Below are positions 1 through 64,000 of a stretch of DNA of 64,000 bases, in pieces. A model generated the notes under the pieces. That model did no database searches. It was not told the origin of the DNA and worked only from the letters and a program-made list of their open reading frames with translations. This DNA comes from an uncultured Actinomycetes bacterium (GTDB lineage Bacteria > Actinomycetota > Thermoleophilia > Solirubrobacterales > 70-9). Position numbers and translations under genes: made by a program. Within the stretch, counting starts at the first letter, position 1. The number at the start of each line of letters is the position of its first letter. The stretch spans positions 80 through 64,079 of the forward strand of contig CALERC010000361.1 in the NCBI GenBank assembly GCA_937908015.1, given 5' to 3'.

Positions 1-23
1 ATCTGGCCCCTCAGGGGGCCGAC

Positions 24-1814
24 TTGACCGACCGCAAACTCACGGCACTCGGGCTGTTCGGGCTGGCGCTCTGCGCGATCTCGGTGGTCATCGTCCAAAG
101 CGATCCGGTCGTCTCCGGCCGCTCGGCGCAGGTCACGGTCTCGGTCCTCACGATCGCCGCCCTGCTCGGGGTCGGCCTCTACGCCTGGCACCGCGACGCC
201 GACGGGCGCTTCGGGCCGGTCCTCTTCGCCACCGGCGTCTGCTGGTTCTTCGTCACCTTCGCCAACTCCGGCGACTCCCTCCTCTACAGCGTCGGGCGGA
301 TCGCCGGCTGGGTCTTCGAGGTGATGCTCGCCTACGCGCTGCTGAGCTACCCCAACGGCCGGCTCGAGACGCGCGGAGCCCGGGCGGTGGTGATCGGCGG
401 CGCGCTGCTGATCGCCCTCCTCTACGTGCCGACGATCCCGCTCACCGACCAGTACCCGTTGCCCGCGCCGTTCACCGGCTGCACCGCGAGCTGCCCGCAG
501 AACTTCTTCCTCGCCGGCTCCGAACCCTCGTTCCTCCCCGACCTGATCAAGCCGATCCGCGACCTGCTCGCGGTGGCGATCTACCTCGGCGCCGTCTTCG
601 TCCTCGCCGAGCGCCTGCGCGGGGCCGGCCACAACCTGCGCCGCACGCTGGTCCCGGTGCTGAGCGCCGCCTCGCTGCGCTTCGTCGCGGCGATCGTCTA
701 CGTGATGCTGCGCCGGATCGGGGCCGACGGCGACGTCCTCGAAGTCGCCGTCTTCGTCGCCCTGCTGAGCGTCCCGGCGACCGCGATCGGCTTCCTCGTC
801 GGCCTCGTCCAGTGGCGCGTCTACTCGGCCACGGCGCTGGGGACGCTGACCACGCGCCTGGGCGAGACGCGGACGCCCGGCGAGCTGCGCGGGCTGCTGG
901 CCGAGGCGCTCGAGGAACCCGACGTCGAGCTCTACTACAGCGATCCCCCGCCGCCCGAGGCGGGGGATGCGGCCCCCTGGCGCGACTCCGCCGACCGCGC
1001 CGTCCCGGGGCCGCTCCTGACCCTCACCTCCTGCCTGCACGAGGTCGAGGCGGAGTCGGGGCTGCGGGTGGCGCTCGTCTGCGAAGAGGGGTTCCGCGAC
1101 CGCCCCGACTTCCTCGACGCGGTCTGCGCCTGCGTCGTCTCGGGGCTCGAACGGCAGCGGCTCGACGCCGCCCTGGCGAACTCGCTGGCCGACGTCGCCG
1201 CCTCGCGCAAACGGCTGGTCGGCGCCGCCGACTCGGCCCGTCAGAAGATCGAGCGCGACCTCCACGACGGGGCCCAGCAGCAGCTGGTCGCCCTGCGGGT
1301 GAAGCTGGAGCTGGCGCGGGAGGCGCTCGAGGCCGACCCCGGCGAGGCGGGTGAGATGGTCGCCGGGCTCGGTCCGGCGGTCGAGGAGATCATCGAAGAA
1401 GTGCGCTCGCTGGCGCGCGGGATCTACCCGGCGCTGCTCGCCTCCGACGGCCTCGGGGAAGCGCTGCGGGCGGCCGGGCAGCGCTCGCCGGTCCCGGTCA
1501 CGATCGAGGCCGACGGGGTCGGGCGACTGCCCCAGGAGACCGAGAGCGCGGTCTACTTCTGCTGCCTCGAGGCGCTGCAGAACGTCGCCAAGCACGGCGA
1601 CGGGGCGACCCGGGTCGGAATCGACCTGCACCGCGACGGGGAGCTGCGCTTCGAGGTCGTCGACGACGGCTGCGGCTTCGCCCCCGAGCGCTCGGCCGAC
1701 GGCTCCGGGATGACCGGGATGCGCGATCGGCTGGCCGCGGTGGGCGGCGAGCTGCGGGTCGAGTCGACGCCGGGTCAGGGGACCCGGGTGGTCGGCCGGG
1801 TGCCGCTCGACTGA
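24..1814 (+). CDS. Membrane sensor histidine kinase (NarL/LiaS class: HisKA_3 + HATPase_c)
   Basis: 596-aa ORF with a hydrophobic multi-TM N-terminal half. His-box region 'RQKIERDLHDGAQQQLVAL'; ATPase boxes 'DDGCGF' and 'GSGMTGMRDRLAAVGGELRVESTPGQGTRV'. TTG start at 24, but the frame stays open to the window edge, so the start is uncertain. A small GC hairpin (GGCCCC-tcag-GGGGCC, 5-20) lies just upstream. No response regulator follows. Confidence 0.85.
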   Translation: MTDRKLTALGLFGLALCAISVVIVQSDPVVSGRSAQVTVSVLTIAALLGVGLYAWHRDADGRFGPVLFATGVCWFFVTFANSGDSLLYSVGRIAGWVFEVMLAYALLSYPNGRLETRGARAVVIGGALLIALLYVPTIPLTDQYPLPAPFTGCTASCPQNFFLAGSEPSFLPDLIKPIRDLLAVAIYLGAVFVLAERLRGAGHNLRRTLVPVLSAASLRFVAAIVYVMLRRIGADGDVLEVAVFVALLSVPATAIGFLVGLVQWRVYSATALGTLTTRLGETRTPGELRGLLAEALEEPDVELYYSDPPPPEAGDAAPWRDSADRAVPGPLLTLTSCLHEVEAESGLRVALVCEEGFRDRPDFLDAVCACVVSGLERQRLDAALANSLADVAASRKRLVGAADSARQKIERDLHDGAQQQLVALRVKLELAREALEADPGEAGEMVAGLGPAVEEIIEEVRSLARGIYPALLASDGLGEALRAAGQRSPVPVTIEADGVGRLPQETESAVYFCCLEALQNVAKHGDGATRVGIDLHRDGELRFEVVDDGCGFAPERSADGSGMTGMRDRLAAVGGELRVESTPGQGTRVVGRVPLD

Positions 1815-1932
1815 CGCGGATTCCGAGGTCGGGAGCGCGCACCACCGGGATTGACGTGCTCGTGCCCTGGCGAGAGGCTGGGCTCCCTGGGACCGTCTCT
1901 GTCGACCTTGGGAACCACAAAGGAGCTACGAG

Positions 1933-2328
1933 ATGCTGCCGCTTGCAGCTGACTACCCACTGCTGGAAATCATCTGGACGATGCTGGTGTTCTTCGGCTT
2001 CTTCCTCTGGATCATGCTGATCTTCCGCGCCTTCGCCGATCTCTTCGGCCGCCACGACATCGGCGGCTGGGGCAAGGCGGGCTGGACGATCCTGATCATC
2101 GTCATCCCGCTGATCGGCGTCTGCATCTACCTGCTGGTCGAGGGCAAGGGCGTAGCCGAACGGGAGATGGCGCGGGCGCAGAAGAGCCAGGGTGAATTCG
2201 ACGACTACGTGAAGAACGTCGCCGGGTCCGGCAGCGCCGACGAAATCGCCAAAGCCAAAGAACTCCTCGACAGCGGCGCGATCACCGCCGAGGAGTTCGC
2301 GAGCCTGAAGGCGAAGGCCCTCGCGTGA
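1933..2328 (+). CDS. Small membrane protein: PLDc_N-type N-terminal TM domain plus C-terminal SHOCT domain
   Basis: 131 aa, with RBS AAAGGAG before the ATG. Two TM helices with the PLDc_N-like pattern 'WTMLVFFGFFLWIMLIF...WGKAGWTILIIVIPLIGVCIYLL'. C-terminal SHOCT-like 'AKELLDSGAITAEEFASLKAKAL'. Confidence 0.85.
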   Translation: MLPLAADYPLLEIIWTMLVFFGFFLWIMLIFRAFADLFGRHDIGGWGKAGWTILIIVIPLIGVCIYLLVEGKGVAEREMARAQKSQGEFDDYVKNVAGSGSADEIAKAKELLDSGAITAEEFASLKAKALA

Positions 2329-2750
2329 GCGACCAGAATGAGATCGAGATGGGGCCGATCGACTACCTCGTGGTCGAGTGGCCGGGACAGCAGCCGAACG
2401 GTGAGCTGGCGCCGCTGCTGGTCGACCTGGTCGACCGCGGCCTGATCCGGATCCTCGACCTGATCTTCATGGTCAAGGACGCGGACGGGTCGGTCGAGGT
2501 GCTGGAGCTGGGGGAGCTGCCGGCGCTGGCCGAGCTGGCCGGCGTCTCCACCGGGCTGATCGACGACGAGGACCTGGAGGAGGCCGCGTCGGTGCTCGAG
2601 CCGGGCGCCTCGGCGGGGCTGCTCCTCTACGAGAACAGCTGGGCGGCACCGTTCGCCATCGCGGTGCGCAGGACCGGCGGCCAGATGGTCGCCAGCGGTC
2701 GGATCCCGATCCAGGACATCCTCGCCGCCCTCGAAGCGGCCGAGGCCTGA
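2325..2750 (+). CDS. DUF6325-like protein of unknown function
   Basis: 141 aa. GTG start overlaps the upstream TGA (GTGA at 2325-2328). 'GPIDYLVVEWPG...LVDLVDRGLIRILDLIFMVKDADGSVEVLEL...YENSWAAPFAIAVRRTGGQMVASGRIP' matches my memory of the actinobacterial DUF6325 family. Not verified by search. Confidence 0.75.
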   Translation: MSDQNEIEMGPIDYLVVEWPGQQPNGELAPLLVDLVDRGLIRILDLIFMVKDADGSVEVLELGELPALAELAGVSTGLIDDEDLEEAASVLEPGASAGLLLYENSWAAPFAIAVRRTGGQMVASGRIPIQDILAALEAAEA

Positions 2751-2765
2751 GGAAGAGAGGAAGCA

Positions 2766-3044
2766 ATGCCACGTCTACTCAGAGGAATGGTCCGCACCGC
2801 CGCCGTGGCGGGGACCGCGACCGCAGTCAGCGGCGGCGTCCGGCGCCGGCAGGAAAGCCGTTGGGTGGAGAAGGAAGAAGCGCAGGCCGCGCAGGCTCCC
2901 GCCGCCGCCCCGGCTCCGGCTGCCGCCCCGGCCGCCGGGCCGTCGATGATCGACCAGCTGAAGGAGCTCGGCGAACTGAAAGAGCAGGGCATCCTCACCG
3001 AGGAGGAGTTCGCCGCGCAGAAGGCCAAGCTGCTGGCCTCCTGA
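2766..3044 (+). CDS. SHOCT domain-containing protein
   Basis: 92 aa, with RBS GAGAGGAAG before the ATG. Ala/Pro-rich linker, then SHOCT-like 'MIDQLKELGELKEQGILTEEEFAAQKAKLL'. Confidence 0.8.
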   Translation: MPRLLRGMVRTAAVAGTATAVSGGVRRRQESRWVEKEEAQAAQAPAAAPAPAAAPAAGPSMIDQLKELGELKEQGILTEEEFAAQKAKLLAS

Positions 3045-3071
3045 GGCGCCCGTCCGGGCGACAATCTGAAG

Positions 3072-4664
3072 ATGGAGCGCAAGGCGCAAGCCGGCGCCGG
3101 GCTCATCCTGTTCACGCTCTGCGTCGGGCAGTTCCTGATGATGCTCGACAGCTCGGTGATGAACGTCTCGATGGCGACGGTAGCCGACGACCTCGGGACG
3201 AGCATCACCGGGATCCAGACCGCGATCACCCTCTACACGCTGGTGATGGCGGCGTTCATGATCACCGGCGGCAAGGTCGGCCAGATCCTCGGCCGCGGCC
3301 GCGCCTTCGCGATCGGCTGCGTGATCTACGGGGTCGGCTCGCTGACCACCGCGCTGGCGCCGAACCTCGGCATCCTGCTGCTCGGCTGGTCCGGGCTCGA
3401 GGGCATCGGGGCGGCGCTGATCCTGCCCGCGATCGTCGCCCTCGTCGCCGCCAACTTCCCCAGCGACGAACGGCCGCGGGCCTACGGCCTGGTCGCCGCC
3501 GCGGCGGCCGTGGCGGTGGCGGTCGGGCCGATCGTCGGCGGCTTCTTCACCACCTACCTCTCCTGGCGCTAAGTCTTCGCCGGAGAGGTGCTACTGGTCG
3601 GCGTGATCCTCGTCCTCAGCCGGCGGATCGCGGACGAGAAGCCGGAGCGGCGGGTGCGGCTCGACCTCGCCGGCACCGGGTTCTCGGCGCTCGGGCTCGG
3701 GCTGATCGTCTTCGCGATCCTGCGCTCCGGCACCTGGGGCCTGGTCCGCGCCAAGGCCGGCGGCCCGGAATGGATCGGCCTCTCGCCGGTCGTCTGGCTG
3801 ATCCTCGCCGGCGCCCTCGTCCTCTGGTGCTTCTACCTCTGGGAGAACCGCGTCATCGCCGGCGGCGGCGAGCCGCTGGTCGACCCGGCGATCCTGCGGG
3901 TGAAGACGCTGCGCGCCGGCCTCAACTCGTTCTTCTTCCAGTACCTGCTCCAGGGCGGCCTCTTCTTCGCCATGCCGCTCTTCCTCTCGGTCGCCCTCGG
4001 CCTCTCGGCGATCGACACCGGCGTGAGGCTCCTCCCCCTCTCCTTCACCCTGATCCTCGCCGCGGCCGGAGTGCCGAAGCTCTTCCCCACCGCCTCCCCG
4101 CGCCGGATCGTGCGCTGCGGCTTCCTCGCGATGTTCGCCGCCCTGGTCATCCTCATCGCCGGCCTTCAGGACGGGGCGGGCGCCGGCGTCACCACCTGGC
4201 CGATGCTCCTCGCCGGCCTCGGCATGGGGGCCCTCGCCTCCCAGCTCGGCGCGATCACCGTCTCCTCCGTCCCCGACGAGCAGAGCGGCGAGGTCGGCGG
4301 CCTGCAGAACACCGTCACCAACCTCGGCATCTCGATCGGCACCGCCCTCACCGGAGCCATCGTCATCGCCGCCCTCTCCACCTCCTTCCTCACCGGCGTC
4401 GAAGCCCACGCCGACATCCCCGCCCCGACCAAGGCCCGCGCCTCCACCAACCTCGGCACCGGCGTCCCCTTCATCTCCAACGTGGAACTCGAAGCGACCC
4501 TCAAGGAAGCCCACGTCGGCCCCCGCGCCACCGACGCGATCCTCGAACAGAACGAAGCCTCCCGCCTGGTCGGCCTCCGCACCGCCCTCGCCGTCCTCGC
4601 CTTCCTCTCCCTCCTGGCCCTCTTCCTCACCGGCCGGATCCCCGAGCGCCCCCCGGCCCCCTGA
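3072..4664 (+). pseudogene. DHA2/EmrB-type MFS transporter interrupted by an in-frame TAA at 3570-3572
   Basis: ORFs 3072-3572 and 3588-4664 are in the same frame (3588-3072 = 516). Read through, the junction gives '...FFTTYLSWR*VFAGEVLLVGVILVL...', the position of the conserved SWRW/xVF motif after TM6 in 14-TMS drug:H+ antiporters. Both halves have strong coding bias and TM periodicity. Confidence 0.7.
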
Positions 4665-4951
4665 ACGCCGGCCCCCGAGCCCCCGTCAGATCAGGCGCCG
4701 GCGCCTGGTCGCCGCCATCGGCCTCTGCCTCGCGGCGGTCCTCATATATGTCGTGCTCGAGGCGACCGTCTTCGCTCCGGTCGATCGCCACGGCGCTTCG
4801 GTCCAGTCGCTCACCATCTCGAGGCCGGCGGCGCCGACCTCACCGAGCACGAGTGGCACGGCGGCCACGAAGGGTCCTACTGGGACCGTCACTGGCCCCG
4901 GTACCTGCATTTCTATGCCGCCGCCCTCGCCGATTGCAGAAGACAGTAACC

Positions 4952-4982
4952 GGTGTTGCACTTAACACTCTAGGTGTTACAC
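4952..4982 (+). promoter_or_regulatory. Candidate toxin-antitoxin operator: GTGTT(G/A)CAC direct repeats plus the palindrome TAACAC-tctag-GTGTTA
   Basis: Sequence GGTGTTGCACTTAACACTCTAGGTGTTACAC lies immediately upstream of the antitoxin ATG (4992). This is a lower-GC patch. Confidence 0.45.
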
Positions 4983-4991
4983 TCGGGATCC

Positions 4992-5246
4992 ATGCCGACC
5001 ACCAAGCCGCGGTACACGGTCACCGACACCGGAGACCTGAGCGATCAGCTCGACCAGGCGCAGCGACGCTGGCCTGAGATCGACGATCGCAAAGAGCTGT
5101 TGCTGAAGCTGGCGGCAGTCGGCCGAGATACGCTCGAGCGCGAGGCGAGCGAGCGGAGGCGGGCGGTCGAGGAGACGGCCGGGATGCTCAGCGGCGTCTA
5201 CGAGCCCGGCGAACTGGAGCGGCTGCGCGAAGACTGGCCCGAGTGA
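4992..5246 (+). CDS. Putative type II antitoxin (VapB-like partner of the PIN toxin)
   Basis: 84 aa from ATG 4992; the track ORF starts at 4974 inside the operator. Small, charged, and its stop overlaps the toxin start (GTGA, 5243-5246). I did not recognise a fold from the sequence. Confidence 0.65.
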   Translation: MPTTKPRYTVTDTGDLSDQLDQAQRRWPEIDDRKELLLKLAAVGRDTLEREASERRRAVEETAGMLSGVYEPGELERLREDWPE

Positions 5247-5626
5247 TCGTCCTCGATGCCAGCGTCATCATCGCCCACCTGGATCAGCGCGATGCCCATC
5301 ACGAGCGGGCGAAGTCCCTGCTCGCGGGCACCGGTGTCGAGCCACTGGGCGCCAGCACGATCACCCTGGCGGAGACCCTCGTGGCCCCGGCCCGCGCCGG
5401 TCGCCTCGCCGATGCGACGACGGTCCTCGAGCGCCTGGGAGTCGGCGAGCTGCCCTTGGGAGACGAAGCACCTGCGCACCTCGCCCAGCTTCGCGTCACC
5501 TCCGGTTGCAAGCTACCCGACTGCTGCGTGCTGCTGGCAGCAAAAGAACACGGCGGCAGGATCGCCAGCTTCGACTCCGCCCTGATCGTCGCGGCTGAAG
5601 CGCTCGGCCTATCGACCCTCGAGTAG
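5243..5626 (+). CDS. vapC: PIN-domain ribonuclease toxin, VapC family
   Basis: 127 aa. The N-terminus 'MIVLDASVIIAHL' carries the first acidic PIN residue. Later Asp residues sit in 'LPDCCVLL' and 'IASFD'. Classic 4-nt coupling to the upstream small gene. Confidence 0.85.
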   Translation: MIVLDASVIIAHLDQRDAHHERAKSLLAGTGVEPLGASTITLAETLVAPARAGRLADATTVLERLGVGELPLGDEAPAHLAQLRVTSGCKLPDCCVLLAAKEHGGRIASFDSALIVAAEALGLSTLE

Positions 5627-5695
5627 GCCACGACCTGTCACATCTCCCGCCTGCGGCGTGTCTGTTCAATGAGATGACGCGAAAGGCGGTGGAGC

Positions 5696-6577
5696 ATGGG
5701 TGAGCGCGATGGGGTCGTGGCGAGGTTCGAGGCGGAGCGGCCGCGGCTGCGAGCGGTGGCCTATCGGATGCTGGGTTCGACCGGGGAGGCGGACGATGCG
5801 GTGCAGGAGGCCTGGCTGCGCTTGAGCCGGAATGATCCGGGGGAGATCGAGAACCTCGGCGGGTGGCTGACCACAGTGGTGGCGCGGATCTGCCTGAACA
5901 TGCTGCGGGCGCGGAGCTCGCGGGGGGAGCGGTCGTTGGACGAGGTGCGGATGCCGGATCCGATCGTCGATCCGCTGGAGGGGACCGATCCCGAGCACGA
6001 GGCGCTGCTGGCCGACTCGGTCGGGATCGCGATGCTGCTGGTGCTGGAGACGCTGAACCCGGCGGAGCGGTTGGCTTTCGTGCTGCACGACATGTTCGGG
6101 ATGCCGTTCGAGGAGATCGCGCCGATCGTCGACCGCAGCCCCGATGCCACGCGGCAGCTGGCGAGTCGCGGCCGCCGCAGGCTGCACGATGCCGACCCGG
6201 TCCCCGATGCCGACCTGGACGGGCAACGGGAGGTGGTCGAAGCGTTCATCGCCGCCGCCCGCGAGGGGGACTTCGAGCGCCTCGTCGCGGTGCTCCACCC
6301 CGACGTGGTCCTGCGCGCCGACTACGGGCCCGAGCGCGGCATCGTCGAGACCCGCGGTGCCGAGGCGGCGATCGCGCAGGCGCGGAGCTTCTCGTCGATC
6401 GGCGCCGAAGGGCACCTGGTGCGGGTCAACGGCGGCATCGGCACGGTCGCCTTCCTCGACGGCGCGCCGCTCTCGGTCGGCGCGGTGCAGGTGCGCGGCG
6501 GCCGGATCGTGGCGATCGACTTCCTCGCCGACCCCGCCCGCCTGGCCCAGCTCGACCTCGAGCGGCTGACGACCTGA
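5696..6577 (+). CDS. ECF-type sigma-70 factor with a C-terminal (SnoaL-like) extension, SigI/SigJ-like
   Basis: 293 aa. Region 2 'AYRMLGSTGEADDAVQEAWLRL'; region 4 'LNPAERLAFVLHDMFGMPFEEIAPIVDRSPDATRQLASRGRRRL'. This is followed by about 100 aa, 'VVEAFIAAAREGDFERLVAVLHPDVVL...', typical of ECF sigmas with a fused regulatory domain. No anti-sigma gene is adjacent. Confidence 0.9.
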   Translation: MGERDGVVARFEAERPRLRAVAYRMLGSTGEADDAVQEAWLRLSRNDPGEIENLGGWLTTVVARICLNMLRARSSRGERSLDEVRMPDPIVDPLEGTDPEHEALLADSVGIAMLLVLETLNPAERLAFVLHDMFGMPFEEIAPIVDRSPDATRQLASRGRRRLHDADPVPDADLDGQREVVEAFIAAAREGDFERLVAVLHPDVVLRADYGPERGIVETRGAEAAIAQARSFSSIGAEGHLVRVNGGIGTVAFLDGAPLSVGAVQVRGGRIVAIDFLADPARLAQLDLERLTT

Positions 6578-6578
6578 C

Positions 6579-6619
6579 CCCCTTACCTTTGTCACCCTCT
6601 GGGTGACAAAGGTAAGGGG
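6579..6619 (+). terminator. Perfect 19-bp stem / 3-nt loop hairpin directly after the sigma-factor stop
   Basis: CCCCTTACCTTTGTCACCC-tct-GGGTGACAAAGGTAAGGGG, starting 2 nt after the TGA. There is no clear U-tract (TGGTG follows). Confidence 0.6.
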
Positions 6620-6622
6620 TGG

Positions 6623-6649
6623 TGTCACAGAAGAGTGACCTCGTGTGTC
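6623..6649 (+). promoter_or_regulatory. Candidate ECF-type promoter TGTCACA-N16-TGTC upstream of the YceI-like gene
   Basis: TGTCACA at 6623-6629, 16 nt, then TGTC at 6646-6649. This resembles the TGTCACA-N16-CGTC motif I recall being reported for ECF41-group sigma factors. It lies 39 nt upstream of ATG 6688. A GGTCTG-taa-CAGACC palindrome sits at 6651-6665. Confidence 0.35.
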
Positions 6650-6687
6650 AGGTCTGTAACAGACCCACACAGAGCAGGAGGTTCCTC

Positions 6688-7248
6688 ATGACCCAGGTTG
6701 CAATTCAGCCTTTTACCGGCACCTATCGCGCCCAGCCTTTGCCCTCGACCTTCGCCTTCGCGGTGCGCCACTCGGACACGTTCTGGTTCCGCGGCGCGCT
6801 GCCGGACGTCGACGCGACGCTGCGCGGCGACGACGAGGAGCTGACGCTGGAGGGGTCGGCGCGGGTCGACTCGATCTCGGTCGTCGAGCCGGAGGCGATG
6901 CGGGCGAGCGTGCTCGGCTCGGCCTTCTTCGACGCCGACCGCCATCCCCGCCTCACCTTCCGCTCGACCGCGATCCGCCTCACCGAGGACGGCCAGGCCG
7001 AGGTGGAAGGGGAGCTATCGATGCGGGGCGTCGGGCGCCCCGTCTTCGCCACCGGCGAGTACTCGCCGCCGCGACAGGCCGCCTTCGGCGAGATCGCCGG
7101 GCTGCAGCTGGCGACGACGATCGACCGCCGCGAGTTCGGCTTCGACTGGCAGACGGAGATGCCGGACGGCGGCGTCGCGGTCGGCTGGGACGTCCGACTC
7201 GACGTCGACCTGCTGCTGATCCGCGAGGAGGCGGCCGGCGAAGGCTGA
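6688..7248 (+). CDS. YceI-like (polyisoprenoid-binding) family protein
   Basis: 186 aa from ATG 6688, with RBS AGGAGG 8 nt upstream; the track ORF starts earlier at 6619. 'FAVRHSDTFWFRG...RLTFRST...ELSMRGV...IDRREFGF' fits the YceI pattern. Confidence 0.8.
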   Translation: MTQVAIQPFTGTYRAQPLPSTFAFAVRHSDTFWFRGALPDVDATLRGDDEELTLEGSARVDSISVVEPEAMRASVLGSAFFDADRHPRLTFRSTAIRLTEDGQAEVEGELSMRGVGRPVFATGEYSPPRQAAFGEIAGLQLATTIDRREFGFDWQTEMPDGGVAVGWDVRLDVDLLLIREEAAGEG

Positions 7249-7271
7249 CCGCCGACGCCGGCCGCCGCGGC

Positions 7272-8018
7272 TCAGGCGCTCTGGCCGCCGTCGTTGGTGA
7301 AGGCGGCGCCGGTGGCGAAGGAAGCTTCGTCGCTCAGCAGGTAGACGACCGAGTTCGAGATCTCCACCGGTTTCACGTAGCGGCCGAAGGGGACGGTGGC
7401 GACGAAGAGGGCGTGGGCGTCCTCGGCGTCGACGCCGGCCTCGATCGTTTCCATCATCCGGCCTTCCACCGGGCCGGGGCAGATCGCGTTCACGCGCACG
7501 CGCGGGGCGAGCTCCAGGGCCGCCGAGCGGGTCAGGCCGATCACCGCGTGCTTGGAGGCGGTGTAGCCGGCGAGCATGCCGAAGCCCTTCAGGCCCGCGG
7601 TGCTGGCGGTGTTGACGACCGCGCCGCCGGCGGGCATCCGCGGGGTGACGTGCTTGAGGCCGAGGAAGACGCCGCGCGCGTTCACCGCCATCACCGCGTC
7701 GAAGGCGTCGTCGTCGTAGGACTCGATCGGGTCCACCGGGCCCTCGATGCCGGCGTTGTTGAAGAAGGCGTGGATCTCACCGCCGCCGAGCTCGGTGGCC
7801 GCCGCGGCGTAGGCGGCGACGTCGCCCGGGCTGGAAACGTCGGCGGCGAACGGCGTGACCGCGTCGCCCAGAGCGTCGGCGGTCCGCTTCGCCGCCGCCT
7901 CGTCGACGTCGACCGCCAGCACCTTCGCCCCCTCCTCGACCAGGCGGCCGCAGACGACGCTGCCGATCGTGCCGCCCGCGCCGGTGACCACCGCGGTGCG
8001 TCCCTCGAATCTGTCCAT
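7272..8018 (-). CDS. SDR family oxidoreductase
   Basis: 248 aa. 'TAVVTGAGGTIGS' Rossmann motif, 'NNAG', catalytic 'YTASKHAV', and 'PGPVEG'. Confidence 0.9.
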   Translation of the reverse strand: MDRFEGRTAVVTGAGGTIGSVVCGRLVEEGAKVLAVDVDEAAAKRTADALGDAVTPFAADVSSPGDVAAYAAAATELGGGEIHAFFNNAGIEGPVDPIESYDDDAFDAVMAVNARGVFLGLKHVTPRMPAGGAVVNTASTAGLKGFGMLAGYTASKHAVIGLTRSAALELAPRVRVNAICPGPVEGRMMETIEAGVDAEDAHALFVATVPFGRYVKPVEISNSVVYLLSDEASFATGAAFTNDGGQSA

Positions 8019-8058
8019 CGGTGACTCCTCTCGTCCCGGCGTCGACCGGGAGGCGCCG

Positions 8059-8091
8059 GCTCCCCCGGGGAGGGTGGGTCCCCGGGGGAGC
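8059..8091 (-). terminator. Intercistronic GC hairpin (13-bp perfect stem) between the SBP gene and the downstream SDR
   Basis: GCTCCCCCGGGGA-gggtggg-TCCCCGGGGGAGC, 30 nt after the SBP stop. The SDR RBS (GAGAGGAG) follows it. Confidence 0.5.
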
Positions 8092-8120
8092 GACTGGCTC
8101 GGCGCCGATCAGCGCTCAGG

Positions 8121-9383
8121 TCAACCTTCGGTCTTCCAGAGCTTTTCGAATTCGGTCATGTAGTCGAACGGGGCCGAGAACGGGAATTCGCCCCCCGCTT
8201 CCGGCGCGTTTTCGGCGTCGATCAGCTGGAACGGCGTGTTCTCGCCCTCCGGCTCGAACGGTTTTTCGCCGGCCAGGACCCGCATCGCCTGGTCGAACGA
8301 AGCGACCCCGAAGTACCGCTGGTCATAGGCCGCGGTCGCAGCCTCGACTTCACCGTTGCGGATGTATTCGAGGTTCTGTTCGTTGCCGATCAGGCTGACG
8401 AGTTTCACCTGGTCCGCCAGCCCCGCCGTCTCCAGCGCAGTCACCATCGCCGGCGCCGCCGGGTCGTACGGGCACATGATGTATTCGACTTCCGGGTGCG
8501 TGCGCACGTAGCTGACCACTTCTTCGCCGAGGCTTTCGGCGATCGAGGCGACGGTGAAGTAGATCGGCCCGTCGGTGGTGCAGCCCGAGCATTCTTCGAG
8601 TGCTTTCAGTCGGCCGACCTCCTGCACGTTCGCCGCCGGGAACTCTTTGTCCCCGTAGATGACCGTGTTGGCGTGGCCTTCCGAGTCGGCGACGATCCAA
8701 TTGGCCTCGAATTCGCCAGCCTGTTCGTAATCGATGCCGACGTCGTAGGAGGGCCAGCCGTCACCGGCGGGCGGCTTCATCGTCGGGTTCGGGCTGGCGA
8801 TCCCGTTGGAGACCGAGCCGATCACGACGCCCGCCTTTTCCGCGGCCGCGAGGCCGGTCTGCACGGTCGACGGATCGACCGCGTCGAGGATGATCGCGTC
8901 GGCGCCCCAACTGATCGCGGCGAGGATCGCCTTGTTCTGGACGCTGACTTCGCCCTGGCCGTCGAAGGTCTTCGACTCGACCCCGGCGGCCTGTGCCGCT
9001 TCTTCGATCCCGTTGGCGATGTTGGCGCAACCTTCGAGCAGCTGCGCGCAGCTGATCGCGGCGACCTTGGTGCCCGATTTGATCGTCACCGGTTCGGTCG
9101 GGCCTTCGTATTTGGCCGGCGTCACCTGGGTGATTTCTTCGAGCAGCGCCGTGTAGTCGGTCGAGCCCGCGGTTTCGGTTTCGCCGCCTTCGGCTTCACC
9201 TTCCGCCCCTTCTTCTTCGCCGGCTTCTTCTTCGCCGCCGGTCGATTCTTCGGTCGGTTCCGCTTCGGTGCTCGCGCTGCTGGAGCTGTCACTCGACGAG
9301 CTCGAGCCGCAGGCGGACAAACCGATGGCCGCGATGAGCACCACCACCGCGATCAACAGTGGACTCCATCTACTGGACTTCAT
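8121..9383 (-). CDS. CUT2-type (periplasmic-binding-protein type I) solute-binding lipoprotein, paralog 1; no adjacent permease or ATPase
   Basis: 420 aa from ATG 9383, with RBS AACAGGAGA. Lipobox 'LSAC', an acidic Ser/Glu-rich linker, then the PBP fold. C-terminus '...FEKLWK'. Clearly paralogous to 20910-22151 and 28322-29551. Confidence 0.88.
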   Translation of the reverse strand: MKSSRWSPLLIAVVVLIAAIGLSACGSSSSSDSSSSASTEAEPTEESTGGEEEAGEEEGAEGEAEGGETETAGSTDYTALLEEITQVTPAKYEGPTEPVTIKSGTKVAAISCAQLLEGCANIANGIEEAAQAAGVESKTFDGQGEVSVQNKAILAAISWGADAIILDAVDPSTVQTGLAAAEKAGVVIGSVSNGIASPNPTMKPPAGDGWPSYDVGIDYEQAGEFEANWIVADSEGHANTVIYGDKEFPAANVQEVGRLKALEECSGCTTDGPIYFTVASIAESLGEEVVSYVRTHPEVEYIMCPYDPAAPAMVTALETAGLADQVKLVSLIGNEQNLEYIRNGEVEAATAAYDQRYFGVASFDQAMRVLAGEKPFEPEGENTPFQLIDAENAPEAGGEFPFSAPFDYMTEFEKLWKTEG

Positions 9384-9489
9384 GGTTCTCCTGTTCCTGT
9401 CGTGTAACCCGCTCTGTCCACTGCGCGTGACCGAGCCGGGCCTCCCCCCGCGGTCCCGCCTTTCCCGAGGCGATCGCGGAGCAGCTTGA

Positions 9490-9526
9490 CAGATCGTCAT
9501 ACAAGATGTCTGTCAGGCGGTAAGCT
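9490..9526 (+). promoter_or_regulatory. Promoter/operator cassette copy A with GntR-type box TCGTCATACAA (9494-9504)
   Basis: CAGATCGTCATACAAGATGTCTGTCAGGCGGTAAGCT. The box fits the palindromic pattern TnGTnnnACnA. TAAGCT (9521-9526) is a possible -10. It sits in the divergent region between the SBP (9383, -) and the SDR (9583, +). Confidence 0.55.
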
Positions 9527-9582
9527 AGCACAGGAAAGCCGCTCTGGGAAGCGGCCTGGAGCTATTCGAGGAGGAAGCAGCG

Positions 9583-10350
9583 ATGGGTTCTTTGCACGGC
9601 AAGGTCGCCCTGGTGACGGGCGGCGCGCAGGGTCTCGGCCAGGCGACGGCGACGAAGCTGGCGGCATCGGGGTGCAAGGTCGTGGTCGCCGATCTGCAGG
9701 AAGGGAGGGCCGAGGAGGCCTGTGCGGCGATCCGCGCCGAGGGCGGCGAGGCCTCGGCGACGGCAGTCGACGTCACCGACCCGGCCGCGGTGCGGGCGAT
9801 GGTGGCGACCGTGCTCGAGCGCCACGGCCGGCTCGACTGCGCGGTGAACAACGCCGGCTACGAGGGCGTGATCGCGACCACCGACGAGTACCCCGACGAG
9901 GTCTGGGCCCAGGTGATCGGGGTGAACCTGACCGGCGTCTTCCTCTGCATGAAGGAGGAGCTGAAGGCGATGCGCGCGCAGGGCTCCGGCGCGCTGGTGA
10001 ACATCGCCTCGATCTGCGGGGTCACCGGGATGGCGAACTTCTCCGCCTACAACGCCTCCAAGCACGGGGTCGTCGGGCTGACCCGGACGGCGGCGCTCGA
10101 GTTCGCCACCGAGGGCGTGCGCGTGAACGCGGTCGGCCCCGGCTTCGCCCGCACGGCGATGATCACCGACCGCGGCCTGGAAGCGAAACCGGGCAGCGAG
10201 GTCTACCGCGAAATCGAGGCGATGCACCCGATGAACCGGATGGCCGAGCCGAGCGAGATCGCCGAGGCGGTCGCCTTCCTCTGCTCTGACGCCTCCTCCT
10301 TCGTCACCGGCCAGGTGCTGCTGGCCGACGGCGGATTCATGGCTCAGTGA
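9583..10350 (+). CDS. SDR family oxidoreductase (FabG-like)
   Basis: 255 aa, with RBS GAGGAGGAAG. 'VALVTGGAQGLGQA', 'NNAG', 'YNASKHGVVGLT'. Confidence 0.92.
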   Translation: MGSLHGKVALVTGGAQGLGQATATKLAASGCKVVVADLQEGRAEEACAAIRAEGGEASATAVDVTDPAAVRAMVATVLERHGRLDCAVNNAGYEGVIATTDEYPDEVWAQVIGVNLTGVFLCMKEELKAMRAQGSGALVNIASICGVTGMANFSAYNASKHGVVGLTRTAALEFATEGVRVNAVGPGFARTAMITDRGLEAKPGSEVYREIEAMHPMNRMAEPSEIAEAVAFLCSDASSFVTGQVLLADGGFMAQ

Positions 10351-10351
10351 T

Positions 10352-10388
10352 CAGATTGTCCGATAATATGCTGGTCAGGCGGTAGCTC
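10352..10388 (+). promoter_or_regulatory. Promoter/operator cassette copy B (degenerate box TTGTCCGATAA, 10356-10366)
   Basis: CAGATTGTCCGATAATATGCTGGTCAGGCGGTAGCTC aligns without gaps to copy A (25 of the first 33 positions identical by my count). It ends 10 nt before ATG 10398. Confidence 0.45.
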
Positions 10389-10397
10389 AACCATGGG

Positions 10398-11231
10398 ATG
10401 GAGGGAACAGTGGATCGAGTAGCGGGCAAGGTCGCCCTGATCACCGGCGCCGCGCGGGGCCAAGGTCGAAGTCACGCCGTGCGCCTGGCCGAGGAGGGGG
10501 CCGACATCATCGCCCTCGACTTCGTCGGCGAGCTCGAGACCGTCAGCTACCCGCTGCCCACCGCCGAGGACCTGGCGGAGACGGCGCGCCAGGTCGAGGC
10601 GCTCGGCCGCAAGGTCGTCACCACCGAGGCCGACGTCCGCGACGGCGCCGCGATGCGCGCCGCGGTCGACGAGTGCGTGGCGAAGCTCGCCGCCCCCGAC
10701 ATCCTCGTCGCCAACGCCGGGATCTTCACCGTCGGCCTCTTCGCCGACCTCTCCGAGGAGGACTGGTCGGAGACCCTGGCGACCAACCTCACCGGCGTCT
10801 TCAACACCGTGAAGGCGGTCCTCCCCCACCTCCCCGACGGCGCCGCGATCGTCCTGATCAGCTCCCTGCTCGGCCTCGTCGGCGCCAACGAAACCGGCCA
10901 CTACTCGGCGACCAAGCACGGCGTGATGGGGCTGATGAAGACGCTGGCGATCGAGCTCGGCTCGCGCGGCATCCGCGTCAACACGATCAACCCCGGCACC
11001 GTGCCGACCCCGATGGTCGTCCGCGAGCGCGTCTTCAAGATGTACTGCCCCGACCTCGAGGCGCCCACCGAAGAGGACTTCAAGGTCTCCTCGGAACAGA
11101 ACAACCTGCTCCCGACCCCGTGGGTGGAGCCGCGCGACATCTCCAACGCGGTCCTCTTCCTGGTCTCCGACGAAGCCCGCTTCATCACCGGCGAGTCGCT
11201 GCTGGTCGACGCCGGCTTCTACACCAAATGA
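10398..11231 (+). CDS. Mycofactocin-coupled-type SDR oxidoreductase (carveol dehydrogenase-like subfamily)
   Basis: 277 aa. 'GKVALITGAARGQGRSHAVRLAEEGADIIALDF' followed by the subfamily-typical insertion '...VSYPLPTAEDLAETARQVEALGRKV'; 'YSATKHGVMGL'. An alternative GTG start at 10410 is possible. Confidence 0.8.
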   Translation: MEGTVDRVAGKVALITGAARGQGRSHAVRLAEEGADIIALDFVGELETVSYPLPTAEDLAETARQVEALGRKVVTTEADVRDGAAMRAAVDECVAKLAAPDILVANAGIFTVGLFADLSEEDWSETLATNLTGVFNTVKAVLPHLPDGAAIVLISSLLGLVGANETGHYSATKHGVMGLMKTLAIELGSRGIRVNTINPGTVPTPMVVRERVFKMYCPDLEAPTEEDFKVSSEQNNLLPTPWVEPRDISNAVLFLVSDEARFITGESLLVDAGFYTK

Positions 11232-11273
11232 TGCCGTCTGGTGCATGACGGTCATTCTGTACTATCGGCACAC

Positions 11274-11984
11274 ATGGCTAGCGACAACGGCTCCGATCCC
11301 GGTCTGCTCTCCCTCCGGGTCGGTCGGGTAGCCGCGCCCCTTCGCGGCCAGGTCCTCGACCTGGTCCGGCAGGGGATCCTCGACTTCCGCTACCAGCCCG
11401 GCCAGCGCCTGATCGAGCGCGAGCTGGTCGCCGAGATCGGCGTCTCCCGCACCACCGTGCGCGAGGTCCTGCGCGAGCTGGAGGCCGAGGGCCTGGTCAA
11501 ATCGATCCCCCAGAAAGGCGCGATCGTCGTCGTCCCGACCCCCGAGGAAGCCTCGGAACTGTACGAGGTGCGCTCGGCCCTGGAGCAGCTCGCGGTGCGC
11601 GCCTTCGTCGCCCACGCCACCGACGAGCAGGTGGCCGAACTGCGCGACACCTGCGAAGCCTTCGCCGCCGCCTCCGACGCCGGCGACACCACCCAGGCCC
11701 TCCTCCGCGCCAAGGACGCCTTCTACGAGGTCCTGCTCGAGGGCGCCGGCAACAGCGTCGTCCGCAGCATCCTCTCGAGCCTCCAGGCCCGGGTCCGCAT
11801 GCTCCGCGCCGCCTCGATGTCGAACCCCGACCGCGGCAAGAAGGTGCTCGCCGAGATCGGCGCCCTGGTCGGCGCGATCGAAGCCCGCGACGCCGACGCC
11901 GCCGCCGAGGCCTGCGCGCGGCACCTGGGCCAGGCCGAGCAGAGCGGGTTGGCGGGTATCTCGTCCTTCTCGGTCGACGCTTAG
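11274..11984 (+). CDS. GntR family transcriptional regulator (FadR-like, FCD C-terminal domain), paralog of 42923-43624
   Basis: 236 aa from ATG 11274. wHTH 'GQRLIERELVAEIGVSRTTVREVLRELEAEGLV'. TACTAT (11260-11265) lies 8 nt before the ATG and there is no RBS, so the transcript may be leaderless. The track ORF starts at 11241. Confidence 0.88.
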   Translation: MASDNGSDPGLLSLRVGRVAAPLRGQVLDLVRQGILDFRYQPGQRLIERELVAEIGVSRTTVREVLRELEAEGLVKSIPQKGAIVVVPTPEEASELYEVRSALEQLAVRAFVAHATDEQVAELRDTCEAFAAASDAGDTTQALLRAKDAFYEVLLEGAGNSVVRSILSSLQARVRMLRAASMSNPDRGKKVLAEIGALVGAIEARDADAAAEACARHLGQAEQSGLAGISSFSVDA

Positions 11985-12137
11985 GGCGTCGGAAGACGAG
12001 CAAGGGACGCGGCCATTTCGGACGCGGCCCGGGCAGGCTAAGACCGCCTCCGAAATGGCCGGGTGCCGGGGAGACGGCGAGGGTGCGTATCCCGCGCGGG
12101 CCCGTGTGTGGAGAGAGGAGTCGCGAGGGAGACGACG

Positions 12138-12158
12138 GGAACTCCACGTTCCCTAAGG
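12138..12158 (+). repeat. 21-nt motif GGAACTCCACGTTCCCTAAGG (copy 1 of 2)
   Basis: Identical 21-mer at 43653-43673. Both copies lie downstream of the two paralogous GntR genes. It contains the small inverted repeat GGAAC/GTTCC. Confidence 0.7.
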
Positions 12159-12194
12159 GAGACGCCACGAAGTGACCCTTCCGTGACGCCCGAA

Positions 12195-12247
12195 ACGTTG
12201 ATGGGCCGAAAAGCGCTCTATATCAGCGCTTTTCGGCCCATCAACGT
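12195..12247. terminator. Perfect 23-bp inverted repeat (7-nt loop) between convergent genes; likely bidirectional terminator
   Basis: ACGTTGATGGGCCGAAAAGCGCT-ctatatc-AGCGCTTTTCGGCCCATCAACGT. On the minus strand it is followed by TTTC. It has noticeably lower GC than its surroundings. Confidence 0.55.
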
Positions 12248-12260
12248 CTGGGAGCTGTGG

Positions 12261-12270
12261 AGGTGTGACG
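12261..12270 (+). repeat. Short motif AGGTGTGACG (copy in spacer A)
   Basis: The same 10-mer occurs at 30579-30588 and 30756-30765, all in long noncoding spacers between convergent genes. Confidence 0.5.
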
Positions 12271-12402
12271 TCTCCCCGGAGAAGCGCGCGGGACCTGCGC
12301 ACTTCCCCCGAAAGCCTCGCGTCCTGGGCGTCTCGGGGGGACCACAGCCTGCCCGGGTCCCCGCGAGACGCCCAGGACGCACGATCCCCCGCCGGCGGGG
12401 GC

Positions 12403-13122
12403 CTACTGCGCCATCAGGCCGCCGTCGATCACCAGCTCGGTGCCGGTCACGAAGCTGGACTCGTCGCTGGCCAGGTAGAGGCTGCCGTAGGCGACCTCGA
12501 TCGGCTCGCCGCCGCGGTGCATCGGGGTGGTGTCGACCATCGACTGGTTCACCTCGGGGGCCTGGACGTCGGTGAGCGGGGTCTTGATGTAGCCGGGCAG
12601 GATCGCGTTGCAGCGGACGCCGTCGCCGACGTGGGTGAGGGCGACGTTGCGGCTCATGTTCAGGACCGCGGCCTTGGCGGCGTGGTAGGCGTGCGCGCCG
12701 GGGACGGCGACGCCGCCCCAGATCGAGGAGACGTTCACGATCGAGCCCCCGCCCGAGTCGATCATCGCCGGCAGCGACTCGCGCATGCCGAGGAAGACGC
12801 CGGTCTGGTCGACCGCGATCAGACGGTGCCAGTTCTCCAGGTCGAGCTCGAGGATCGGCTCGTAGGCGATCACCCCGGCGTTGTTGACGAGCACGTCGAG
12901 GCGACCGTGCTTGGCGACGATCCCGGCGACGACCTCCTTCCAGGCGTCCTCGCTGGAGACGTCGAGGGAGACGGCTTCGACCTCGGCCTCGTGCGGCTCG
13001 GGGTCGCGGACGTCGGCGCCGATCACGGTCGCGCCCTCCTTGGCGAAGAGCTCCGCGGTCGTGTGGCCCATCCCGCGCGCCGCGCCGGTGATCAGGCAAA
13101 CCTTGTCGTCGAGTCGTCCCAT
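12403..13122 (-). CDS. SDR family oxidoreductase
   Basis: 239 aa. 'KVCLITGAARGMGH', 'NNAG', 'YHAAKAAVLNMS'. Confidence 0.92.
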   Translation of the reverse strand: MGRLDDKVCLITGAARGMGHTTAELFAKEGATVIGADVRDPEPHEAEVEAVSLDVSSEDAWKEVVAGIVAKHGRLDVLVNNAGVIAYEPILELDLENWHRLIAVDQTGVFLGMRESLPAMIDSGGGSIVNVSSIWGGVAVPGAHAYHAAKAAVLNMSRNVALTHVGDGVRCNAILPGYIKTPLTDVQAPEVNQSMVDTTPMHRGGEPIEVAYGSLYLASDESSFVTGTELVIDGGLMAQ

Positions 13123-13168
13123 GGCTCCTGTCTTTCGTCGATTGATCTCAGTCTTGAACTGCGAGCGC

Positions 13169-14164
13169 CTACGGCGACTGCACCCCGGTGACGTTGAGGT
13201 AGGTCGCGTAGAGCGAGGTGGTGGCGGTGATGTAGAGGCGGTTCCGCTTCGGCCCGCCGAAGGTAAGGTTCGCGGTCGCCTCGGGGATCAGGATCTTGCC
13301 CAGCAGCCGCCCGTCGGCGGCGAAGCACTGGACCCCATCGCCGGCGCCGACCCAGAGCCGGCCGTCGCAGTCGATGCGGAAGCCGTCCGGGATCCCCGGC
13401 GTCACCTCGGCGAAGACCTCGCCATCGCCGAGGGAGTCGTCGTCGCCGACCTCGAAGGCGCGGATCTCGTGCCCCAGCTTCGGGTCGATCAGCCAGCCCG
13501 ACTCGGCGACGTAGAGCAGGCGCTCGTCCGGCGAGAAGGCGAGCCCGTTCGGCATCGCGAAATCGTCGACCATCAGCCTGACGCTGCCGTCGCACGGATC
13601 GACCCGGTAGACGCCGCAGCTCTCCTGCTCCTGACGGGCCTTGTTGCCGACGTACTCGGAGATGATCCCGAAGTTCGGGTCGGTGAACCAGATGCTGCCG
13701 TCGGACTTCACCACCACGTCGTTGGGCGAGTTCAGCGCGCCCCCTTCATAAGAGTCGGCGATGATCGTCAGCCGCCCGTCGGGCTCGTAGCGGACCACCC
13801 GGTTGCGGCCCTGCTCGCAGCTGAGGAGCCGGCCCTCGCGGTCGCGGGTGTTGCCGTTGCCGTTGCCGGTCGGCGCGCGGAGGACGTCGACAGTCCCCGA
13901 CTGCTCGTCGAAGCGCAGCAGCCGCTGGGTCGGGATGTCGCTGAACAGCAGGCACCGCATCTCGGCGAAGTAGACCGGCCCCTCGGCCCAGCGGCAACCG
14001 GTGTGGAGCTTCTCCACCCAGCCGACCGGGTCGATGCACTCCAGGAACTCGGGGTCGAGCACCTCGTAGGGATCGCCCGCGAGCCGCTCGCCCTGCAGCG
14101 GCTGGGCGGCGATGATGCCCGTCGCCGGTTCGCTGCGGAAGGGCCCCGCCTCCATCGCCGGCAC
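13169..14164 (-). CDS. SMP-30/gluconolactonase/LRE family lactonase
   Basis: 331 aa with a GTG start. 'AEGPVYF', 'NSPNDVVVKSDGSIWFTDP', 'PNGLAFSPDERLLYVAES', 'FGGPKRNRLYITA' beta-propeller motifs. It abuts the ALDH stop (14165). Confidence 0.9.
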   Translation of the reverse strand: MPAMEAGPFRSEPATGIIAAQPLQGERLAGDPYEVLDPEFLECIDPVGWVEKLHTGCRWAEGPVYFAEMRCLLFSDIPTQRLLRFDEQSGTVDVLRAPTGNGNGNTRDREGRLLSCEQGRNRVVRYEPDGRLTIIADSYEGGALNSPNDVVVKSDGSIWFTDPNFGIISEYVGNKARQEQESCGVYRVDPCDGSVRLMVDDFAMPNGLAFSPDERLLYVAESGWLIDPKLGHEIRAFEVGDDDSLGDGEVFAEVTPGIPDGFRIDCDGRLWVGAGDGVQCFAADGRLLGKILIPEATANLTFGGPKRNRLYITATTSLYATYLNVTGVQSP

Positions 14165-15673
14165 CTAGAGGCCGATGCAGACCGACTTGGTCTGCAGGTA
14201 GGAAGACACGCCTTCCTCGCCGAGTTCCTTGCCCCAGCCCGACTGCTTGAAGCCGCCGAAGGGGAGCGCCGAGGCGTTCAGCGAGTAGGTGTTGACCCAG
14301 ACCGTGCCGACGTCGAGGCGGGGCGCCAACTTGTGGACGCGGGAGACGTCGCGGGTCCAGATCCCGGCGGCGAGGCCGAAGGCGGTGTCGTTGGCGCGGG
14401 CCACGAGGTCGTCGAGGTCGGTGAAGCGGGTGACGCCGACGACCGGGCCGAAGATCTCCTCGCGCATGAAGCGCATGTCGGGGGCGACGTCGGTGAGGAT
14501 CGTCGGCTCGACGAAGAAGCCGCGCTCCCCCAGCCGGCCGCCGCCGGCGACGAGCTTCGCCCCTTCCTCGGTGGCGGCGCCCATGTAACCGGTGACCCGC
14601 TCCAGCTGCTCGGCCGAGACCAGTGGGCCGACCTCGCTGTCGGGGGCGAGGCCGGGGCCGACGCGGAGCGCCGCGGCGCGCTCGGCCAGCCCGGCGACGA
14701 GCTCGTCGTAGGCGCCCTCCTGGACGAAGAGGCGCGCCCCGGCGACGCAGTTCTGCCCCGCGTTGAAGAAGACCGCGTCGGCGGAGCCGGCGATCGCCGC
14801 CGGGAGGTCGGCGTCGTCGAAGACGATGTTCGGCGACTTGCCGCCCAGCTCCAGCGCCACCTTCTTCAGGTTGCCCGCGCTGGCCCGGACGATCTGCCGG
14901 CCGACCTCGGTCGAGCCGGTGAAGGTGACCTTGTCGACGTCGGGGTGGTCGGCGAGCGCCGCGCCCGCCGTCTCGCCGAAGCCCGGAACCACGTTGATCA
15001 CCCCGTCGGGGAAGCCGACCTCGGTCATCAGCTCACCGAGGAAGAGCGCCGTCAGCGGCGTCTGCTCAGCCGGCTTCAAGACGATCGTGCAGCCGGTCGC
15101 CAGCGCCGGCGCGACCTTCCAGGAGGTCATGAAGAGGGGGAAGTTCCAGGGCACGATCTGGCCGACGACGCCGATCGGTTGGCGTAGCGTGTAGGCGAAG
15201 AACTCGGCGTCGGGCTGCGGCGGCACGTCGAGCGGGATCGTCCGCCCCTCGAGCTTCGTCGCCCAGCCGGCCATGTAGCGGAAGACGTCGGCGCTCAACG
15301 GCACGACGGCGCCGCGGGCGACGCCGATCGGCATCCCGTTGTCCAGCGTCTCCAGCTCGGCGATCTTCTCCGCCTCGGCTTCGAGCCGGTCGGCGAGCGC
15401 CCAGATCAACCGCGCCCGCTCCGCCCCTGGCATCCGCGCCCAGGCCGGAGACTCGAAGGCGCGCCGGGCCGCCTTCACCGCCAGGTCGACGTCGGCGGCG
15501 GCGCCCTCGGCGACGTTCGCGATCACGTCCTCGCTGGCCGGGTCGATCACCTCGAAGCGCCGCCCCGACTGCGCCGGCACCCACTCGCCGCCGATCAGCA
15601 GGTCGCGGGTGCCGCCGAGGTAACCGCGCGTCCACTCGGAGACCGACTCGAGCCCCGGCATCTCAGTTGGCAT
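14165..15673 (-). CDS. NAD(P)-dependent aldehyde dehydrogenase
   Basis: 502 aa. 'FTGSTEVGRQI', 'ELGGKSPNIV', catalytic Cys region 'FNAGQNCVAG', 'EEIFGPV'. The alternative ATG at 15661 would remove the 11-nt overlap with the GMC gene. Confidence 0.93.
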   Translation of the reverse strand: MPTEMPGLESVSEWTRGYLGGTRDLLIGGEWVPAQSGRRFEVIDPASEDVIANVAEGAAADVDLAVKAARRAFESPAWARMPGAERARLIWALADRLEAEAEKIAELETLDNGMPIGVARGAVVPLSADVFRYMAGWATKLEGRTIPLDVPPQPDAEFFAYTLRQPIGVVGQIVPWNFPLFMTSWKVAPALATGCTIVLKPAEQTPLTALFLGELMTEVGFPDGVINVVPGFGETAGAALADHPDVDKVTFTGSTEVGRQIVRASAGNLKKVALELGGKSPNIVFDDADLPAAIAGSADAVFFNAGQNCVAGARLFVQEGAYDELVAGLAERAAALRVGPGLAPDSEVGPLVSAEQLERVTGYMGAATEEGAKLVAGGGRLGERGFFVEPTILTDVAPDMRFMREEIFGPVVGVTRFTDLDDLVARANDTAFGLAAGIWTRDVSRVHKLAPRLDVGTVWVNTYSLNASALPFGGFKQSGWGKELGEEGVSSYLQTKSVCIGL

Positions 15674-17258
15674 GGGCGGCGAGGATCCGGTCGGCCGCCC
15701 GCAGGGCCAGCGCCTGGACGGTGTTGGTGGGGTTGACGGCGGCGCCGGTCGGGAAGCTCGACCCGTCGACGACGTAGAGGTTCGGCACGTCGTGGGCGCG
15801 GTTGTCGGCGTTCACCACCGAGGTCTCGGGGTCGTCCCCCATCCGCACCGTGCCGAGCAGGTGCCAGCCGAGCAGGGTGTCGAAGCCGAGGTCCCGCACC
15901 GAGTCGGCGCCCGCCGCCTCGCAGAGCTCGCTCGCCCGCGCCACCATCTGCTTCGACATCGCGCGGCTGTTGTCGGAGAGCGTGTAGTCCGTGACCACCC
16001 CCGGCAGCCCGTAGGCGTCGGTGTTCTCCCAGTCGAGGGTGACCTGGTTCGTCAGCTCCGGCTCGTCGTCGCCGCAGACCCAGATCACGCCCTCGTGGTT
16101 CAGGTGGCGCTCCATCGCCTCGTGGTGGGCGGGCCCCCAGGGGGCGACCTGGAGCGCCGTCGTCAGCGGCGGGTAGCCGCGCATCGCCGCCATCATGAAG
16201 CCGCGCTTGAAATCACCCTTCGGGTCGCCGTCGTAGAACTGGCGCGTCGCGACGGCCCCGCCCCAGGCGCCCTGGTGGGCGTCGATGCGGTCCTCAAAGT
16301 GGCCGATCACCATCGTCTGCACGTGGGTCATCAGGTTCTTGCCGACCATCCCGCTGCTGTTCGCGAGCCCATCGGGGAACCGCGGGCTGGTCGACATCAG
16401 CAGGAGGCGCGGCGAGCCGAGCCCGTTGGCGCAGACGACGACCACCTTGGCGAGGACTTCGTGCAGCTGGCCGTGGCGGTCGTAGTAGACGGCGCCGCGG
16501 GCGTTGCCGTCGGCATCGACGGTGACCTCGCGCACGTGCGCCCCGGTCCGCAGCTCGGCCCCGCGCCGCAGCGCCGGCGCCAGGTAGATCTCCTCCGCAT
16601 AGGCGAGCGCGCTGTGCGGGCAGCCCGCGGTGCAGAAGCCGCGGTTCGTGCAGGCCTTGCGGCCACGGTAGTCCTCGCTGATGATCGCCTGCTCCTGCGG
16701 CCACCAGTACCAGCCGAGCTTCTCGAAGCCGTCGACCCACTTCTCCCCCAGCCGGCCGATCGGGATCGGCCCGGTCGGGGACTCGACGTCGCGGGGCGGG
16801 CCGGTCGGGTCGCCGCGCAGCCCCGCGGTCCCCATCTCGGCCTCGTTCAGGTCGTAGTAGGGAGCCAGGTCCTCGTAGGCGATCGGCCAGTCGACGCCGA
16901 AGCCGTCCAGAGTCTGGGCGCGGAAGTCGCTCGGGGCGAAGCGCCAGAAGTGGCCGCCGTAGCCGACCGCGCTGCCGCCGACCGCGGCGTAGATGAAGGC
17001 GTCGATCGGGTTGCCGCCGCGGGCGGTGACCGGGTAGTCGCCGTCCCAGCCGCGCACCGAGGGGCGCGGGTTGAAGTCGTGGCGCGCCCGCGCCTCCCAG
17101 TCGAGGTGGGTCTTCGGGCGCATCTCCGGGGTGACCCAGTCGCCCGCCTCGAGCACGAGGATGTCGAGGCCCTGGTCGGAGAGGCGCTTGGCGACCGCCG
17201 ACCCGGCACAGCCGGCGCCGACGACGAGGACGTCGAACTCCTCGCGCGCCGCCCTCAC
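15663..17258 (-). CDS. GMC family FAD-dependent oxidoreductase (large subunit)
   Basis: 531 aa from GTG 17258, which overlaps the upstream TGA (GTGA). 'FDVLVVGAGCAGSAVAKRLSDQGLDILVLEAG'; C-terminal 'HLLGTVRMGDDPETSVVN...NLYVVDGSSFPT'. The track ORF (663 aa) runs back through the upstream gene. Confidence 0.9.
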   Translation of the reverse strand: MRAAREEFDVLVVGAGCAGSAVAKRLSDQGLDILVLEAGDWVTPEMRPKTHLDWEARARHDFNPRPSVRGWDGDYPVTARGGNPIDAFIYAAVGGSAVGYGGHFWRFAPSDFRAQTLDGFGVDWPIAYEDLAPYYDLNEAEMGTAGLRGDPTGPPRDVESPTGPIPIGRLGEKWVDGFEKLGWYWWPQEQAIISEDYRGRKACTNRGFCTAGCPHSALAYAEEIYLAPALRRGAELRTGAHVREVTVDADGNARGAVYYDRHGQLHEVLAKVVVVCANGLGSPRLLLMSTSPRFPDGLANSSGMVGKNLMTHVQTMVIGHFEDRIDAHQGAWGGAVATRQFYDGDPKGDFKRGFMMAAMRGYPPLTTALQVAPWGPAHHEAMERHLNHEGVIWVCGDDEPELTNQVTLDWENTDAYGLPGVVTDYTLSDNSRAMSKQMVARASELCEAAGADSVRDLGFDTLLGWHLLGTVRMGDDPETSVVNADNRAHDVPNLYVVDGSSFPTGAAVNPTNTVQALALRAADRILAAHAN

Positions 17259-17797
17259 GCCTCGACCTCGCGGTAGTGCGGCGGCAGCGCCGCGACGCGG
17301 GCGAGCCGGCTCTGGTCGAAGGGCTCCATCGGCGAGCCGAGGTGCGGCAGCCGCGAGTCGAACCCGGTCCGCGCGCGCATCGCGTCGCAGACCCGCTCGT
17401 CGCGGTAGTAGGCCTCGTAGGTCAGCTCCAGGACCTGCTGAAAGGCGGCTTCGAAGCGCGGGTCGATCGAGACGTCGACCAGGATCCGGTCGCGCTCCTC
17501 GGGCGGGGCGGCGGCAAAGTCGGAGGCGCCCGCCTCGGCGGCGAGGCGGTCGAGGCGGTCGATCGCCAGCAGCACGGTCGGGCGCGCCGCCGGCGTGGTG
17601 GCGATCGCCGCGTCGACGTAGGCGGCGGCGCCCACCTCCGCCGCGCCCGGCCACTCGCCCGCGCCGGGGATCAGGCGGGCGACCCAGGCCTCCAGGGTCG
17701 GCCGGCGCGCCGCGTCGACCACCGCGAACTCGTGGACCTCGGCGGCGGCGACGTAGCTGCCCGCGGCGCCGAGGAACGCCGGGTCGGCGGCGATCAT
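17255..17797 (-). CDS. Gluconate 2-dehydrogenase subunit-3-like small subunit (no Tat signal)
   Basis: 180 aa from ATG 17797 (ATGA overlap with the CMD stop). 'LIPGAGEWPGAAEVGAAAYVDAAI...ERDRILVDV...FQQVLELTYEAYY' fits the subunit-3 family. The N-terminus 'MIAADPAFLGAAGS' has no twin-arginine motif. Confidence 0.7.
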   Translation of the reverse strand: MIAADPAFLGAAGSYVAAAEVHEFAVVDAARRPTLEAWVARLIPGAGEWPGAAEVGAAAYVDAAIATTPAARPTVLLAIDRLDRLAAEAGASDFAAAPPEERDRILVDVSIDPRFEAAFQQVLELTYEAYYRDERVCDAMRARTGFDSRLPHLGSPMEPFDQSRLARVAALPPHYREVEA

Positions 17798-18246
17798 TTG
17801 CCCTCGTCGGCGGAAACCTCGGGGTCCCGGGCCGGGGCCGAGCCGTCGGAGCCGTTGGCGGCCTCGCGCTCGCGGTCGACGGCGTCCAGCGTCTGGTCGG
17901 CGACCCGGAATGCCTCCAGCCCGGCCGGCATCCCGCAGTAGACCGAGGCCTGCAGCAGCGCCTCCTGGATCTCCTGCCGGGTGCAGCCGTTGCGGACCGC
18001 GCCGCGGACGTGGACCGCCAGCTCGTGCGAGCGGTTCAGCGCGGTCAGCATGCCGAGGTTGATCAGGCTCCGCTCGCGCAGGCTGAGCCCCTCGCGGGTC
18101 CAGATCTCCCCCCAGCAATAGCCGGTGGCCAGTTCCTGGATCGGCCGGGTGAACTCGCTGGCCCGGTCGAGCGAGCGCTGCACGTGGTCGTCGCCCAGCA
18201 CCTGCTTGCGCATCGCCAGGCCGCTCTCGTATTTGTTGTCGCTCAC
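17794..18246 (-). CDS. Carboxymuconolactone decarboxylase (CMD/PcaC-like) family protein
   Basis: 150 aa from GTG 18246 (GTGA overlap with the permease stop). 'YCWGEIWTREGLSLRERSLINLGMLTALNRSHELAVHVRGAVRNGCTRQEIQEALLQASVYCGMPAGLEAF'. Confidence 0.85.
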   Translation of the reverse strand: MSDNKYESGLAMRKQVLGDDHVQRSLDRASEFTRPIQELATGYCWGEIWTREGLSLRERSLINLGMLTALNRSHELAVHVRGAVRNGCTRQEIQEALLQASVYCGMPAGLEAFRVADQTLDAVDREREAANGSDGSAPARDPEVSADEGK

Positions 18247-19271
18247 GAACCCACCCGGACCTTGCGGGTCTCGGCGCGGGCGGCGAGCACGGCGGCCAGC
18301 AGGACGCTGCCGTTGAACACCGGCTGGATCCAGAACGGGACCCCCAACAGGCTGAGCCCGTTGAAGCCGACGGCGAGGACGAGGATGCCGACGATCGACC
18401 CGATCACGTTGTAGTAGCCGCCCTTGTAGGTGGTGACGCCGAGGAAGGCGCCGGCGTAGGCGGGCAGCAGGAGCTCGGGGCCGAACGAGGGGCTGGCGCT
18501 GCCGTTCTGGCCGAGCGCGAAGATCGCCCCGACGCCGACCAGCAGGCCGCCGAGCGCGAACGCCAGGCTCTTCAGTCGCTTCGTCCGCAGCCCGGCCAGG
18601 AATGACACTTTCTCCGAGCCGCCGATCGCGTACCACGACCGCCCTAATGGAGTGTGTTCCAGTACGTAGAAGAGGACGATGATCAGGGCGAGCGTGATCC
18701 ACACCGAGATCGAGACCGGGCCCGCGTACTTACGGCCGATGTCGATGACCACCCGGGGGATGTTCTGGGTGAGCACCGAACCGCCGCTCAACCCTTGGGT
18801 GAATCCCTGGAGGATGATGCCGACGCCGAGCGTGGCGATGAAGGAGCTGATGTGAGTGCGGTCGATCAGCACCGAGTTGATGAAGCCGATCAGCGCCCCG
18901 ACCCCGAGCATCACCAGCAGGATCGGCAGCACCGCCCAGTCGTGCCCGGCCAGGTAGGCGCCGAGCATCGAGATGAAGCCGACCATGTAGCCGACCGAGA
19001 GGTCGAACTCGCCGACGATCAGCGGCAGCATCACCCCGAGGGTCATGCAGGCGATCACCGTCTGCGTGATCAGGATGCTTTTGAAGTTGGTCCAGGTGAA
19101 GAAGGCTTCCGCGGTCAGCGCGAAGACCAGGATCAGGATCGCCAGAAGGAAGACGGTGCCGTACTGCCTGCCACCGCCGAGCACCTTCGCCAGCGCACTG
19201 CCACCGGTCGACCCGGAGGCCGCGCCGACGTTCGGTTGTTTCGTTTGGGGACTAGCTGACTCGACGCTCAT
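18243..19271 (-). CDS. CUT2 ABC transporter permease (RbsC-like)
   Basis: 342 aa from ATG 19271 (ATGA overlap with the ATPase stop). Multi-TM, Gly-rich branched-chain/sugar permease pattern. Confidence 0.88.
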   Translation of the reverse strand: MSVESASPQTKQPNVGAASGSTGGSALAKVLGGGRQYGTVFLLAILILVFALTAEAFFTWTNFKSILITQTVIACMTLGVMLPLIVGEFDLSVGYMVGFISMLGAYLAGHDWAVLPILLVMLGVGALIGFINSVLIDRTHISSFIATLGVGIILQGFTQGLSGGSVLTQNIPRVVIDIGRKYAGPVSISVWITLALIIVLFYVLEHTPLGRSWYAIGGSEKVSFLAGLRTKRLKSLAFALGGLLVGVGAIFALGQNGSASPSFGPELLLPAYAGAFLGVTTYKGGYYNVIGSIVGILVLAVGFNGLSLLGVPFWIQPVFNGSVLLAAVLAARAETRKVRVGS

Positions 19272-20902
19272 TTGGCATGTGACTCCGTGACGGTTTGCAG
19301 ATTCAGGTCGTCGCCGACCAGCTCTTTGGCGACCACCCCCTGTTCGAGGATCAGCACCCGATCGCAGAGGCGAACCAGTTGCTCGGGCTCGGTGGAGAAG
19401 AAGAGGACGCAGACGCCAAGCTGGGCCGCGTCCTTGATCGCGGCGAAGATCAGCTCGCGGGCCGCCGGGTCGACGCCGTAGGTCGGGTCGTCGAGACAGA
19501 GGATCGCCGGACGCAGCGCCAGCCACTTGCCCAGCAGCACCTTCTGCTGGTTGCCGCCGGAGAGCTCGCCCAGCTTCGTCGTCCGCTGCGGCGGCCGCAC
19601 GTCGAGCGCCTTGATCACCCCGTCGACCACCGACCGGTAGGTGGCCCGCTTGTGCCAGTACTTGCGCAGGTCGGGGAGCACCACGTTCTCGGCCACCGAG
19701 ATCGAGGCGACGCCGCCTTCGCGCAGGCGGTCGGAGGGGACGGTGGTGAGGCCGGCGCCGATCAGTTCGGCCGGGGTGACCCGCTTGCCCATCTTCTTGC
19801 CGTGGACGACGATCTCGCCGGCCTGCCGGGGGACGGAGCCGGAGAGGATCAACGGCAGCTCGTTGATGCCCGCATGCTGGACGCCGACGAAGCCGATCAC
19901 TTCTCCCGAGCGCGCGGTCAGGTCGACACCGCGCAGCTCGGAGCCGGCGATGCCCTTCAGCGAGAGCACCTCGACCCCGGCCTCGCGCTCGACCTCGGCC
20001 ACCTCGATCGGGGCGGAGCTTTCCCACAGCGTCAGCACCGGCCGGTGGCCGCTCTCGACGTCGGCCACCTCGGAGACATCTTCCGGCTCGGGGACCATCT
20101 CGGCGATCAGCTCGGGGATCGAGCGGCGCGGCCCGCCCGCCTGGTGGTAGACCAGCCGACCGTTGCGCAGGACGCTGACGTCGTCGGCGAAGTCGAGCTC
20201 CCCCAGCCGGTGGGTGACCATCACCACGGCGACGCCGCCGTCGGCGATCCGCCGCAGGCGCTGGAGGTGCTGCAAGGTTTCGTTGTCGGGGATCGAGGCG
20301 GTGACCTCGTCGACGATCAGCAGGCGGATCGCGTTCGGGTTGCCGCCCGCGATGAACTGGTCCCCCATCGCGATCGCCAGCGCCAGGCCGGCGCGGTCGG
20401 CGGGGCGGACCTGGGCGCAGAGCTCGTCGACGTCGACGTCGACCTCCATCCGCTCGAGCAGCTCGCGCACGTTGCGGCGCAGCTTGCGCCAGGGGATGCG
20501 GCCGAACGCGGTGCGCTCGTAGCCGCGGAAGATCGCCACCGACTCGAGCACGGTGAGCGTGTCGATCACCGGCGCCTCCTGGTGGACGACGCGGACGCCG
20601 AGCGCGTTGGCGCGGGCGGGCGGCGTCAGGTCGGAGTACGTCTCGCCGGCGAAGCGCAGGGTGCCGCTGGTCGGCGCCTGGACGCCGCTCATGATCTTCA
20701 CCAGCGTCGACTTGCCGCTGCCGTTGGCGCCGATCAGCCCGTGGATCTGCCCGGCCAGGACATCGACCCAGACGTCGCGTAGGGCCTGGACCGTGCCGAA
20801 GTCCATGCTCACGTCCTCGATCGCGAGGACCGGGGCCTCCGGGGCCACTACGGCCCCGGAGGCGACGCTCGCGATTCTTTGATCTGGAGCGATGTCGGTC
20901 AC
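19268..20902 (-). CDS. CUT2 ABC transporter ATP-binding protein (two fused ABC domains, RbsA-like)
   Basis: 544 aa. Walker A 'GANGSGKST', signature 'LSGGNQQK', Walker B 'LCLDDPT'. The first-domain Walker B is 'LLIVDEVT'. Confidence 0.93.
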   Translation of the reverse strand: MTDIAPDQRIASVASGAVVAPEAPVLAIEDVSMDFGTVQALRDVWVDVLAGQIHGLIGANGSGKSTLVKIMSGVQAPTSGTLRFAGETYSDLTPPARANALGVRVVHQEAPVIDTLTVLESVAIFRGYERTAFGRIPWRKLRRNVRELLERMEVDVDVDELCAQVRPADRAGLALAIAMGDQFIAGGNPNAIRLLIVDEVTASIPDNETLQHLQRLRRIADGGVAVVMVTHRLGELDFADDVSVLRNGRLVYHQAGGPRRSIPELIAEMVPEPEDVSEVADVESGHRPVLTLWESSAPIEVAEVEREAGVEVLSLKGIAGSELRGVDLTARSGEVIGFVGVQHAGINELPLILSGSVPRQAGEIVVHGKKMGKRVTPAELIGAGLTTVPSDRLREGGVASISVAENVVLPDLRKYWHKRATYRSVVDGVIKALDVRPPQRTTKLGELSGGNQQKVLLGKWLALRPAILCLDDPTYGVDPAARELIFAAIKDAAQLGVCVLFFSTEPEQLVRLCDRVLILEQGVVAKELVGDDLNLQTVTESHAK

Positions 20903-20909
20903 CGCTTCG

Positions 20910-22151
20910 TTATTTCCAGAGCTTTTCGAATTCAGGACGGAATTCGAAAGGCGCCTTGTACGCCTGCCCTTCGGGCGGCAGGTTGTTCTTGTCGACCAGC
21001 TGGAACGGGATGTTCTCGCCCTGCGGCTCGAACGGCTTCTGCCCGTCCAGCACCCGCAGCGCCTGGTCGACCACGGCCCAACCGACGTAGAGCTCGTCGT
21101 AGGAACCGTCGGCCGCCTGGACTTCTTCGTTGCGGATGAATTCCAGGTTCTGTTCGTTGCCGAGCAGCGAGACCAGCTTCACCTTTTCGCCGAGACCGGC
21201 GGTCTCGATCGCGGTGACCATCGCCGGCGCGGCGGGGTCATACGGACAGAAGATGTATTCGACTTCCGGATGGGTCCGGAGGTAGCCGACGACTTCTTCG
21301 CCGAAGTTGGTCGCGAGCGAGCTCGAGAGGAAGTAGATCGGGCCGTCCGTGGTGCAGCCTTCGCACGCTTCCAGGGTTTCCATCACCCCTTCGGTCTGCG
21401 GCGGCAGCGCCGGGAACTCTTTGGTCCCGTAGACGACCGTGTTCGCCTTGCCTTCCGAGTCGGCGATGATCCAGCTCGCCTCGTATTCGCCGGCGAGCTT
21501 GTAGTCGACACCGACGTCGAACGAGGTCCACACGTCCCCGGCCGGGGGCTTGCGCGTCTTGTTCGGGCTGTTGGTGCCGTTGACCGCGCCGCCGACGACG
21601 ATGCCAGCCTTCTGCGCTGCCGCCAGGCCCGTCTGGACCGTGGTCGGGTCGATCGCCTCGAGGATGATCGCTTCGGCGCCCCAGCTGATCGCGTTCAGGA
21701 TCTGCTTGTTCTGGGTGGTGGTTTCGCCCTGGCCGTCGAAGACCTTCACCGTCACGCCCGCCGCTTCGCCGGCTTCTTCGATCCCTTCCGCGATTTCCTT
21801 GCACCCCTGCAACGTCTGGGCGCAGCTGATCGCGGCGATTTTCGTGCCGGGTTTGGCCGGAGCCGGTTCGGTCGGGCCTTCGTATTTGCTCGGCGTGACT
21901 TCGGTGGCTTCTTTCAGCAGCGCCGAATAGTCTTCGCCGCCGCCGGCTTCTTCACCGCCGGCTTCTTCACCTTCGGCTTCGGTTTCGGTTTCCGCGGCGG
22001 GCGTGCTTTCGCCGCCGGCTTCGGATTCTTCCGCCGTGGTCGAACTACTGGAACTGCTGCTGCCCGAACTCGAACCACAGGCGGACAGCACCATTGCCGC
22101 GGCGAAGACAAGCAGCGCCAAGCACAGCAACTTCCGACTAGATGACGACAT
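20910..22151 (-). CDS. CUT2-type solute-binding lipoprotein, paralog 2 (with cognate transporter)
   Basis: 413 aa from ATG 22151, with RBS GAGGAGAG. Lipobox 'LSAC', Ser/Glu-rich linker, C-terminus 'FEKLWK'. Confidence 0.9.
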   Translation of the reverse strand: MSSSSRKLLCLALLVFAAAMVLSACGSSSGSSSSSSSTTAEESEAGGESTPAAETETEAEGEEAGGEEAGGGEDYSALLKEATEVTPSKYEGPTEPAPAKPGTKIAAISCAQTLQGCKEIAEGIEEAGEAAGVTVKVFDGQGETTTQNKQILNAISWGAEAIILEAIDPTTVQTGLAAAQKAGIVVGGAVNGTNSPNKTRKPPAGDVWTSFDVGVDYKLAGEYEASWIIADSEGKANTVVYGTKEFPALPPQTEGVMETLEACEGCTTDGPIYFLSSSLATNFGEEVVGYLRTHPEVEYIFCPYDPAAPAMVTAIETAGLGEKVKLVSLLGNEQNLEFIRNEEVQAADGSYDELYVGWAVVDQALRVLDGQKPFEPQGENIPFQLVDKNNLPPEGQAYKAPFEFRPEFEKLWK

Positions 22152-22178
22152 ATCTCTCCTCATTTGTTTCTCTCCTCC

Positions 22179-23840
22179 TCAGACCGCGGCGGTGCCGGCA
22201 CCGGCCTCGGCGCCCGACCGCATCTCAAATCCCTCGTAGCCCTGCGCGGCGACCTCGGCGCAGCGCTTGCGGTATTCCCCCACCCCGCCGATGTACGGCA
22301 CGAACCGGAACGGCTTCCCCGGGGTGTTGGCGCCCATGTACCAAGATTTCGTCCGCGTCAGCAGGGTGGTGTTGGCGACGTCGTCGACGTGCTGGGTCCA
22401 CTCCTCCTCGGCGGCCAGGTTGGCCTCGATGCGATCAACGCCGTTCTCCTTCGCGTACTGGAGGCAGTCGAGGACCCACTCGATGTGCTGTTCGATCGAG
22501 GTCGGCATGTTCGACAGCACCGAAGGGCTGCCGGGGCCGGTGATCATGAACAGGTTCGGGAACCCGTGGGTCGAGAGGCCGAGGTAGGTCGACGGCGCGC
22601 CCGCCCACTTATCGGCCAGTCGGGCGCCCGCGGAGGTGTGGATGTCGATCTTGTCCAGCGACCCGGTCATCGTGTCGAAGCCGGTCGCGTAGATGATCAC
22701 GTCGAGGTCGATCTCCTCGGCGGCGGTGCGGATGCCCGCCTCGGTGACCTCCTCGATCGGCGCCGAGCGGATGTCGACCAGGTGCACGTTGTCCTGGTTG
22801 AACGTCTCGAAGTACTCGGCGTCGAGCGGCGGGCGCTTCGTCCCGATCGCGTGGTCGCGCGGCGTCAGCAGCTCGGCCGTGTCCGGGTCCTCGACGACGG
22901 CGCGGATCTTCTCGCGCACGAACTCGGCCACAGTCTCGTTCGCGGCCTCGTCGACGACCAGGTCTTCGTAGCCGCCGAAGAGCAGTTTGAAGCCGCCGTA
23001 GTCCCAGTCTTCTTCGTAGGTGGCGAGGCGCTCCTCGTCGGAGACGCTGAGGGCGGACATCGGGCGCGGTTCGACCAGGTTGCCGGTCGGGGTGTAACGC
23101 GCCTCCTCGCGCAGCTCCATGCAGTTGGCCTTGATCCGCGCCTTCTCCTCCGCGGTCAGCGGCCGGTTGCGGTTCGGGATGCTGTAGTTGGCGGTGCGCT
23201 GGAAGACGTAGAGCTCGCCGACTTCTTTCGCGATCGGCGGGATGATCTGGATGCCGGTCGAGCCGGTCCCGATCACGCCCACCCGCAGGCCGGTGAGGTC
23301 GACGCCCTCGTGCGGCCACTGCGCCGTGTGGTACTGCTTGCCAGCAAAGCTGTGGATACCGGGGATGTCGGGCATCTGCGCCGCCGAGAGGCAGCCGACG
23401 CCGGTGATCAGGTACCGGCAGCTGACCTCCTCGCCGCCCGCGGTCTTCACCGTCCAGATGCCGGAGTCCGCGTCCACGGTGGCCGCCGCGATCCGGGTGT
23501 TGAAGCTGATGTCCTTGCGCAGGTCGTAGCGGTCGGCGAAGTGGTTCAGGTAAGAGAGCACTTCGGGGCCGTTGGGGTAGCGGGACTTGTACTCCCACTC
23601 TTCCATCAGGTCCTGGTCGAAGCCGAACTGGTACACCGTCGCTTCGGAGTCGCAGCAGATCCCCGGGTAACGGTTCCAGTACCACGTCCCGCCGACGTTG
23701 TCGCCGGTCTCGTAGACGTGGGCGGTGAAGCCGGCGCGGCCGAGCTGCTGCAGCATCCCGAGCCCGGAGAACCCGGCGCCGATGATGACGGCGTCGTAGT
23801 CCACCCCGCCCGCCTGGTCGTTGTTGGTCGTCTCAGCCAT
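22179..23840 (-). CDS. Type I Baeyer-Villiger monooxygenase (cyclohexanone/phenylacetone monooxygenase-like)
   Basis: 553 aa. 'DAVIIGAGFSGLG', 'GGTWYWNRYPGICCD', BVMO fingerprint 'FAGKQYHTAQWP' (FxGxxxHxxxWP), second Rossmann 'VIGTGSTG'. Confidence 0.93.
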   Translation of the reverse strand: MAETTNNDQAGGVDYDAVIIGAGFSGLGMLQQLGRAGFTAHVYETGDNVGGTWYWNRYPGICCDSEATVYQFGFDQDLMEEWEYKSRYPNGPEVLSYLNHFADRYDLRKDISFNTRIAAATVDADSGIWTVKTAGGEEVSCRYLITGVGCLSAAQMPDIPGIHSFAGKQYHTAQWPHEGVDLTGLRVGVIGTGSTGIQIIPPIAKEVGELYVFQRTANYSIPNRNRPLTAEEKARIKANCMELREEARYTPTGNLVEPRPMSALSVSDEERLATYEEDWDYGGFKLLFGGYEDLVVDEAANETVAEFVREKIRAVVEDPDTAELLTPRDHAIGTKRPPLDAEYFETFNQDNVHLVDIRSAPIEEVTEAGIRTAAEEIDLDVIIYATGFDTMTGSLDKIDIHTSAGARLADKWAGAPSTYLGLSTHGFPNLFMITGPGSPSVLSNMPTSIEQHIEWVLDCLQYAKENGVDRIEANLAAEEEWTQHVDDVANTTLLTRTKSWYMGANTPGKPFRFVPYIGGVGEYRKRCAEVAAQGYEGFEMRSGAEAGAGTAAV

Positions 23841-24816
23841 CGGTCTCTCCTTGGGCTCCGGTTGCGGTTGCGGCTTTGGCGCTCCAGCCTTTGATGAAGC
23901 TCGCGAGGTCCCCGAGCAGCTCGTGGCCGAAATCCATGACCCCGTTCATCCAGAAGAAGCCGTGGATGGCGCCGGGGAAGACCTTCAGCTCGATGTCGAC
24001 GCCGGCGTTCTGGAGGCGCTCGGCGTAGGCGATGCCCTCGTCGCGGAGCGGGTCGAACTCGGCGGTGATCACCATCCCGGGCGGCAGGCCGGTGAGGTCG
24101 TCGGCGAGCAGCGGCGAGGCGTAGGGGTCGCGGGCCTGCTCGATCGAGGTGACGTAGTGCTCCCAGAACCAGCGCATGTCGCCGCGGGTGACCATGTAGC
24201 CCTCGCCGTTGTCGACGTAGGACTGGTGCGGGCTCTCGTGCTCGGGCGCGGTGACCGGGTAGAGCAGCAGCTGGTAGGAGATGTGCGGGCCGCCGCGGTC
24301 GCGGGCCATCAGCGTCACCGCCGCGGCGAGGTTGCCGCCGGCGCTGTCGCCGCTGATCCCGACCTGGCCGCGGTCGAAGCCGACCTCGTCGGCGTGCTCG
24401 ACCAGCCAGCGGGTCGCCGCATAGCAGTCCTCCACCGGGCCGGGGAATTTCGTCTCCGGGCTGAGCCGGTAGCCGACCGCGGCGACCATGCATTCGGCCG
24501 CGTTGGCGAGCTCGCGGCAGGGACGGTCGACGACGGCGATGCTGCCCATCACCCAGCCGCCGCCGTGCAGGTAGATGACCAACGGCAGGGTCTTGCCGGG
24601 GGCCGGGTTGTAGATGCGGACCGGGATCTCCCCCGCGTCGCCCTCGCCGGGGACGAGGATGTCGCGGACCTCGGCCACCTCCTGGACGTCGCCCTGGATT
24701 TCTTCCAGCCCCGCCTCGAAGGCGCGGGCTTCGAGCACGGACATCTCGTAGAAGGCGGGCGTACCTTCGTCCTGCAGCTGTTTCAAGAAGGCCTCGGCCT
24801 GGGGGTGTAGTGGCAT
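23833..24816 (-). CDS. Alpha/beta hydrolase, HSL-family (family IV) esterase
   Basis: 327 aa from ATG 24816, with RBS AAGGGAACGGAGAG. 'YLHGGGWVMGS' oxyanion motif and 'GDSAGGNLA' nucleophile elbow. It overlaps the BVMO start by 8 nt. The track ORF (455 aa) is over-extended. Confidence 0.9.
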   Translation of the reverse strand: MPLHPQAEAFLKQLQDEGTPAFYEMSVLEARAFEAGLEEIQGDVQEVAEVRDILVPGEGDAGEIPVRIYNPAPGKTLPLVIYLHGGGWVMGSIAVVDRPCRELANAAECMVAAVGYRLSPETKFPGPVEDCYAATRWLVEHADEVGFDRGQVGISGDSAGGNLAAAVTLMARDRGGPHISYQLLLYPVTAPEHESPHQSYVDNGEGYMVTRGDMRWFWEHYVTSIEQARDPYASPLLADDLTGLPPGMVITAEFDPLRDEGIAYAERLQNAGVDIELKVFPGAIHGFFWMNGVMDFGHELLGDLASFIKGWSAKAATATGAQGETDG

Positions 24817-24906
24817 CTCTCCGTTCCCTTTGTTCTCGATCCCTTTGGGCACCCGTCCTGCCGTCGGGCCCTTCCCGAGGCCGCGAACGACGGGTGAACT
24901 GCCTGG

Positions 24907-24943
24907 CACATCGTCATACAACCTGGCAGTCGGGCGATAAGTT
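24907..24943 (+). promoter_or_regulatory. Promoter/operator cassette copy C with GntR-type box TCGTCATACAA (24911-24921)
   Basis: CACATCGTCATACAACCTGGCAGTCGGGCGATAAGTT aligns without gaps to copy A (29/37 identical by my count). TAAGTT (24938-24943) is a possible -10. It lies between the esterase-BVMO operon (-) and the O-methyltransferase (+). Confidence 0.55.
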
Positions 24944-24955
24944 ACCATACGATCC

Positions 24956-25714
24956 GTGAGGGCGCAACCAGGTCCGGATCCGGCTCTACGGAGGGGTTTG
25001 AGCGATGAAGCGGCAGCCTGGAAGACGATCGACGAGAAGCTCGCCGACCTCCTGATCGAGGCCGATCCGGCGCTCGACGGCGTCCGCGAGCAAGCCCTGT
25101 CCATCGGCCTCCCCGACCACGGGATCTCGGCCGGCCAGGGCCGCCTGCTGGAGGTCCTGGCCCGCGCCGCCGGCGCGGGCCGGATCCTCGAGATCGGCAC
25201 CTTCGCCGGCTACAGCACGATCTGGCTGGCCCGGGCGCTGCCGTTCCGGGGACGGCTGCTGACCCTGGAGCTGGACCCGGCGCGGGCCGAGCTGGCGCGC
25301 CGCAACCTCGAGGCGGCCGGCGTCGGGGGCAGGGTCGAGGTGCGGGTCGGCGACGCGCTGGCGGCACTCGACGCCCTGATCGCCGCGGGCGAGGAGCCCT
25401 TCGACCTCGTCTTCATCGACGCCGACAAGGAGCGCAACCCCGAGTACCTGGAACGGGTCCTGGAGTTGACCTGCCCCGGCGCGACGATCGTCGCCGACAA
25501 CGTGATCCGCGCCGGCGCGGTGTTCGATCCCGAGATCGAGGACCCGGAGCTGGACGCCGCAGGCCACGAAGGCCTGCGGCGCTTCCTCGAGCTGCTCGGC
25601 ACAGACCCCCGACTGGACGCCGCCGCCTTCCAGACGGTCGGCGAGAAGGGCCACGACGGCTTCGCTATCGCGGTCGTCCGGCGTCCGGACGGGTCGACGC
25701 CCGCGCTTCCCTGA
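24956..25714 (+). CDS. Class I SAM-dependent O-methyltransferase (family 3, caffeoyl-CoA OMT-like)
   Basis: 'RILEIGTFAGYSTIWLARAL...LTLELDP...FDLVFIDADKERNPEYLE...GATIVADNV'. The start is uncertain: GTG 24956 or in-frame TTG 24998. Confidence 0.85.
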   Translation: MRAQPGPDPALRRGLSDEAAAWKTIDEKLADLLIEADPALDGVREQALSIGLPDHGISAGQGRLLEVLARAAGAGRILEIGTFAGYSTIWLARALPFRGRLLTLELDPARAELARRNLEAAGVGGRVEVRVGDALAALDALIAAGEEPFDLVFIDADKERNPEYLERVLELTCPGATIVADNVIRAGAVFDPEIEDPELDAAGHEGLRRFLELLGTDPRLDAAAFQTVGEKGHDGFAIAVVRRPDGSTPALP

Positions 25715-26693
25715 CGATCGCCGCGATCGCCGCGAAGTCCTCGTCGGCGAGCTGCCAGCCACCGGCGGCGGCGTTGCCCTGTACCTGGGCCGGGGTCCGG
25801 GCGCCGGCGATCACCGTGGCGACGAGGGGCTGCGACGCGAGCCAGGAGAGCGAGAGCTCGAGCAGGCTGTGCCCGTGGTCGCGGGCGTAGGCCTCGAGCG
25901 CCCGCGAGATCGCCAGGTTCTCCTCGGTGAGGTCGAGCTCCGCGACGTGCCTTGCCACCTGCCCGCCGGTCGCCAGCCGGCTTCCCGGCGGCACCGCGTC
26001 GGGATCGTTGTACTTCCCCGTCAGCACCCCGTTGGCGAGGGGGAAGTAGGGGATCAGCTTCAGGCCGTTGCGCTCGCAGGCGGCGAACAGCTCGCCCAGC
26101 TCGGAGCCCTCGCCGGTCGCCGCGGCGTCGAGGACCCGGTAGCGGTTCTGCGCGCTGCTGAAGCCGACGGTCTCGGCCCGCGCCGCGACCGCGGTCGCCT
26201 CGTCGACCATCGCGCCGGTGAAGTTCGCACAGCCGATCTCCCGCACCTTCCCGACCTCGACCAGCTCCTCCAGCACGCCGAGCGTCTCCTCCAGGGGCGT
26301 GTCCGGATCGGGGTTGTGCTGCTGGTAGAGGTCGATGTAGTCGGTCCCCAGCCGCCGCAGGCTGTCGTCGACCGCCCGCCTGATCCGCTCGGCACCCCGC
26401 TCCTCGGGCGCGGCGAGGCTCTCGATCTGGAACTTCGAGGCGATGATCGCCCGATCCCGGCGGGAACCGAGAGCGGCGCCGAGGAACTGCTCCGATTCCC
26501 CCTGCCCCCAGCTCGACGCGACGCTGTACTCCTCGGCCGTGTCGAAGAAGTTGATCCCGCTGTCCAGGGCCGCGTCGACCACCGCCCGCGACTGCGCCAG
26601 GTCGCACGGCGTCCCGAACCAGTCGGTGCCGAAGTTGTTCGTGCCCAGCCCGATGACCGAGACCTCGAGTGAGCCGATTCGGCGCGCCTTCAC
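25665..26693 (-). CDS. Aldo/keto reductase
   Basis: 342 aa from GTG 26693 (GTGA overlap with the ABM stop). 'LEVSVIGLGTNNFG', 'FFDTAEEYS', 'IDLYQQHNPD', 'REIGCANF'. The 3' end overlaps the convergent OMT by 50 nt. Confidence 0.9.
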   Translation of the reverse strand: MKARRIGSLEVSVIGLGTNNFGTDWFGTPCDLAQSRAVVDAALDSGINFFDTAEEYSVASSWGQGESEQFLGAALGSRRDRAIIASKFQIESLAAPEERGAERIRRAVDDSLRRLGTDYIDLYQQHNPDPDTPLEETLGVLEELVEVGKVREIGCANFTGAMVDEATAVAARAETVGFSSAQNRYRVLDAAATGEGSELGELFAACERNGLKLIPYFPLANGVLTGKYNDPDAVPPGSRLATGGQVARHVAELDLTEENLAISRALEAYARDHGHSLLELSLSWLASQPLVATVIAGARTPAQVQGNAAAGGWQLADEDFAAIAAIVREARASTRPDAGRPR

Positions 26694-27001
26694 GTTCGCG
26701 GGCCCGGGTCGAGCAACTGCGTGAAGTGGAGGCGCGGCTCCGCGACCAGCAGGTCGCCCATCGCCGCCACGCACTCGAGCAGGTGCGGCGTCTTCGTGTG
26801 CTCCTCGAAGGCATCCCGCGAAGCCCAGTGCTCGACCGTGGCGAACACCGTCGGGTCGTCCTGGTCCTGGTGGACCGCGTAATCGAGGCTGCCCTCCTCC
26901 GCGACGGTCGGGCCGATCAGCTTCCCGAGGGCAGCCGCAGCGGCGTCCTCGCTTCCTTTCTTCACCGCGAAGACGGCGACCACGTGGATCGACATCTGCA
27001 C
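26690..27001 (-). CDS. ABM-domain (antibiotic biosynthesis monooxygenase / quinol monooxygenase-like) protein
   Basis: 103 aa. 'VVAVFAVKKGSEDAA...EEGSLDYAVHQDQDDPTVFATVEHWASRDAFEEH' ferredoxin-like ABM pattern. Confidence 0.8.
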   Translation of the reverse strand: MQMSIHVVAVFAVKKGSEDAAAAALGKLIGPTVAEEGSLDYAVHQDQDDPTVFATVEHWASRDAFEEHTKTPHLLECVAAMGDLLVAEPRLHFTQLLDPGPRT

Positions 27002-27020
27002 CTCCTTGTCGTTGTCGGGA

Positions 27021-28256
27021 TCACAGGCTCGGCTCGAGGTCCCGGCGGCTGACCCAGGACCGGTCGAGGGCGGCGACGCTCGGGCACCCCATCAGGACGA
27101 GGTTCCGCTCGATCTCGTCGGTCAGCAGCCCGAGCACCTCGGCGACGCCCCGTTCGCCGCGGGCGGCGAGGCCGTAGACGGCGGGGCGGCCGATCATCAC
27201 CGCGTCGGCACCGAGGCAGAGCGCCTTGATCGCGTCGCTGCCGCGGCGGATGCCGCCGTCGAAGAGCACCTGCCCGCGGCCCGCGGCCACCTCGGCGATC
27301 GCCGGCAGGACGTCGAGGGTCGCCGGCGCGCCGTCGAGCTGGCGACCGCCGTGGTTGGAGACGACGACCCCCTCGGCGCCGATCTCGAGGCAGCGCCTGG
27401 CGTCCTCGGGGTCGAGCACCCCCTTGACGAACATCGGCCCGGGCCACCGCTCGCGCAGCCACGCCAGGTCGTCCCAGCCGAGGTCGGGACGCCAGAGGCC
27501 GAGCTGCCGCTGCGCGCCGCGGACGCCGAACCTCACCCCGTACTCCCCGCCCAGGTTCCGCAGCGAGACCCGCTGGTGCTTCAGGAACGCGTACCACCAC
27601 CGCGGCCGCCGGGCGCCGTCGAGCAGCCGACGCGGCGTCAGCACGGGAGGGATCCCCATCCCCTGACGCTGCTCCAACTCCCGGTTCGACGGCACCGGCA
27701 CGTCGACGGTGACCATCATCGCGACGTACCCGGCGGTTCCGGCACGCTCGATCAGGCTCGCCATCAGCTCGCGATCGCGCCACGGGTAGAGCTGGAAGAA
27801 ATGGGACCGCTCGGTGGCGGCCGCGACCTCCTCGATCGAGTACGAGGCGGCGCTGGAGAGGACCAGCCGCGTCCCGGCAGACTCGGCCGCCCGCGCCGCC
27901 CCGGCCTCCCCCTGCCAATGGGCGAGACCGGTGAGGCCGGTCGGCGCCAGCAGGATCGGCGTCGCCAGGCTCTCGCCGGCGACGCGTACGCCAAGGTCGC
28001 GTTCGCCGTGGCCGGCGAGGACGCGGGGGCGCAGGTCCCAGCGCCGGTAGGCATCGCGGTTCGCCGCCGCGGAGAGCATGTCCTCGGCGGCGCCGTCGAC
28101 GTAGGCCCAAGGGCCGGCGGGCAGCTTGCGTCGCGCCGCCTGGCGGTAGTCCTCGACGTTCAGGTACTGCCTGCCGCCCCACTCGAACTCGAAGGCGCCC
28201 CGCAATCCGGCGACGGCCTCGCGCCAGCCACCGCCCTGCTGCGGCTCGACTCTCAT
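27021..28256 (-). CDS. FMN-dependent alpha-hydroxy-acid dehydrogenase/oxidase (LldD/glycolate oxidase/mandelate DH family)
   Basis: 411 aa. 'LAPTGLTGLAH', 'FFQLY', 'VTVDVP', 'GVVVSNHGGRQLDG', 'DGGIRRGSD'. Confidence 0.92.
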   Translation of the reverse strand: MRVEPQQGGGWREAVAGLRGAFEFEWGGRQYLNVEDYRQAARRKLPAGPWAYVDGAAEDMLSAAANRDAYRRWDLRPRVLAGHGERDLGVRVAGESLATPILLAPTGLTGLAHWQGEAGAARAAESAGTRLVLSSAASYSIEEVAAATERSHFFQLYPWRDRELMASLIERAGTAGYVAMMVTVDVPVPSNRELEQRQGMGIPPVLTPRRLLDGARRPRWWYAFLKHQRVSLRNLGGEYGVRFGVRGAQRQLGLWRPDLGWDDLAWLRERWPGPMFVKGVLDPEDARRCLEIGAEGVVVSNHGGRQLDGAPATLDVLPAIAEVAAGRGQVLFDGGIRRGSDAIKALCLGADAVMIGRPAVYGLAARGERGVAEVLGLLTDEIERNLVLMGCPSVAALDRSWVSRRDLEPSL

Positions 28257-28278
28257 CTGACTCGTCCTCGCGGGAGGA

Positions 28279-28307
28279 CCCCCGGGGGCGGAACAGGCCC
28301 CCGGGGG
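28279..28307 (-). terminator. GC hairpin: two copies of self-complementary CCCCCGGGGG separated by 9 nt, downstream of SBP paralog 3
   Basis: CCCCCGGGGG-cggaacagg-CCCCCGGGGG. It lies between the SBP stop (28322) and the next minus-strand gene start (28256). It is analogous to the hairpin at 8059-8091. Confidence 0.45.
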
Positions 28308-28321
28308 ATCACACGATCTGG

Positions 28322-29551
28322 TCAGCCCTTCGCTTTCCAGAGCTTTTCGAATTCGGTCGCGTAGTCGAACGGGGCCGTGAACGGCTGCCCCGATTCGGGC
28401 AGGTTTTCCTTCGTCAACAGCTGGAACGGGACGTTCTCGCCCTGCGGCTCGAACACCTTCTGCCCGTTCAGCAGCCGCAGCGCCTGGTCGACCGCGGCGA
28501 AGCCGACGTACTGCTCGTCGTAGGCGACGTCGGCGGCCTGGATTTCACCGTTGCGGACGAATTCGATGTTCTGTTCATTGCCCAGGTCGCTGACCATCTT
28601 CACCTGTTCGGCGAGGCCGGCGGACTGGATCGCGGTGACCATCGCCGGGCAGGCGGGGTCGTACGGACAGACCACGTAGTCGACTTCGGGGTGGGTGCGC
28701 AGGTAGGCGACGACTTCTTCGCCCAGGGTGGTCCCGATCTGGCTCCCGACCATCATGATCGGCGGGGCGGTGGTGCTCCCTTCGCACGCTTCGAGCACGC
28801 TCATGATGCCTTCCCGCTGTTCGTTCGCGGCGATGAATTCCTTGGTGCTGTAGACGACGCTGTTCGCCGTGCCTTCCGAGTCGGCGACCACCCAGTTCGC
28901 CTCGTATTCGCCGACCAGCCGGTATTTCGGGCTGACGTCGTAGGCGGGCCAGGCGTTGCCGGCGGGCGGTTGGTAGACCTTGTTCGGCGTCTGGATGCCG
29001 TTGGTCGCGCTGCCGATCACGATGCCCGCGCTTTCGGCTGCCGCCAGGCCGGTCTGGACCGTCTTCGGGTCGATCGCCTCGAGGATGATCGCTTCCGCGC
29101 CCCAGCTGACGGCGGCCAGGATCTGCTTGTTCTGGACGCTGATTTCGCCCTGGCCGTCGAAGGTTTTCTCCTCGATGCCCGCCACCTTGGCTGCAGCTTC
29201 GATGCCTTCCGCCATTTCGGCGCAACCCTCGAGCACCTGCGCGCAGCTGATCGCGGCGATCTTGGTCCCCGGTTTGGCGGGCGCCGGTTCGGTCGGGCCT
29301 TCGAACTGGGGCGGGTTCACTTCGCTCATTTCTTCGAGCAGCGCCGCGTATTCGTTCGAGCCTTCGCTCGTTTCGCTCGTTTCCCCGGCTTCGCTCGTTT
29401 CGCTTGCTTCGGTGGATTCGGCGGGTTCGCTCGTGGTGGCAGAACCGCTCGAACTCCCGCCGTCAGAGCTCGACCCGCAGGCGGCGAGCCCGACCACTGC
29501 CGTGAGCGCGAGCAACGCGGCGCACAACAGACTCCATCTAGAGGCCCTCAT
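28322..29551 (-). CDS. CUT2-type solute-binding lipoprotein, paralog 3; no adjacent permease or ATPase
   Basis: 409 aa from ATG 29551, with RBS AACAGGAGAGAT. Lipobox 'LAAC', Ser/Glu/Thr-rich linker, C-terminus 'FEKLWK'. Confidence 0.88.
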   Translation of the reverse strand: MRASRWSLLCAALLALTAVVGLAACGSSSDGGSSSGSATTSEPAESTEASETSEAGETSETSEGSNEYAALLEEMSEVNPPQFEGPTEPAPAKPGTKIAAISCAQVLEGCAEMAEGIEAAAKVAGIEEKTFDGQGEISVQNKQILAAVSWGAEAIILEAIDPKTVQTGLAAAESAGIVIGSATNGIQTPNKVYQPPAGNAWPAYDVSPKYRLVGEYEANWVVADSEGTANSVVYSTKEFIAANEQREGIMSVLEACEGSTTAPPIMMVGSQIGTTLGEEVVAYLRTHPEVDYVVCPYDPACPAMVTAIQSAGLAEQVKMVSDLGNEQNIEFVRNGEIQAADVAYDEQYVGFAAVDQALRLLNGQKVFEPQGENVPFQLLTKENLPESGQPFTAPFDYATEFEKLWKAKG

Positions 29552-29678
29552 ATCTCTCCTGTTCCTCATCCCTTGCTCGGACACCGCTTGCCCGAGGTCT
29601 TCTCAGTCGTGGGGCGACGACGGAGGCCCGTCGCCGCCCATGTCGTCATCAGCATGCAACACGTCGCATGCTACAGGA

Positions 29679-29689
29679 TTGTAAGACGA
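29679..29689. promoter_or_regulatory. GntR-type box TTGTAAGACGA (one mismatch from the TTGTATGACGA core)
   Basis: Fits TnGTnnnACnA. It sits in the divergent region between the SBP (29551, -) and the GntR gene (29805, +). Nearby is the inverted repeat AGCATGC-n8-GCATGCT (29651-29672). Confidence 0.45.
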
Positions 29690-29804
29690 TAGGCCAGCCT
29701 GGCGATCTTTCAATCGAGATGGGGTCGGCGGACGGCGATCCTTACACTGGCAGGCGTGTAGCACGCTACGTGCGATCTCCGCCCCCGACCCAGAGAAGAG
29801 GAGC

Positions 29805-30533
29805 ATGGCCCGCGCCGTCAGACCGCAGAAGCTGAAAGACCAAGTCGAGACGTACATGCGGGACGCGATCAATTCGGGCGAGTGGTCGGCAGGCGAGCTC
29901 CACTCGGTGGGCGAGGTCGCCGACGAGTTCGGCGTCTCGCGGACGCCCGTCCGCGAGGCCGTCCTGCAGCTGGCCGACGCAGGCCTGGTCGCCTTCGAGC
30001 GCAACGTCGGCTTCCGAATCCTGCGCAGCACCCCCAGTCAGATCGTCGAAATCTTCCACCTGCGGCTGCTGCTCGAGGTCCCGGCGACCCGACTGACCGC
30101 GCGCGACGCGGGCGAGGAGACGCTGGCGACGATGCGGGCAGAGCTGGCCGAGATGTCGGCGGCGGCGAAGAAGGGAGACGAATCCCTCTTCATGCAGCAC
30201 GACCGCTACTTCCACGACGCCGCCATCTCCGGCGCCGGGAACGACCGGCTGATCACCACCGTCGACCGGCTTCGCGACGCGACCCGCCTGATCGGCGCCT
30301 CGACCGTCGAGCGGCGGCGCTCGCTCTTCGACATCGCCGACGAGCACCGCCCGATCCTCGATGCCTTCGAACGGCGCGATGCCGCCGCCGCCGCGGCGGC
30401 GATGCGGGACCACGTCGTCCACACCGGCTCGCTGCTGCTCTCGATCAGCCTCGGCGATCAAGACGGTCCGGAGAGCGACTCGACGGCAGCTCTGAAGCAA
30501 CGCTGGAGCGAGCTCTCCGAACCCGACCACTAG
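29805..30533 (+). CDS. GntR family transcriptional regulator (FadR-like, FCD domain)
   Basis: 242 aa, with RBS GAGGAG. wHTH 'SVGEVADEFGVSRTPVREAVLQLADAGLV'. Confidence 0.9.
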   Translation: MARAVRPQKLKDQVETYMRDAINSGEWSAGELHSVGEVADEFGVSRTPVREAVLQLADAGLVAFERNVGFRILRSTPSQIVEIFHLRLLLEVPATRLTARDAGEETLATMRAELAEMSAAAKKGDESLFMQHDRYFHDAAISGAGNDRLITTVDRLRDATRLIGASTVERRRSLFDIADEHRPILDAFERRDAAAAAAAMRDHVVHTGSLLLSISLGDQDGPESDSTAALKQRWSELSEPDH

Positions 30534-30578
30534 CCGATCTCGGTCCCCCGGGAGCCGAGGCCGGACTTCTCTCCGCAA

Positions 30579-30588
30579 AGGTGTGACG
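30579..30588 (+). repeat. Short motif AGGTGTGACG (spacer B, copy 1)
   Basis: See 12261-12270 and 30756-30765. Confidence 0.5.
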
Positions 30589-30755
30589 AGCCCGTCGAGA
30601 CTTCCCGCCCCGTAGGAGAGATGCCGAGAACGTCGCTCTTTCTCCCGGGTTCCTGCGACGTCACGAACACGTGACCAGGGTTTGACCCTGCCATAGGAGG
30701 GCGAAAGTCGACAGCGCGTCCCGGGACCTGGAAAAGGGCCCTCCGTAGGGCCGTA

Positions 30756-30765
30756 AGGTGTGACG
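30756..30765 (+). repeat. Short motif AGGTGTGACG (spacer B, copy 2)
   Basis: Extended similarity to spacer A: AGGTGTGACGTTCCCGG here versus AGGTGTGACGTCTCCCCGG there. Confidence 0.5.
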
Positions 30766-31010
30766 TTCCCGGCGTCTTCGTCAACGAAGGGCCGTCCTGG
30801 ATCCCGCGTCCATGAGGAAGGCTCACGGAAGTCCGACTTCGCTCCTGACTTCCGTCACATCTCGGTACTTCGCGCCGAACCTGTGCCGGATCTCCACGAA
30901 CACCTCCGTCCCGGGCGTCTCGCCCCCGGATCCAAGGGTCCCGGACCCCCGGAGCTCCCCGGGCGCCGGCCCGCGCCCCCCCGGCCACCATCCCCCCTGG
31001 AATCAATCAA

Positions 31011-31736
31011 CTAGGCCCTGCCGGCGGCCACCGCCTGCGCCGCCGCCGCGCCGAGCAGCCCGACGTCGCTGCCGACGATCGTCATCTCGACGCCCTGCCC
31101 GGTCCACCTCGCGACGTCGGCGGCCGCGGCGGCGAAGACGCCGGTGGCGATCCCGGCCCGCCCGCAGGCGGCGCGCACCGCGGCGAGGGGCTCGAAGATC
31201 TGATCGGTGGTGAAGCCCTCGATCGGGTCGAGCCCGAGCGAGATCGAGAGGTCGCCGGGGCCGACGAGGACGCCCGCGAGCCCCTCGACCGCGGCGATCT
31301 CCACCGCGTTCGCCACCCCCTCGGCGCTCTCGATCATCACGAAGCAGGAGGCTCGGCCCTCGAGCTCCGCCGGGGTCCGCGGCAGGTCGGCGCGGATCGG
31401 ACCGAAGCTGCGGTCCCCGGCCGGCCGATACCGACAGGCGGCGACCGCGGCCCGGGCTTCCGCGGCCGTGTCGACGAGCGGGACGATCACACCGTCGGCC
31501 CCCGCGTCGAGCACCTTGCCGATCAGGGCCGGCGAGTTGGACGAGACGCGGACCATGATCTCGGCGGGCGCCGCCGCCGACCGGCGGACCAGGGTGACCA
31601 CGTCGGCCTCCGAGGCGGCTCCGTGCTGGCAATCGATGAGGACGAAGTCGTATCCCGCGCCGGCGAGGATCTCGAGCACCTCCTCGGAGCGCATCGTCAT
31701 GCACACGCCCAGCCGGTGACTCACGGGGGCGCTCAC
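31011..31736 (-). CDS. HpcH/HpaI-family aldolase (2-keto-3-deoxy-acid / citrate-lyase-beta fold)
   Basis: 241 aa from GTG 31736 (GTGA overlap with the cyclase stop). 'EILAGAGYDFVLIDCQHG', 'VRVSSN', 'GADGVIVPLV', 'VMIESAEGV', 'LVGPGDLS'. The track ORF (442 aa) is over-extended. Confidence 0.85.
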   Translation of the reverse strand: MSAPVSHRLGVCMTMRSEEVLEILAGAGYDFVLIDCQHGAASEADVVTLVRRSAAAPAEIMVRVSSNSPALIGKVLDAGADGVIVPLVDTAAEARAAVAACRYRPAGDRSFGPIRADLPRTPAELEGRASCFVMIESAEGVANAVEIAAVEGLAGVLVGPGDLSISLGLDPIEGFTTDQIFEPLAAVRAACGRAGIATGVFAAAAADVARWTGQGVEMTIVGSDVGLLGAAAAQAVAAGRA

Positions 31737-32656
31737 TTGATCGCGATCGGGGTCGCCGGGGAGCCGACCGCGCCGGGGATGCGCAAGGGCGGGGCGGAGA
31801 AGAGGAAGTCCCACTGCCCGTCCGCCGCGCAGTCGTCCGCCAACGCCTCGAGGTCGAAGATCTCGCCCAACGGCATCCCCATGTCGCGGATCAGGATCGA
31901 GTGCAGCGGCAGGTCGAAGCCCGGCACCGGGGTGACCTCGATCGCGTGGTTGTCCGACGCCACCGCGGCCACCTCGCGATGGTGCAGCCAGGTGGCGCAT
32001 TCGGGGGTCAGCCCGGGCTCGGCCGCGAGCCAACCGTCCCACCCCTCGGTCAGCGCCTTCTTGCGCCAGCCGGTGCGAAACAGCAGCGCGTCGCCGGTGC
32101 CCACCCGCACCCCCTGCTCCTTCTCCGCCGCCTCGATCTCGTCCGGCCCGATCCGGTAGCCGCCCTCCAGCCAGTCGACCCCGTGCAGGCGCGCGAAGTC
32201 GAGCAGGACGCCGCGTCCGACCATGCCGGGCAGGGTCTTGTCGATGCCGTTGCGGGACGCCCCCTCCCAGGTCAGCTCCGAGACGTGCATCCCGTTGTAG
32301 AAGTAGTCGTCGTAGCCGACGTGGGCGAAGCCGTCCCACTGCGTCGCCTGCTGCAGCGGCATGACGATGTAGTCATCGGAGCCGAACATCGTGCCCATCG
32401 TGTTGCCGATCGTCGGCATGAAGCTCATCAGGTGAATCGGGTCGACGCGTTTGATCAGGCCGTCCCAGGGTGGGCCGTTGCTGTCCAAGGGGATGCTCAG
32501 CTCGAACACCCGCCCCGAGTTCACCCGCCGACCCGCCTCCCGCACCAGGTCCGCGGTGATGAAGTTCAAGGTGCCCTTCTCGTCGTCGTCCCCCCATCGT
32601 CCCCAGTTCGACAGGCGCTTGCCGTCGCTGCGGAAGTCGTACTCCTCGGTGCTCAT
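31733..32656 (-). CDS. Cyclase family protein (kynurenine-formamidase-like fold)
   Basis: 307 aa from ATG 32656, with RBS AAGGAG 6 nt upstream. The N-terminus 'RLSNWGRWGDDDEKGTLNFIT' is typical of this family as annotated in Actinobacteria. Confidence 0.8.
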   Translation of the reverse strand: MSTEEYDFRSDGKRLSNWGRWGDDDEKGTLNFITADLVREAGRRVNSGRVFELSIPLDSNGPPWDGLIKRVDPIHLMSFMPTIGNTMGTMFGSDDYIVMPLQQATQWDGFAHVGYDDYFYNGMHVSELTWEGASRNGIDKTLPGMVGRGVLLDFARLHGVDWLEGGYRIGPDEIEAAEKEQGVRVGTGDALLFRTGWRKKALTEGWDGWLAAEPGLTPECATWLHHREVAAVASDNHAIEVTPVPGFDLPLHSILIRDMGMPLGEIFDLEALADDCAADGQWDFLFSAPPLRIPGAVGSPATPIAIK

Positions 32657-32701
32657 CTCGCTCTCCTTTTTCACGCTGTCATCGTCGGCTGGGCAGATCG
32701 G

Positions 32702-33700
32702 TCAGGCCTCCAAGATCACCTTCAGCTGGCCGCGGGCGGGCGTGTTCGCCTTCGCGAACGCGTCCTGCGCGCGACTGAACTCGAAGCTGTCGGTGATGTA
32801 GGGCGCGACGATCTCGGGGTGCGCCCGCAGGTACTCCTCCGCCCGCCGCAGGGCCGAGCGGCGCGCGCTCGAGGGCGTGTAGCCCGAGTAGAGCCGGCCG
32901 TGGACGCGGAGGAAGTCGAGCATCGGGAACGGGTAGATCGGATCGTCGGGGATGCCGAAGTAGTAGATCTGCCCGCCCTCGGCGATCGTCCGCGTCGCGT
33001 CCACCAAGGTGCCGACCTGGTGGCCGACGGCCTCGACCACGATCCCCGGCCGGTCGGCGCCGCCGCTCACCCCCGCCGCCCAGCGGTCGCTGGTGCTGTG
33101 GACCATCTCGTCGATCCCGTAGATCGCCGCGATGTCGCTGCGGTCGATCCGGTCGATCGCGGTGACCCGGGCGGCGCCGGCGCTCTTCAGCACGTGCGCG
33201 AACAGGACCCCGATCGACCCCACGCCGATCACCGCGACGTGGCTGCCGGGCACCTCGCGCAGGACATCCACCGCGTGGATCACGCAGGCGAGCGGCTGCA
33301 GCATGATCGCCACCGAGGGCGCGAGCTCGGAGGAGTACTCGAACACGTCGACCGCGTCGACGACGAGGTACTCCTGCATGCCGTCGAGGAGGGTCGCCCA
33401 GCCGACCACCAGGGCGCCGACGGCAAGGTCTGCGCCCTGCGAGGCGACGACCTCGCCGACCACCTCGTGCAGCGGCGAGCCGAGGCGCGGCTCGGCCGGG
33501 CCGCCCTCGGCGGGGACGACGCCGTGCGGCATCAGCAGCCCGCGGAAGAAGGGGAGGTCGCTGCCGCAGATCCCCCCGACCATGACCCGCAGCAGCACCT
33601 GCCCGTCGCCCAGGTCCGCTGCGGTCGGCCTCGGCACCCGCGTTTCGGCGATCGTGCCGGGCCCGGCCACGGTGTAGGTCCACATCGACGCTGTGCTCAT
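32702..33700 (-). CDS. Zinc-binding alcohol dehydrogenase (MDR family)
   Basis: 332 aa from ATG 33700, with RBS GAGGGAGA and an ATGA overlap with the upstream stop. 'VGGICGSDLPFF', 'VAVIGVGSIG'. Confidence 0.88.
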   Translation of the reverse strand: MSTASMWTYTVAGPGTIAETRVPRPTAADLGDGQVLLRVMVGGICGSDLPFFRGLLMPHGVVPAEGGPAEPRLGSPLHEVVGEVVASQGADLAVGALVVGWATLLDGMQEYLVVDAVDVFEYSSELAPSVAIMLQPLACVIHAVDVLREVPGSHVAVIGVGSIGVLFAHVLKSAGAARVTAIDRIDRSDIAAIYGIDEMVHSTSDRWAAGVSGGADRPGIVVEAVGHQVGTLVDATRTIAEGGQIYYFGIPDDPIYPFPMLDFLRVHGRLYSGYTPSSARRSALRRAEEYLRAHPEIVAPYITDSFEFSRAQDAFAKANTPARGQLKVILEA

Positions 33701-36669
33701 CTGTCTCCCTCTTCGCTTGCTGCCATCGCCATCCACCACAAGTCGTTCAGCCGCAGGGCGCCGGCGGCCAGGTCGGCGTCGGTCTGCACCGCTTGCAGGT
33801 GACAGCTGAAGCCGTCGATCACGAGCCGGCGCCCGGCCCCGCCGCGCCGCAGTCGCGGCAGCCACTGCTCGCGACCGATCGCGTCGGAGACGGACTTCTG
33901 CCCGGGCTTGAAGCCGAAGGAGCCGGCGAGGCCGCAGCAGCCCGAGTCGATCACGGTGGCGTCGAAGCCGAGTGCGCTCAGCAGCCGCCGGTCGGCCCGG
34001 TGGGTACCGATCGCACGGCCGTGGCAGTGCGGGTGCAGGGCGACCGGGCCGATGCGCTCGACCGCCGCCGCGGTCGCCGCGATGGGCGGGGCCGAGGTGT
34101 CGCGCGCCGCGAGCAGGGTCTCGGAGAGGCTCTTCGCAGCAGCGGCCAGCGCCGCCGCGCGCGGATCATCCGCGAGCAGCTTCGGCAGCTCGATCCGGAA
34201 CGAGGCCAGGCAGCTGGGCTCGAGCACGACGACCGGCATCCCGGCATCGACGTAGGGCGAGAGGATCCCGACCAGCCGGGTCAGCTCGCGCCGCGCCCGA
34301 TCGAGCCGGCCGGAGTCGTAGAGCGTGCGCCCGCAGCAGGCCCACGCGGCGGGAACGGTGACGCGGAGGCCGTGGCGCTCGAGGATCTCGATCGCGTGCT
34401 CGAGGTCATCCGGCGCGTAGGCGTTCGTGAAGGTATCCGCCCACAGCACCACCTCGCCGCCCGCCGACGACTGCGGCGCGGTCCGCGAACTGGCGACGGC
34501 CCGGTGCCCGCGGCGCCGGAACGGACGGGGGGCGATGCGCGGCGTCGGGCGCTCCAGGGTGACCCCGCCCAGCCGGCGCGTCAGCCGCCCGAGCGGACCG
34601 TCGCCGGTGGCCGCGTTCGCCAGCGCCGGCCAGCGGGTGCCGAGGCGGAGGGCCCAGGGCAGCAGCGAGAGCGTCCGGTCCACCCGCGGCCGGCGCCGCC
34701 CCGCGTAGTGGTGGTACATGAACTCGGACTTGTAGATCGCCATGTCGACGTGGGTCGGGCAGTCGCTGAGGCAGCCCTTGCAGCCGAGGCAGAGGTCGAG
34801 CGCCGCGCGCACCTCCTCGCTGCGCCAACCGTCCTCGACCACCTCGCCGCGCACCATCTCGGCCAGGACCCGGGCGCGGCCGCGGGTCGAGTCCCGCTCC
34901 TCGCCGGTGGCGCGGTAGGACGGGCACATCGAACCGGCGTCGGCACTCCGGCACCTGCCGACGCCGACGCACCGTTCGAGCGCCTGGCCCAGCGAGTTGC
35001 CGTCCTCGGGCAGCGCGTAGGCGAGGTCGCCGAGCGCTCGCGAAGTCGTCGCGGGGCCGTGCTTGAGGTTGCTGTCGAGCGGCAGCGGGTCGACCGTCTT
35101 CCCCGGGTTCATCCGCCCGGCCGGGTCCCAGAGCGCCTTGAACCGGCGGAAGGCATCGATCGTCGCGGGCTCGAACATCCGCCCCAGCAGCTCGCCGCGG
35201 GCCTGTCCGTCACCGTGCTCACCCGACAGCGACCCGCCGAGACCGACGCAGATGTCGGCCGCCCGTTCGACGTAGGCGCGGTACCTCGCCAGCCCCTCGG
35301 CGCTGCCGAAGTCGAAGTCGTTGCGGGTGTGGACGCACCCCTGGCCGAAATGGCCGTACCAGGCGCCCTTGTAACCGAACTCCTGCCAGAGCGCGGCGAT
35401 CGCCCGCAGGTACTCGCCGAGGCGCTCGGGCGGGACGGCGGCGTCCTCCCAGCCCTCGTGGTTGGGCTGCTCACCGGGAGGGTGGGCGGTAGCCCCGAGT
35501 CCCGATTCGCGGATCGACCAGACCAGCGCCTGCTCGGTGGGGTCGGTGAAGACCCGCGGCGCGGCGCCCCCGTCGAGCCCCTCGAGGAACCGCTCGGTCA
35601 GTTCGCCCAGCGAGTCGGCGTCGTCGGCGCCGAGCTCCGCCAGCAGCCAGCCATCCCCGGCGGGGAGCAGGTGGAGCGCGCCGATGTTCAGGCCCGCCCG
35701 CTCCATCTGCGAGACGAGCACCCGGTCGAAGCCCTCCAGCCCGATCAGGCCGTGGGCCCCGGCGATGTCGGCGGCGCCCGCGCCGCTGCGCAGGATCGCC
35801 GGGACGCGGTCGGCGGCGGCGTAGATGTCGGAGTGGCCGATGACGACCAGGCTCCGGTGCCGTGGCCGCTCGATCAGCTTCAGCGTCGCCTCGGTCACCA
35901 GCAGGCAGGTCGATTCCGTTCCCACCAGCGAGGCGGCCACGTTCAGCCCCGCCTCGGGCGCGAGCTCGTCGAGGTTGTAGCCGCTGACCCGGCGCGGCAG
36001 CGAGGCGTACCGTCGTCGCATCTCGCTCCCGTGCGTGCGGCCGAGCTCCGCCAGGGTCGGCAGGACCTCGGCCAGCGGCCCGCCCGCGGCGAGCTCCCGC
36101 GCGTATGCCTCGCCGTCGTAGCTGCCGACCTCGGCGTCCCAGCCCGGGTAGGTGACGACCCGCAGCGAAGCGACGTTCTCCGCCGTCTTTCCCGCCACCA
36201 ACGCGTGCGTCCCGCACGAGTTGTTGCCGATCATCCCGCCGATCGTGCACCAGCCGTGGGTGGCGGGATCGGGGCCGAACATCAGCCTGTGGACCGCCAG
36301 CTGTTCCTGCAGGCGGTCGAGGACGACCCCGGGCTGCACCCGCGCGGTCCGCGCCTCGGGATCGATCTCGAGGACGCGGTCCATGTGGTGGGTGAAGTCG
36401 AAGACGACGGCGACGTTGCAGCCCTGGCCCGCGAGGCTGGTGCCGCCCCCGCGACCCAACACCGGGGCGTCGAACTCCCGGCAGACCGCGATCGCCGCGA
36501 TCACGTCCTCGTGGTCCACCGGGAAGACGACGCCGAGCGGGATCTGGCGGTAGTTCGAGGAGTCGCTGCCGTAGAGGGCGCGCGTCTGGGCGTCGAACCT
36601 GACCTCGCCGCGCAGCGCCGCCGCCAGGCTCGCCTCGAGCCCGGAGGCGCCGCGTGTGGCGTGTGGCAT
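33697..36669 (-). CDS. Fused FAD-linked oxidase (GlcD-like) + 4Fe-4S + CCG-domain (GlcF-like) oxidoreductase
   Basis: 990 aa from ATG 36669. N-terminal FAD_binding_4 'PVLGRGGGTSLAGQ'; ferredoxin motifs 'CVGVGRC...CPSY' and 'CLGCKGCLSDCP'; Cys-rich 'WACCG' and 'DSGCCGLAGSFG'. Confidence 0.9.
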   Translation of the reverse strand: MPHATRGASGLEASLAAALRGEVRFDAQTRALYGSDSSNYRQIPLGVVFPVDHEDVIAAIAVCREFDAPVLGRGGGTSLAGQGCNVAVVFDFTHHMDRVLEIDPEARTARVQPGVVLDRLQEQLAVHRLMFGPDPATHGWCTIGGMIGNNSCGTHALVAGKTAENVASLRVVTYPGWDAEVGSYDGEAYARELAAGGPLAEVLPTLAELGRTHGSEMRRRYASLPRRVSGYNLDELAPEAGLNVAASLVGTESTCLLVTEATLKLIERPRHRSLVVIGHSDIYAAADRVPAILRSGAGAADIAGAHGLIGLEGFDRVLVSQMERAGLNIGALHLLPAGDGWLLAELGADDADSLGELTERFLEGLDGGAAPRVFTDPTEQALVWSIRESGLGATAHPPGEQPNHEGWEDAAVPPERLGEYLRAIAALWQEFGYKGAWYGHFGQGCVHTRNDFDFGSAEGLARYRAYVERAADICVGLGGSLSGEHGDGQARGELLGRMFEPATIDAFRRFKALWDPAGRMNPGKTVDPLPLDSNLKHGPATTSRALGDLAYALPEDGNSLGQALERCVGVGRCRSADAGSMCPSYRATGEERDSTRGRARVLAEMVRGEVVEDGWRSEEVRAALDLCLGCKGCLSDCPTHVDMAIYKSEFMYHHYAGRRRPRVDRTLSLLPWALRLGTRWPALANAATGDGPLGRLTRRLGGVTLERPTPRIAPRPFRRRGHRAVASSRTAPQSSAGGEVVLWADTFTNAYAPDDLEHAIEILERHGLRVTVPAAWACCGRTLYDSGRLDRARRELTRLVGILSPYVDAGMPVVVLEPSCLASFRIELPKLLADDPRAAALAAAAKSLSETLLAARDTSAPPIAATAAAVERIGPVALHPHCHGRAIGTHRADRRLLSALGFDATVIDSGCCGLAGSFGFKPGQKSVSDAIGREQWLPRLRRGGAGRRLVIDGFSCHLQAVQTDADLAAGALRLNDLWWMAMAASEEGDR

Positions 36670-36718
36670 GTTACCTCTGTCCGACCGCTCTTTTGGACGC
36701 GCTCCCACGATCCGCGGC

Positions 36719-37576
36719 TTAAGGGGCGATCGGGCTGCCGTTGTAACCCGGCAAGATGCCGTGGCCGGCATCGACGGGGAGGGCCACGCCGGTGACGTCG
36801 GCGCTCTCGTCGGAGGCCAGGTAGAGCACCGCGTTGCTGACGCTCTGAGGATCGATCAGGCCGCGGCCTTTCAGCACCGCCCAGTGGCGCGGGCTCTCGA
36901 TGCGGTCCTGGGGGGTGCCGCCCGCTTCGCCGGCGAACATGTCGTAGGGGAGCTGCCAGTCGTTCATCGGCGTGTCGATGACCCCTGGGCAGACGGCGTT
37001 GCAGCGGATGTTCAGGGGTCCGGCCTCGAGCGCGATCGAGCGCATCAGGCCGATCACGCCGGTCTTCGCGGCGCCGTAGTGGGCGTAGTCGTAGTTGCCC
37101 TCGAAGGCGGAGATCGAGGAGGTGAGGACGATCGAGCCGCCGCCGTTCTCGATCATCGAGGGGGTGACAGCCTTGGCGGTGCGCCAGACGCCGGAGAGGT
37201 TGATGTCGATCGTCTCCAGCCAGTGGCGCTCCTCCAGCTCCCAGTATTTGCCGAGGGTCCAGATGCCGGCATTGGCGACCGCGACGTCGATCTTGCCGAA
37301 GCGCTCGATCGCCTTGGCGACGACCCAGTCGAGGGCCTCCTGGCCGCGCACGTCGACCGGCTCGGCGATCACGCCGACGCCCAGCTCCTCGACCTCTCCC
37401 GCCACCGATTGGAGCTGCTCGTCGGAGCCGAGCGGGTAGCCGATGTCGCTGACCGGCCCGGGCACGTCGACGATCACCACGTCGGCGCCCTCGCGGGCGA
37501 GCGTCAGGGCGTGGGCTCTTCCCTGCCCGCGCGCCGCCCCGGTGACCAGGGCGACCTTGCCGTCCATCCTTCCCAT
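36719..37576 (-). CDS. Mycofactocin-coupled-type SDR oxidoreductase
   Basis: 285 aa from ATG 37576, with RBS GAGGAGAGAG. 'GKVALVTGAARGQGRAHALTLAREGADVVIVDV...IGYPLGSDEQLQSVAGEVEELG'; 'YGAAKTGVIGL'. The track ORF (386 aa) is over-extended. Confidence 0.8.
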   Translation of the reverse strand: MGRMDGKVALVTGAARGQGRAHALTLAREGADVVIVDVPGPVSDIGYPLGSDEQLQSVAGEVEELGVGVIAEPVDVRGQEALDWVVAKAIERFGKIDVAVANAGIWTLGKYWELEERHWLETIDINLSGVWRTAKAVTPSMIENGGGSIVLTSSISAFEGNYDYAHYGAAKTGVIGLMRSIALEAGPLNIRCNAVCPGVIDTPMNDWQLPYDMFAGEAGGTPQDRIESPRHWAVLKGRGLIDPQSVSNAVLYLASDESADVTGVALPVDAGHGILPGYNGSPIAP

Positions 37577-37607
37577 CTGATCTCTCTCCTCTTGCTGTTG
37601 GCGGTGT

Positions 37608-38012
37608 TCAGTCGGCGTCGGGCCCGTCGGCGAAGGCCTCCGCGTACTCCTCGTCGGAGACCTCGTGCATCCATTCGGTCTTGCCGACCGAGACGGCGAC
37701 GTGGACGAGCAGCGAGCCGGGGGCGGCGCCGTGCCAATGGACCTCGCCGGCGGGGATGTGGGCGACGTCGCCGGGGCGCAGGGTGCCGCCGGTCCCGTCC
37801 GCCGACTGCAGTCGGCCCTCGCCGGTGGTGACGAAGAGGACCTGCGCGACCTCGTGCTTGTGCCAGTAGGTCCGGCCACCGGGCTCGAAGACGACGGTGT
37901 TGACGACGATCCCGTCCGCGGGCGGCAGCACGGCGTCGGCGAGCACGCCGCCGCTGAAGGTGTCGGTGCGGCGCTCCGAAGGTTTACCGGCGCGCCCTTT
38001 CGCGATTCTCAT
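37608..38012 (-). CDS. Cupin domain protein
   Basis: 134 aa. 'FEPGGRTYWHKHEVAQVLFVTTGEGRL...GDVAHIPAGEVHWHGA'. Its start abuts the upstream stop (38013). Confidence 0.85.
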   Translation of the reverse strand: MRIAKGRAGKPSERRTDTFSGGVLADAVLPPADGIVVNTVVFEPGGRTYWHKHEVAQVLFVTTGEGRLQSADGTGGTLRPGDVAHIPAGEVHWHGAAPGSLLVHVAVSVGKTEWMHEVSDEEYAEAFADGPDAD

Positions 38013-38927
38013 CTACTCCTCCTCTTTCCAGTCGGCCTGGACTCGGGTACCCCCGGCAAGATCGCCGATCGCGTCGACGACCCGGTTCGAGATCTGCTCG
38101 CCGTAGCCGAGCGCGTTGGCGAGGTCGAAGGTGCCGAGCGACGGCGGGCCGGTGAAGCTGGTCGCGCCGAGGTCCTGCATCAGGCCGAGGTAGAGGCGCA
38201 GGTCCTTCGCCATCAGGTTCGAGGTCAGCCCGCCCTCCAGGTAGTCGCCCTCGATGATCTTCGGGAAGCGGTTGGTGGTGGCGAAGTTCACCCCGCTGGA
38301 GGTGTTGACGACGTCGAGGAACTGGCGCATGTCGAGCCCCGCCTTCTTCGCCGCGACCATCGCCTCGGCCGCGGCGGAGAGGTTCACCCCGTTGAGGAAG
38401 TTGTTGATCAGCTTCGCCACGTGGCCGTTCCCCGAGCCGCCCATGTGGTGGACGGTGGCGGCGAAGGAGTCGACCACCGGCTGCACCCGCGCCAGCGCCT
38501 CGGCGGAGCCGCCGGCCATGATCGTCAGCGCGCCCTTCTCCGCCGCGGCCGCCCCGCCCGACACCCCGGCGTCGAGGTACTCGACTCCCTTGGCGGCGAA
38601 GTCGGCGTGGATCCGCCGGGTCGAGGCGGGGTCGGCGGTGCTCAGATCGACGATGACCTGGCCCTCGCGGCAGACGTCGAGCACGCCGTCTTCGCCATAC
38701 ACGACCCGCTCGACAACCGAGCTGTCGGGAAGGGAGAAGAAGACGGCGTCGGCCTTGGGGGCAAGGGAGGAGATAGAACCCTCCGCGGCCAGCCCGGCGT
38801 CTGCCGCCAGGGTCGGGTCGACATCGAACCCGAAGCCGGACCAGCCGGCAGCGCTGATCCGGCGGGCGATCCTGCCGCCCATGTTGCCGAGTCCGATGAA
38901 GCCGATCTGCTTGATCTCGGTGGCCAT
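38013..38927 (-). CDS. NAD(P)-dependent beta-hydroxyacid dehydrogenase (3-hydroxyisobutyrate/tartronate-semialdehyde reductase family)
   Basis: 304 aa. 'IGFIGLGNMGGRIA', 'DAGVSGG', 'GNGHVAKLINN'. Confidence 0.9.
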   Translation of the reverse strand: MATEIKQIGFIGLGNMGGRIARRISAAGWSGFGFDVDPTLAADAGLAAEGSISSLAPKADAVFFSLPDSSVVERVVYGEDGVLDVCREGQVIVDLSTADPASTRRIHADFAAKGVEYLDAGVSGGAAAAEKGALTIMAGGSAEALARVQPVVDSFAATVHHMGGSGNGHVAKLINNFLNGVNLSAAAEAMVAAKKAGLDMRQFLDVVNTSSGVNFATTNRFPKIIEGDYLEGGLTSNLMAKDLRLYLGLMQDLGATSFTGPPSLGTFDLANALGYGEQISNRVVDAIGDLAGGTRVQADWKEEE

Positions 38928-38931
38928 CGGT

Positions 38932-39807
38932 TCAGGCGGCCGCCTCGAGGCTCTCGAGCCGGCTGGCTTCTCCGGGCGCGAGCGAGATCTCGGCGACGCG
39001 CAGCGTGTCGTCGAAGGTGTGGGTGGGGAACTTGTCCCACATTTCCTCGGCGTGGAAGGGCACGATCCGCTCCACCTCTTCGTCGACGTACTGCCACATC
39101 TCCTCCATCGTCAGCACGCACTGCTGCATGCTCCCGAAGGCGAGGCCGATCGGCACGAACATCCCGTCCTCCTGCGAGCCGAGGAAGTTGTCGTAGGTGT
39201 AGCAGTTGTCCCCGGCGAGCAGCCAACGGCCGTCGTGCTGGTCGAGGGTGACGTACTGGGACCCGGCGGTGTGGGTGTCGTGCGCCGGCACCGCGCGCAC
39301 CCCCGGGATCACGTCGGCCTCGCCGTCGAGCAGGGTCAGCTTGCCCTGCCGCATCCGTTCGACCAGGGAGATCATCAGGTCGGGATCGGTGGCGGTGGTC
39401 AACCACTGCATCCGGTGCGGCAGCCCCTTCGCCCACATGTAGTTCTGCACCTCGCGGGACTGCAGGTAGATGTGGGCGTTGGGGAAGAAGTCCACCCCGC
39501 CCGCGTGGTCGAAGTGGTTGTGGGTGAGGATCATCGTGTCGACGTCCCGGGGGCTGAAGCCGATCCGCGACATCACCACCTCGGGCGGCTGCCAGTCGCT
39601 GACCCCGTAGGTGTCGGCGAGGACCTTGCCGAACTCGGCGTAGTCGAAGCCGGTGTCGACGATCGCCAGGTGGTCGTCGCTCTTCAGCACCCCGTAGCAG
39701 TAGGGGAGCACCAACGAGCCCTGGTTGTGACGACCGTAGAGGGCGGCGCTGACCGGGTACTCCTTCACCCGCGCGTACTCGACGATCCACAGCGAGTAAT
39801 CAGACAT
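38932..39807 (-). CDS. MBL-fold metallohydrolase (N-acyl-homoserine-lactonase-like)
   Basis: 291 aa from ATG 39807 (TGATG junction with the upstream stop). 'ILTHNHFDHAGG' HxHxDH motif. Confidence 0.85.
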   Translation of the reverse strand: MSDYSLWIVEYARVKEYPVSAALYGRHNQGSLVLPYCYGVLKSDDHLAIVDTGFDYAEFGKVLADTYGVSDWQPPEVVMSRIGFSPRDVDTMILTHNHFDHAGGVDFFPNAHIYLQSREVQNYMWAKGLPHRMQWLTTATDPDLMISLVERMRQGKLTLLDGEADVIPGVRAVPAHDTHTAGSQYVTLDQHDGRWLLAGDNCYTYDNFLGSQEDGMFVPIGLAFGSMQQCVLTMEEMWQYVDEEVERIVPFHAEEMWDKFPTHTFDDTLRVAEISLAPGEASRLESLEAAA

Positions 39808-40199
39808 CAGTGGTTCCTTTCGTGTCCGCACGGCACGTACTCACAGTCGAAGACCTCCCAGACCAGGCGGCGCAGATGGCGGTGGGTGCGGCGGACGGCC
39901 TCCAGCCGCCGCTGCGTCGGCACCAGCCCGTCTTCCGCTTCCCGCGCCAGGTCGGCCAGCGCGACCGCCGCGTCGCGGCAGGCCTCGAAGTGGGCCTCGA
40001 GCTCCTCGCCCTGGTGCTCGGCGGCGGCGCGCTCGCAGACCCAGACGTGGGCGTCGATCTGCTCGGCGCCGACCTGCGGCGGCAGCTGCATCGCCAGCGC
40101 CGCCGAGACCGAGAGCGAGAGCGATTTGTTGGCGCCGTAGAGCTCGTTCAGGCGCGTCGCGTCGGCGCTCTGCGGCGGGCTCGCGACGGCGGCGCTCAC
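39807..40199 (-). CDS. Hypothetical protein, no domain recognised
   Basis: 130 aa. GTG start overlaps the upstream TGA (GTGA), and its own stop overlaps the downstream ATG. Strong GC3 bias. Acidic helical-looking core 'HVWVCERAAAEHQGEELEAHFEACRD' and C-terminal 'CEYVPCGHERNH'. Confidence 0.65.
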   Translation of the reverse strand: MSAAVASPPQSADATRLNELYGANKSLSLSVSAALAMQLPPQVGAEQIDAHVWVCERAAAEHQGEELEAHFEACRDAAVALADLAREAEDGLVPTQRRLEAVRRTHRHLRRLVWEVFDCEYVPCGHERNH

Positions 40200-40969
40200 G
40201 TCGTCCCCCCGTTACCGGCGGCGGCCAGCTCTTCGACCAGGATCGGCACGCCCACGGTCGCCGCGTGGATGCCGATCACGCTGGCCAGCTCGATCACCTC
40301 CATGATTTCCTCACGGGTCGCGCCGTAGCCGATCGCGTTCTTGATGTGGGCGCGCAGGCCCTTCACGTAGAGGTGGGTGCAGGCGACGTCGAAGGCGGTG
40401 TAGATGAACTCCTTCACCTTCGGCTCCAGCACGCCGGTCTTCCAGGGCACCGACGAGAACTGCGTGTAGGTGTCGAAGAACTCGGGGTCGAGCTGGAGGA
40501 TGTCGTCCCAGAACGGGTTCCAGTAACCGCGGTTCTGTTCGAAGTCCTTTTTCACTTCGAGCCGGCGGTCGTCCATGGTGCGGTCGATCGGCTGTCCGGC
40601 CGCCTCCAGCTCTTCGACCAGGATCGGCACGCCGATGTTGGCGGCGTGGATGCCGAGGGTCGAGGTCAGCTCGATCACCTCCATGATCTCCTCGGCGGTG
40701 GCGCCGAGCTCCAGCGCCTGCTTCATGTGCTGGCGGATCCCCGGCTCGTAGAGGTGGGTGGCGGCGGCGTCGCAGGCGATGTAGATGAACTCCTTCACCT
40801 TCGGCTCCAGCGGCCCGGTGCGCCAGGGCACCGAGGAGAAGTCGAGGTAGGCCTTGAAGAAGTCCTCGTCGAGGGTCAGCAGGCTGTCCCAGAATTCGTT
40901 CCAGTAACCCCGGCTCTCGATGAACTCCTCGCGGAGCTCCCGCTGTCGGTCGGTCAGTTGCGATGCCAT
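40196..40969 (-). CDS. Tandem-duplicated carboxymuconolactone decarboxylase (CMD/AhpD-like) family protein
   Basis: 257 aa from ATG 40969, with RBS GAGAAGGAGAGG. Two ~127-aa halves, each with 'SSVPW(R/K)TG.LEPKVKEFIY...THLY...GAT.EEIMEVIEL...GIHAA..GVPILVEEL.AAG'. Confidence 0.85.
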   Translation of the reverse strand: MASQLTDRQRELREEFIESRGYWNEFWDSLLTLDEDFFKAYLDFSSVPWRTGPLEPKVKEFIYIACDAAATHLYEPGIRQHMKQALELGATAEEIMEVIELTSTLGIHAANIGVPILVEELEAAGQPIDRTMDDRRLEVKKDFEQNRGYWNPFWDDILQLDPEFFDTYTQFSSVPWKTGVLEPKVKEFIYTAFDVACTHLYVKGLRAHIKNAIGYGATREEIMEVIELASVIGIHAATVGVPILVEELAAAGNGGTT

Positions 40970-40985
40970 TACCGCCCTCTCCTTC

Positions 40986-41825
40986 TCATCGTTTGCGTCC
41001 CCTGACCTGCACTGCGAACTCCTCGGCTCCACCCTCCCCGGCGAAGCGCTCCATCACCGCGGGGTCGTGGCCGGCGACGATCGCCGCCCCCTCCCCCGCC
41101 AGCGTGGCGATCGTGTCGTAGGCGCTGTACATCGCGCCGAGGTCGGCGATCACCCCGAACGGCCGGTCGGTGTCCATCTCCTCGTAGAAGTGGACGGCGT
41201 CGGAGGTGAGGACCACCCGGCCGCCGTCGTCGGCGTCGATGACGAGCAGCAGCTGTCCGGGCGAGTGGCCGCCGACCTCGATCGAGCGGACCCCCGGCAG
41301 CACCTCCTCCTCGCCGCGCGTCGTGCGGGCGCGGCCGGCGGCGACCGCCTCGGCGATCCGCTCGATGTCGGGCTGATCGACGTGGGGGGCGAACTGGGCG
41401 CGACGGGCGAGCGGCCCGGTCCAGAAGTCGAGCTCGGTCTGGCCGACGACCAGCTCGGCGTCGGGGTAGGCATCGAGGTTGCCGACGTGGTCGTAGTGGA
41501 AGTGGCTGACGATCACCGTGTCGACCTCGGCGGGCTCGACTCCTACCGAGGCGAGCGCCTCGACCGGGTCGACCAGGACGGTGCGGCCGCGGCGCTCGGC
41601 CGCCGCGGTGGCGAAGCCGGTGTCGACGAGGACGGTCCGCTCGGCGTTCCGCAGCAACCAGAAGTAGTAGGCCATCTCCAGTTCGCCGTCGGGTTCGCCG
41701 TAGGAGCCCCAGCGGTAGTAGAGGGCCTCGCGGGTCGCGCGCAGGCTGCCGTAGCGGAGCGCGGTCACCTCGTAGGTGGCGGTCGGCGCGGCGGCGCCCG
41801 CAGCGGCCGGCTCAGTCCTCGCCAC
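40986..41825 (-). CDS. MBL-fold metallohydrolase (lactonase-like)
   Basis: 279 aa from GTG 41825, with RBS GGGAGGAG 8 nt upstream; it overlaps the upstream gene by 14 nt. 'VSHFHYDHVGN'. The start is less certain. Confidence 0.8.
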   Translation of the reverse strand: MARTEPAAAGAAAPTATYEVTALRYGSLRATREALYYRWGSYGEPDGELEMAYYFWLLRNAERTVLVDTGFATAAAERRGRTVLVDPVEALASVGVEPAEVDTVIVSHFHYDHVGNLDAYPDAELVVGQTELDFWTGPLARRAQFAPHVDQPDIERIAEAVAAGRARTTRGEEEVLPGVRSIEVGGHSPGQLLLVIDADDGGRVVLTSDAVHFYEEMDTDRPFGVIADLGAMYSAYDTIATLAGEGAAIVAGHDPAVMERFAGEGGAEEFAVQVRGRKR

Positions 41826-42768
41826 GGAGCGACTCCTCCCGCGCGGCGATCTCGACCCCGGCCCAACCCTCGTAGACGCGGGCGACCTCGGTGTGGTCGG
41901 CACCCTCGCCGGCGACCGTGTCGGCGAGCCGCCAGAGCTGCTCGACCAGGCCGCCAAGCGGCATCGAGACCCCCTGCACGTCGGCCTCGGCGAGCGCCAG
42001 GCCGACGTCCTTCAGCATCAGCTCGAGGCGGAAGCCGGAGTCGAACTCGCGGGTGAGGACCTGCTGCGGGAACTTCGAGACGGTGGCGCTGTTGCGACCG
42101 GAGCCGGCGTTGAAGGCCTCCAGCAGCGCCGCCGGATCGAGGCCGGCGCGGGCGGCGACCGTCATCGCCTCCGAGGTGATCGTGACCGCGGTGGCCGAGA
42201 GCAGGTTGTTCATCACCTTCGCCAACTGGCCCATGCCGGGCTCCGCGCCGACCAGGACGATCACCTTGGAGAAGGGCTCGAGCAGGTCGCGGTTGGCCTC
42301 GAAAACGTCGGCCGGGGCGGCGGCGAAGACACCGAGCGTGCGGGCTTCGGCGCCGGCGACGCCGCCCGAGAGGGGCGCGTCGAGGTAGGCGACGCCGCGC
42401 TCGGCGAGCAGCGCGGAGAGCTCGCGGGCGGTCTGCACGCCGGTGGTCGAGAGGTCGATGAACGTCTCCATCGCGCCGCCGGCGAGCAGGCCGTCCTCGC
42501 CGCGGAGCACCTCGACCACCACCGGCGGGGTCGGCAGGCTGGCCATCACCGTGGGGGCGAGGGCGGCGACCTCGGCGGGGGACGAGCAGGCGCGGGCGCC
42601 GCGCTCGACCAACGGCTGCATCGCCTCGGCGCGGGTGTCGAAGACGGCCATCGGGCGCCCGGTGGAGGCGACCGCGGCGGCCAGATGGGACCCGATCGCG
42701 CCGAGGCCGACGAATCCCACGCAGGCGGCGTCGGCCGCGTTTGGTTGTGCTCCTCCTGAGCTACCCAC
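41812..42768 (-). CDS. NAD(P)-dependent beta-hydroxyacid dehydrogenase-like oxidoreductase (6PGDH NAD-binding fold)
   Basis: 'VGFVGLGAIGSHLA', 'DAPLSGG', 'GMGQLAKVMNN'. I place the start at GTG 42768, 7 nt after a TATACT -10-like hexamer (possibly leaderless). The track uses TTG 42801, which lies inside the GntR box. Confidence 0.8.
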   Translation of the reverse strand: MGSSGGAQPNAADAACVGFVGLGAIGSHLAAAVASTGRPMAVFDTRAEAMQPLVERGARACSSPAEVAALAPTVMASLPTPPVVVEVLRGEDGLLAGGAMETFIDLSTTGVQTARELSALLAERGVAYLDAPLSGGVAGAEARTLGVFAAAPADVFEANRDLLEPFSKVIVLVGAEPGMGQLAKVMNNLLSATAVTITSEAMTVAARAGLDPAALLEAFNAGSGRNSATVSKFPQQVLTREFDSGFRLELMLKDVGLALAEADVQGVSMPLGGLVEQLWRLADTVAGEGADHTEVARVYEGWAGVEIAAREESLRGED

Positions 42769-42790
42769 GGCAAAAAGTATAACTGACTGC

Positions 42791-42801
42791 TCGTCATACA
42801 A
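42791..42801. promoter_or_regulatory. GntR-type box TCGTCATACAA (copy D) in the divergent promoter region
   Basis: The 11-mer is identical to copies A and C and is followed by A+CAGGCG, as in cassette A minus 9 nt. It lies between the 12-gene operon (-) and the GntR gene at 42923 (+). Confidence 0.55.
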
Positions 42802-42814
42802 ACAGGCGAATTGC

Positions 42815-42833
42815 GGAATTTATTCCAAATTCC
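42815..42833. promoter_or_regulatory. AT-rich palindrome GGAATTT-attcc-AAATTCC
   Basis: 7-bp perfect arms in the same divergent intergenic region. This is the lowest-GC patch of the window. Confidence 0.35.
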
Positions 42834-42922
42834 TGCTTTTCCCCTGCAAGCCGGGACGAAAGTCCATTCCTATCGCTTTACGACGTTTGCGCATGATCGT
42901 CTTTCTGTAGCATCGGCTGACG

Positions 42923-43624
42923 ATGGCGACCGGACAGGGCGACTTAGGGCTGCGCGTAGGGCGCGTCGCCGCGCCGCTGCGCGAGCAGGTCCTCGAGGTG
43001 GTCCGCCAGGCGATCCTCGACTTCCGTTACAAACCCGGCCAGCGCTTGATCGAGCGCGAGCTGATCGAGCAGACGGGGGTGTCGCGGACGACGATCCGCG
43101 AGGTGCTGCGCGAGCTCGAGGCCGAGGGCCTGGTCACGACGATCCCGCAGAAAGGCGCGATCGTCGTCGTCCCGACGCCGGAGGAGGCGGCCGAGCTATA
43201 CGAGGTGCGCTCGGCTCTGGAGCAGCTCACCGTGCGCAATTTCGTCGCCCGCGCCAGCGACAAACAAGTGACGGCCCTGCGCCGCAAAGCCGACGACTTC
43301 AACCAGGTGGTCGAGCGCGGCGAGGACACCCGCGCGATGCTGCGCGCCAAGGACGCCTTCTACGACGTCCTCTTCGAAGGTGCCGGCAACAAGCAGGTGA
43401 GCGCGATCCTCGGCAGCCTCCAGGCCCGGGTCCGCATGCTCCGCGCCGCCTCGATGTCGGATCCCGACCGCGGCGTGAAGATCGTCGCCGAGCTCGACGC
43501 CCTGGTCTCGGCGATCGAAGCCCGCGACGCCGACGCCGCCGCCGAGGCCTGCGCCATCCACCTCGGCCAGGCCGAGACCAGCGGCGTCAAGGGCATCTCC
43601 TCGTACTCGCCATCTGACGAGTAA
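42923..43624 (+). CDS. GntR family transcriptional regulator (FadR-like, FCD domain), paralog of 11274-11984
   Basis: 233 aa. About three-quarters identical to the 11274 protein in my manual ungapped alignment. TAGCAT (42908-42913) lies 9 nt before the ATG and there is no RBS. Confidence 0.9.
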   Translation: MATGQGDLGLRVGRVAAPLREQVLEVVRQAILDFRYKPGQRLIERELIEQTGVSRTTIREVLRELEAEGLVTTIPQKGAIVVVPTPEEAAELYEVRSALEQLTVRNFVARASDKQVTALRRKADDFNQVVERGEDTRAMLRAKDAFYDVLFEGAGNKQVSAILGSLQARVRMLRAASMSDPDRGVKIVAELDALVSAIEARDADAAAEACAIHLGQAETSGVKGISSYSPSDE

Positions 43625-43652
43625 CGACCCGGCAATCTCCGCGGAGCCGCGC

Positions 43653-43673
43653 GGAACTCCACGTTCCCTAAGG
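43653..43673 (+). repeat. 21-nt motif GGAACTCCACGTTCCCTAAGG (copy 2 of 2)
   Basis: Identical to 12138-12158. The flanks also share GGGGAGACGG and GGAGACGCC words with spacer A. Confidence 0.7.
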
Positions 43674-43811
43674 AGGTCCGGATACAGGTCCCGGCGGGGA
43701 GACGGGGCGCACGGCGTCGGGAAGGGGCGCGGAGACGCCGATCCATACCGATCCCTCGCAGGTCCCTGCACCAATCGTCTAGCCGTCAGACAGTCATATA
43801 GACTCCGCGAC

Positions 43812-44609
43812 ATGGACAACTCGGGCATCGACGGCAAGGTCGCGCTGGTCACCGGCGGGGCGAGTGGGATCGGGGCGGCCACCGCGCGCCAGCTCTCCGA
43901 GCAGGGCGCGAAGCTGGTCGTCGCCGACCTCGACGCCGACGCGGCGGCGGAGCTGGCCGCCTCCCTGCCCGGCGAGGCGATCGGGATCGGCGGTGACGTC
44001 TCACGCGAGGCCGACGTCGAGGCGATGGTCGCGAGCGCGGTCGAGCGCTTCGGCCGGGTCGACCTCCACCACCTGAACGCCGGTATCCCCGGCTCGCTCG
44101 CCCCCTTCGAGGAGCTGAGCGTCGCGGACTTCGACAAGGTCATCGACGTCGACCTGCGCAGCGTCTTCCTCGGCCTCCGCGAGGCCTTCCGCCAGTACGC
44201 GCGGCAGGAGGGCGGCGGGGCGATCGTCACCACCGCCTCGATCGGCAGCCTCCGCGGCGCCTCCGACCTGATCCCCTACCACACGGCCAAGCACGGGGTG
44301 GTCGGCCTGACCCGCTGCGCCGCCGTCCACGGCGCCGAGCGCGGCGTCCGCGTGAACGCGATCGCCCCCGGCATCGTCCTCACCGGCCTCTTCTCCACCA
44401 CCAAAGGCACGACCGGGGGCGCCGCCGACTGGGAGAAGCGGGCGAAGATCGCCCCCCAGCGCCGCGCCGGCACCTCCGAGGAGGTCGCCGACCTGGTCGC
44501 CTTCCTGCTCAGCGACCGCGCCGGCTTCCTCACCGGCGAGGTGATCTCGATCGACGGCGGCGCCACCGCGATGAACCCGGCGCGGCCCTCCGGCCAGCGC
44601 GTCGGCTAG
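43812..44609 (+). CDS. SDR family oxidoreductase
   Basis: 265 aa. 'KVALVTGGASGIGAA', 'LNAG', 'YHTAKHGVVGLT'. TAGACT (43799-43804) lies 7 nt before the ATG with no RBS, so the transcript may be leaderless. Confidence 0.9.
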   Translation: MDNSGIDGKVALVTGGASGIGAATARQLSEQGAKLVVADLDADAAAELAASLPGEAIGIGGDVSREADVEAMVASAVERFGRVDLHHLNAGIPGSLAPFEELSVADFDKVIDVDLRSVFLGLREAFRQYARQEGGGAIVTTASIGSLRGASDLIPYHTAKHGVVGLTRCAAVHGAERGVRVNAIAPGIVLTGLFSTTKGTTGGAADWEKRAKIAPQRRAGTSEEVADLVAFLLSDRAGFLTGEVISIDGGATAMNPARPSGQRVG

Positions 44610-44619
44610 TCCCCGAGCC

Positions 44620-45342
44620 TCACTCGGCGCCCTCGAGGACGAACCCGGCGAGCTCCAGCGCCACCCTCACCTCGGTCGGCTCCGCCGGGGCGTCGATATG
44701 GGCGAAGAGGGTGAGCGCGACGTGGGACATGTGACGGGCGGAGAGCTTCGCGCAACCGGTCGCGTCGCCGGCCTCGGCAGCGGCGAGGACCGCCTCGTGA
44801 TCGCGCCGGGCCAGGTGGAGCAGGCCGATCTCGTCGGCGCGCTCGCGCAGGTACAGGCGGCGGTAGCGCTGGGCGTGGTCCCAGAGATCGCCGATCTCAC
44901 CGCGGAGACGCTCGCCGCAACGATCGAAGAGGGCGAAGTGGAACTCTCGGTGCAGCCGCCGCGCCTCCTCCAGCCGCTGCGCTTCGCAGGCCTCGACGTG
45001 GGCGTCGAGGGTGCGCCTGATCGCCGCCAGGTCCGCGGCCTCCAGTTGCGGCACCGTCAGCCGCACGCCGAGCGGCTCCAACATCACCCGCATCGCGTAG
45101 AGCTCGGCGAGGTCGGCCGGATCGAGGTCGGCGACCTGGAGCTTGCGGTTCGGCTCGGCACGGAGGAGCTGCTCGGCCTGGGCGCGGCGCACCGCCTCGC
45201 GCAGCGGCGTGCGACCGATCTCGAGCAGCTCCGACACCTCCCCCTGGGAGTAGGCGCGGCCGGGCTGGAGCTCGCCTTCGAGGATCGCCCGCCGGAGGCG
45301 CTCGTGCGCGTCGGCTTCGGCGCTCGCCCGGCCCGCCGACAT
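44620..45342 (-). CDS. GntR family transcriptional regulator (FCD domain)
   Basis: 240 aa from ATG 45342 (TGATG junction with the upstream SDR stop). 'SQGEVSELLEIGRTPLREAVRRAQAEQLL'. The track ORF (503 aa) is over-extended. Confidence 0.88.
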   Translation of the reverse strand: MSAGRASAEADAHERLRRAILEGELQPGRAYSQGEVSELLEIGRTPLREAVRRAQAEQLLRAEPNRKLQVADLDPADLAELYAMRVMLEPLGVRLTVPQLEAADLAAIRRTLDAHVEACEAQRLEEARRLHREFHFALFDRCGERLRGEIGDLWDHAQRYRRLYLRERADEIGLLHLARRDHEAVLAAAEAGDATGCAKLSARHMSHVALTLFAHIDAPAEPTEVRVALELAGFVLEGAE

Positions 45343-46154
45343 CAGATCAACCCCGGGTAGCTGCCGCCGTCGAGGTGGATGTTGTTGCCGGAGACGTAGC
45401 CCGCCTGGGCGCTGCAGAGGAACGCGCACATCGCCCCGAACTCGCTCGGCTCGCCGAGGCGACGGGCGGCGATCGACTCCTCCTGCCGGCGGCGGGCGGC
45501 AGCGTAGTCGACCCCCTCGGCGTCCATCACCCGCTGGGCCATGAAGCGCTGGCGGTCGGTGTCGAAGCGCTCGGGAAGCAGGTTGTTGATCGTCACGTTG
45601 TCGCGCGCGACCTCCAGCGAGAGGCCCTTGAGGGCGGCCGTCATCCCGGCCCGCGACGCGCTCGAGAGCGCCATCGAGGGCCGCGGCGAGGTGACCATCG
45701 CCGAGGTCACGTTGACGATCCGGCCGAAGCGCCGCTCGCGCATCGCCGGCAGGCAGGCCGCGATCAGAAGCAGGTGGGAGACCATGTTGCCCTGCACCGC
45801 CTCGGCCCATTGCGCCTCGGTGAGCGAGCCGAAGTCGGCGGGCGGCGGCCCGGCGTTGTTGGTGACGACGATGTCGGGATCCGGCAACGCCGCCAGCAGC
45901 GCCGCGCGGCCTGCCGCGGTGGTGACGTCGGCGACGACCGGCTCGACCGCGACCCGATGGGCCTCGCGCAGGCGCGTGGCCGCGGCGTCGAGGCGCTCCC
46001 GATCGCGTCCGTTCACGACCAGGTCCACGCCCTCGGCGGCAAGGGCCTCCGCGCAGGCGAAGCCGAGGCCCTTGCTCGACGCGCAGACGATCGCCCTGCG
46101 TCCCGCGATCCCTAGGTCCAAGATCTCCCATTTCGGTATACAGTTTTGCCGCAC
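45342..46154 (-). CDS. SDR family oxidoreductase
   Basis: 'RRAIVCASSKGLGFA', 'NNAG', 'SSASRAGMTAALK'. The start is either GTG 46154 or, more SDR-typical, in-frame TTG 46121 ('LDLGIAGRRAIV'). Confidence 0.85.
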   Translation of the reverse strand: MRQNCIPKWEILDLGIAGRRAIVCASSKGLGFACAEALAAEGVDLVVNGRDRERLDAAATRLREAHRVAVEPVVADVTTAAGRAALLAALPDPDIVVTNNAGPPPADFGSLTEAQWAEAVQGNMVSHLLLIAACLPAMRERRFGRIVNVTSAMVTSPRPSMALSSASRAGMTAALKGLSLEVARDNVTINNLLPERFDTDRQRFMAQRVMDAEGVDYAAARRRQEESIAARRLGEPSEFGAMCAFLCSAQAGYVSGNNIHLDGGSYPGLI

Positions 46155-46186
46155 ATGGCCGTTGATTCTATATATCTTTCGACGCC

Positions 46187-47125
46187 TTGAAGGCGGCGGT
46201 GCTCACCGAGCTCGGCGTTCCGAGCCTCGGCGCCTTCGCCGAGCCGGCCCCGTCGGCGGCGGGGCAGGAGGTGGTCGAGGTGGTCGCCGCGGGGATCAAC
46301 CACCTCGACCTGGCAAAGGCGGCGGGCACCTTCTACACCGGCCCTCCCCCGCTTCCGTCGGTGCCCGGGTCCGACGGCGTCGGCCGGCGCGCCGACGGGA
46401 GCCGGGTGTACTTCGACGCCCCGGTGGCCCCATTCGGCTCGCTCGCCGAGCGGACCTTGGTCGCCGCCGAGACGATGCTGCCGATCCCCGACGCGGTCGG
46501 CGACGAGGCCGCGGCGGTCGCGGGCAACGCCGGGATCGCGGCGATGACGGCGCTCGACCGCGCCCGCCTGTCGGCCGGCGAGCGGGTCCTCGTCCTCGGC
46601 GCCACCGGCTCCGTCGGCCGGATCGCGGTGCAGGCGGCGATCGCGATGGGCGCCGGCCGCGTGGTCGCCGCGGGCCGCGACCGGACCCGCCTCGAGGCTC
46701 TCGCCGCCCGCACCGGATGTGCGGTCGCTCCGCTCGGCGAGGCAGCCCCCATGGCGGCAGAGTTGGAAGCGGCGGCGGACGGGCCCGTCGACGTGATCGT
46801 CGACCCGGTCTGGGGCGAGCCCGCCCTGGCGGCGATGGGAGCCGCCGCGCAACGCGCCCGCCTGGTCCAGCTCGGCCAGCGCGCCGGGGCCACCATCGAG
46901 CTGCCCGCGGCACTGCTCCGCAGCCGCCGGCTCGAACTCATCGGCGTCTCTGGCGCGCTCGAGTCACACGCCGACCGCGCCGCCGCCTACGCCGGCCTGA
47001 TGGAGCTGATCGCCGCGGGCAAGGTGACGGTGGACTTCGAGCGGGTGCCCCTGGACGCGGTCGAGGACGCCTGGCGCCGGCAGGTCGCCGGCGCCGTCGG
47101 CACGAAGCTCGTCGTCACTCCTTGA
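46187..47125 (+). CDS. Quinone-oxidoreductase-like MDR (zeta-crystallin type, no structural zinc motif seen)
   Basis: 312 aa with a TTG start ('MKAAVL'). 'VLVLGATGSVGRIAVQ'. Its 3' end overlaps the convergent DUF3500 gene by 11 nt. Confidence 0.85.
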   Translation: MKAAVLTELGVPSLGAFAEPAPSAAGQEVVEVVAAGINHLDLAKAAGTFYTGPPPLPSVPGSDGVGRRADGSRVYFDAPVAPFGSLAERTLVAAETMLPIPDAVGDEAAAVAGNAGIAAMTALDRARLSAGERVLVLGATGSVGRIAVQAAIAMGAGRVVAAGRDRTRLEALAARTGCAVAPLGEAAPMAAELEAAADGPVDVIVDPVWGEPALAAMGAAAQRARLVQLGQRAGATIELPAALLRSRRLELIGVSGALESHADRAAAYAGLMELIAAGKVTVDFERVPLDAVEDAWRRQVAGAVGTKLVVTP

Positions 47126-48203
47126 CCAGCAGCTCGCGGGCGAAGTCGAGCCCCGGGTCGCGCCAGACGCTGTGGATGTGGTTCGCGTCGCCCTCGGTGT
47201 TGTTGAACTCGACCAGGGTGACCGGGCCCTGGATCCGGTAGTAGTGGCCGCCCTCGTAGTCGTCGGCGCCGGCCCAGGCGAAGTGCAGGCGCTCGAACCC
47301 GGCCCCCTCGATCCGCTCTTCTTCGCGCGTGCGCCAGGCGGCCGGGACGCGGTTCAGGTAGCAGCCCAACAGCTCCCGGAACCTCCGCCGCGAAGCCTCT
47401 CCCATGTCGGCGACGGCGAGGCCGCGCGGGTGGTCGCGTTCCCAGCGCAGGGCCTCGGCGTCCGCGGCGGTGATCAGGACGTCGCGGCGGCCGTCGCCGT
47501 GCAGGGCCGGGCGCTCGACCGCGCCGAGCTCCGACCGGCAGGCGGTGGCGAAGTCGGGCGGCGAGACGGCGTGGATCACGGCGGCGCGGCGTTCGTCGTC
47601 GTCGAGGCCTTCGAGCAGGGCGAAGCCGAGGTCCTCCTCCTCGGCCAGCGGGCGCAGCGGGCCGAAGCGGCCGGGCTCGGATCCGAACAGGCAGGGCGTC
47701 GAGATCACCCGTTCCTGGCCGATCACGGTGAAGTTGAGCGAGACGTGGTGGCCGACCAGCCGCCAGCCCCAGGTCGCGTCGGGCTGCGGCGGGTCGAAGA
47801 AGGTGAGGAAGTAGGCACCGGGGTCGCGGAAGTCGGTGGCGACCTGGCCGAGGCGCGGCTGGTCGAGCTCGCGCAGCAGGTGCTCCAGGCTGACGATGGT
47901 GAGGAAGCGGGCGTAGGCCTCGAGCGAGAGGCAGGCGGCCACCAGCCGGTGGACGAGCAGGTTCTCACGGTGGTCGAGGTCGCGCAGGGCGATCCCGTGG
48001 CTCCCCCGGCCGGCTTCGGGGAGGAAGTTCCAGACGGTCCGATTGGCGTCCTCGAAGGGGACCGTGAGGCGCTCCTGCTTCGCGGTCGAGAGCGCGTCGT
48101 AGAGGATCATCGCGGCGAAGGTCGCGATCGTCGCGCCACGAAACTGATCGGTCAGCGCAGCACCGGAGTGCACCCCGGCGACGGGCTCACGGTTCACTGG
48201 CAT
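47115..48203 (-). CDS. DUF3500 domain-containing protein
   Basis: 362 aa, with RBS GGAGAAGGAGG. 'GHHVSLNFTVIG' and C-terminal 'HYYRIQGPVTLVEFNNTEGDANHIHSVWRDP' match my memory of DUF3500. Confidence 0.8.
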   Translation of the reverse strand: MPVNREPVAGVHSGAALTDQFRGATIATFAAMILYDALSTAKQERLTVPFEDANRTVWNFLPEAGRGSHGIALRDLDHRENLLVHRLVAACLSLEAYARFLTIVSLEHLLRELDQPRLGQVATDFRDPGAYFLTFFDPPQPDATWGWRLVGHHVSLNFTVIGQERVISTPCLFGSEPGRFGPLRPLAEEEDLGFALLEGLDDDERRAAVIHAVSPPDFATACRSELGAVERPALHGDGRRDVLITAADAEALRWERDHPRGLAVADMGEASRRRFRELLGCYLNRVPAAWRTREEERIEGAGFERLHFAWAGADDYEGGHYYRIQGPVTLVEFNNTEGDANHIHSVWRDPGLDFARELLVKE

Positions 48204-49836
48204 CTCGGTCCTCCTTCTCCGGGGCGGCGGCGATCGATTCGACCGCCAGGTCGCCGGACTCGTACCGGGCGCGCAGCGCCCGCTTGTCGATCTTGCCGAC
48301 TCCGGTCCGCGGCAGCTCCGCGACCCGGGCGAAGGTCTCCGGCACCCACCATCTCGGCAGCTGCTCGAGCAGGAAGGCGCGCAGCTCCGCCGCGTCGGCC
48401 GCGGCCTCGGCGGCGATGACGACGCAGGCGCAGGGCCGCTCGATCCAACGGTCGTCCTCGATCCCGATCACCGCCGCGGCGGCCACCGCCGGGTGGCGCA
48501 GCAGCGCCTCCTCGACGTCGAGCGAGGAGATCCACTCGCCGCCGGACTTGATCACGTCCTTCTCGCGGTCGACCAGCTTCAGCCAGCCGGCGGCATCGAT
48601 CGTCCCCAGGTCGCCGGTCCGCAGCCAGCCGTCGCGGAAGCGCTCCGCCGCGTCCTCGGGATCGCCGTAGTACTCGCGGACCACCAACGGCCCGCGCACC
48701 TCGACCTCGCCCACCGCCTCGCCGTCGCAGGGCGCGAGGGTGCCGTCGGGAGCGCGCAGCCGCGCCTCGTATAGCGGCCGCAACCAGCCGACGGTCGAAC
48801 GTCGGCGCCACCGCTCGTCGGGCTCCAGCGACGGGTCGTCGAAGACGCGCGAGCCGCCCGGCCCGGTCTCCGTCATCCCCCAGCCCTGCAGGACGGTGAC
48901 GCCGCGGTCCTGGTACCAGTGCATCAGCTCGTCGGGCACCCGGTTGCCGCCGCAGCCGATCGCCCGCAGCGACCCGAGATCGCCGCCGACGCGGTCGACG
49001 TGGCGCCGCACGTCGGCCCACACGGTCGGCACGCCGGAGGAGAAGGTGACCGCCTCGGAGCGGATCAGCGGGACGAGGTGCTCGGGCGCGAGCCGGCGGC
49101 CGGGAAGGATCAGCGCGGCGCCGTTCATCGCGGTGATGTAGGGCAGGTTCCAGCCCATCGCGTGGAACATCGGCACCACCGCGAGGACGCGGTCGCTGCC
49201 CGGCAGCCCGTAGGGGTCGAAGGCGGCCATCGTCAGCGCGTGGAGGACCAGCTGGCGGTGGCTGTAGAGGACGCCCTTCGGCCTGCCGACCGTGCCCGAG
49301 GTGAAGCAGAGCCCGGCCGGCATGTGCTCGTCCAGCTCCGGCCAGTCGAACCCCTCCCCCGCCCCGATCAGGTCGGCGTAGGCGACCGCGCCGGGGATCT
49401 CCTCAGCGGCGGGCCCACCGAAGACGACCACCCGCTCGATGCAGTCGACCGCGGCGAGGACCTCGGCGGCGAGCGGCACCAGGTCGGTCCCGACGATCAG
49501 CACCCGCGGGGTCGCGGTCGCGACGATCTCGGCGAGCTGTCGCGCCGGGAGCCGCGCGTTCAGGGTCAGCAGCACCGCTCCGGCTCCCGGCACCGCCCAG
49601 TACGCGGTCAGGTGCTCGGGGACATTCCAAGCCAGCGTCGCCACCCGGTCGCCGACCCCGACCCCGAGCCGCTGCAGGCCGGCGGCGAAGGCCCCGGCGT
49701 CGGCGACGACCTCGCCCAGCCGCAGGCTGTCGCGGTCGCCCGACTCGCGGACCGCCACCACCTCTGCCGCGGCGTGCCGCCCCGCCGCCAGGCGGCGCAG
49801 CATGCCGAGGGTCAGGGAGCGGTCCTCGGCGCTCAC
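48187..49836 (-). CDS. AMP-dependent acyl-CoA synthetase/ligase
   Basis: 549 aa from GTG 49836 (GTGA overlap with the upstream stop). 'FTSGTVGRPKGV' AMP-binding motif, 'GWGMTET', 'TGDLG', 'VDREKDVIKSGGEWIS'. The track ORF (885 aa) is over-extended. Confidence 0.9.
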   Translation of the reverse strand: MSAEDRSLTLGMLRRLAAGRHAAAEVVAVRESGDRDSLRLGEVVADAGAFAAGLQRLGVGVGDRVATLAWNVPEHLTAYWAVPGAGAVLLTLNARLPARQLAEIVATATPRVLIVGTDLVPLAAEVLAAVDCIERVVVFGGPAAEEIPGAVAYADLIGAGEGFDWPELDEHMPAGLCFTSGTVGRPKGVLYSHRQLVLHALTMAAFDPYGLPGSDRVLAVVPMFHAMGWNLPYITAMNGAALILPGRRLAPEHLVPLIRSEAVTFSSGVPTVWADVRRHVDRVGGDLGSLRAIGCGGNRVPDELMHWYQDRGVTVLQGWGMTETGPGGSRVFDDPSLEPDERWRRRSTVGWLRPLYEARLRAPDGTLAPCDGEAVGEVEVRGPLVVREYYGDPEDAAERFRDGWLRTGDLGTIDAAGWLKLVDREKDVIKSGGEWISSLDVEEALLRHPAVAAAAVIGIEDDRWIERPCACVVIAAEAAADAAELRAFLLEQLPRWWVPETFARVAELPRTGVGKIDKRALRARYESGDLAVESIAAAPEKEDRDASEP

Positions 49837-50618
49837 GGCAGGTCGCCGTCGTAGGGAATCTCGCGCTCGGCCATCGCCCACAGCGCCCGCGCCGTCGGCC
49901 GGTCGGCCTCCTCCATCACGTGGCCGATCAGGCCGGCCGGGCGGGCGATCAGGGAGAAGCCGCGGAGGGCGTACCAGGGGTAGCCGACGTCGGAGAGGAC
50001 CGCGGCGACGGCGCCGGTGGCGTTGATCGTGATGTGCTTGCCCTTCGCCTCGTCGAGGGCGCGGCTGAGGGCGAGCAGGAGCTCCTGGTGGGCGCCGGCG
50101 GTGCCGCTTTCGCGCGCGATCTCGAAGAGGCGCGGCGCCCGCGGGTCGTCCGGACGGTGGATGTGATGGCCGAAGCCGGGCACCGGGGTGCGGTCGCGGG
50201 CGAAGCCGTCGGCCAGCTCGGCGGCGACCTCGTCGACCGCGCGGCCCGCCTCGATCTCGACCACCCCGGCCTGCAGGATCCGGGCCGCGTCCTCGGTCGA
50301 GCCGAGGAACTGGCTGCCGGCACCGAGCAGGCCGGCGGCGACCGCGCCCTGGATCGACTCGGGCGAGGAGTCGTAGATCAACCGCGCCGTGATCGAGCTG
50401 GGGGTGAGGCCGTGCTCCATCAGCGCCACCAGCACCGCGTTCACCACCGCCACCTCTCCGGGCTCGGGGAGGCGGCCGCCGTTCAGGTGCAGGCAGATCA
50501 TCGTGGTGAAGTCGATCTTCCCCATCAGGTCCTCGACCAGGTCGCGGCCGCGGACGACGATCTGGTCGGTGCTCGAGGTCGCGATCGCGGTCGCCGGGCT
50601 CTTCTTCTTCTCGCTCAA
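49833..50618 (-). CDS. Citryl-CoA lyase-like protein (short citrate-synthase-fold family)
   Basis: 261 aa with a TTG start and RBS GGAAGGAG. 'IVVRGRDLVEDLMGKIDFTTMICLHLNG', 'ALMEHGLTPSS', 'VPGFGHHIHRPDDPR', 'ARPAGLIGH'. Confidence 0.75.
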   Translation of the reverse strand: MSEKKKSPATAIATSSTDQIVVRGRDLVEDLMGKIDFTTMICLHLNGGRLPEPGEVAVVNAVLVALMEHGLTPSSITARLIYDSSPESIQGAVAAGLLGAGSQFLGSTEDAARILQAGVVEIEAGRAVDEVAAELADGFARDRTPVPGFGHHIHRPDDPRAPRLFEIARESGTAGAHQELLLALSRALDEAKGKHITINATGAVAAVLSDVGYPWYALRGFSLIARPAGLIGHVMEEADRPTARALWAMAEREIPYDGDLP

Positions 50619-50633
50619 GGTCTGCTCCTTCCG

Positions 50634-51791
50634 CTACCGCAGCGCCGAGACGCCCAGCAGCTCCTTGCCTATGTTGAGGATCTGCAGCTCCGAGGTGCCC
50701 TCCGGGATCGAAGCCTCGCGCACGTCGCGGTACATGCGCTCGATCTGCATCTCCTCCATCAGCCCCGCCCCGCCGCAGGCCTGGAGCGCGTTGGTGACCG
50801 CCGAATTGCAGGCCTCGGCGCAGAAGAGCTTCGCCATCGAACACTCCACCCGGCCCTGCCCGCCGGCGTCGAGGGTGGCCGCCGCGTGCAGGCCGAGCCG
50901 CCGCGCGGCTTCGATCTGGGTCGCCGCCTCGACGATCAGCCGCTGGACCAGTTGGAAGCCGGCCAGCGGCCTGCCGAACTGGCGCCGCTCCTTCACGTGG
51001 TCGGTGGCGATGGCGAGCGCAGCCTCGGCGATCCCGACGGCGCCCATCGCCATGTTCATGCGACCGACGTTGATCGCCCGCATCGCCACCCGCAGGCCTT
51101 CGCCCTCGGCCCCGATCAGGTTGGCGGCGGGGACCTCGACGTCGTCGAAGATCAGTTCGCAGTTGTTGGTGGCGCGCACCGACATGTGGCGCATCTCGAT
51201 CGCCTCGTACGGTGACTCGGCGGCGTCGACGAGGAAGGCGCTGATCCCCTTGCTGCCCCGCGCGGGGTCGGTGGAGGCGAGGACGACGCCGATGTCGTTG
51301 GAGGCGCCGTTGGTGATGTAGAGCTTGCGACCGTTGATCCGGTAGCTGTCGCCTTCGCGCACCGCGCGGGTCCGCATCGCGCCCGCGTCGCTGCCCGCCT
51401 CGGACTCGGTGATCGCGATCCAGGCGCGCGAGCTGACGTCGAGCAGGCGGCGCAGGAAGCGCTCCTTCTGATCCTCGTTGCAGGTCTGCGCCAGGACGTA
51501 GGGGACGATCGTCATCACGTTGACGGTCGTGCGCAGCGAGCCCCAGCAGCGGCCGGCCTCCTCCATCAGGACCGCCAGCGCGGTGAAGGAGATGCCGTCG
51601 CCGCCGTCGGCCGGATCGACCAGGCCGCCGACGTAGCCGAACTCGCGCAGCGCGGGCAGGATCTCCCAGGGGAAGGTATGGGTCGCCTCGTGCGGCTCGA
51701 CCAGGGGCGCGACGTGGCGGTCGAGGTAGCCGCGCACCGCGGCGCGCAGCTCGTTCAGCTCGAACTCGGACTCGATCTCGCCGGCGCTCAT
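50634..51791 (-). CDS. Acyl-CoA dehydrogenase
   Basis: 385 aa. 'ITESEAGSDAGAM', 'YITNG', 'RRQFGRPLAGFQLVQ', 'QACGGAGLMEE'. ATGA overlap with the upstream stop. Confidence 0.92.
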   Translation of the reverse strand: MSAGEIESEFELNELRAAVRGYLDRHVAPLVEPHEATHTFPWEILPALREFGYVGGLVDPADGGDGISFTALAVLMEEAGRCWGSLRTTVNVMTIVPYVLAQTCNEDQKERFLRRLLDVSSRAWIAITESEAGSDAGAMRTRAVREGDSYRINGRKLYITNGASNDIGVVLASTDPARGSKGISAFLVDAAESPYEAIEMRHMSVRATNNCELIFDDVEVPAANLIGAEGEGLRVAMRAINVGRMNMAMGAVGIAEAALAIATDHVKERRQFGRPLAGFQLVQRLIVEAATQIEAARRLGLHAAATLDAGGQGRVECSMAKLFCAEACNSAVTNALQACGGAGLMEEMQIERMYRDVREASIPEGTSELQILNIGKELLGVSALR

Positions 51792-52246
51792 GCAGGGGAC
51801 CTCCGCAGCAGTAGTGGGGTGACGATCAGCTGGACCGCGGTGCCGTCGACCTTGCGCAGGCGGCGCTCGACGATGGCGACGCCGCGGTCGCCGGACGAGG
51901 TCGGGCGCAGGTCGGCGACCGTCGCCTCGAGCTCGACCGTGTCGCCGAAGAAGATCGGCGCCTCGAACTTGGCCTGGACCCCGAGCATCGCGATCAGCGC
52001 GCGCTGCAGGGAGCGGGAGAGGTCGGTCTCGGTGAAGAGCCCGGAGGCGATCGCGGTGCCGAGCAGCCCGTGGGCGATGCGCCGGCCGAACGGCCCGGCG
52101 CCGGCGTGGGCCTCGTCGACGTGCAGCGGATTGCGGTCGCCGGAGAGCGCCGCGAAGGCGTTCACGTCGGCCTCGCCGATCGTCCGCCGCGGCGACACCT
52201 CGCTGACGCCGACCGTGAGGTCGTCGAAATAGCGATCGACCGGCAT
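51788..52246 (-). CDS. MaoC-family (R)-specific enoyl-CoA hydratase/dehydratase
   Basis: 152 aa from ATG 52246 (TGATG junction). 'FAALSGDRNPLHVDEAHA...FGRRIAHGLL' hot-dog hydratase motif. Confidence 0.88.
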   Translation of the reverse strand: MPVDRYFDDLTVGVSEVSPRRTIGEADVNAFAALSGDRNPLHVDEAHAGAGPFGRRIAHGLLGTAIASGLFTETDLSRSLQRALIAMLGVQAKFEAPIFFGDTVELEATVADLRPTSSGDRGVAIVERRLRKVDGTAVQLIVTPLLLRRSPA

Positions 52247-52995
52247 CAGCTGAAGCGACCGCCGCTGACGTGGAGGACGTCGCCGGTGAGGAAGGAGGCG
52301 CCGTCGGAGAAGAGGTAGGAGACCGCCGCGGCGATGTCGTCGGGCGCGCCGATTCGTCGGATCGAGTTGGCCTTCGCCGCCCGCTCGATGATCTCGGCCG
52401 ATTTCGGGTGGTTCAGCACCATCTCGGTTTCGGTCATCCCCGGGGCCACCGCGTTGACGGTGATCTCGTGGCGGCCGAGCTCCTTCGCCAGCGCCTTGGT
52501 CAGCCCGACCAGCCCCGCCTTCGCCGCCGAGTAGTTCGCCTGTCCCGGATTGCCGAGGTAGGCCCGCGAGGTGATGTTGACGATCCGGCCGTGGCCGGCC
52601 TCGATCATCGCCGGGGCCACCGCGCGACTGGTGTAGAAGGCGCCGCAGAGGACGACGTCGAGGACGAGGCGGAAGTCCTCGTCGCTCATCTCGGTCAGCC
52701 GTGCGTCGCGGAGGACGCCGGCGTTGTTGACCAATCCCAGGATCGGCGGACCGTCGGCATTGAGGCTCTCGACCAGCGCGTTCACCGCGTCGGGATCGAC
52801 GACGTCGAGCTGCGCCGCGGTGGCGAGGATGCCGATGCCCTCCAGCTCGGCCGCCGCGGCCTCGGCGGCCTCGCCGTCGAGGTCGGCCAACAGGACTGCC
52901 CATCCCCCGCGCCCGAGGCGGGCGGCGATCGCCTTGCCGATGCCGCGCGCGGCACCGGTGACCAGGACCGTCTTCTCGATCTCCCCAGTCGTCAT
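52246..52995 (-). CDS. SDR family oxidoreductase (FabG / 3-hydroxyacyl-CoA dehydrogenase-like)
   Basis: 249 aa. 'VLVTGAARGIGKA', 'NNAG', 'YSAAKAGLVGLT'. Confidence 0.92.
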   Translation of the reverse strand: MTTGEIEKTVLVTGAARGIGKAIAARLGRGGWAVLLADLDGEAAEAAAAELEGIGILATAAQLDVVDPDAVNALVESLNADGPPILGLVNNAGVLRDARLTEMSDEDFRLVLDVVLCGAFYTSRAVAPAMIEAGHGRIVNITSRAYLGNPGQANYSAAKAGLVGLTKALAKELGRHEITVNAVAPGMTETEMVLNHPKSAEIIERAAKANSIRRIGAPDDIAAAVSYLFSDGASFLTGDVLHVSGGRFS

Positions 52996-52999
52996 GCGC

Positions 53000-54106
53000 T
53001 CAGTGTACTGATCGTTCGGTACGGCGGTCGTACGGCCGCCGCTCTGTGACCGTCGGGTCGATCAGCGACTTGATCTGGGCGGAGCGCCCCTCGAGCAGCG
53101 GCAGCAGCGCCGCCTCGACCACGTCCTCGAGCGGGATCGCGGTCGGCGCCACGTCGGCCCAGCCCGCCTCGCGCGCCGCCAGCAGGTCGAGCGCTGACGG
53201 CAGGTCCTCGCGACAGACGTGGGCATGGGTTCCGAGCAGATCCAGCTCGCCGCGGGTGATCGCCATCAGGTCGAGCTCGAGCGGCTTCTTCTGGGTGCCG
53301 ACGAGGACCAGGCGGCCACCGCGGTCGAGCAGCGAGAACGCCGCCCGGAACCCGGGTTCGCTGCCGCTCGCCTCGAGCACCACGTCCCAGGGCGGGCGCT
53401 CGCCGAGCTGCTCCTCGATCGCCGCCCCCGGGCCTGCCTTCACCAGCTCGACGGCGCCGAGCGCCCGGGCCAGGTCGAGGCGCTCCTCGACCGTGTCGCA
53501 GGCCGTCACCTCGGCCCCGAGCTGCGAGGCTGCCCAGACGGCGAAGGCGCCGACGCCGCCGACGCCGATCGCCAGCACCCGCTCGCCCTCGCGCACGCCG
53601 GCCCGACGCACCGCGTGGCAGGCGATCGCCATCGGCTGGGCCAGCGCCGCGTCGTCACCGCCGACGCCGTGGTCGGCGGCGCGGACGCAGGTCGAGGCGG
53701 GGATCGCGACGTACTCGGCGAGGCCGCCATGGCGGAAGACCCCGGCGGTGCGGTAGTTGCGACAGAGGTTGGTGCGGCCCTGCAGGCAGCGGTCGCACTG
53801 CCCGCAGGAGATCCCGGCGCCGCTGGCGACCAGCTCGCCGGCCGCGAAGCCGGTGGCGGGGGCGGCCTCGACGACGACGCCCGCGAACTCGTGCCCGAGG
53901 ACCACCGGGAAGGTGCCGCTCTCGCGCGCCGGGATCGCGTCCTGGCCGGCGGCGAAGAGCGCCGCGTCGGAGCCGCAGACCCCCGCCCCGGTGACCTGCA
54001 GGAGCAGCTCGCCGGCCTCGATCTCCGGCACCGGGATCGCTTCCACCCGCAGGTCGCGGGGACCGTGCAGGACGGCCGCGCGCATCGTTCGATCGTCTGG
54101 GCTCAT
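53000..54106 (-). CDS. Zinc-dependent alcohol dehydrogenase (MDR, threonine/sorbitol DH-like)
   Basis: 368 aa. 'GAGVCGSDAALF', 'GHEFAGVV', structural-Zn 'CGQCDRCLQGRTNLC', 'AIGVGGVG'. ATGA overlap with the upstream stop. Confidence 0.9.
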   Translation of the reverse strand: MSPDDRTMRAAVLHGPRDLRVEAIPVPEIEAGELLLQVTGAGVCGSDAALFAAGQDAIPARESGTFPVVLGHEFAGVVVEAAPATGFAAGELVASGAGISCGQCDRCLQGRTNLCRNYRTAGVFRHGGLAEYVAIPASTCVRAADHGVGGDDAALAQPMAIACHAVRRAGVREGERVLAIGVGGVGAFAVWAASQLGAEVTACDTVEERLDLARALGAVELVKAGPGAAIEEQLGERPPWDVVLEASGSEPGFRAAFSLLDRGGRLVLVGTQKKPLELDLMAITRGELDLLGTHAHVCREDLPSALDLLAAREAGWADVAPTAIPLEDVVEAALLPLLEGRSAQIKSLIDPTVTERRPYDRRTERSVH

Positions 54107-55245
54107 TCACTCCACCTCCGGAGGTCGTCGTGCTCGTCGAGTGCGGGGGCCGGACGGCCGGGCGGGTCGACGGGCGTCCCCGAGAGTCGCAGCGGCGATC
54201 CCATCGTGCGGATCGGCGCGGCGATCCCCGGCTGCTCGGCGTCGACCACCATCCCGCGGGCGCCGACCTGCTCGGAGTCGAGCGCCTCGCGCAGCCCGAC
54301 CACCGCGTTCAGGCAGCAGTCGTGCTCGCGGCCGAAGGCCTCCCACTCGACGCAGCTGCGCCCGGCGAAGATCTCGGCGACCGCGGCGTGGGTGGGCGAG
54401 CCGGCCGCCTCGTAGCGCGAGCCGAGCAGGTCCTCCCTGCCGACGCCGCGGCACCAGGCGGCCCAGAACCGCTCCTCGAGCGCGCCGAGCGCGACCCAGC
54501 CGTCGCTCGCCCGGTAGGCCTGGTAACAGACGACGCCGCCGGAGAAGAGCGCCTCCTCGCGCGGCGGGACGGGCCACGGCCCGAGCGCGGCGCCGACCCC
54601 CATTCCGTAGGTGTAGAGGGCCGAATGGGCCAGCGAGACGTCGAGGAACTGGCCCTCGCCGCTGCTCGCGCGGGCGTTCAGCGCCGCCAGGATCGAGACC
54701 GCGGCGAGCAGCGCCCCCGCCGTGTCGGCGATCTGGATCGGGGCGACGGTCGGCGTCTCCGCCGCGGTGCCGGTCAGCGAGAGGAGGCCCATCGAGGCGA
54801 GGTAGTTGATGTCGTGGCCCGCCCGCGCGGCGAAGGGCCCGTCCTGCCCCCAGCCGGTCAGGGCGCAGTGGACGAGCCGCGGATTGGCCGCGCGCAGGAC
54901 CTCGTAGCCGACCCCGAGGCGGTCGAGGACACCCGGCCGGAAGGACTCGACCAGGACGTCGGCGGTCGCCGCCAGCTCGAGCAAGGCGGCCCGCCCGTCC
55001 CCGTCCTTCAGGTCGATCACCAGCGAGCGCTTGTTGCGGTTCATGGCGATGTAGCCGGCCGAGGAGCTGGTCGGCTCCGCGCTCTCGTAGTGGGGCTCGC
55101 GGGCGCGGGCGTAGTCGCCGCCGCCGGGCGCCTCGATCTTCAGCACCTCGGCGCCGAGGTCGGCCAGGGTCAGCGTGCAGAGCCCGCCCGGCAGCAACCG
55201 GGTCAGGTCGAGGACCTTGATCCCCTCCAGGGCGCTCCGCGTCAT
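54103..55245 (-). CDS. Family III CoA-transferase (CaiB/BaiF family)
   Basis: 380 aa, with RBS GGAGGGG. 'LEGIKVLDLTRLLPGGLCTLTLADLGAEVLKIE', 'GRPGVLDRLG'-like 'FRPGVLDRLGVGY', 'GHDINY'. Confidence 0.9.
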   Translation of the reverse strand: MTRSALEGIKVLDLTRLLPGGLCTLTLADLGAEVLKIEAPGGGDYARAREPHYESAEPTSSSAGYIAMNRNKRSLVIDLKDGDGRAALLELAATADVLVESFRPGVLDRLGVGYEVLRAANPRLVHCALTGWGQDGPFAARAGHDINYLASMGLLSLTGTAAETPTVAPIQIADTAGALLAAVSILAALNARASSGEGQFLDVSLAHSALYTYGMGVGAALGPWPVPPREEALFSGGVVCYQAYRASDGWVALGALEERFWAAWCRGVGREDLLGSRYEAAGSPTHAAVAEIFAGRSCVEWEAFGREHDCCLNAVVGLREALDSEQVGARGMVVDAEQPGIAAPIRTMGSPLRLSGTPVDPPGRPAPALDEHDDLRRWSE

Positions 55246-55276
55246 CGGGCCCCTCCGGCCCGCGCCGCGGCCGCGC

Positions 55277-55882
55277 TCAGCTCGCCGCCAGACCCTCCAG
55301 CAACATCTCGATGTGGCGATCGGCGACCTGCTCGGGGGTGAGGGCGCCGTCGGCGCTCACCCAGCGGGCAGTCGAGTTCAGCATGCCGAGGATCGCCCGC
55401 CGTTCGAGCTCGTCGACCGGCTTCATCCACCCCTCGGCGGCGCCCGCATCGAGCACCTCCGCCCAGATCTGCTCGTAGCGGTCGCGCGCCGCGACCACCG
55501 ACTGCCGGTGCTCCGGCGTCAGCGCCCTGGTCTCGGTGATGACCAGCGCCCAGGCGTCCTTGCGGGTCGCGTGCTCGCGCACCAGCGCCCGCGCCAGGGC
55601 CTCCAGGCGCGCCCGCGCATCGGGGTTCTCGGCGACGATCTCTTCGGCTTCCGCGATCATCCGGCGCAGCAGGCTCATGCTGATCTCGTAGAGGAGATCC
55701 TCCTTGCTGTCGATGTGGTGATAGAGCGCGCCGCGACCGAGGCCCACCGCCTGCGAGAGCTCCGTGATGCCGGTCCCGTGGTAGCCGTTGCGCGCGAACA
55801 GCTCCGTCCCGATGCGGAGGATGCGCTGCTGCGTCTTCTCTTCCCCGTCGGCCGGGGTGGCGGTGGGATCCAGGTTCTTCAA
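55277..55882 (-). CDS. TetR/AcrR family transcriptional regulator
   Basis: 201 aa with a TTG start. HTH 'RILRIGTELFARNGYHGTGITELSQAVGLGRGALYHHIDSKEDLL'. Confidence 0.9.
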   Translation of the reverse strand: MKNLDPTATPADGEEKTQQRILRIGTELFARNGYHGTGITELSQAVGLGRGALYHHIDSKEDLLYEISMSLLRRMIAEAEEIVAENPDARARLEALARALVREHATRKDAWALVITETRALTPEHRQSVVAARDRYEQIWAEVLDAGAAEGWMKPVDELERRAILGMLNSTARWVSADGALTPEQVADRHIEMLLEGLAAS

Positions 55883-55951
55883 GCGTGCCTTTCCAGGGGG
55901 TCGGCAGAGCCGCCCGCCCGATCATTCGCGAGGGTACCGACTGTTCGTTCT

Positions 55952-57004
55952 TCACGGCGCGGATCGGGCGTCCTGGTCGACCGGATCGAGGACGAGGCGT
56001 CCGTCGGCACCCCCGGCGGCGAGCCGGTCGAGCGCCTCGTTCACCGCAGCCAGCGGCAGCACGTCGGCGATCCGCGGCTTCACCTCGCCCGCGGCGACGG
56101 CGCCGAGCGCCGCCTGGGCGGCATCGAGGTCGGCGTTGCGCGAGCCGAGGATGCGGATGTTGTCGAGGACGAGGCGACCGGAGTCCATGCCGTAGGGACG
56201 GCCGGGGGCGTAGCCGCAGCAGACGATCCGGCCGCCCGCGCGAATCGCCCGCGCGGCGGCGTCGAAGCCCTCCGGCCGACCGGAGACCTCGAGCGCCAGG
56301 TCGACGCCGACGCCGGACCAGTCGAGCACCCGCTCGATCTCCTCCGGGGCTACCGCCAGCTCCGCCCCGGCGGCGAGCGCAGCGTCGAGCCGACCGCGGT
56401 CGACGTCGACCGCCGCCACCCGCGCCCCGGCGGCGACCGCCAGCTGGACCGCGTTGCCGCCGAGGCCGCCGACGCCGACGATCAGCGCCGCCTCGCCCGC
56501 GCGCAGCGATCCGGTCCGGTGGAGGGCGAACCACGGGGTCAGCACCGAGTCCATCGAGACCGCGGCCGCCGCGAAGGGGACCTCGTCGCCGATCGGCAGG
56601 ACGTGCGCGGCGGGCAGGCGGACGTATTCCGCCATGCCGCCGTCGCGGTCGAGCCCCAGTCGGGTCGCCTCGGCGCAGAGCACCGGCAGGCCGCGTTCGC
56701 ACTCCTCGCAGTGACCGCAGCTGTAGAGCAGGTAGCAGGCGGCGCGGGTGCCGGTCGGGTGCAGCTCGTCGCCGGCGACGACTTCGCCCGCGACCTCGTG
56801 GCCGGGGATGTGCGGCAGGCTCGGGGCGGGCTTCGTCTCCCCCGCGCGCAGCTTCAGGTCGGTCGCGCAGATGCCCGCTGCGCGGACCCGCAGCAGGATC
56901 TCTCCCGGGCCCGGCTCGGGGACCGGTACCTCGACCAGCTCGAGCGGCTCGCCGAAGCGGTGGATCCGCGCCGCCCGCATCCGTGCCGGGACCGCGGAGC
57001 TCAT
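55952..57004 (-). CDS. Zinc-dependent alcohol dehydrogenase (MDR)
   Basis: 350 aa from ATG 57004 (ATGA overlap). 'AAGICATDLKL', 'GHEVAGEV', 'CGHCEECERGLPVLC', 'IVGVGGLG'. The track ORF (642 aa) is over-extended. Confidence 0.9.
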   Translation of the reverse strand: MSSAVPARMRAARIHRFGEPLELVEVPVPEPGPGEILLRVRAAGICATDLKLRAGETKPAPSLPHIPGHEVAGEVVAGDELHPTGTRAACYLLYSCGHCEECERGLPVLCAEATRLGLDRDGGMAEYVRLPAAHVLPIGDEVPFAAAAVSMDSVLTPWFALHRTGSLRAGEAALIVGVGGLGGNAVQLAVAAGARVAAVDVDRGRLDAALAAGAELAVAPEEIERVLDWSGVGVDLALEVSGRPEGFDAAARAIRAGGRIVCCGYAPGRPYGMDSGRLVLDNIRILGSRNADLDAAQAALGAVAAGEVKPRIADVLPLAAVNEALDRLAAGGADGRLVLDPVDQDARSAP

Positions 57005-58398
57005 GCGCAGACGTCCGGGTCGCCGTGGCCGCTGCGCTCGCGCACCGCGTCGCGGGAGGCGGTGACCTTCGCCCGCAACGCCTCGAGGTCGCAGCCGAGC
57101 AGCTCGGCGCCCCACTTCAGCGGCCGGCCGGCGACGAAGACCGCGTTCACGTTGCGGCTGTCGGCGCCCAGCACCACGGTCGCTGCGGCGTTGTTCAGCG
57201 GCATCGTGTTGACGTCCTCGGCGCCGATCGCGATCAGGTCGGCCTGCTTGCCGGGCGTGAGCGTACCCGCCCGGTCCTCGACCCCGTTGCAGCGGGCGCC
57301 GCCGACCGTCGCCATCTCCAGCACCTGGCGCACCCGCACCGGCTCCGGCGCCCCGGCCTCGCCGCCGGCGAGGCGGCCGAAGGCCAGCATCCGCTGGATC
57401 GTCAGGATCGCCTGCATCTGGGCGAAGAAGTCGGTGCTGAGCGAGCACTCGACGTCGACGCTCAGCCCGGGGAGGATGCCGCGGTCGAGCGCCTCCTGCA
57501 GCGGCGGCACCGCGTCGTGGATGCCGAGCTGGGAGTCGGAGGTCGGACAGAGCGCCACCCGGGTGTCGGAGGCGGCGATCGCGTCCCAGGCGGCGGCGCC
57601 GACTTCGGTGCAGTGGATCAGCGTCAGGTCGGGACCGAGCAACCCCTGCTCGCCCAGCTCGGCGACCAGCTCGCCGGCCCGCGGGCCGAGCACCGCGTCG
57701 ACGACGATCCCGAGGCCGAGCTCGCGGGCGTACTCGAGCAGCCGCGGCGAGAGCGTTTTCGCCGGCTGGTCGATGTCGGGGTAGCCGAACGGCGCCAGCC
57801 GCAGGGTGAGCAGCCCGTCGTCGGCGCCGAAGCGGGTCTCGCGCAGGGTCGCCACGTTCTCCAGCCAGCGCTCGTCCCACTCGCCCTTCGACGGCGGTCC
57901 GGCACCGTGGACGCCGCGGATGCCGACCTCGGCGAAGGCCTCCACGGCCGCCTCCGAGTGGGCGAGGCTGCGGGCGTTGTGCATGAAGTCGAGCAGGCAG
58001 GTGACGCCGCTGTCGATCGCGCCCCAGGCGCTCAGCAGGCAGCCCGCGTAGACGTCCTCCGGCAGGTAGGCCGGGGCCAGCACCTCGTGCGCGTCGACCA
58101 TGTACTCCTCGATCCGCGCGTCCGACATCTGCCGGCGGAACTGGTTCTGCCAGCAGTGGCGGTGGGTGTCGACGAAGCCGGGGATGACGATGGACCCCGA
58201 CATGTCGACCCGCAGCACCGCTCCGTCATCGACCTCGGAGGCCAGGTCGGGACCGACGGCGGCGATCTGCTCGCCCTCGATCAGGAGGTCGCCGCGGGGG
58301 AGGTCCTCGACCGCGGGGTCCATCGTCAGCACGGTGGCGCCGGTGAGCAGGAGGCGGCGGCGCTCTTCGGCGCCCGCGGCGGTCAACCGGTCACGCAT
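57001..58398 (-). CDS. Amidohydrolase-superfamily protein (TRZ/ATZ / nucleobase-deaminase-like)
   Basis: 465 aa. 'VIPGFVDTHRHCWQ' metal-binding HxH, 'GVHGAG', 'LIHCTE', 'LSVD'. Confidence 0.85.
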   Translation of the reverse strand: MRDRLTAAGAEERRRLLLTGATVLTMDPAVEDLPRGDLLIEGEQIAAVGPDLASEVDDGAVLRVDMSGSIVIPGFVDTHRHCWQNQFRRQMSDARIEEYMVDAHEVLAPAYLPEDVYAGCLLSAWGAIDSGVTCLLDFMHNARSLAHSEAAVEAFAEVGIRGVHGAGPPSKGEWDERWLENVATLRETRFGADDGLLTLRLAPFGYPDIDQPAKTLSPRLLEYARELGLGIVVDAVLGPRAGELVAELGEQGLLGPDLTLIHCTEVGAAAWDAIAASDTRVALCPTSDSQLGIHDAVPPLQEALDRGILPGLSVDVECSLSTDFFAQMQAILTIQRMLAFGRLAGGEAGAPEPVRVRQVLEMATVGGARCNGVEDRAGTLTPGKQADLIAIGAEDVNTMPLNNAAATVVLGADSRNVNAVFVAGRPLKWGAELLGCDLEALRAKVTASRDAVRERSGHGDPDVCA

Positions 58399-58915
58399 CT
58401 TCGCCTCCCCCTCCGGCCGGGCCGAACTCGACGAGCAGGTGGGAGAGATCGACGTCGACCGCCGCGATCCCCGCTTCGGCAGCGAGCGGCGCGATCGTCT
58501 CCGCTGACGCCTCGCCGCGCTCGTGCAGGTCGCTGAGCGCCAGCATGTAGCGCTCGAACCGCGTGCCGGGCGTGGTCAGCTCGAGGAAGCGGGCGGGCTC
58601 CTCATACGGATTGAAGATCGAGTGCGGCAATCCGGCGGGGCGGTGGGCGTAGCCGCCCGGCCCGAGCACCTGGGCCTCCCCGTCGACCCAGGTGCCGATC
58701 CGGCCGCTGACCACGATCGTCACCTGGGCATCGGTGTCGTGGACGTGGGCGGGGACGATCGCCCCGGGCCGGAGCACCGAACCGGTGGTGCAGAGTGCGC
58801 CGTCGGTCCACTCGGCGCGGGCCTTGAGGAAGGTTTCCGGGGCGATCGCCAGCGGCACGACCCCCTGGTCGGCGGCGATCGAGATCAGGCCGTCGCCCGG
58901 CGCGCGCTCAGTCAC
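58391..58915 (-). CDS. Cupin domain protein
   Basis: 174 aa. 'GAIVPAHVHDTDAQVTIVVSGRIG...GGYAHRPAGLPHSIFN'. It overlaps both neighbours by 8 nt. Confidence 0.8.
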   Translation of the reverse strand: MTERAPGDGLISIAADQGVVPLAIAPETFLKARAEWTDGALCTTGSVLRPGAIVPAHVHDTDAQVTIVVSGRIGTWVDGEAQVLGPGGYAHRPAGLPHSIFNPYEEPARFLELTTPGTRFERYMLALSDLHERGEASAETIAPLAAEAGIAAVDVDLSHLLVEFGPAGGGGEDA

Positions 58916-59900
58916 CGATCTCGAGCTCCCCGGTGCGGCGGCGGCGGAACTGCGCCGACAGCGCGATCGCGATGATGATCGCCGAGCCGTTGAAGACGTT
59001 GGTCACCCAGGGCGGCGTGCCGACCAGGGCGAGGCCGCTGACCGTGGTGCCGAGGAAGAACAGGGCGATCAGGGTGCCGGGGACGTTGAAGCGACCGGGG
59101 CGCCAGGTGGTGGCGCCGAGGAAGACGGCGGCGATCGCGGGCAGGATGAAGGTGATGCCGGTGACCTGCGGGTCGGCGGCGCCCTGGGCTCCCACCTGCA
59201 TGATCCCGGCGACGGCGCCGAGCAGCCCGGCCGAGACGAAGCTGAGGACGACGATCGGCCGCACCTTCAGGCCGGTCAGTTTGGCCGCCCGCAGGTTCAC
59301 CCCGACCGCCTCCAGCCGGCGGCCGAACGCTGTCTGGGTGATCAGGTACCAGACGATCACGCTGAAGACCAGGGTGACGATGAAGAGGACGGGGATCCCG
59401 GCCACGGTTTCGATGCCGATGTTGGTCAGGGTGGTCGAGAGCCCGGAGCTGACCGGGGTGCCGTGGGTGTAGGCGCTGACCAGGCCGACCAGCACGGTCG
59501 AGGTGCCGAGCGTGCCGATGATCGAGCTGACCCCGAGGTAGGCGACGATGACCCCGTTGAAGAGGCCGACGATCGCGCCGCAGGCCAGGGCGACGAACAT
59601 CGCGGGCACCAGCGGCAGGCCCGATTTCGACATCGCCGCGGCGACCGCGATCGCGCAGACGCCGATCGTCGCGCCGACCGAGACGTCGAAACGCCCGCCG
59701 ATCAGCGGCGGCAGCAGGGCCAGCGAAGCGACCGCGCCGACCGACAGCGTGGTGGCGATCGAGCGGAAGTTCGCAGCGGTGGCGAAGGTTTCCGGCCGCC
59801 AGATGCTGAAGACGACGATGACGATGGCGAACAGCAGGATCAGGCCGAAGCGCTCGAGCAGGTCGAGCGGATCGGTGACCGCGCCTTGCAGGCGCTTCAT
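58908..59900 (-). CDS. CUT2 ABC transporter permease
   Basis: 330 aa from ATG 59900 (ATGA overlap with the ATPase stop). Multi-TM RbsC-like. Confidence 0.88.
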   Translation of the reverse strand: MKRLQGAVTDPLDLLERFGLILLFAIVIVVFSIWRPETFATAANFRSIATTLSVGAVASLALLPPLIGGRFDVSVGATIGVCAIAVAAAMSKSGLPLVPAMFVALACGAIVGLFNGVIVAYLGVSSIIGTLGTSTVLVGLVSAYTHGTPVSSGLSTTLTNIGIETVAGIPVLFIVTLVFSVIVWYLITQTAFGRRLEAVGVNLRAAKLTGLKVRPIVVLSFVSAGLLGAVAGIMQVGAQGAADPQVTGITFILPAIAAVFLGATTWRPGRFNVPGTLIALFFLGTTVSGLALVGTPPWVTNVFNGSAIIIAIALSAQFRRRRTGELEIGD

Positions 59901-61426
59901 GCAGCCTCCTTTGCGTCGTAGACGAGTTCGGTGATCGCCTGCGCGTCGAGATCGGTCGTCGGGGCGGCGGAGATCGTCCCCGCCCGCATCACCAGGACCC
60001 GGTCGACCACCCGCGAGAGCTCCTCGAAGTCGGAGGAGACGAGCAGGACCGCCAGCCCCTCGGCCACCGCGCCGTCGATGATCGAGTAGACGTCGGCCCG
60101 CGCCCCTACGTCGACGCCGTGGGTCGGCTCGTCGAGCAGCAGCAGCCGCGGTTGCAGGCGCAGCCAACGCGCGAGCACCGTCTTCTGCTGGTTGCCGCCC
60201 GAGAGCGAGGAGAAGACGGCGCGCTGGCCGGCGGCACGGATCGAGAAGCGCTCCATGTCGCGGCCGGCGTCGGCGCGCTCGGCGCGATGGTCGAAGAGGG
60301 GCCCGCGGCGGTAGGAGCCGACGTCGGCCAGCGAGAGGTTCTCGCGCACGGTCAGCTCAGGAAAGGCGGCGTCGATGCCGCGCTGCTCGGGGACGTAGGC
60401 GATCCCCAGGTCCATCGCCGCGGTCGGCGAGGAGGGCGCGATCGGCTCGCCGTAGAGCTCGATCTCCCCAGCCTCGCGGGGGTAGGCACCGAAGATCATC
60501 CGCAGCAACTCGGTGCGGCCCGAGCCGAGCAGGCCGGCGAGGCCGACCACTTCGCCCTGGCGGATCTCGAAGGAGGCGTCGCGGACGGGTTCGCCGCGCA
60601 GGCCGGCGACGCGGAGCGCGGTCGGCCGCTCGGCGGCGACCTCGGGCGGGCGGGGGAAGACGGTCTGGACGGAGCGGCCGACGATGTGCCGGATCAGCTC
60701 CTCCTCGGTGAGGCCCGCGGCGCCGCGGGTGATCACCTCGCGGCCGTCGCGCAGGACGGTGACCGCGTCGGCGATCGCCAGCACCTCGTCGATCCGGTGG
60801 CTGACCAGGAGGATCGTCTGGCCGGAGGCGGCGCAACGGCGCACCGCATCGAGCAGCAGCTCGACCTCGTGGCGCGGCAGGGAGGCAGTGGGCTCGTCGA
60901 GGACCAGCATCGCGAGGCCGCTGGAGTCGTCCTCGAGCGCCCGCGCGACGGCGACCATCGTCTGGTCGGCGGGGCGCAGCTCCGCCATCGGCTGATCCGG
61001 CCGCGCCTCGACTTCGAAGCGGGCGAGCAACGCGGCGGTGCGCTTGTGGAGGCTCCGCCAGGGCACCCGACCGCGGCCCTCGAAGCCGTTGACCAGGCCG
61101 ATGTTCTCGGCCACGGTCAGCTCCGGAAACACCCCGATGTCCTGGTGGACGAAGCGCAGCCCGAGACTCGCCGCCAGGTCGGGGGTCATCTCGTCGGCCG
61201 GCGCCGCTTCGCCGGCGAGGTCGATGACACCACCGGGATCGGCCCGGTAGACGCCGGCCAGGATCTTGATCAGCGTCGACTTCCCCGACCCGTTGCCGCC
61301 GAGCAGCGCGTGCACGCTGCCCGGGGCAACATCGAAGGAGACCGCGTCCAGGGCCTTCGTGCCCGCGAACGTCTTGCTGACGTCGCGGACCGAAAGCGCG
61401 GCAGTCGTGGTCCCGGTCGAGGTCAC
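59897..61426 (-). CDS. CUT2 ABC transporter ATP-binding protein (two fused ABC domains)
   Basis: 509 aa. 'GGNGSGKST', 'LVLDEPT', 'LSGGNQQK', 'LLLDEPT'. Confidence 0.93.
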   Translation of the reverse strand: MTSTGTTTAALSVRDVSKTFAGTKALDAVSFDVAPGSVHALLGGNGSGKSTLIKILAGVYRADPGGVIDLAGEAAPADEMTPDLAASLGLRFVHQDIGVFPELTVAENIGLVNGFEGRGRVPWRSLHKRTAALLARFEVEARPDQPMAELRPADQTMVAVARALEDDSSGLAMLVLDEPTASLPRHEVELLLDAVRRCAASGQTILLVSHRIDEVLAIADAVTVLRDGREVITRGAAGLTEEELIRHIVGRSVQTVFPRPPEVAAERPTALRVAGLRGEPVRDASFEIRQGEVVGLAGLLGSGRTELLRMIFGAYPREAGEIELYGEPIAPSSPTAAMDLGIAYVPEQRGIDAAFPELTVRENLSLADVGSYRRGPLFDHRAERADAGRDMERFSIRAAGQRAVFSSLSGGNQQKTVLARWLRLQPRLLLLDEPTHGVDVGARADVYSIIDGAVAEGLAVLLVSSDFEELSRVVDRVLVMRAGTISAAPTTDLDAQAITELVYDAKEAA

Positions 61427-61430
61427 TCGA

Positions 61431-62594
61431 TCAACCGTTCCAGATCTTTTCGAATTCGCCCTGGTAGTCGGGCGTCTTGATTTCTTCGCCCTCGGCGGGG
61501 ACGTGTTCCTTGTCGATCAGCACCCAGCCGCCGCCCTCGTCGGGGAATTCCTTGCTGTTGGCAAAGACCCGGTTGAGGGTGTCGGCCTCGCCCCACATCT
61601 GCCAGGCGAAGCCGGGCGGGATCGCGAGCGCGGCGCTCTCGAAGCCTTCCCGGATCAGTTCCTGGTTCGGCGGCGGGCCCTCGGCGCCCATGACGAAGAG
61701 GTTGCGGTTGCCGGACTGCTGGATCGCGCTGCGCAGGCCGAGGTTCATGATGTCGTCGGAGCTGGCGACGAGGACGGTGGCGTCCGGGTTCTGCTGGATC
61801 GCCGACTTCCAGATCTGCGTCGCTTCCTGGGGCACCTGGGCGTACTGCCATTTGACCGGGACCAGGGTGCATTCCGGGCATTTCGCCTCGACCGTCTTCT
61901 TGAAGGCCTCGGACTTCACCTTCGAGTTGGTCAGGCTCTGCTCTTCCAGCTGCAGAATCTTCTGGTCGCCGCCGCCGGTGAGGGCCAGCATCGCTTCCGC
62001 GCGGGCCGTTTCGTAGGAGTCGATGTAGTTTTCGAACGAGGGTCCGCCGAGGACGTTCTCGGTTTTCGTGAACAGCGGTTCGCCGCCGCCGAAGGCCTTG
62101 AAGTCGCAGTCGAAGCCGCCGAAGTTGACGACCGGGATGTCGGCGGCTTTGGCCGCCAGCAGGCCCGACTTGATCGTCGGGCAGTCCCAGGCGATCGAGG
62201 CGATGCCGTCGACGTGCGCGGCGACCGCCTGTTTGATCAGTTCGTTGGCTTTCGACGGGTTCGCTTCGCCGTCGACGACGGTGACCTTCCAGCCCAGCGC
62301 GGTCCCGGCTTCCTTGAATTTTTCCGACGCGATGGAGCAGTTTTCGAAGGCCTGGCCACAGGAGATGAACCAGACTTCCTTGCCTTCTTCCGCCGCCGGC
62401 CCGGAGGTGGGCGGCATCGTCCATTCGCCCGCGTAGAGCGCGTCCAGCTCTTTCGCTTCGCCGCCCTTCGTTTCGCTCGTCGTCGTGCCGCTGCTGCTGC
62501 TGCCGGAGCCACAGGCCGTGAGGGCCGCGGCAAGCACCGCCACGAGCCCGACCGCCAGCACCAAGCGGACAGCAACAGATCGTCCTCTGGACAT
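61431..62594 (-). CDS. CUT2-type solute-binding lipoprotein, paralog 4 (more divergent; with cognate transporter)
   Basis: 387 aa, with RBS AAGGAGAG. Lipobox 'LTAC', Ser/Thr linker, C-terminus 'FEKIWNG'. Confidence 0.9.
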   Translation of the reverse strand: MSRGRSVAVRLVLAVGLVAVLAAALTACGSGSSSSGTTTSETKGGEAKELDALYAGEWTMPPTSGPAAEEGKEVWFISCGQAFENCSIASEKFKEAGTALGWKVTVVDGEANPSKANELIKQAVAAHVDGIASIAWDCPTIKSGLLAAKAADIPVVNFGGFDCDFKAFGGGEPLFTKTENVLGGPSFENYIDSYETARAEAMLALTGGGDQKILQLEEQSLTNSKVKSEAFKKTVEAKCPECTLVPVKWQYAQVPQEATQIWKSAIQQNPDATVLVASSDDIMNLGLRSAIQQSGNRNLFVMGAEGPPPNQELIREGFESAALAIPPGFAWQMWGEADTLNRVFANSKEFPDEGGGWVLIDKEHVPAEGEEIKTPDYQGEFEKIWNG

Positions 62595-62773
62595 CTATCT
62601 CTCCTTCGGTTCCCAGTATCCCGGCGCGGGGCCGCGCCTGGGCGAGGACTATACCGAACATCCGGTACAACGCGAAGAAGACAGAGAACTTAGCTTATAC
62701 AAACCAAATTACACGGCAGTGCGCCGATCCAGACGCCCGACAAGGACCCGCGACGGGGGCGAATCGGGGTTGG

Positions 62774-63124
62774 CTAGGCGGCGACGCGGCGCTCGCGCGC
62801 CAGCCACCAGTCGACGACGTAGCCGCCGAACGGGACGACCGCCCCGACCAGGATCCAGAAGGTGACCTTCGCGCTCCAGCGCTCCGCCGTGCGGATCGCG
62901 AAGACGTTGATCACGTAGGCGAGGAAGAGGGCGCCGTGGATCGGGCCGAGGATCGAGACGCCGGTCGCGCCGCCGTCGCTGTGTTTGATCACGGTGGCGA
63001 CGAGCAGCGCCAGGAAGCTGGTGGCCTCGAGCAGCGCGATGTAGCGGAAGGACTTCAGGGACAGAGTCACTGCCGTCCAGGGTAGGCGGCGCGGCCCGAT
63101 CCCGAGGTGATGCGGATCACTCAA
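62774..63124 (-). CDS. DUF3817-like small integral membrane protein
   Basis: 'FRYIALLEATSFLALLVATVIKH...GPIHGALFLAYV...VPFGGYVVDWWL'. The start is uncertain: ATG 63124 or GTG 63070. Confidence 0.7.
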   Translation of the reverse strand: MSDPHHLGIGPRRLPWTAVTLSLKSFRYIALLEATSFLALLVATVIKHSDGGATGVSILGPIHGALFLAYVINVFAIRTAERWSAKVTFWILVGAVVPFGGYVVDWWLARERRVAA

Positions 63125-63203
63125 TCAACCAGGATCACCGTCGAAGCGGGGAAGGAAGCAGAGTGCCGCGAGACCGTCTACGAACCGAGCGCCGAAGGCG
63201 GCC

Positions 63204-63899
63204 TCAGTCGGCGATCAGCTCGCTGAGGGGGCGCCGCTGCCGGCCCTCGGCGTCGAAGTTGCCGGGATCGAGGAAGGTCTCGAAGCCGGCCTCGATCCGC
63301 GGCCACTCGCTGTCGACGATCGAGTACCAGGCGGTGTCGCGGTTGCGGCCCTTGACCACGATGTGCTGGCGGAAGATGCCCTCGAAGGTGAAGCCGAAGC
63401 GCTCCGCGGCCCGCCGCGAGGGGGCGTTCAGGGCGTTGCACTTCCACTCGAAGCGGCGGTAGCCCAGATCTCGGAAGGCGTGCCGGGCGAGCAGGTAGAT
63501 CGCCTCCGTCGCCGCCGTTGTCCGCCGGAGGCGCGGCCCGAACCAGATGTTGCCGATCTCGATCGACCCCATCGGCGCATCGATCCGCATGTAGGTGCAC
63601 TGGCCCGCCGCGACCCCGAGGTCCCGCGGTTCGATCGCGAAGAAGATCGGGTCGTCGCCGGCCGCCGCCGGAACCAGCAGCGCCCGCATCTCCTCGACGT
63701 CGTCGAAGGGCCCCTCGAAGAGGTAGTCCCAGATCTCCGGATCCCCGTCGGGCTCGTGCGATTCGCGGAAAAGCGCCTCGACGTCGCGGTCGACGTCGAG
63801 CGGCCGCAGCACGACCGTCCGCCCCTCCAGCGGCTCCTTGGCCGGGACCTTCGCCCCGCCCCACTCCACCTTCTCGCCCAGCGGCCGCACCTCGCTCAT
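63204..63899 (-). CDS. GNAT family N-acetyltransferase (RimJ/RimL-like)
   Basis: 231 aa. 'IEIGNIWFGPRLRRTTAATEAIYLLARHAFRDLGYRRFEWKCNALNAPSRRAAERFGFTFEG'. Confidence 0.88.
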   Translation of the reverse strand: MSEVRPLGEKVEWGGAKVPAKEPLEGRTVVLRPLDVDRDVEALFRESHEPDGDPEIWDYLFEGPFDDVEEMRALLVPAAAGDDPIFFAIEPRDLGVAAGQCTYMRIDAPMGSIEIGNIWFGPRLRRTTAATEAIYLLARHAFRDLGYRRFEWKCNALNAPSRRAAERFGFTFEGIFRQHIVVKGRNRDTAWYSIVDSEWPRIEAGFETFLDPGNFDAEGRQRRPLSELIAD

Positions 63900-64000
63900 A
63901 CCCCGATGCTAACCAGGCGACTGAGGCCGCCCGACCCGGATACTCGTCGTTCCCAGTAGCCGGCAAAGGGCCTGTTAAGTAATGCTTTCCATACTCTGAA

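Follow-up and report, generated by a model that had tools for sequence, protein, structure and literature searches.

Eleven genes packed on the minus strand of the window (the whole 64,000-nucleotide stretch analysed), from position 24816 down to 12403, join a type I Baeyer-Villiger monooxygenase (BVMO) and an esterase to a CUT2-type ABC importer, in an arrangement whose predicted transcript structure supports a single operon. The gene order is esterase, BVMO, substrate-binding protein (SBP), ATPase, permease, CMD-family protein, dehydrogenase small subunit, GMC flavoprotein, aldehyde dehydrogenase (ALDH), SMP-30/gluconolactonase-family lactonase (SGL) and short-chain dehydrogenase (SDR), with all named domains found by Pfam and NCBIfam. 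We rate the chances as about even that these genes form a single operon under GntR control for the catabolism of a small polar compound needing import. Such a nutrient would probably be degraded by chemistry that is usual for oily ketones.

The junctions comprise six overlaps, one abutting pair and three gaps of 7–46 nt; in gene order, the distances are −8, +15, +7, −4, −4, −4, −4, −11, 0 and +46 nt. A preliminary description of this DNA had reported overlaps or short gaps from the esterase to the lactonase, and the measured distances bear this out. The esterase and BVMO genes overlap by 8 nt, a 7-nt gap separates the SBP from the ATPase, and the ATGA or GTGA overlaps that it had placed at 19268–19271, 18243–18246, 17794–17797 and 17255–17258 were confirmed as the 4-nt ATPase/permease, permease/CMD, CMD/small subunit and small subunit/GMC junctions. 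ALDH and SGL abut at 14164/14165, and the SDR follows SGL after 46 nt, as described; an 11-nt GMC/ALDH overlap (15663–15673) had been absent from the list. The BVMO–SBP gap does hold only a ribosome-binding site, but its reported length of 27 nt is probably too long. The SBP has two in-frame ATGs, at 22163 and 22151, and GGAGGAG lies 8 nt upstream of the first, which by sequence is the more likely start; the gap is 15 nt from 22163 and 27 nt from 22151. Internal terminators, which might have split the BVMO and esterase from the transporter, were not predicted on the minus strand of the operon, and no Rfam elements were found within 11–31 kb. Three strong hairpins lie 3′ of the SDR stop codon; two long hairpins there (12190–12380), formed by inverted repeats of 28 nt (12190–12252) and 25 nt (12319–12380) that are 93–96% complementary, probably mark the transcript end. 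GC3 is uniform across the enzymes (0.91–0.98), which argues against recent mosaic insertion.

The arrangement recurs in other genomes. A metagenome contig (L088) carries all 11 genes in order, with the same divergent O-methyltransferase (OMT) and convergent GntR regulator, at 66–91% amino-acid identity; its SDR is 91% identical and in the equivalent position. A Solirubrobacteraceae MAG (L001/L194) has a 10-gene core at 60–77% identity in the order EST-BVMO-SBP-ATP-PERM...CMD...GDH3-GMC-ALDH-SGL, in which the esterase-to-permease block is intact despite insertions elsewhere. The BVMO orthologs are 75% (L088) and 61% (L001) identical. The preserved order in L088, together with the preserved core in L001/L194, shows that the arrangement did not arise by chance alone; the conserved clusters descend from one origin and thus represent one evolutionary instance, not three. 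The host is a soil actinobacterium. Rarity was assessed with 25 loci for BVMOs like phenylacetone monooxygenase (PAMO), drawn from 400 other Actinomycetota genomes. None of the 25 had a CUT2 gene within 1.5 kb of the BVMO, whereas 11 had an esterase partner beside it. The neighbourhood comparison that the preliminary description had proposed therefore shows a BVMO/esterase–CUT2 linkage that is kept in its own lineage of clusters and seen at no other sampled PAMO-like locus. No published cluster of this kind was found in the literature.

The SBP (20910–22163) is a 417-residue lipoprotein of the Peripla_BP_4 family (Pfam E 2.5e-29), with an LSAC lipobox and a Ser/Glu/Gly-rich linker at about residues 30–77. 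Its AlphaFold model (pLDDT 85.6) has the ribose-binding-protein fold, with target-normalised TM-scores of 0.84–0.88 at identities of 15–22%; 22% is the highest identity of any solved SBP to it. The 544-residue ATPase (19268–20902) contains two fused ABC domains (ABC_tran in two stretches), and its best NCBIfam matches, LsrA, AraG, XylG and RbsA, each fall below cut-off. The 342-residue permease (18243–19271) is RbsC/AraH/GguB-like (BPD_transp_2 E 9.7e-29). A double-ABC polypeptide, a PF02653 permease and a PF13407 class I binding protein constitute the CUT2 (TC 3.A.1.2) architecture, and a monosaccharide, polyol or similar ligand would fit the gene context. RbsABC, AraFGH, XylFGH and LsrACDB share the fused double ATPase, BPD_transp_2 permease and Peripla_BP_4 SBP with the ribose-binding-protein fold. 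Unlike them, the operon's SBP clade is accompanied by lactonase-type hydrolases, and three SBP paralogs apparently serve a single permease/ATPase pair. Of 54 loci with SBP relatives at 40–55% identity, 40 have a gene for an MBL-lactonase-like or cyclase-family protein no more than 6 kb away; kinases (FGGY, Dak and APH) and regulators (LacI/DeoR) also occur near these relatives.

The esterase (23833–24816, 327 residues; Abhydrolase_3 E 3.6e-77) belongs to family IV, the hormone-sensitive-lipase type. The HGGG and GDSAGG motifs noted previously were located at residues 84 and 156, the latter supplying the GxSxG elbow, and the protein scores 390.9 bits against NCBIfam LipP1 (cut-off 350); its best PDB matches are Est8/EST2-like (E 8e-77). 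The 553-residue BVMO (22179–23840) is PAMO/STMO-like. It aligns with PDB 1w4x over residues 13–539 with a single gap (E 5e-185), a better match than to cyclohexanone monooxygenases (E ~1e-150), and is about 57% identical to PAMO, with the PAMO-type loop retained. The canonical FxGxxxHxxxWP fingerprint, also reported earlier, occurs as FAGKQYHTAQWP at residues 165–176, between two Rossmann GxGxxG motifs (GAGFSG, 21–26; GTGSTG, 191–196). The second motif, [A/G]GxWxxxx[F/Y]P[G/M]xxxD, is present as GGTWYWNRYPGICCD at residue 50, and D64 and R336 align with the catalytic D66 and R337 of PAMO. By these sequence features, the protein is a predicted type I BVMO (class B flavoprotein monooxygenase). 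Its SBP-linked clade has pocket changes of its own, R64C, I67S, L338P and I339P (PAMO numbering), which are missing from PAMO and from a paralog-like BVMO in locus L082.

The remaining enzymes follow the permease. The CMD-family protein (17794–18246, 150 residues; PF02627 E 7.9e-24; PDB matches 4g9q and 2af7) scores 146.7 bits against TIGR02425, under the cut-off of 155.7, and is therefore PcaC-like and not assignable to the PcaC family. The small subunit (17255–17797, 180 residues) is of the Gluconate_2-dh3 family (PF13618 E 6.6e-14), and its large subunit (15663–17258, 531 residues) is a GMC flavoprotein of the fructose/glucose dehydrogenase type, closest by PDB matches to 7w2j (E 2e-58) and 6a2u_B (E 2.3e-55). 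In alignment with fructose dehydrogenase, C203-x5-C209-x3-C213 coincides with the Cys cluster, and the catalytic His is also retained; in the solved enzymes, this motif binds a 3Fe-4S cluster, as it presumably does here. Gluconobacter fructose dehydrogenase, Burkholderia FAD-glucose dehydrogenase and gluconate 2-dehydrogenase likewise pair a GMC protein with a Gluconate_2-dh3 small subunit and have the Cys cluster and catalytic His. Those heterotrimeric enzymes, however, have a twin-arginine signal and a cytochrome c subunit. The N terminus of the operon's small subunit contains no RR motif and none of the 11 genes encodes a cytochrome, so that the GMC enzyme is predicted to be cytoplasmic and was not assigned to the full membrane-complex type; no recognisable electron-acceptor subunit for the pair was found. 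The NAD(P)-dependent ALDH (14165–15673, 502 residues; Aldedh E 4e-180) is closest in NCBIfam to the phenylacetaldehyde dehydrogenase StyD, at 607.5 bits (cut-off 850). SGL (13169–14164, 331 residues; SGL E 1.8e-50) is closest in the PDB to the gluconolactonases 3dr2 (E 4.5e-56) and 3e5z. The SDR (12403–13122, 239 residues; adh_short_C2 E 7.5e-62) is the last gene. No sugar-acid dehydratase was found in the window and no kinase in the operon; like the missing electron-acceptor subunit, these absences weigh against the reading favoured here.

The region between the esterase and the divergent OMT gene (24907–24943) contains a FadR/GntR-type box, TCGTCATACAA, at 24911–24921, 95 nt upstream of the esterase start codon, and is predicted to hold the promoter and operator. 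The box occurs four times in the window (0.15 expected). Its conservation extends to L088 and L090, with a related box, TNGTATGACNA (operon orientation), at the equivalent site in L088. The cation-dependent OMT (24956–25714, plus strand; Methyltransf_3 E 6.5e-38), which has this region in common with the operon, gives a catechol-type methyltransferase match and is also divergent beside the esterase in L088 (66% identity). Three other operons in the window are preceded by the box, and two of these begin with paralogous SBPs on the minus strand. One paralog (8121–9500; box 9494–9504) is 66% identical to the operon SBP and is not accompanied by its own permease or ATPase; the other (28322–29584; box 29679–29689), at 65% identity, heads an SBP/FMN-dehydrogenase/aldo-keto-reductase operon. 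All three SBPs appear to use one permease/ATPase pair in common. The candidate repressor, with GntR and FCD domains (11241–11984, plus strand), is convergent with the operon; it has paralogs at 29805–30533 and 42923–43624 and an ortholog at the equivalent position in L088 (76% identity). The common GntR operator, the two extra SBP paralogs and more lactonase and CMD genes are context beyond the preliminary description.

A catabolic route can be proposed from these assignments. An extracellular substrate would be captured by the lipoprotein SBP and imported through the single permease/ATPase pair, to which the two nearby SBP paralogs probably supply related compounds. The SDR would convert a secondary alcohol to a ketone, unless the substrate is a ketone already, and the NADPH/FAD-dependent BVMO would insert oxygen beside the carbonyl to give a lactone or ester. 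The translationally coupled esterase and the gluconolactonase-like SGL would cleave ester and lactone bonds; the Fe-S-type GMC dehydrogenase, with both subunits in the cytoplasm, and ALDH would oxidise the alcohol so released, via the aldehyde, to the carboxylate, and the PcaC-like protein may decarboxylate or isomerise a lactone intermediate. Carbohydrates are suggested by the SBP context, SGL and the two GMC dehydrogenase subunits, and the most likely substrate is a carbohydrate derivative that is itself a cyclic alcohol, ketone or keto-lactone; examples are a ketone formed from a cyclitol, an alpha-dicarbonyl derivative of a sugar, and a keto sugar acid or lactone. The preliminary description's proposal that a polar, carbohydrate-like ketone is imported and undergoes Baeyer-Villiger oxidation is plausible: the SBP fold and context, SGL and GMC fit it, while the PAMO-like BVMO and StyD-like ALDH point rather to an aryl or alkyl ketone. 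The pocket changes in the SBP-linked BVMO clade also count towards a carbohydrate or lactone substrate. Nothing points specifically to the keto-cyclitol that the preliminary description gave as an example.

In the serious rival, a reading that we consider rather unlikely, the substrate would be acyclic: an aryl-alkyl ketone or an aliphatic methyl ketone (or the secondary alcohol) that is polar enough to need an importer. Oxidation would then be sub-terminal: the BVMO would act on the ketone made by the SDR and produce an aryl ester or an acetate, from which the esterase would free a primary alcohol for oxidation to the acid by GMC and ALDH. Aryl ketones from lignin or plants are compatible with this route. 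Hydrophobic aryl or steroid ketones are the substrates of PAMO and steroid monooxygenase, the nearest characterised relatives of the BVMO, and the closeness of the BVMO to PAMO, including the loop, together with an ALDH nearest StyD, is what keeps this rival in contention. BVMO-esterase pairs are also frequent at the sampled PAMO-like loci, and names from aromatic catabolism recur among the best matches (ALDH, PcaC for CMD, the conserved catechol-type OMT and HpaI for the regulon aldolase), which counts against a carbohydrate. However, the window contains no ring-hydroxylating or ring-cleaving oxygenase, the SBP fold and family contexts are of the carbohydrate/lactone type, and the GMC protein has a small subunit and belongs to the sugar-dehydrogenase type, as opposed to the aryl-alcohol oxidase type. 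SGL, superfluous for a simple ester route, is kept in all three clusters.

Alternatively, the operon could be a functional mosaic in which the importer, lactonase, GMC and ALDH handle a sugar, sugar lactone or sugar acid, and the BVMO and esterase a co-regulated but unrelated ketone. SBP relatives at 40–55% identity do occur without any BVMO, and BVMO-esterase pairs stand alone elsewhere. We find this improbable, given the short BVMO–SBP gap, the esterase-to-permease order in two further clusters despite the L001 insertions, and the BVMO clade's own pocket substitutions. Scavenging or destruction of lactone or dicarbonyl signals, as in Lsr import of AI-2 (candidates being gamma-butyrolactones, acyl-homoserine lactones, AI-2-like diketones and butenolides), is very improbable. 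In its favour, LsrA is the top match of the ATPase, the MBL proteins encoded beside members of the SBP clade hit lactonase models exclusively (AiiA, AttM, AidB and 4-pyridoxolactonase) and high-affinity uptake would suit low-concentration ligands. However, the ATPase scores 278 with LsrA, for which the cut-off is 586, every lactonase match is far under its cut-off, and the regulon's dehydrogenases, aldolase and CoA enzymes suggest carbon assimilation.

The proposed route resembles known systems in part. In chnABCDE (Acinetobacter) and cpn (Comamonas), a secondary-alcohol dehydrogenase, type I BVMO, lactone hydrolase, alcohol dehydrogenase and ALDH lead to a dicarboxylate, and the reaction logic is alike. 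In contrast, the operon's BVMO is nearer PAMO/STMO than CHMOs, a GMC enzyme of the Fe-S type, with two subunits, takes the place of a ChnD-type ADH in alcohol oxidation, and the operon has two hydrolases (esterase and SGL) and an internal CUT2 importer; to our knowledge, chn and cpn have no such importer. Membership of the chn/cpn-type cycloalkanone clusters was rejected because the BVMO is not of the CHMO/CPMO clade and the alcohol oxidiser is of the GMC type. The ketone-to-ester pairs of PAMO, acmAB (Gordonia), mekAB (Pseudomonas veronii) and hapED resemble the operon in that an alpha/beta-hydrolase esterase is adjacent or coupled to the BVMO. These systems act on volatile or hydrophobic substrates, for which a binding-protein-dependent importer is unnecessary. 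In blcABC/attKLM (Agrobacterium), an MBL lactonase, a hydroxy-acid dehydrogenase and an ALDH turn gamma-butyrolactone into a dicarboxylate; we know of no BVMO, ABC importer or GMC enzyme in blc. MBL and HIBADH pairs and an ALDH are likewise present in the operon's regulon and inside the L001 cluster. The same regulon contains further lactonase and CMD genes, an HpaI-like aldolase, CoA enzymes and many dehydrogenases of the central-metabolism type.

The 11 minus-strand genes running from 24816 down to 12403 form a packed unit, as the preliminary description had proposed on the basis of their spacing; Pfam and NCBIfam assignments and the measured junctions bear this out. The unit opens with an esterase (EST, 23833–24816; Abhydrolase_3, with the LipP1 model above its cut-off) and a Baeyer-Villiger monooxygenase (BVMO, 22179–23840; FMO-like/Pyr_redox_3). 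These are followed by a sugar-type (CUT2) ABC importer, comprising a Peripla_BP_4 substrate-binding protein (SBP, 20910–22163), a double ABC ATPase (19268–20902), and a BPD_transp_2 permease (18243–19271). The remaining genes encode a PcaC-like CMD family protein (17794–18246), a Gluconate_2-dh3 small subunit (17255–17797), a GMC flavoprotein (15663–17258), an aldehyde dehydrogenase (ALDH, 14165–15673), a lactonase of the SMP-30/gluconolactonase family (SGL, 13169–14164), and a short-chain dehydrogenase (SDR, 12403–13122). From EST to SDR, the junctions measure −8, +15, +7, −4, −4, −4, −4, −11, 0, and +46 nt. The earlier junction list was correct overall, except that it omitted the 11-nt overlap between GMC and ALDH and probably misplaced the SBP start. 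For the SBP, the most likely start is the ATG at 22163, which has GGAGGAG 8 nt upstream. The motifs previously named for the BVMO (FxGxxxHxxxWP) and the esterase (HGGG and GDSAGG) were found in the proteins. No minus-strand terminator-like site was predicted inside the operon, the spacer 3′ of the SDR stop codon is filled by three long hairpins, and no Rfam elements were detected within 11–31 kb. GC3 is 0.91–0.98 in all operon enzymes and 0.81–0.85 in all three SBP paralogs of the region. With GC3 this uniform across the operon, a recent mosaic seems unlikely, and recent insertion was rejected. Upstream of the operon, a divergent O-methyltransferase gene (OMT, 24956–25714, plus strand) converges with a minus-strand aldo-keto reductase gene, and their 3′ ends overlap by ∼50 nt (25665–25714).

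Conservation of the cluster was assessed with 160 loci, collected by an SBP-alignment scan of species-representative genomes and a scan of metagenome contigs, and compared with the window proteins by tblastn. The closest database homologs include P0010 (72% identity), which lies on an 89-kb contig. A 29.6-kb metagenome contig (L088) carries the divergent OMT and 11/11 genes in the same order, together with convergent SDR and GntR genes; identities to the window are 66–91% overall and 72–75% for BVMO, esterase, and SBP. The closest genome with the cluster is a Solirubrobacteraceae MAG (locus L001 and its extension, L194). Here, EST-BVMO-SBP-ATPase-permease is followed by GntR and CMD, then by an inserted HIBADH-MBL-ALDH′-HIBADH block, and finally by small subunit-GMC-ALDH (73%)-SGL (65%). 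The insertions leave the block from EST to permease unbroken, and the 10-gene core therefore survives down to 61% BVMO and SBP identity. Replacement of SGL by the MBL lactonase in L001 was ruled out, since the extended locus contains, a little further downstream, both SGL and the ALDH ortholog. L001 also has a HIBADH-like gene, the first of its cluster (14924–15836), that is split across two overlapping frames, possibly by a frameshift or sequencing error. A truncated third copy of the cluster (L089) encodes an SBP that is 81% identical. The position of a BVMO beside a CUT2 SBP, which the preliminary description had singled out, is thus kept in both L088 and L001/L194. As the L088, L001/L194, and L089 clusters share one origin, they represent a single evolutionary instance, maintained by selection.

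The linkage of BVMO to importer is unusual as well as conserved. Among 201 genomes of the same order (the source MAG included), no BVMO ortholog was found elsewhere, the best other match being 52% identical, and genomes of the same genus had none. A further 400 genomes were sampled across the phylum, 18 of which yielded 25 loci with BVMOs resembling phenylacetone monooxygenase (PAMO). An Abhydrolase_3 esterase adjoins the BVMO at 11 of these loci, and a CUT2 gene occurs within the 1.5-kb flanks at none (0/25); the BVMO-esterase pair is therefore ordinary and the importer link is not. No description of a cluster of this kind was found in the open-access literature. The window comes from contig C361 of a MAG (G000; 5.1 Mb, 441 contigs, 88% complete, 6.6% contaminated). 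The three genomes of the same genus, which lack the BVMO, are 2.6–2.7 Mb in size, compared with 5.1 Mb for G000; perhaps the bin combines more than one organism, or its assignment to the genus is loose.

The BVMO aligned with PAMO over residues 13–539 with one gap (∼57% identity by eye) and keeps the catalytic Asp and Arg as well as a PAMO-type loop (S441-A442 region). Four pocket changes (R64C, I67S, L338P, and I339P, PAMO numbering) are common to the three SBP-linked BVMO orthologs and absent from PAMO and from L082, a BVMO of the same order. From the alignment, these changes hint at a different, possibly more polar substrate. SGL is nearest to gluconolactonases, and the GMC large subunit is nearest to those of fructose and glucose dehydrogenases, with which it shares the catalytic His and an aligned Cys-x5-Cys-x3-Cys cluster. 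Since the small subunit of this pair (15663–17797) carries no twin-arginine signal and a cytochrome gene is absent nearby, a cytoplasmic location is predicted for the enzyme; it resembles a normally periplasmic complex in cytoplasmic form. The CMD protein scored just under the PcaC cut-off, and the ALDH is generic, with StyD nearest.

A long linker, acidic and rich in Ser, characterizes the SBP, a lipoprotein whose model (pLDDT 85.6) adopts the fold of the ribose-binding protein. It shares only 15–22% identity with any solved SBP, which means that its ligand cannot be read from homology. Two further lipoprotein SBPs, SBP1 (8121–9500, minus strand) and SBP3 (28322–29584, minus strand), are 65–66% identical to the operon SBP, and all three lie within 21 kb. 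Neither SBP1 nor SBP3 is accompanied by its own permease or ATPase and, with one CUT2 pair among three SBPs, both probably use that of the operon. In the L001 genome, the clade is represented by a single SBP. The window contains another complete CUT2 system (58908–62594, minus strand), made up of a permease, an ATPase, and an SBP that is only 27% identical to that of the operon.

Gene context was more informative. Among SBP relatives at 40–55% identity (L003–L025 and L092–L133), an MBL-lactonase-like or PF04199 cyclase-family gene is present in 40/54 loci (MBL-fold in 23/54 and PF04199 in 17/54, within 6 kb), and none of the 54 has a BVMO. The association is lost below 40% identity (5/40 loci, then 1/60). 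Kinases (FGGY, Dak1/Dak2, or APH) and LacI or DeoR regulators are frequent further neighbors, and GntR-UTRA regulators also occur. From this context, small carbohydrate-like molecules are the apparent cargo of the clade, and hydrolysis of a lactone-like bond would be the first step inside the cell. In public annotation, the 40–55% clade is labeled as "ribose" binding proteins.

In the pathway that we envisage, the substrate would be imported and, if needed, made into a ketone by the SDR. The BVMO would then insert oxygen, EST and SGL would hydrolyze the product, GMC and ALDH would take the freed alcohol to the carboxylate, and the CMD protein would process a lactone intermediate. This logic is the same as that of cycloalkanol pathways, although the operon falls outside that family. 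The preliminary description envisaged Baeyer-Villiger chemistry on an imported polar, carbohydrate-like ketone; this is plausible from gene content, although the closest relatives of the BVMO speak against it. We place about even weight on a carbohydrate-derived cyclic ketone or keto-lactone as the substrate. More tentatively, the oxidation may serve as the ring- or chain-opening step for a carbohydrate-derived nutrient: after import, a keto-cyclitol, keto sugar lactone, or α-dicarbonyl sugar derivative would become a lactone, ester, or anhydride, to be hydrolyzed by esterase and lactonase. Inosose or dehydroascorbate/2,3-diketogulonate are possible candidates; no BVMO acting on inosose or a sugar ketone was found in the open-access literature. 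A polar aryl or alkyl ketone, rather unlikely in our estimate, would sit more easily with the BVMO's relatives and less easily with the cargo suggested by the SBP clade. A mosaic operon serving two substrates would accommodate BVMO-esterase pairs that occur apart from importers and fits poorly with the conserved layout; we consider it improbable. For four MBL proteins (two in the window and two beside SBP relatives), the best models were AiiA, AttM, AidB, and 4-pyridoxolactonase, all far below cut-offs, and a signal-scavenging role is a minor alternative.

To our knowledge, most BVMOs, among them those of the widely used PAMO clade, have no assigned physiological substrate, and the BVMO pathways known to us handle ketones that are hydrophobic or volatile. 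The present operon combines a PAMO-like BVMO with a high-affinity importer in a conserved layout, and the SBP ligand should point straight to the substrate that the enzyme uses in nature. Were that ligand carbohydrate-derived, it would add oxygen insertion to the routes by which carbohydrates or cyclitols are broken down and yield BVMOs that suit polar substrates; polar metabolites would then be among the natural substrates of PAMO-like BVMOs, and the SBP clade would form a subfamily within CUT2 with specificity for lactones or cyclic ketones. The lactonase-type company of the clade may help to annotate many soil-bacterial transporters now labeled "ribose".

The operon also appears to share its control with neighboring genes. 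The FadR subfamily of GntR regulators has the consensus TNGTNNNACNA, which is matched by the 11-mer TCGTCATACAA at 9494–9504, 24911–24921, 29679–29689 (one mismatch), and 42791–42801, where 0.15 occurrences are expected by chance. Every copy sits in a divergent promoter region at the head of a minus-strand operon: SBP1 with an SDR; the esterase operon; SBP3 with an FMN-dependent dehydrogenase and an aldo-keto reductase; and a long operon (31011–42801). The latter encodes two MBL-lactonase-like and HIBADH-like pairs, a tandem CMD protein, a cupin, a 130-aa protein without a family match, a mycofactocin-type SDR, a Zn-ADH, a 1024-aa GlcD/GlcF-like flavoprotein, a cyclase-family protein, and an HpcH-type aldolase. 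Kindred boxes lie upstream of the esterase in L088 (∼7207) and of the SBP1 ortholog in another compared locus, L090 (∼4232). The shared putative operator at four promoter regions points to one regulon of ∼35 kb, with three GntR/FCD genes (11241–11984, 29805–30533, and 42923–43624). Mandelate or mycofactocin assignments for the FMN-dependent dehydrogenase and GMC were rejected, as scores were far below family cut-offs. Two SDRs (10398–11231, plus strand, and 36719–37879, minus strand) matched the mycofactocin-coupled SDR model TIGR03971 with 360.7 and 326.3 bits, respectively (cut-off 300).
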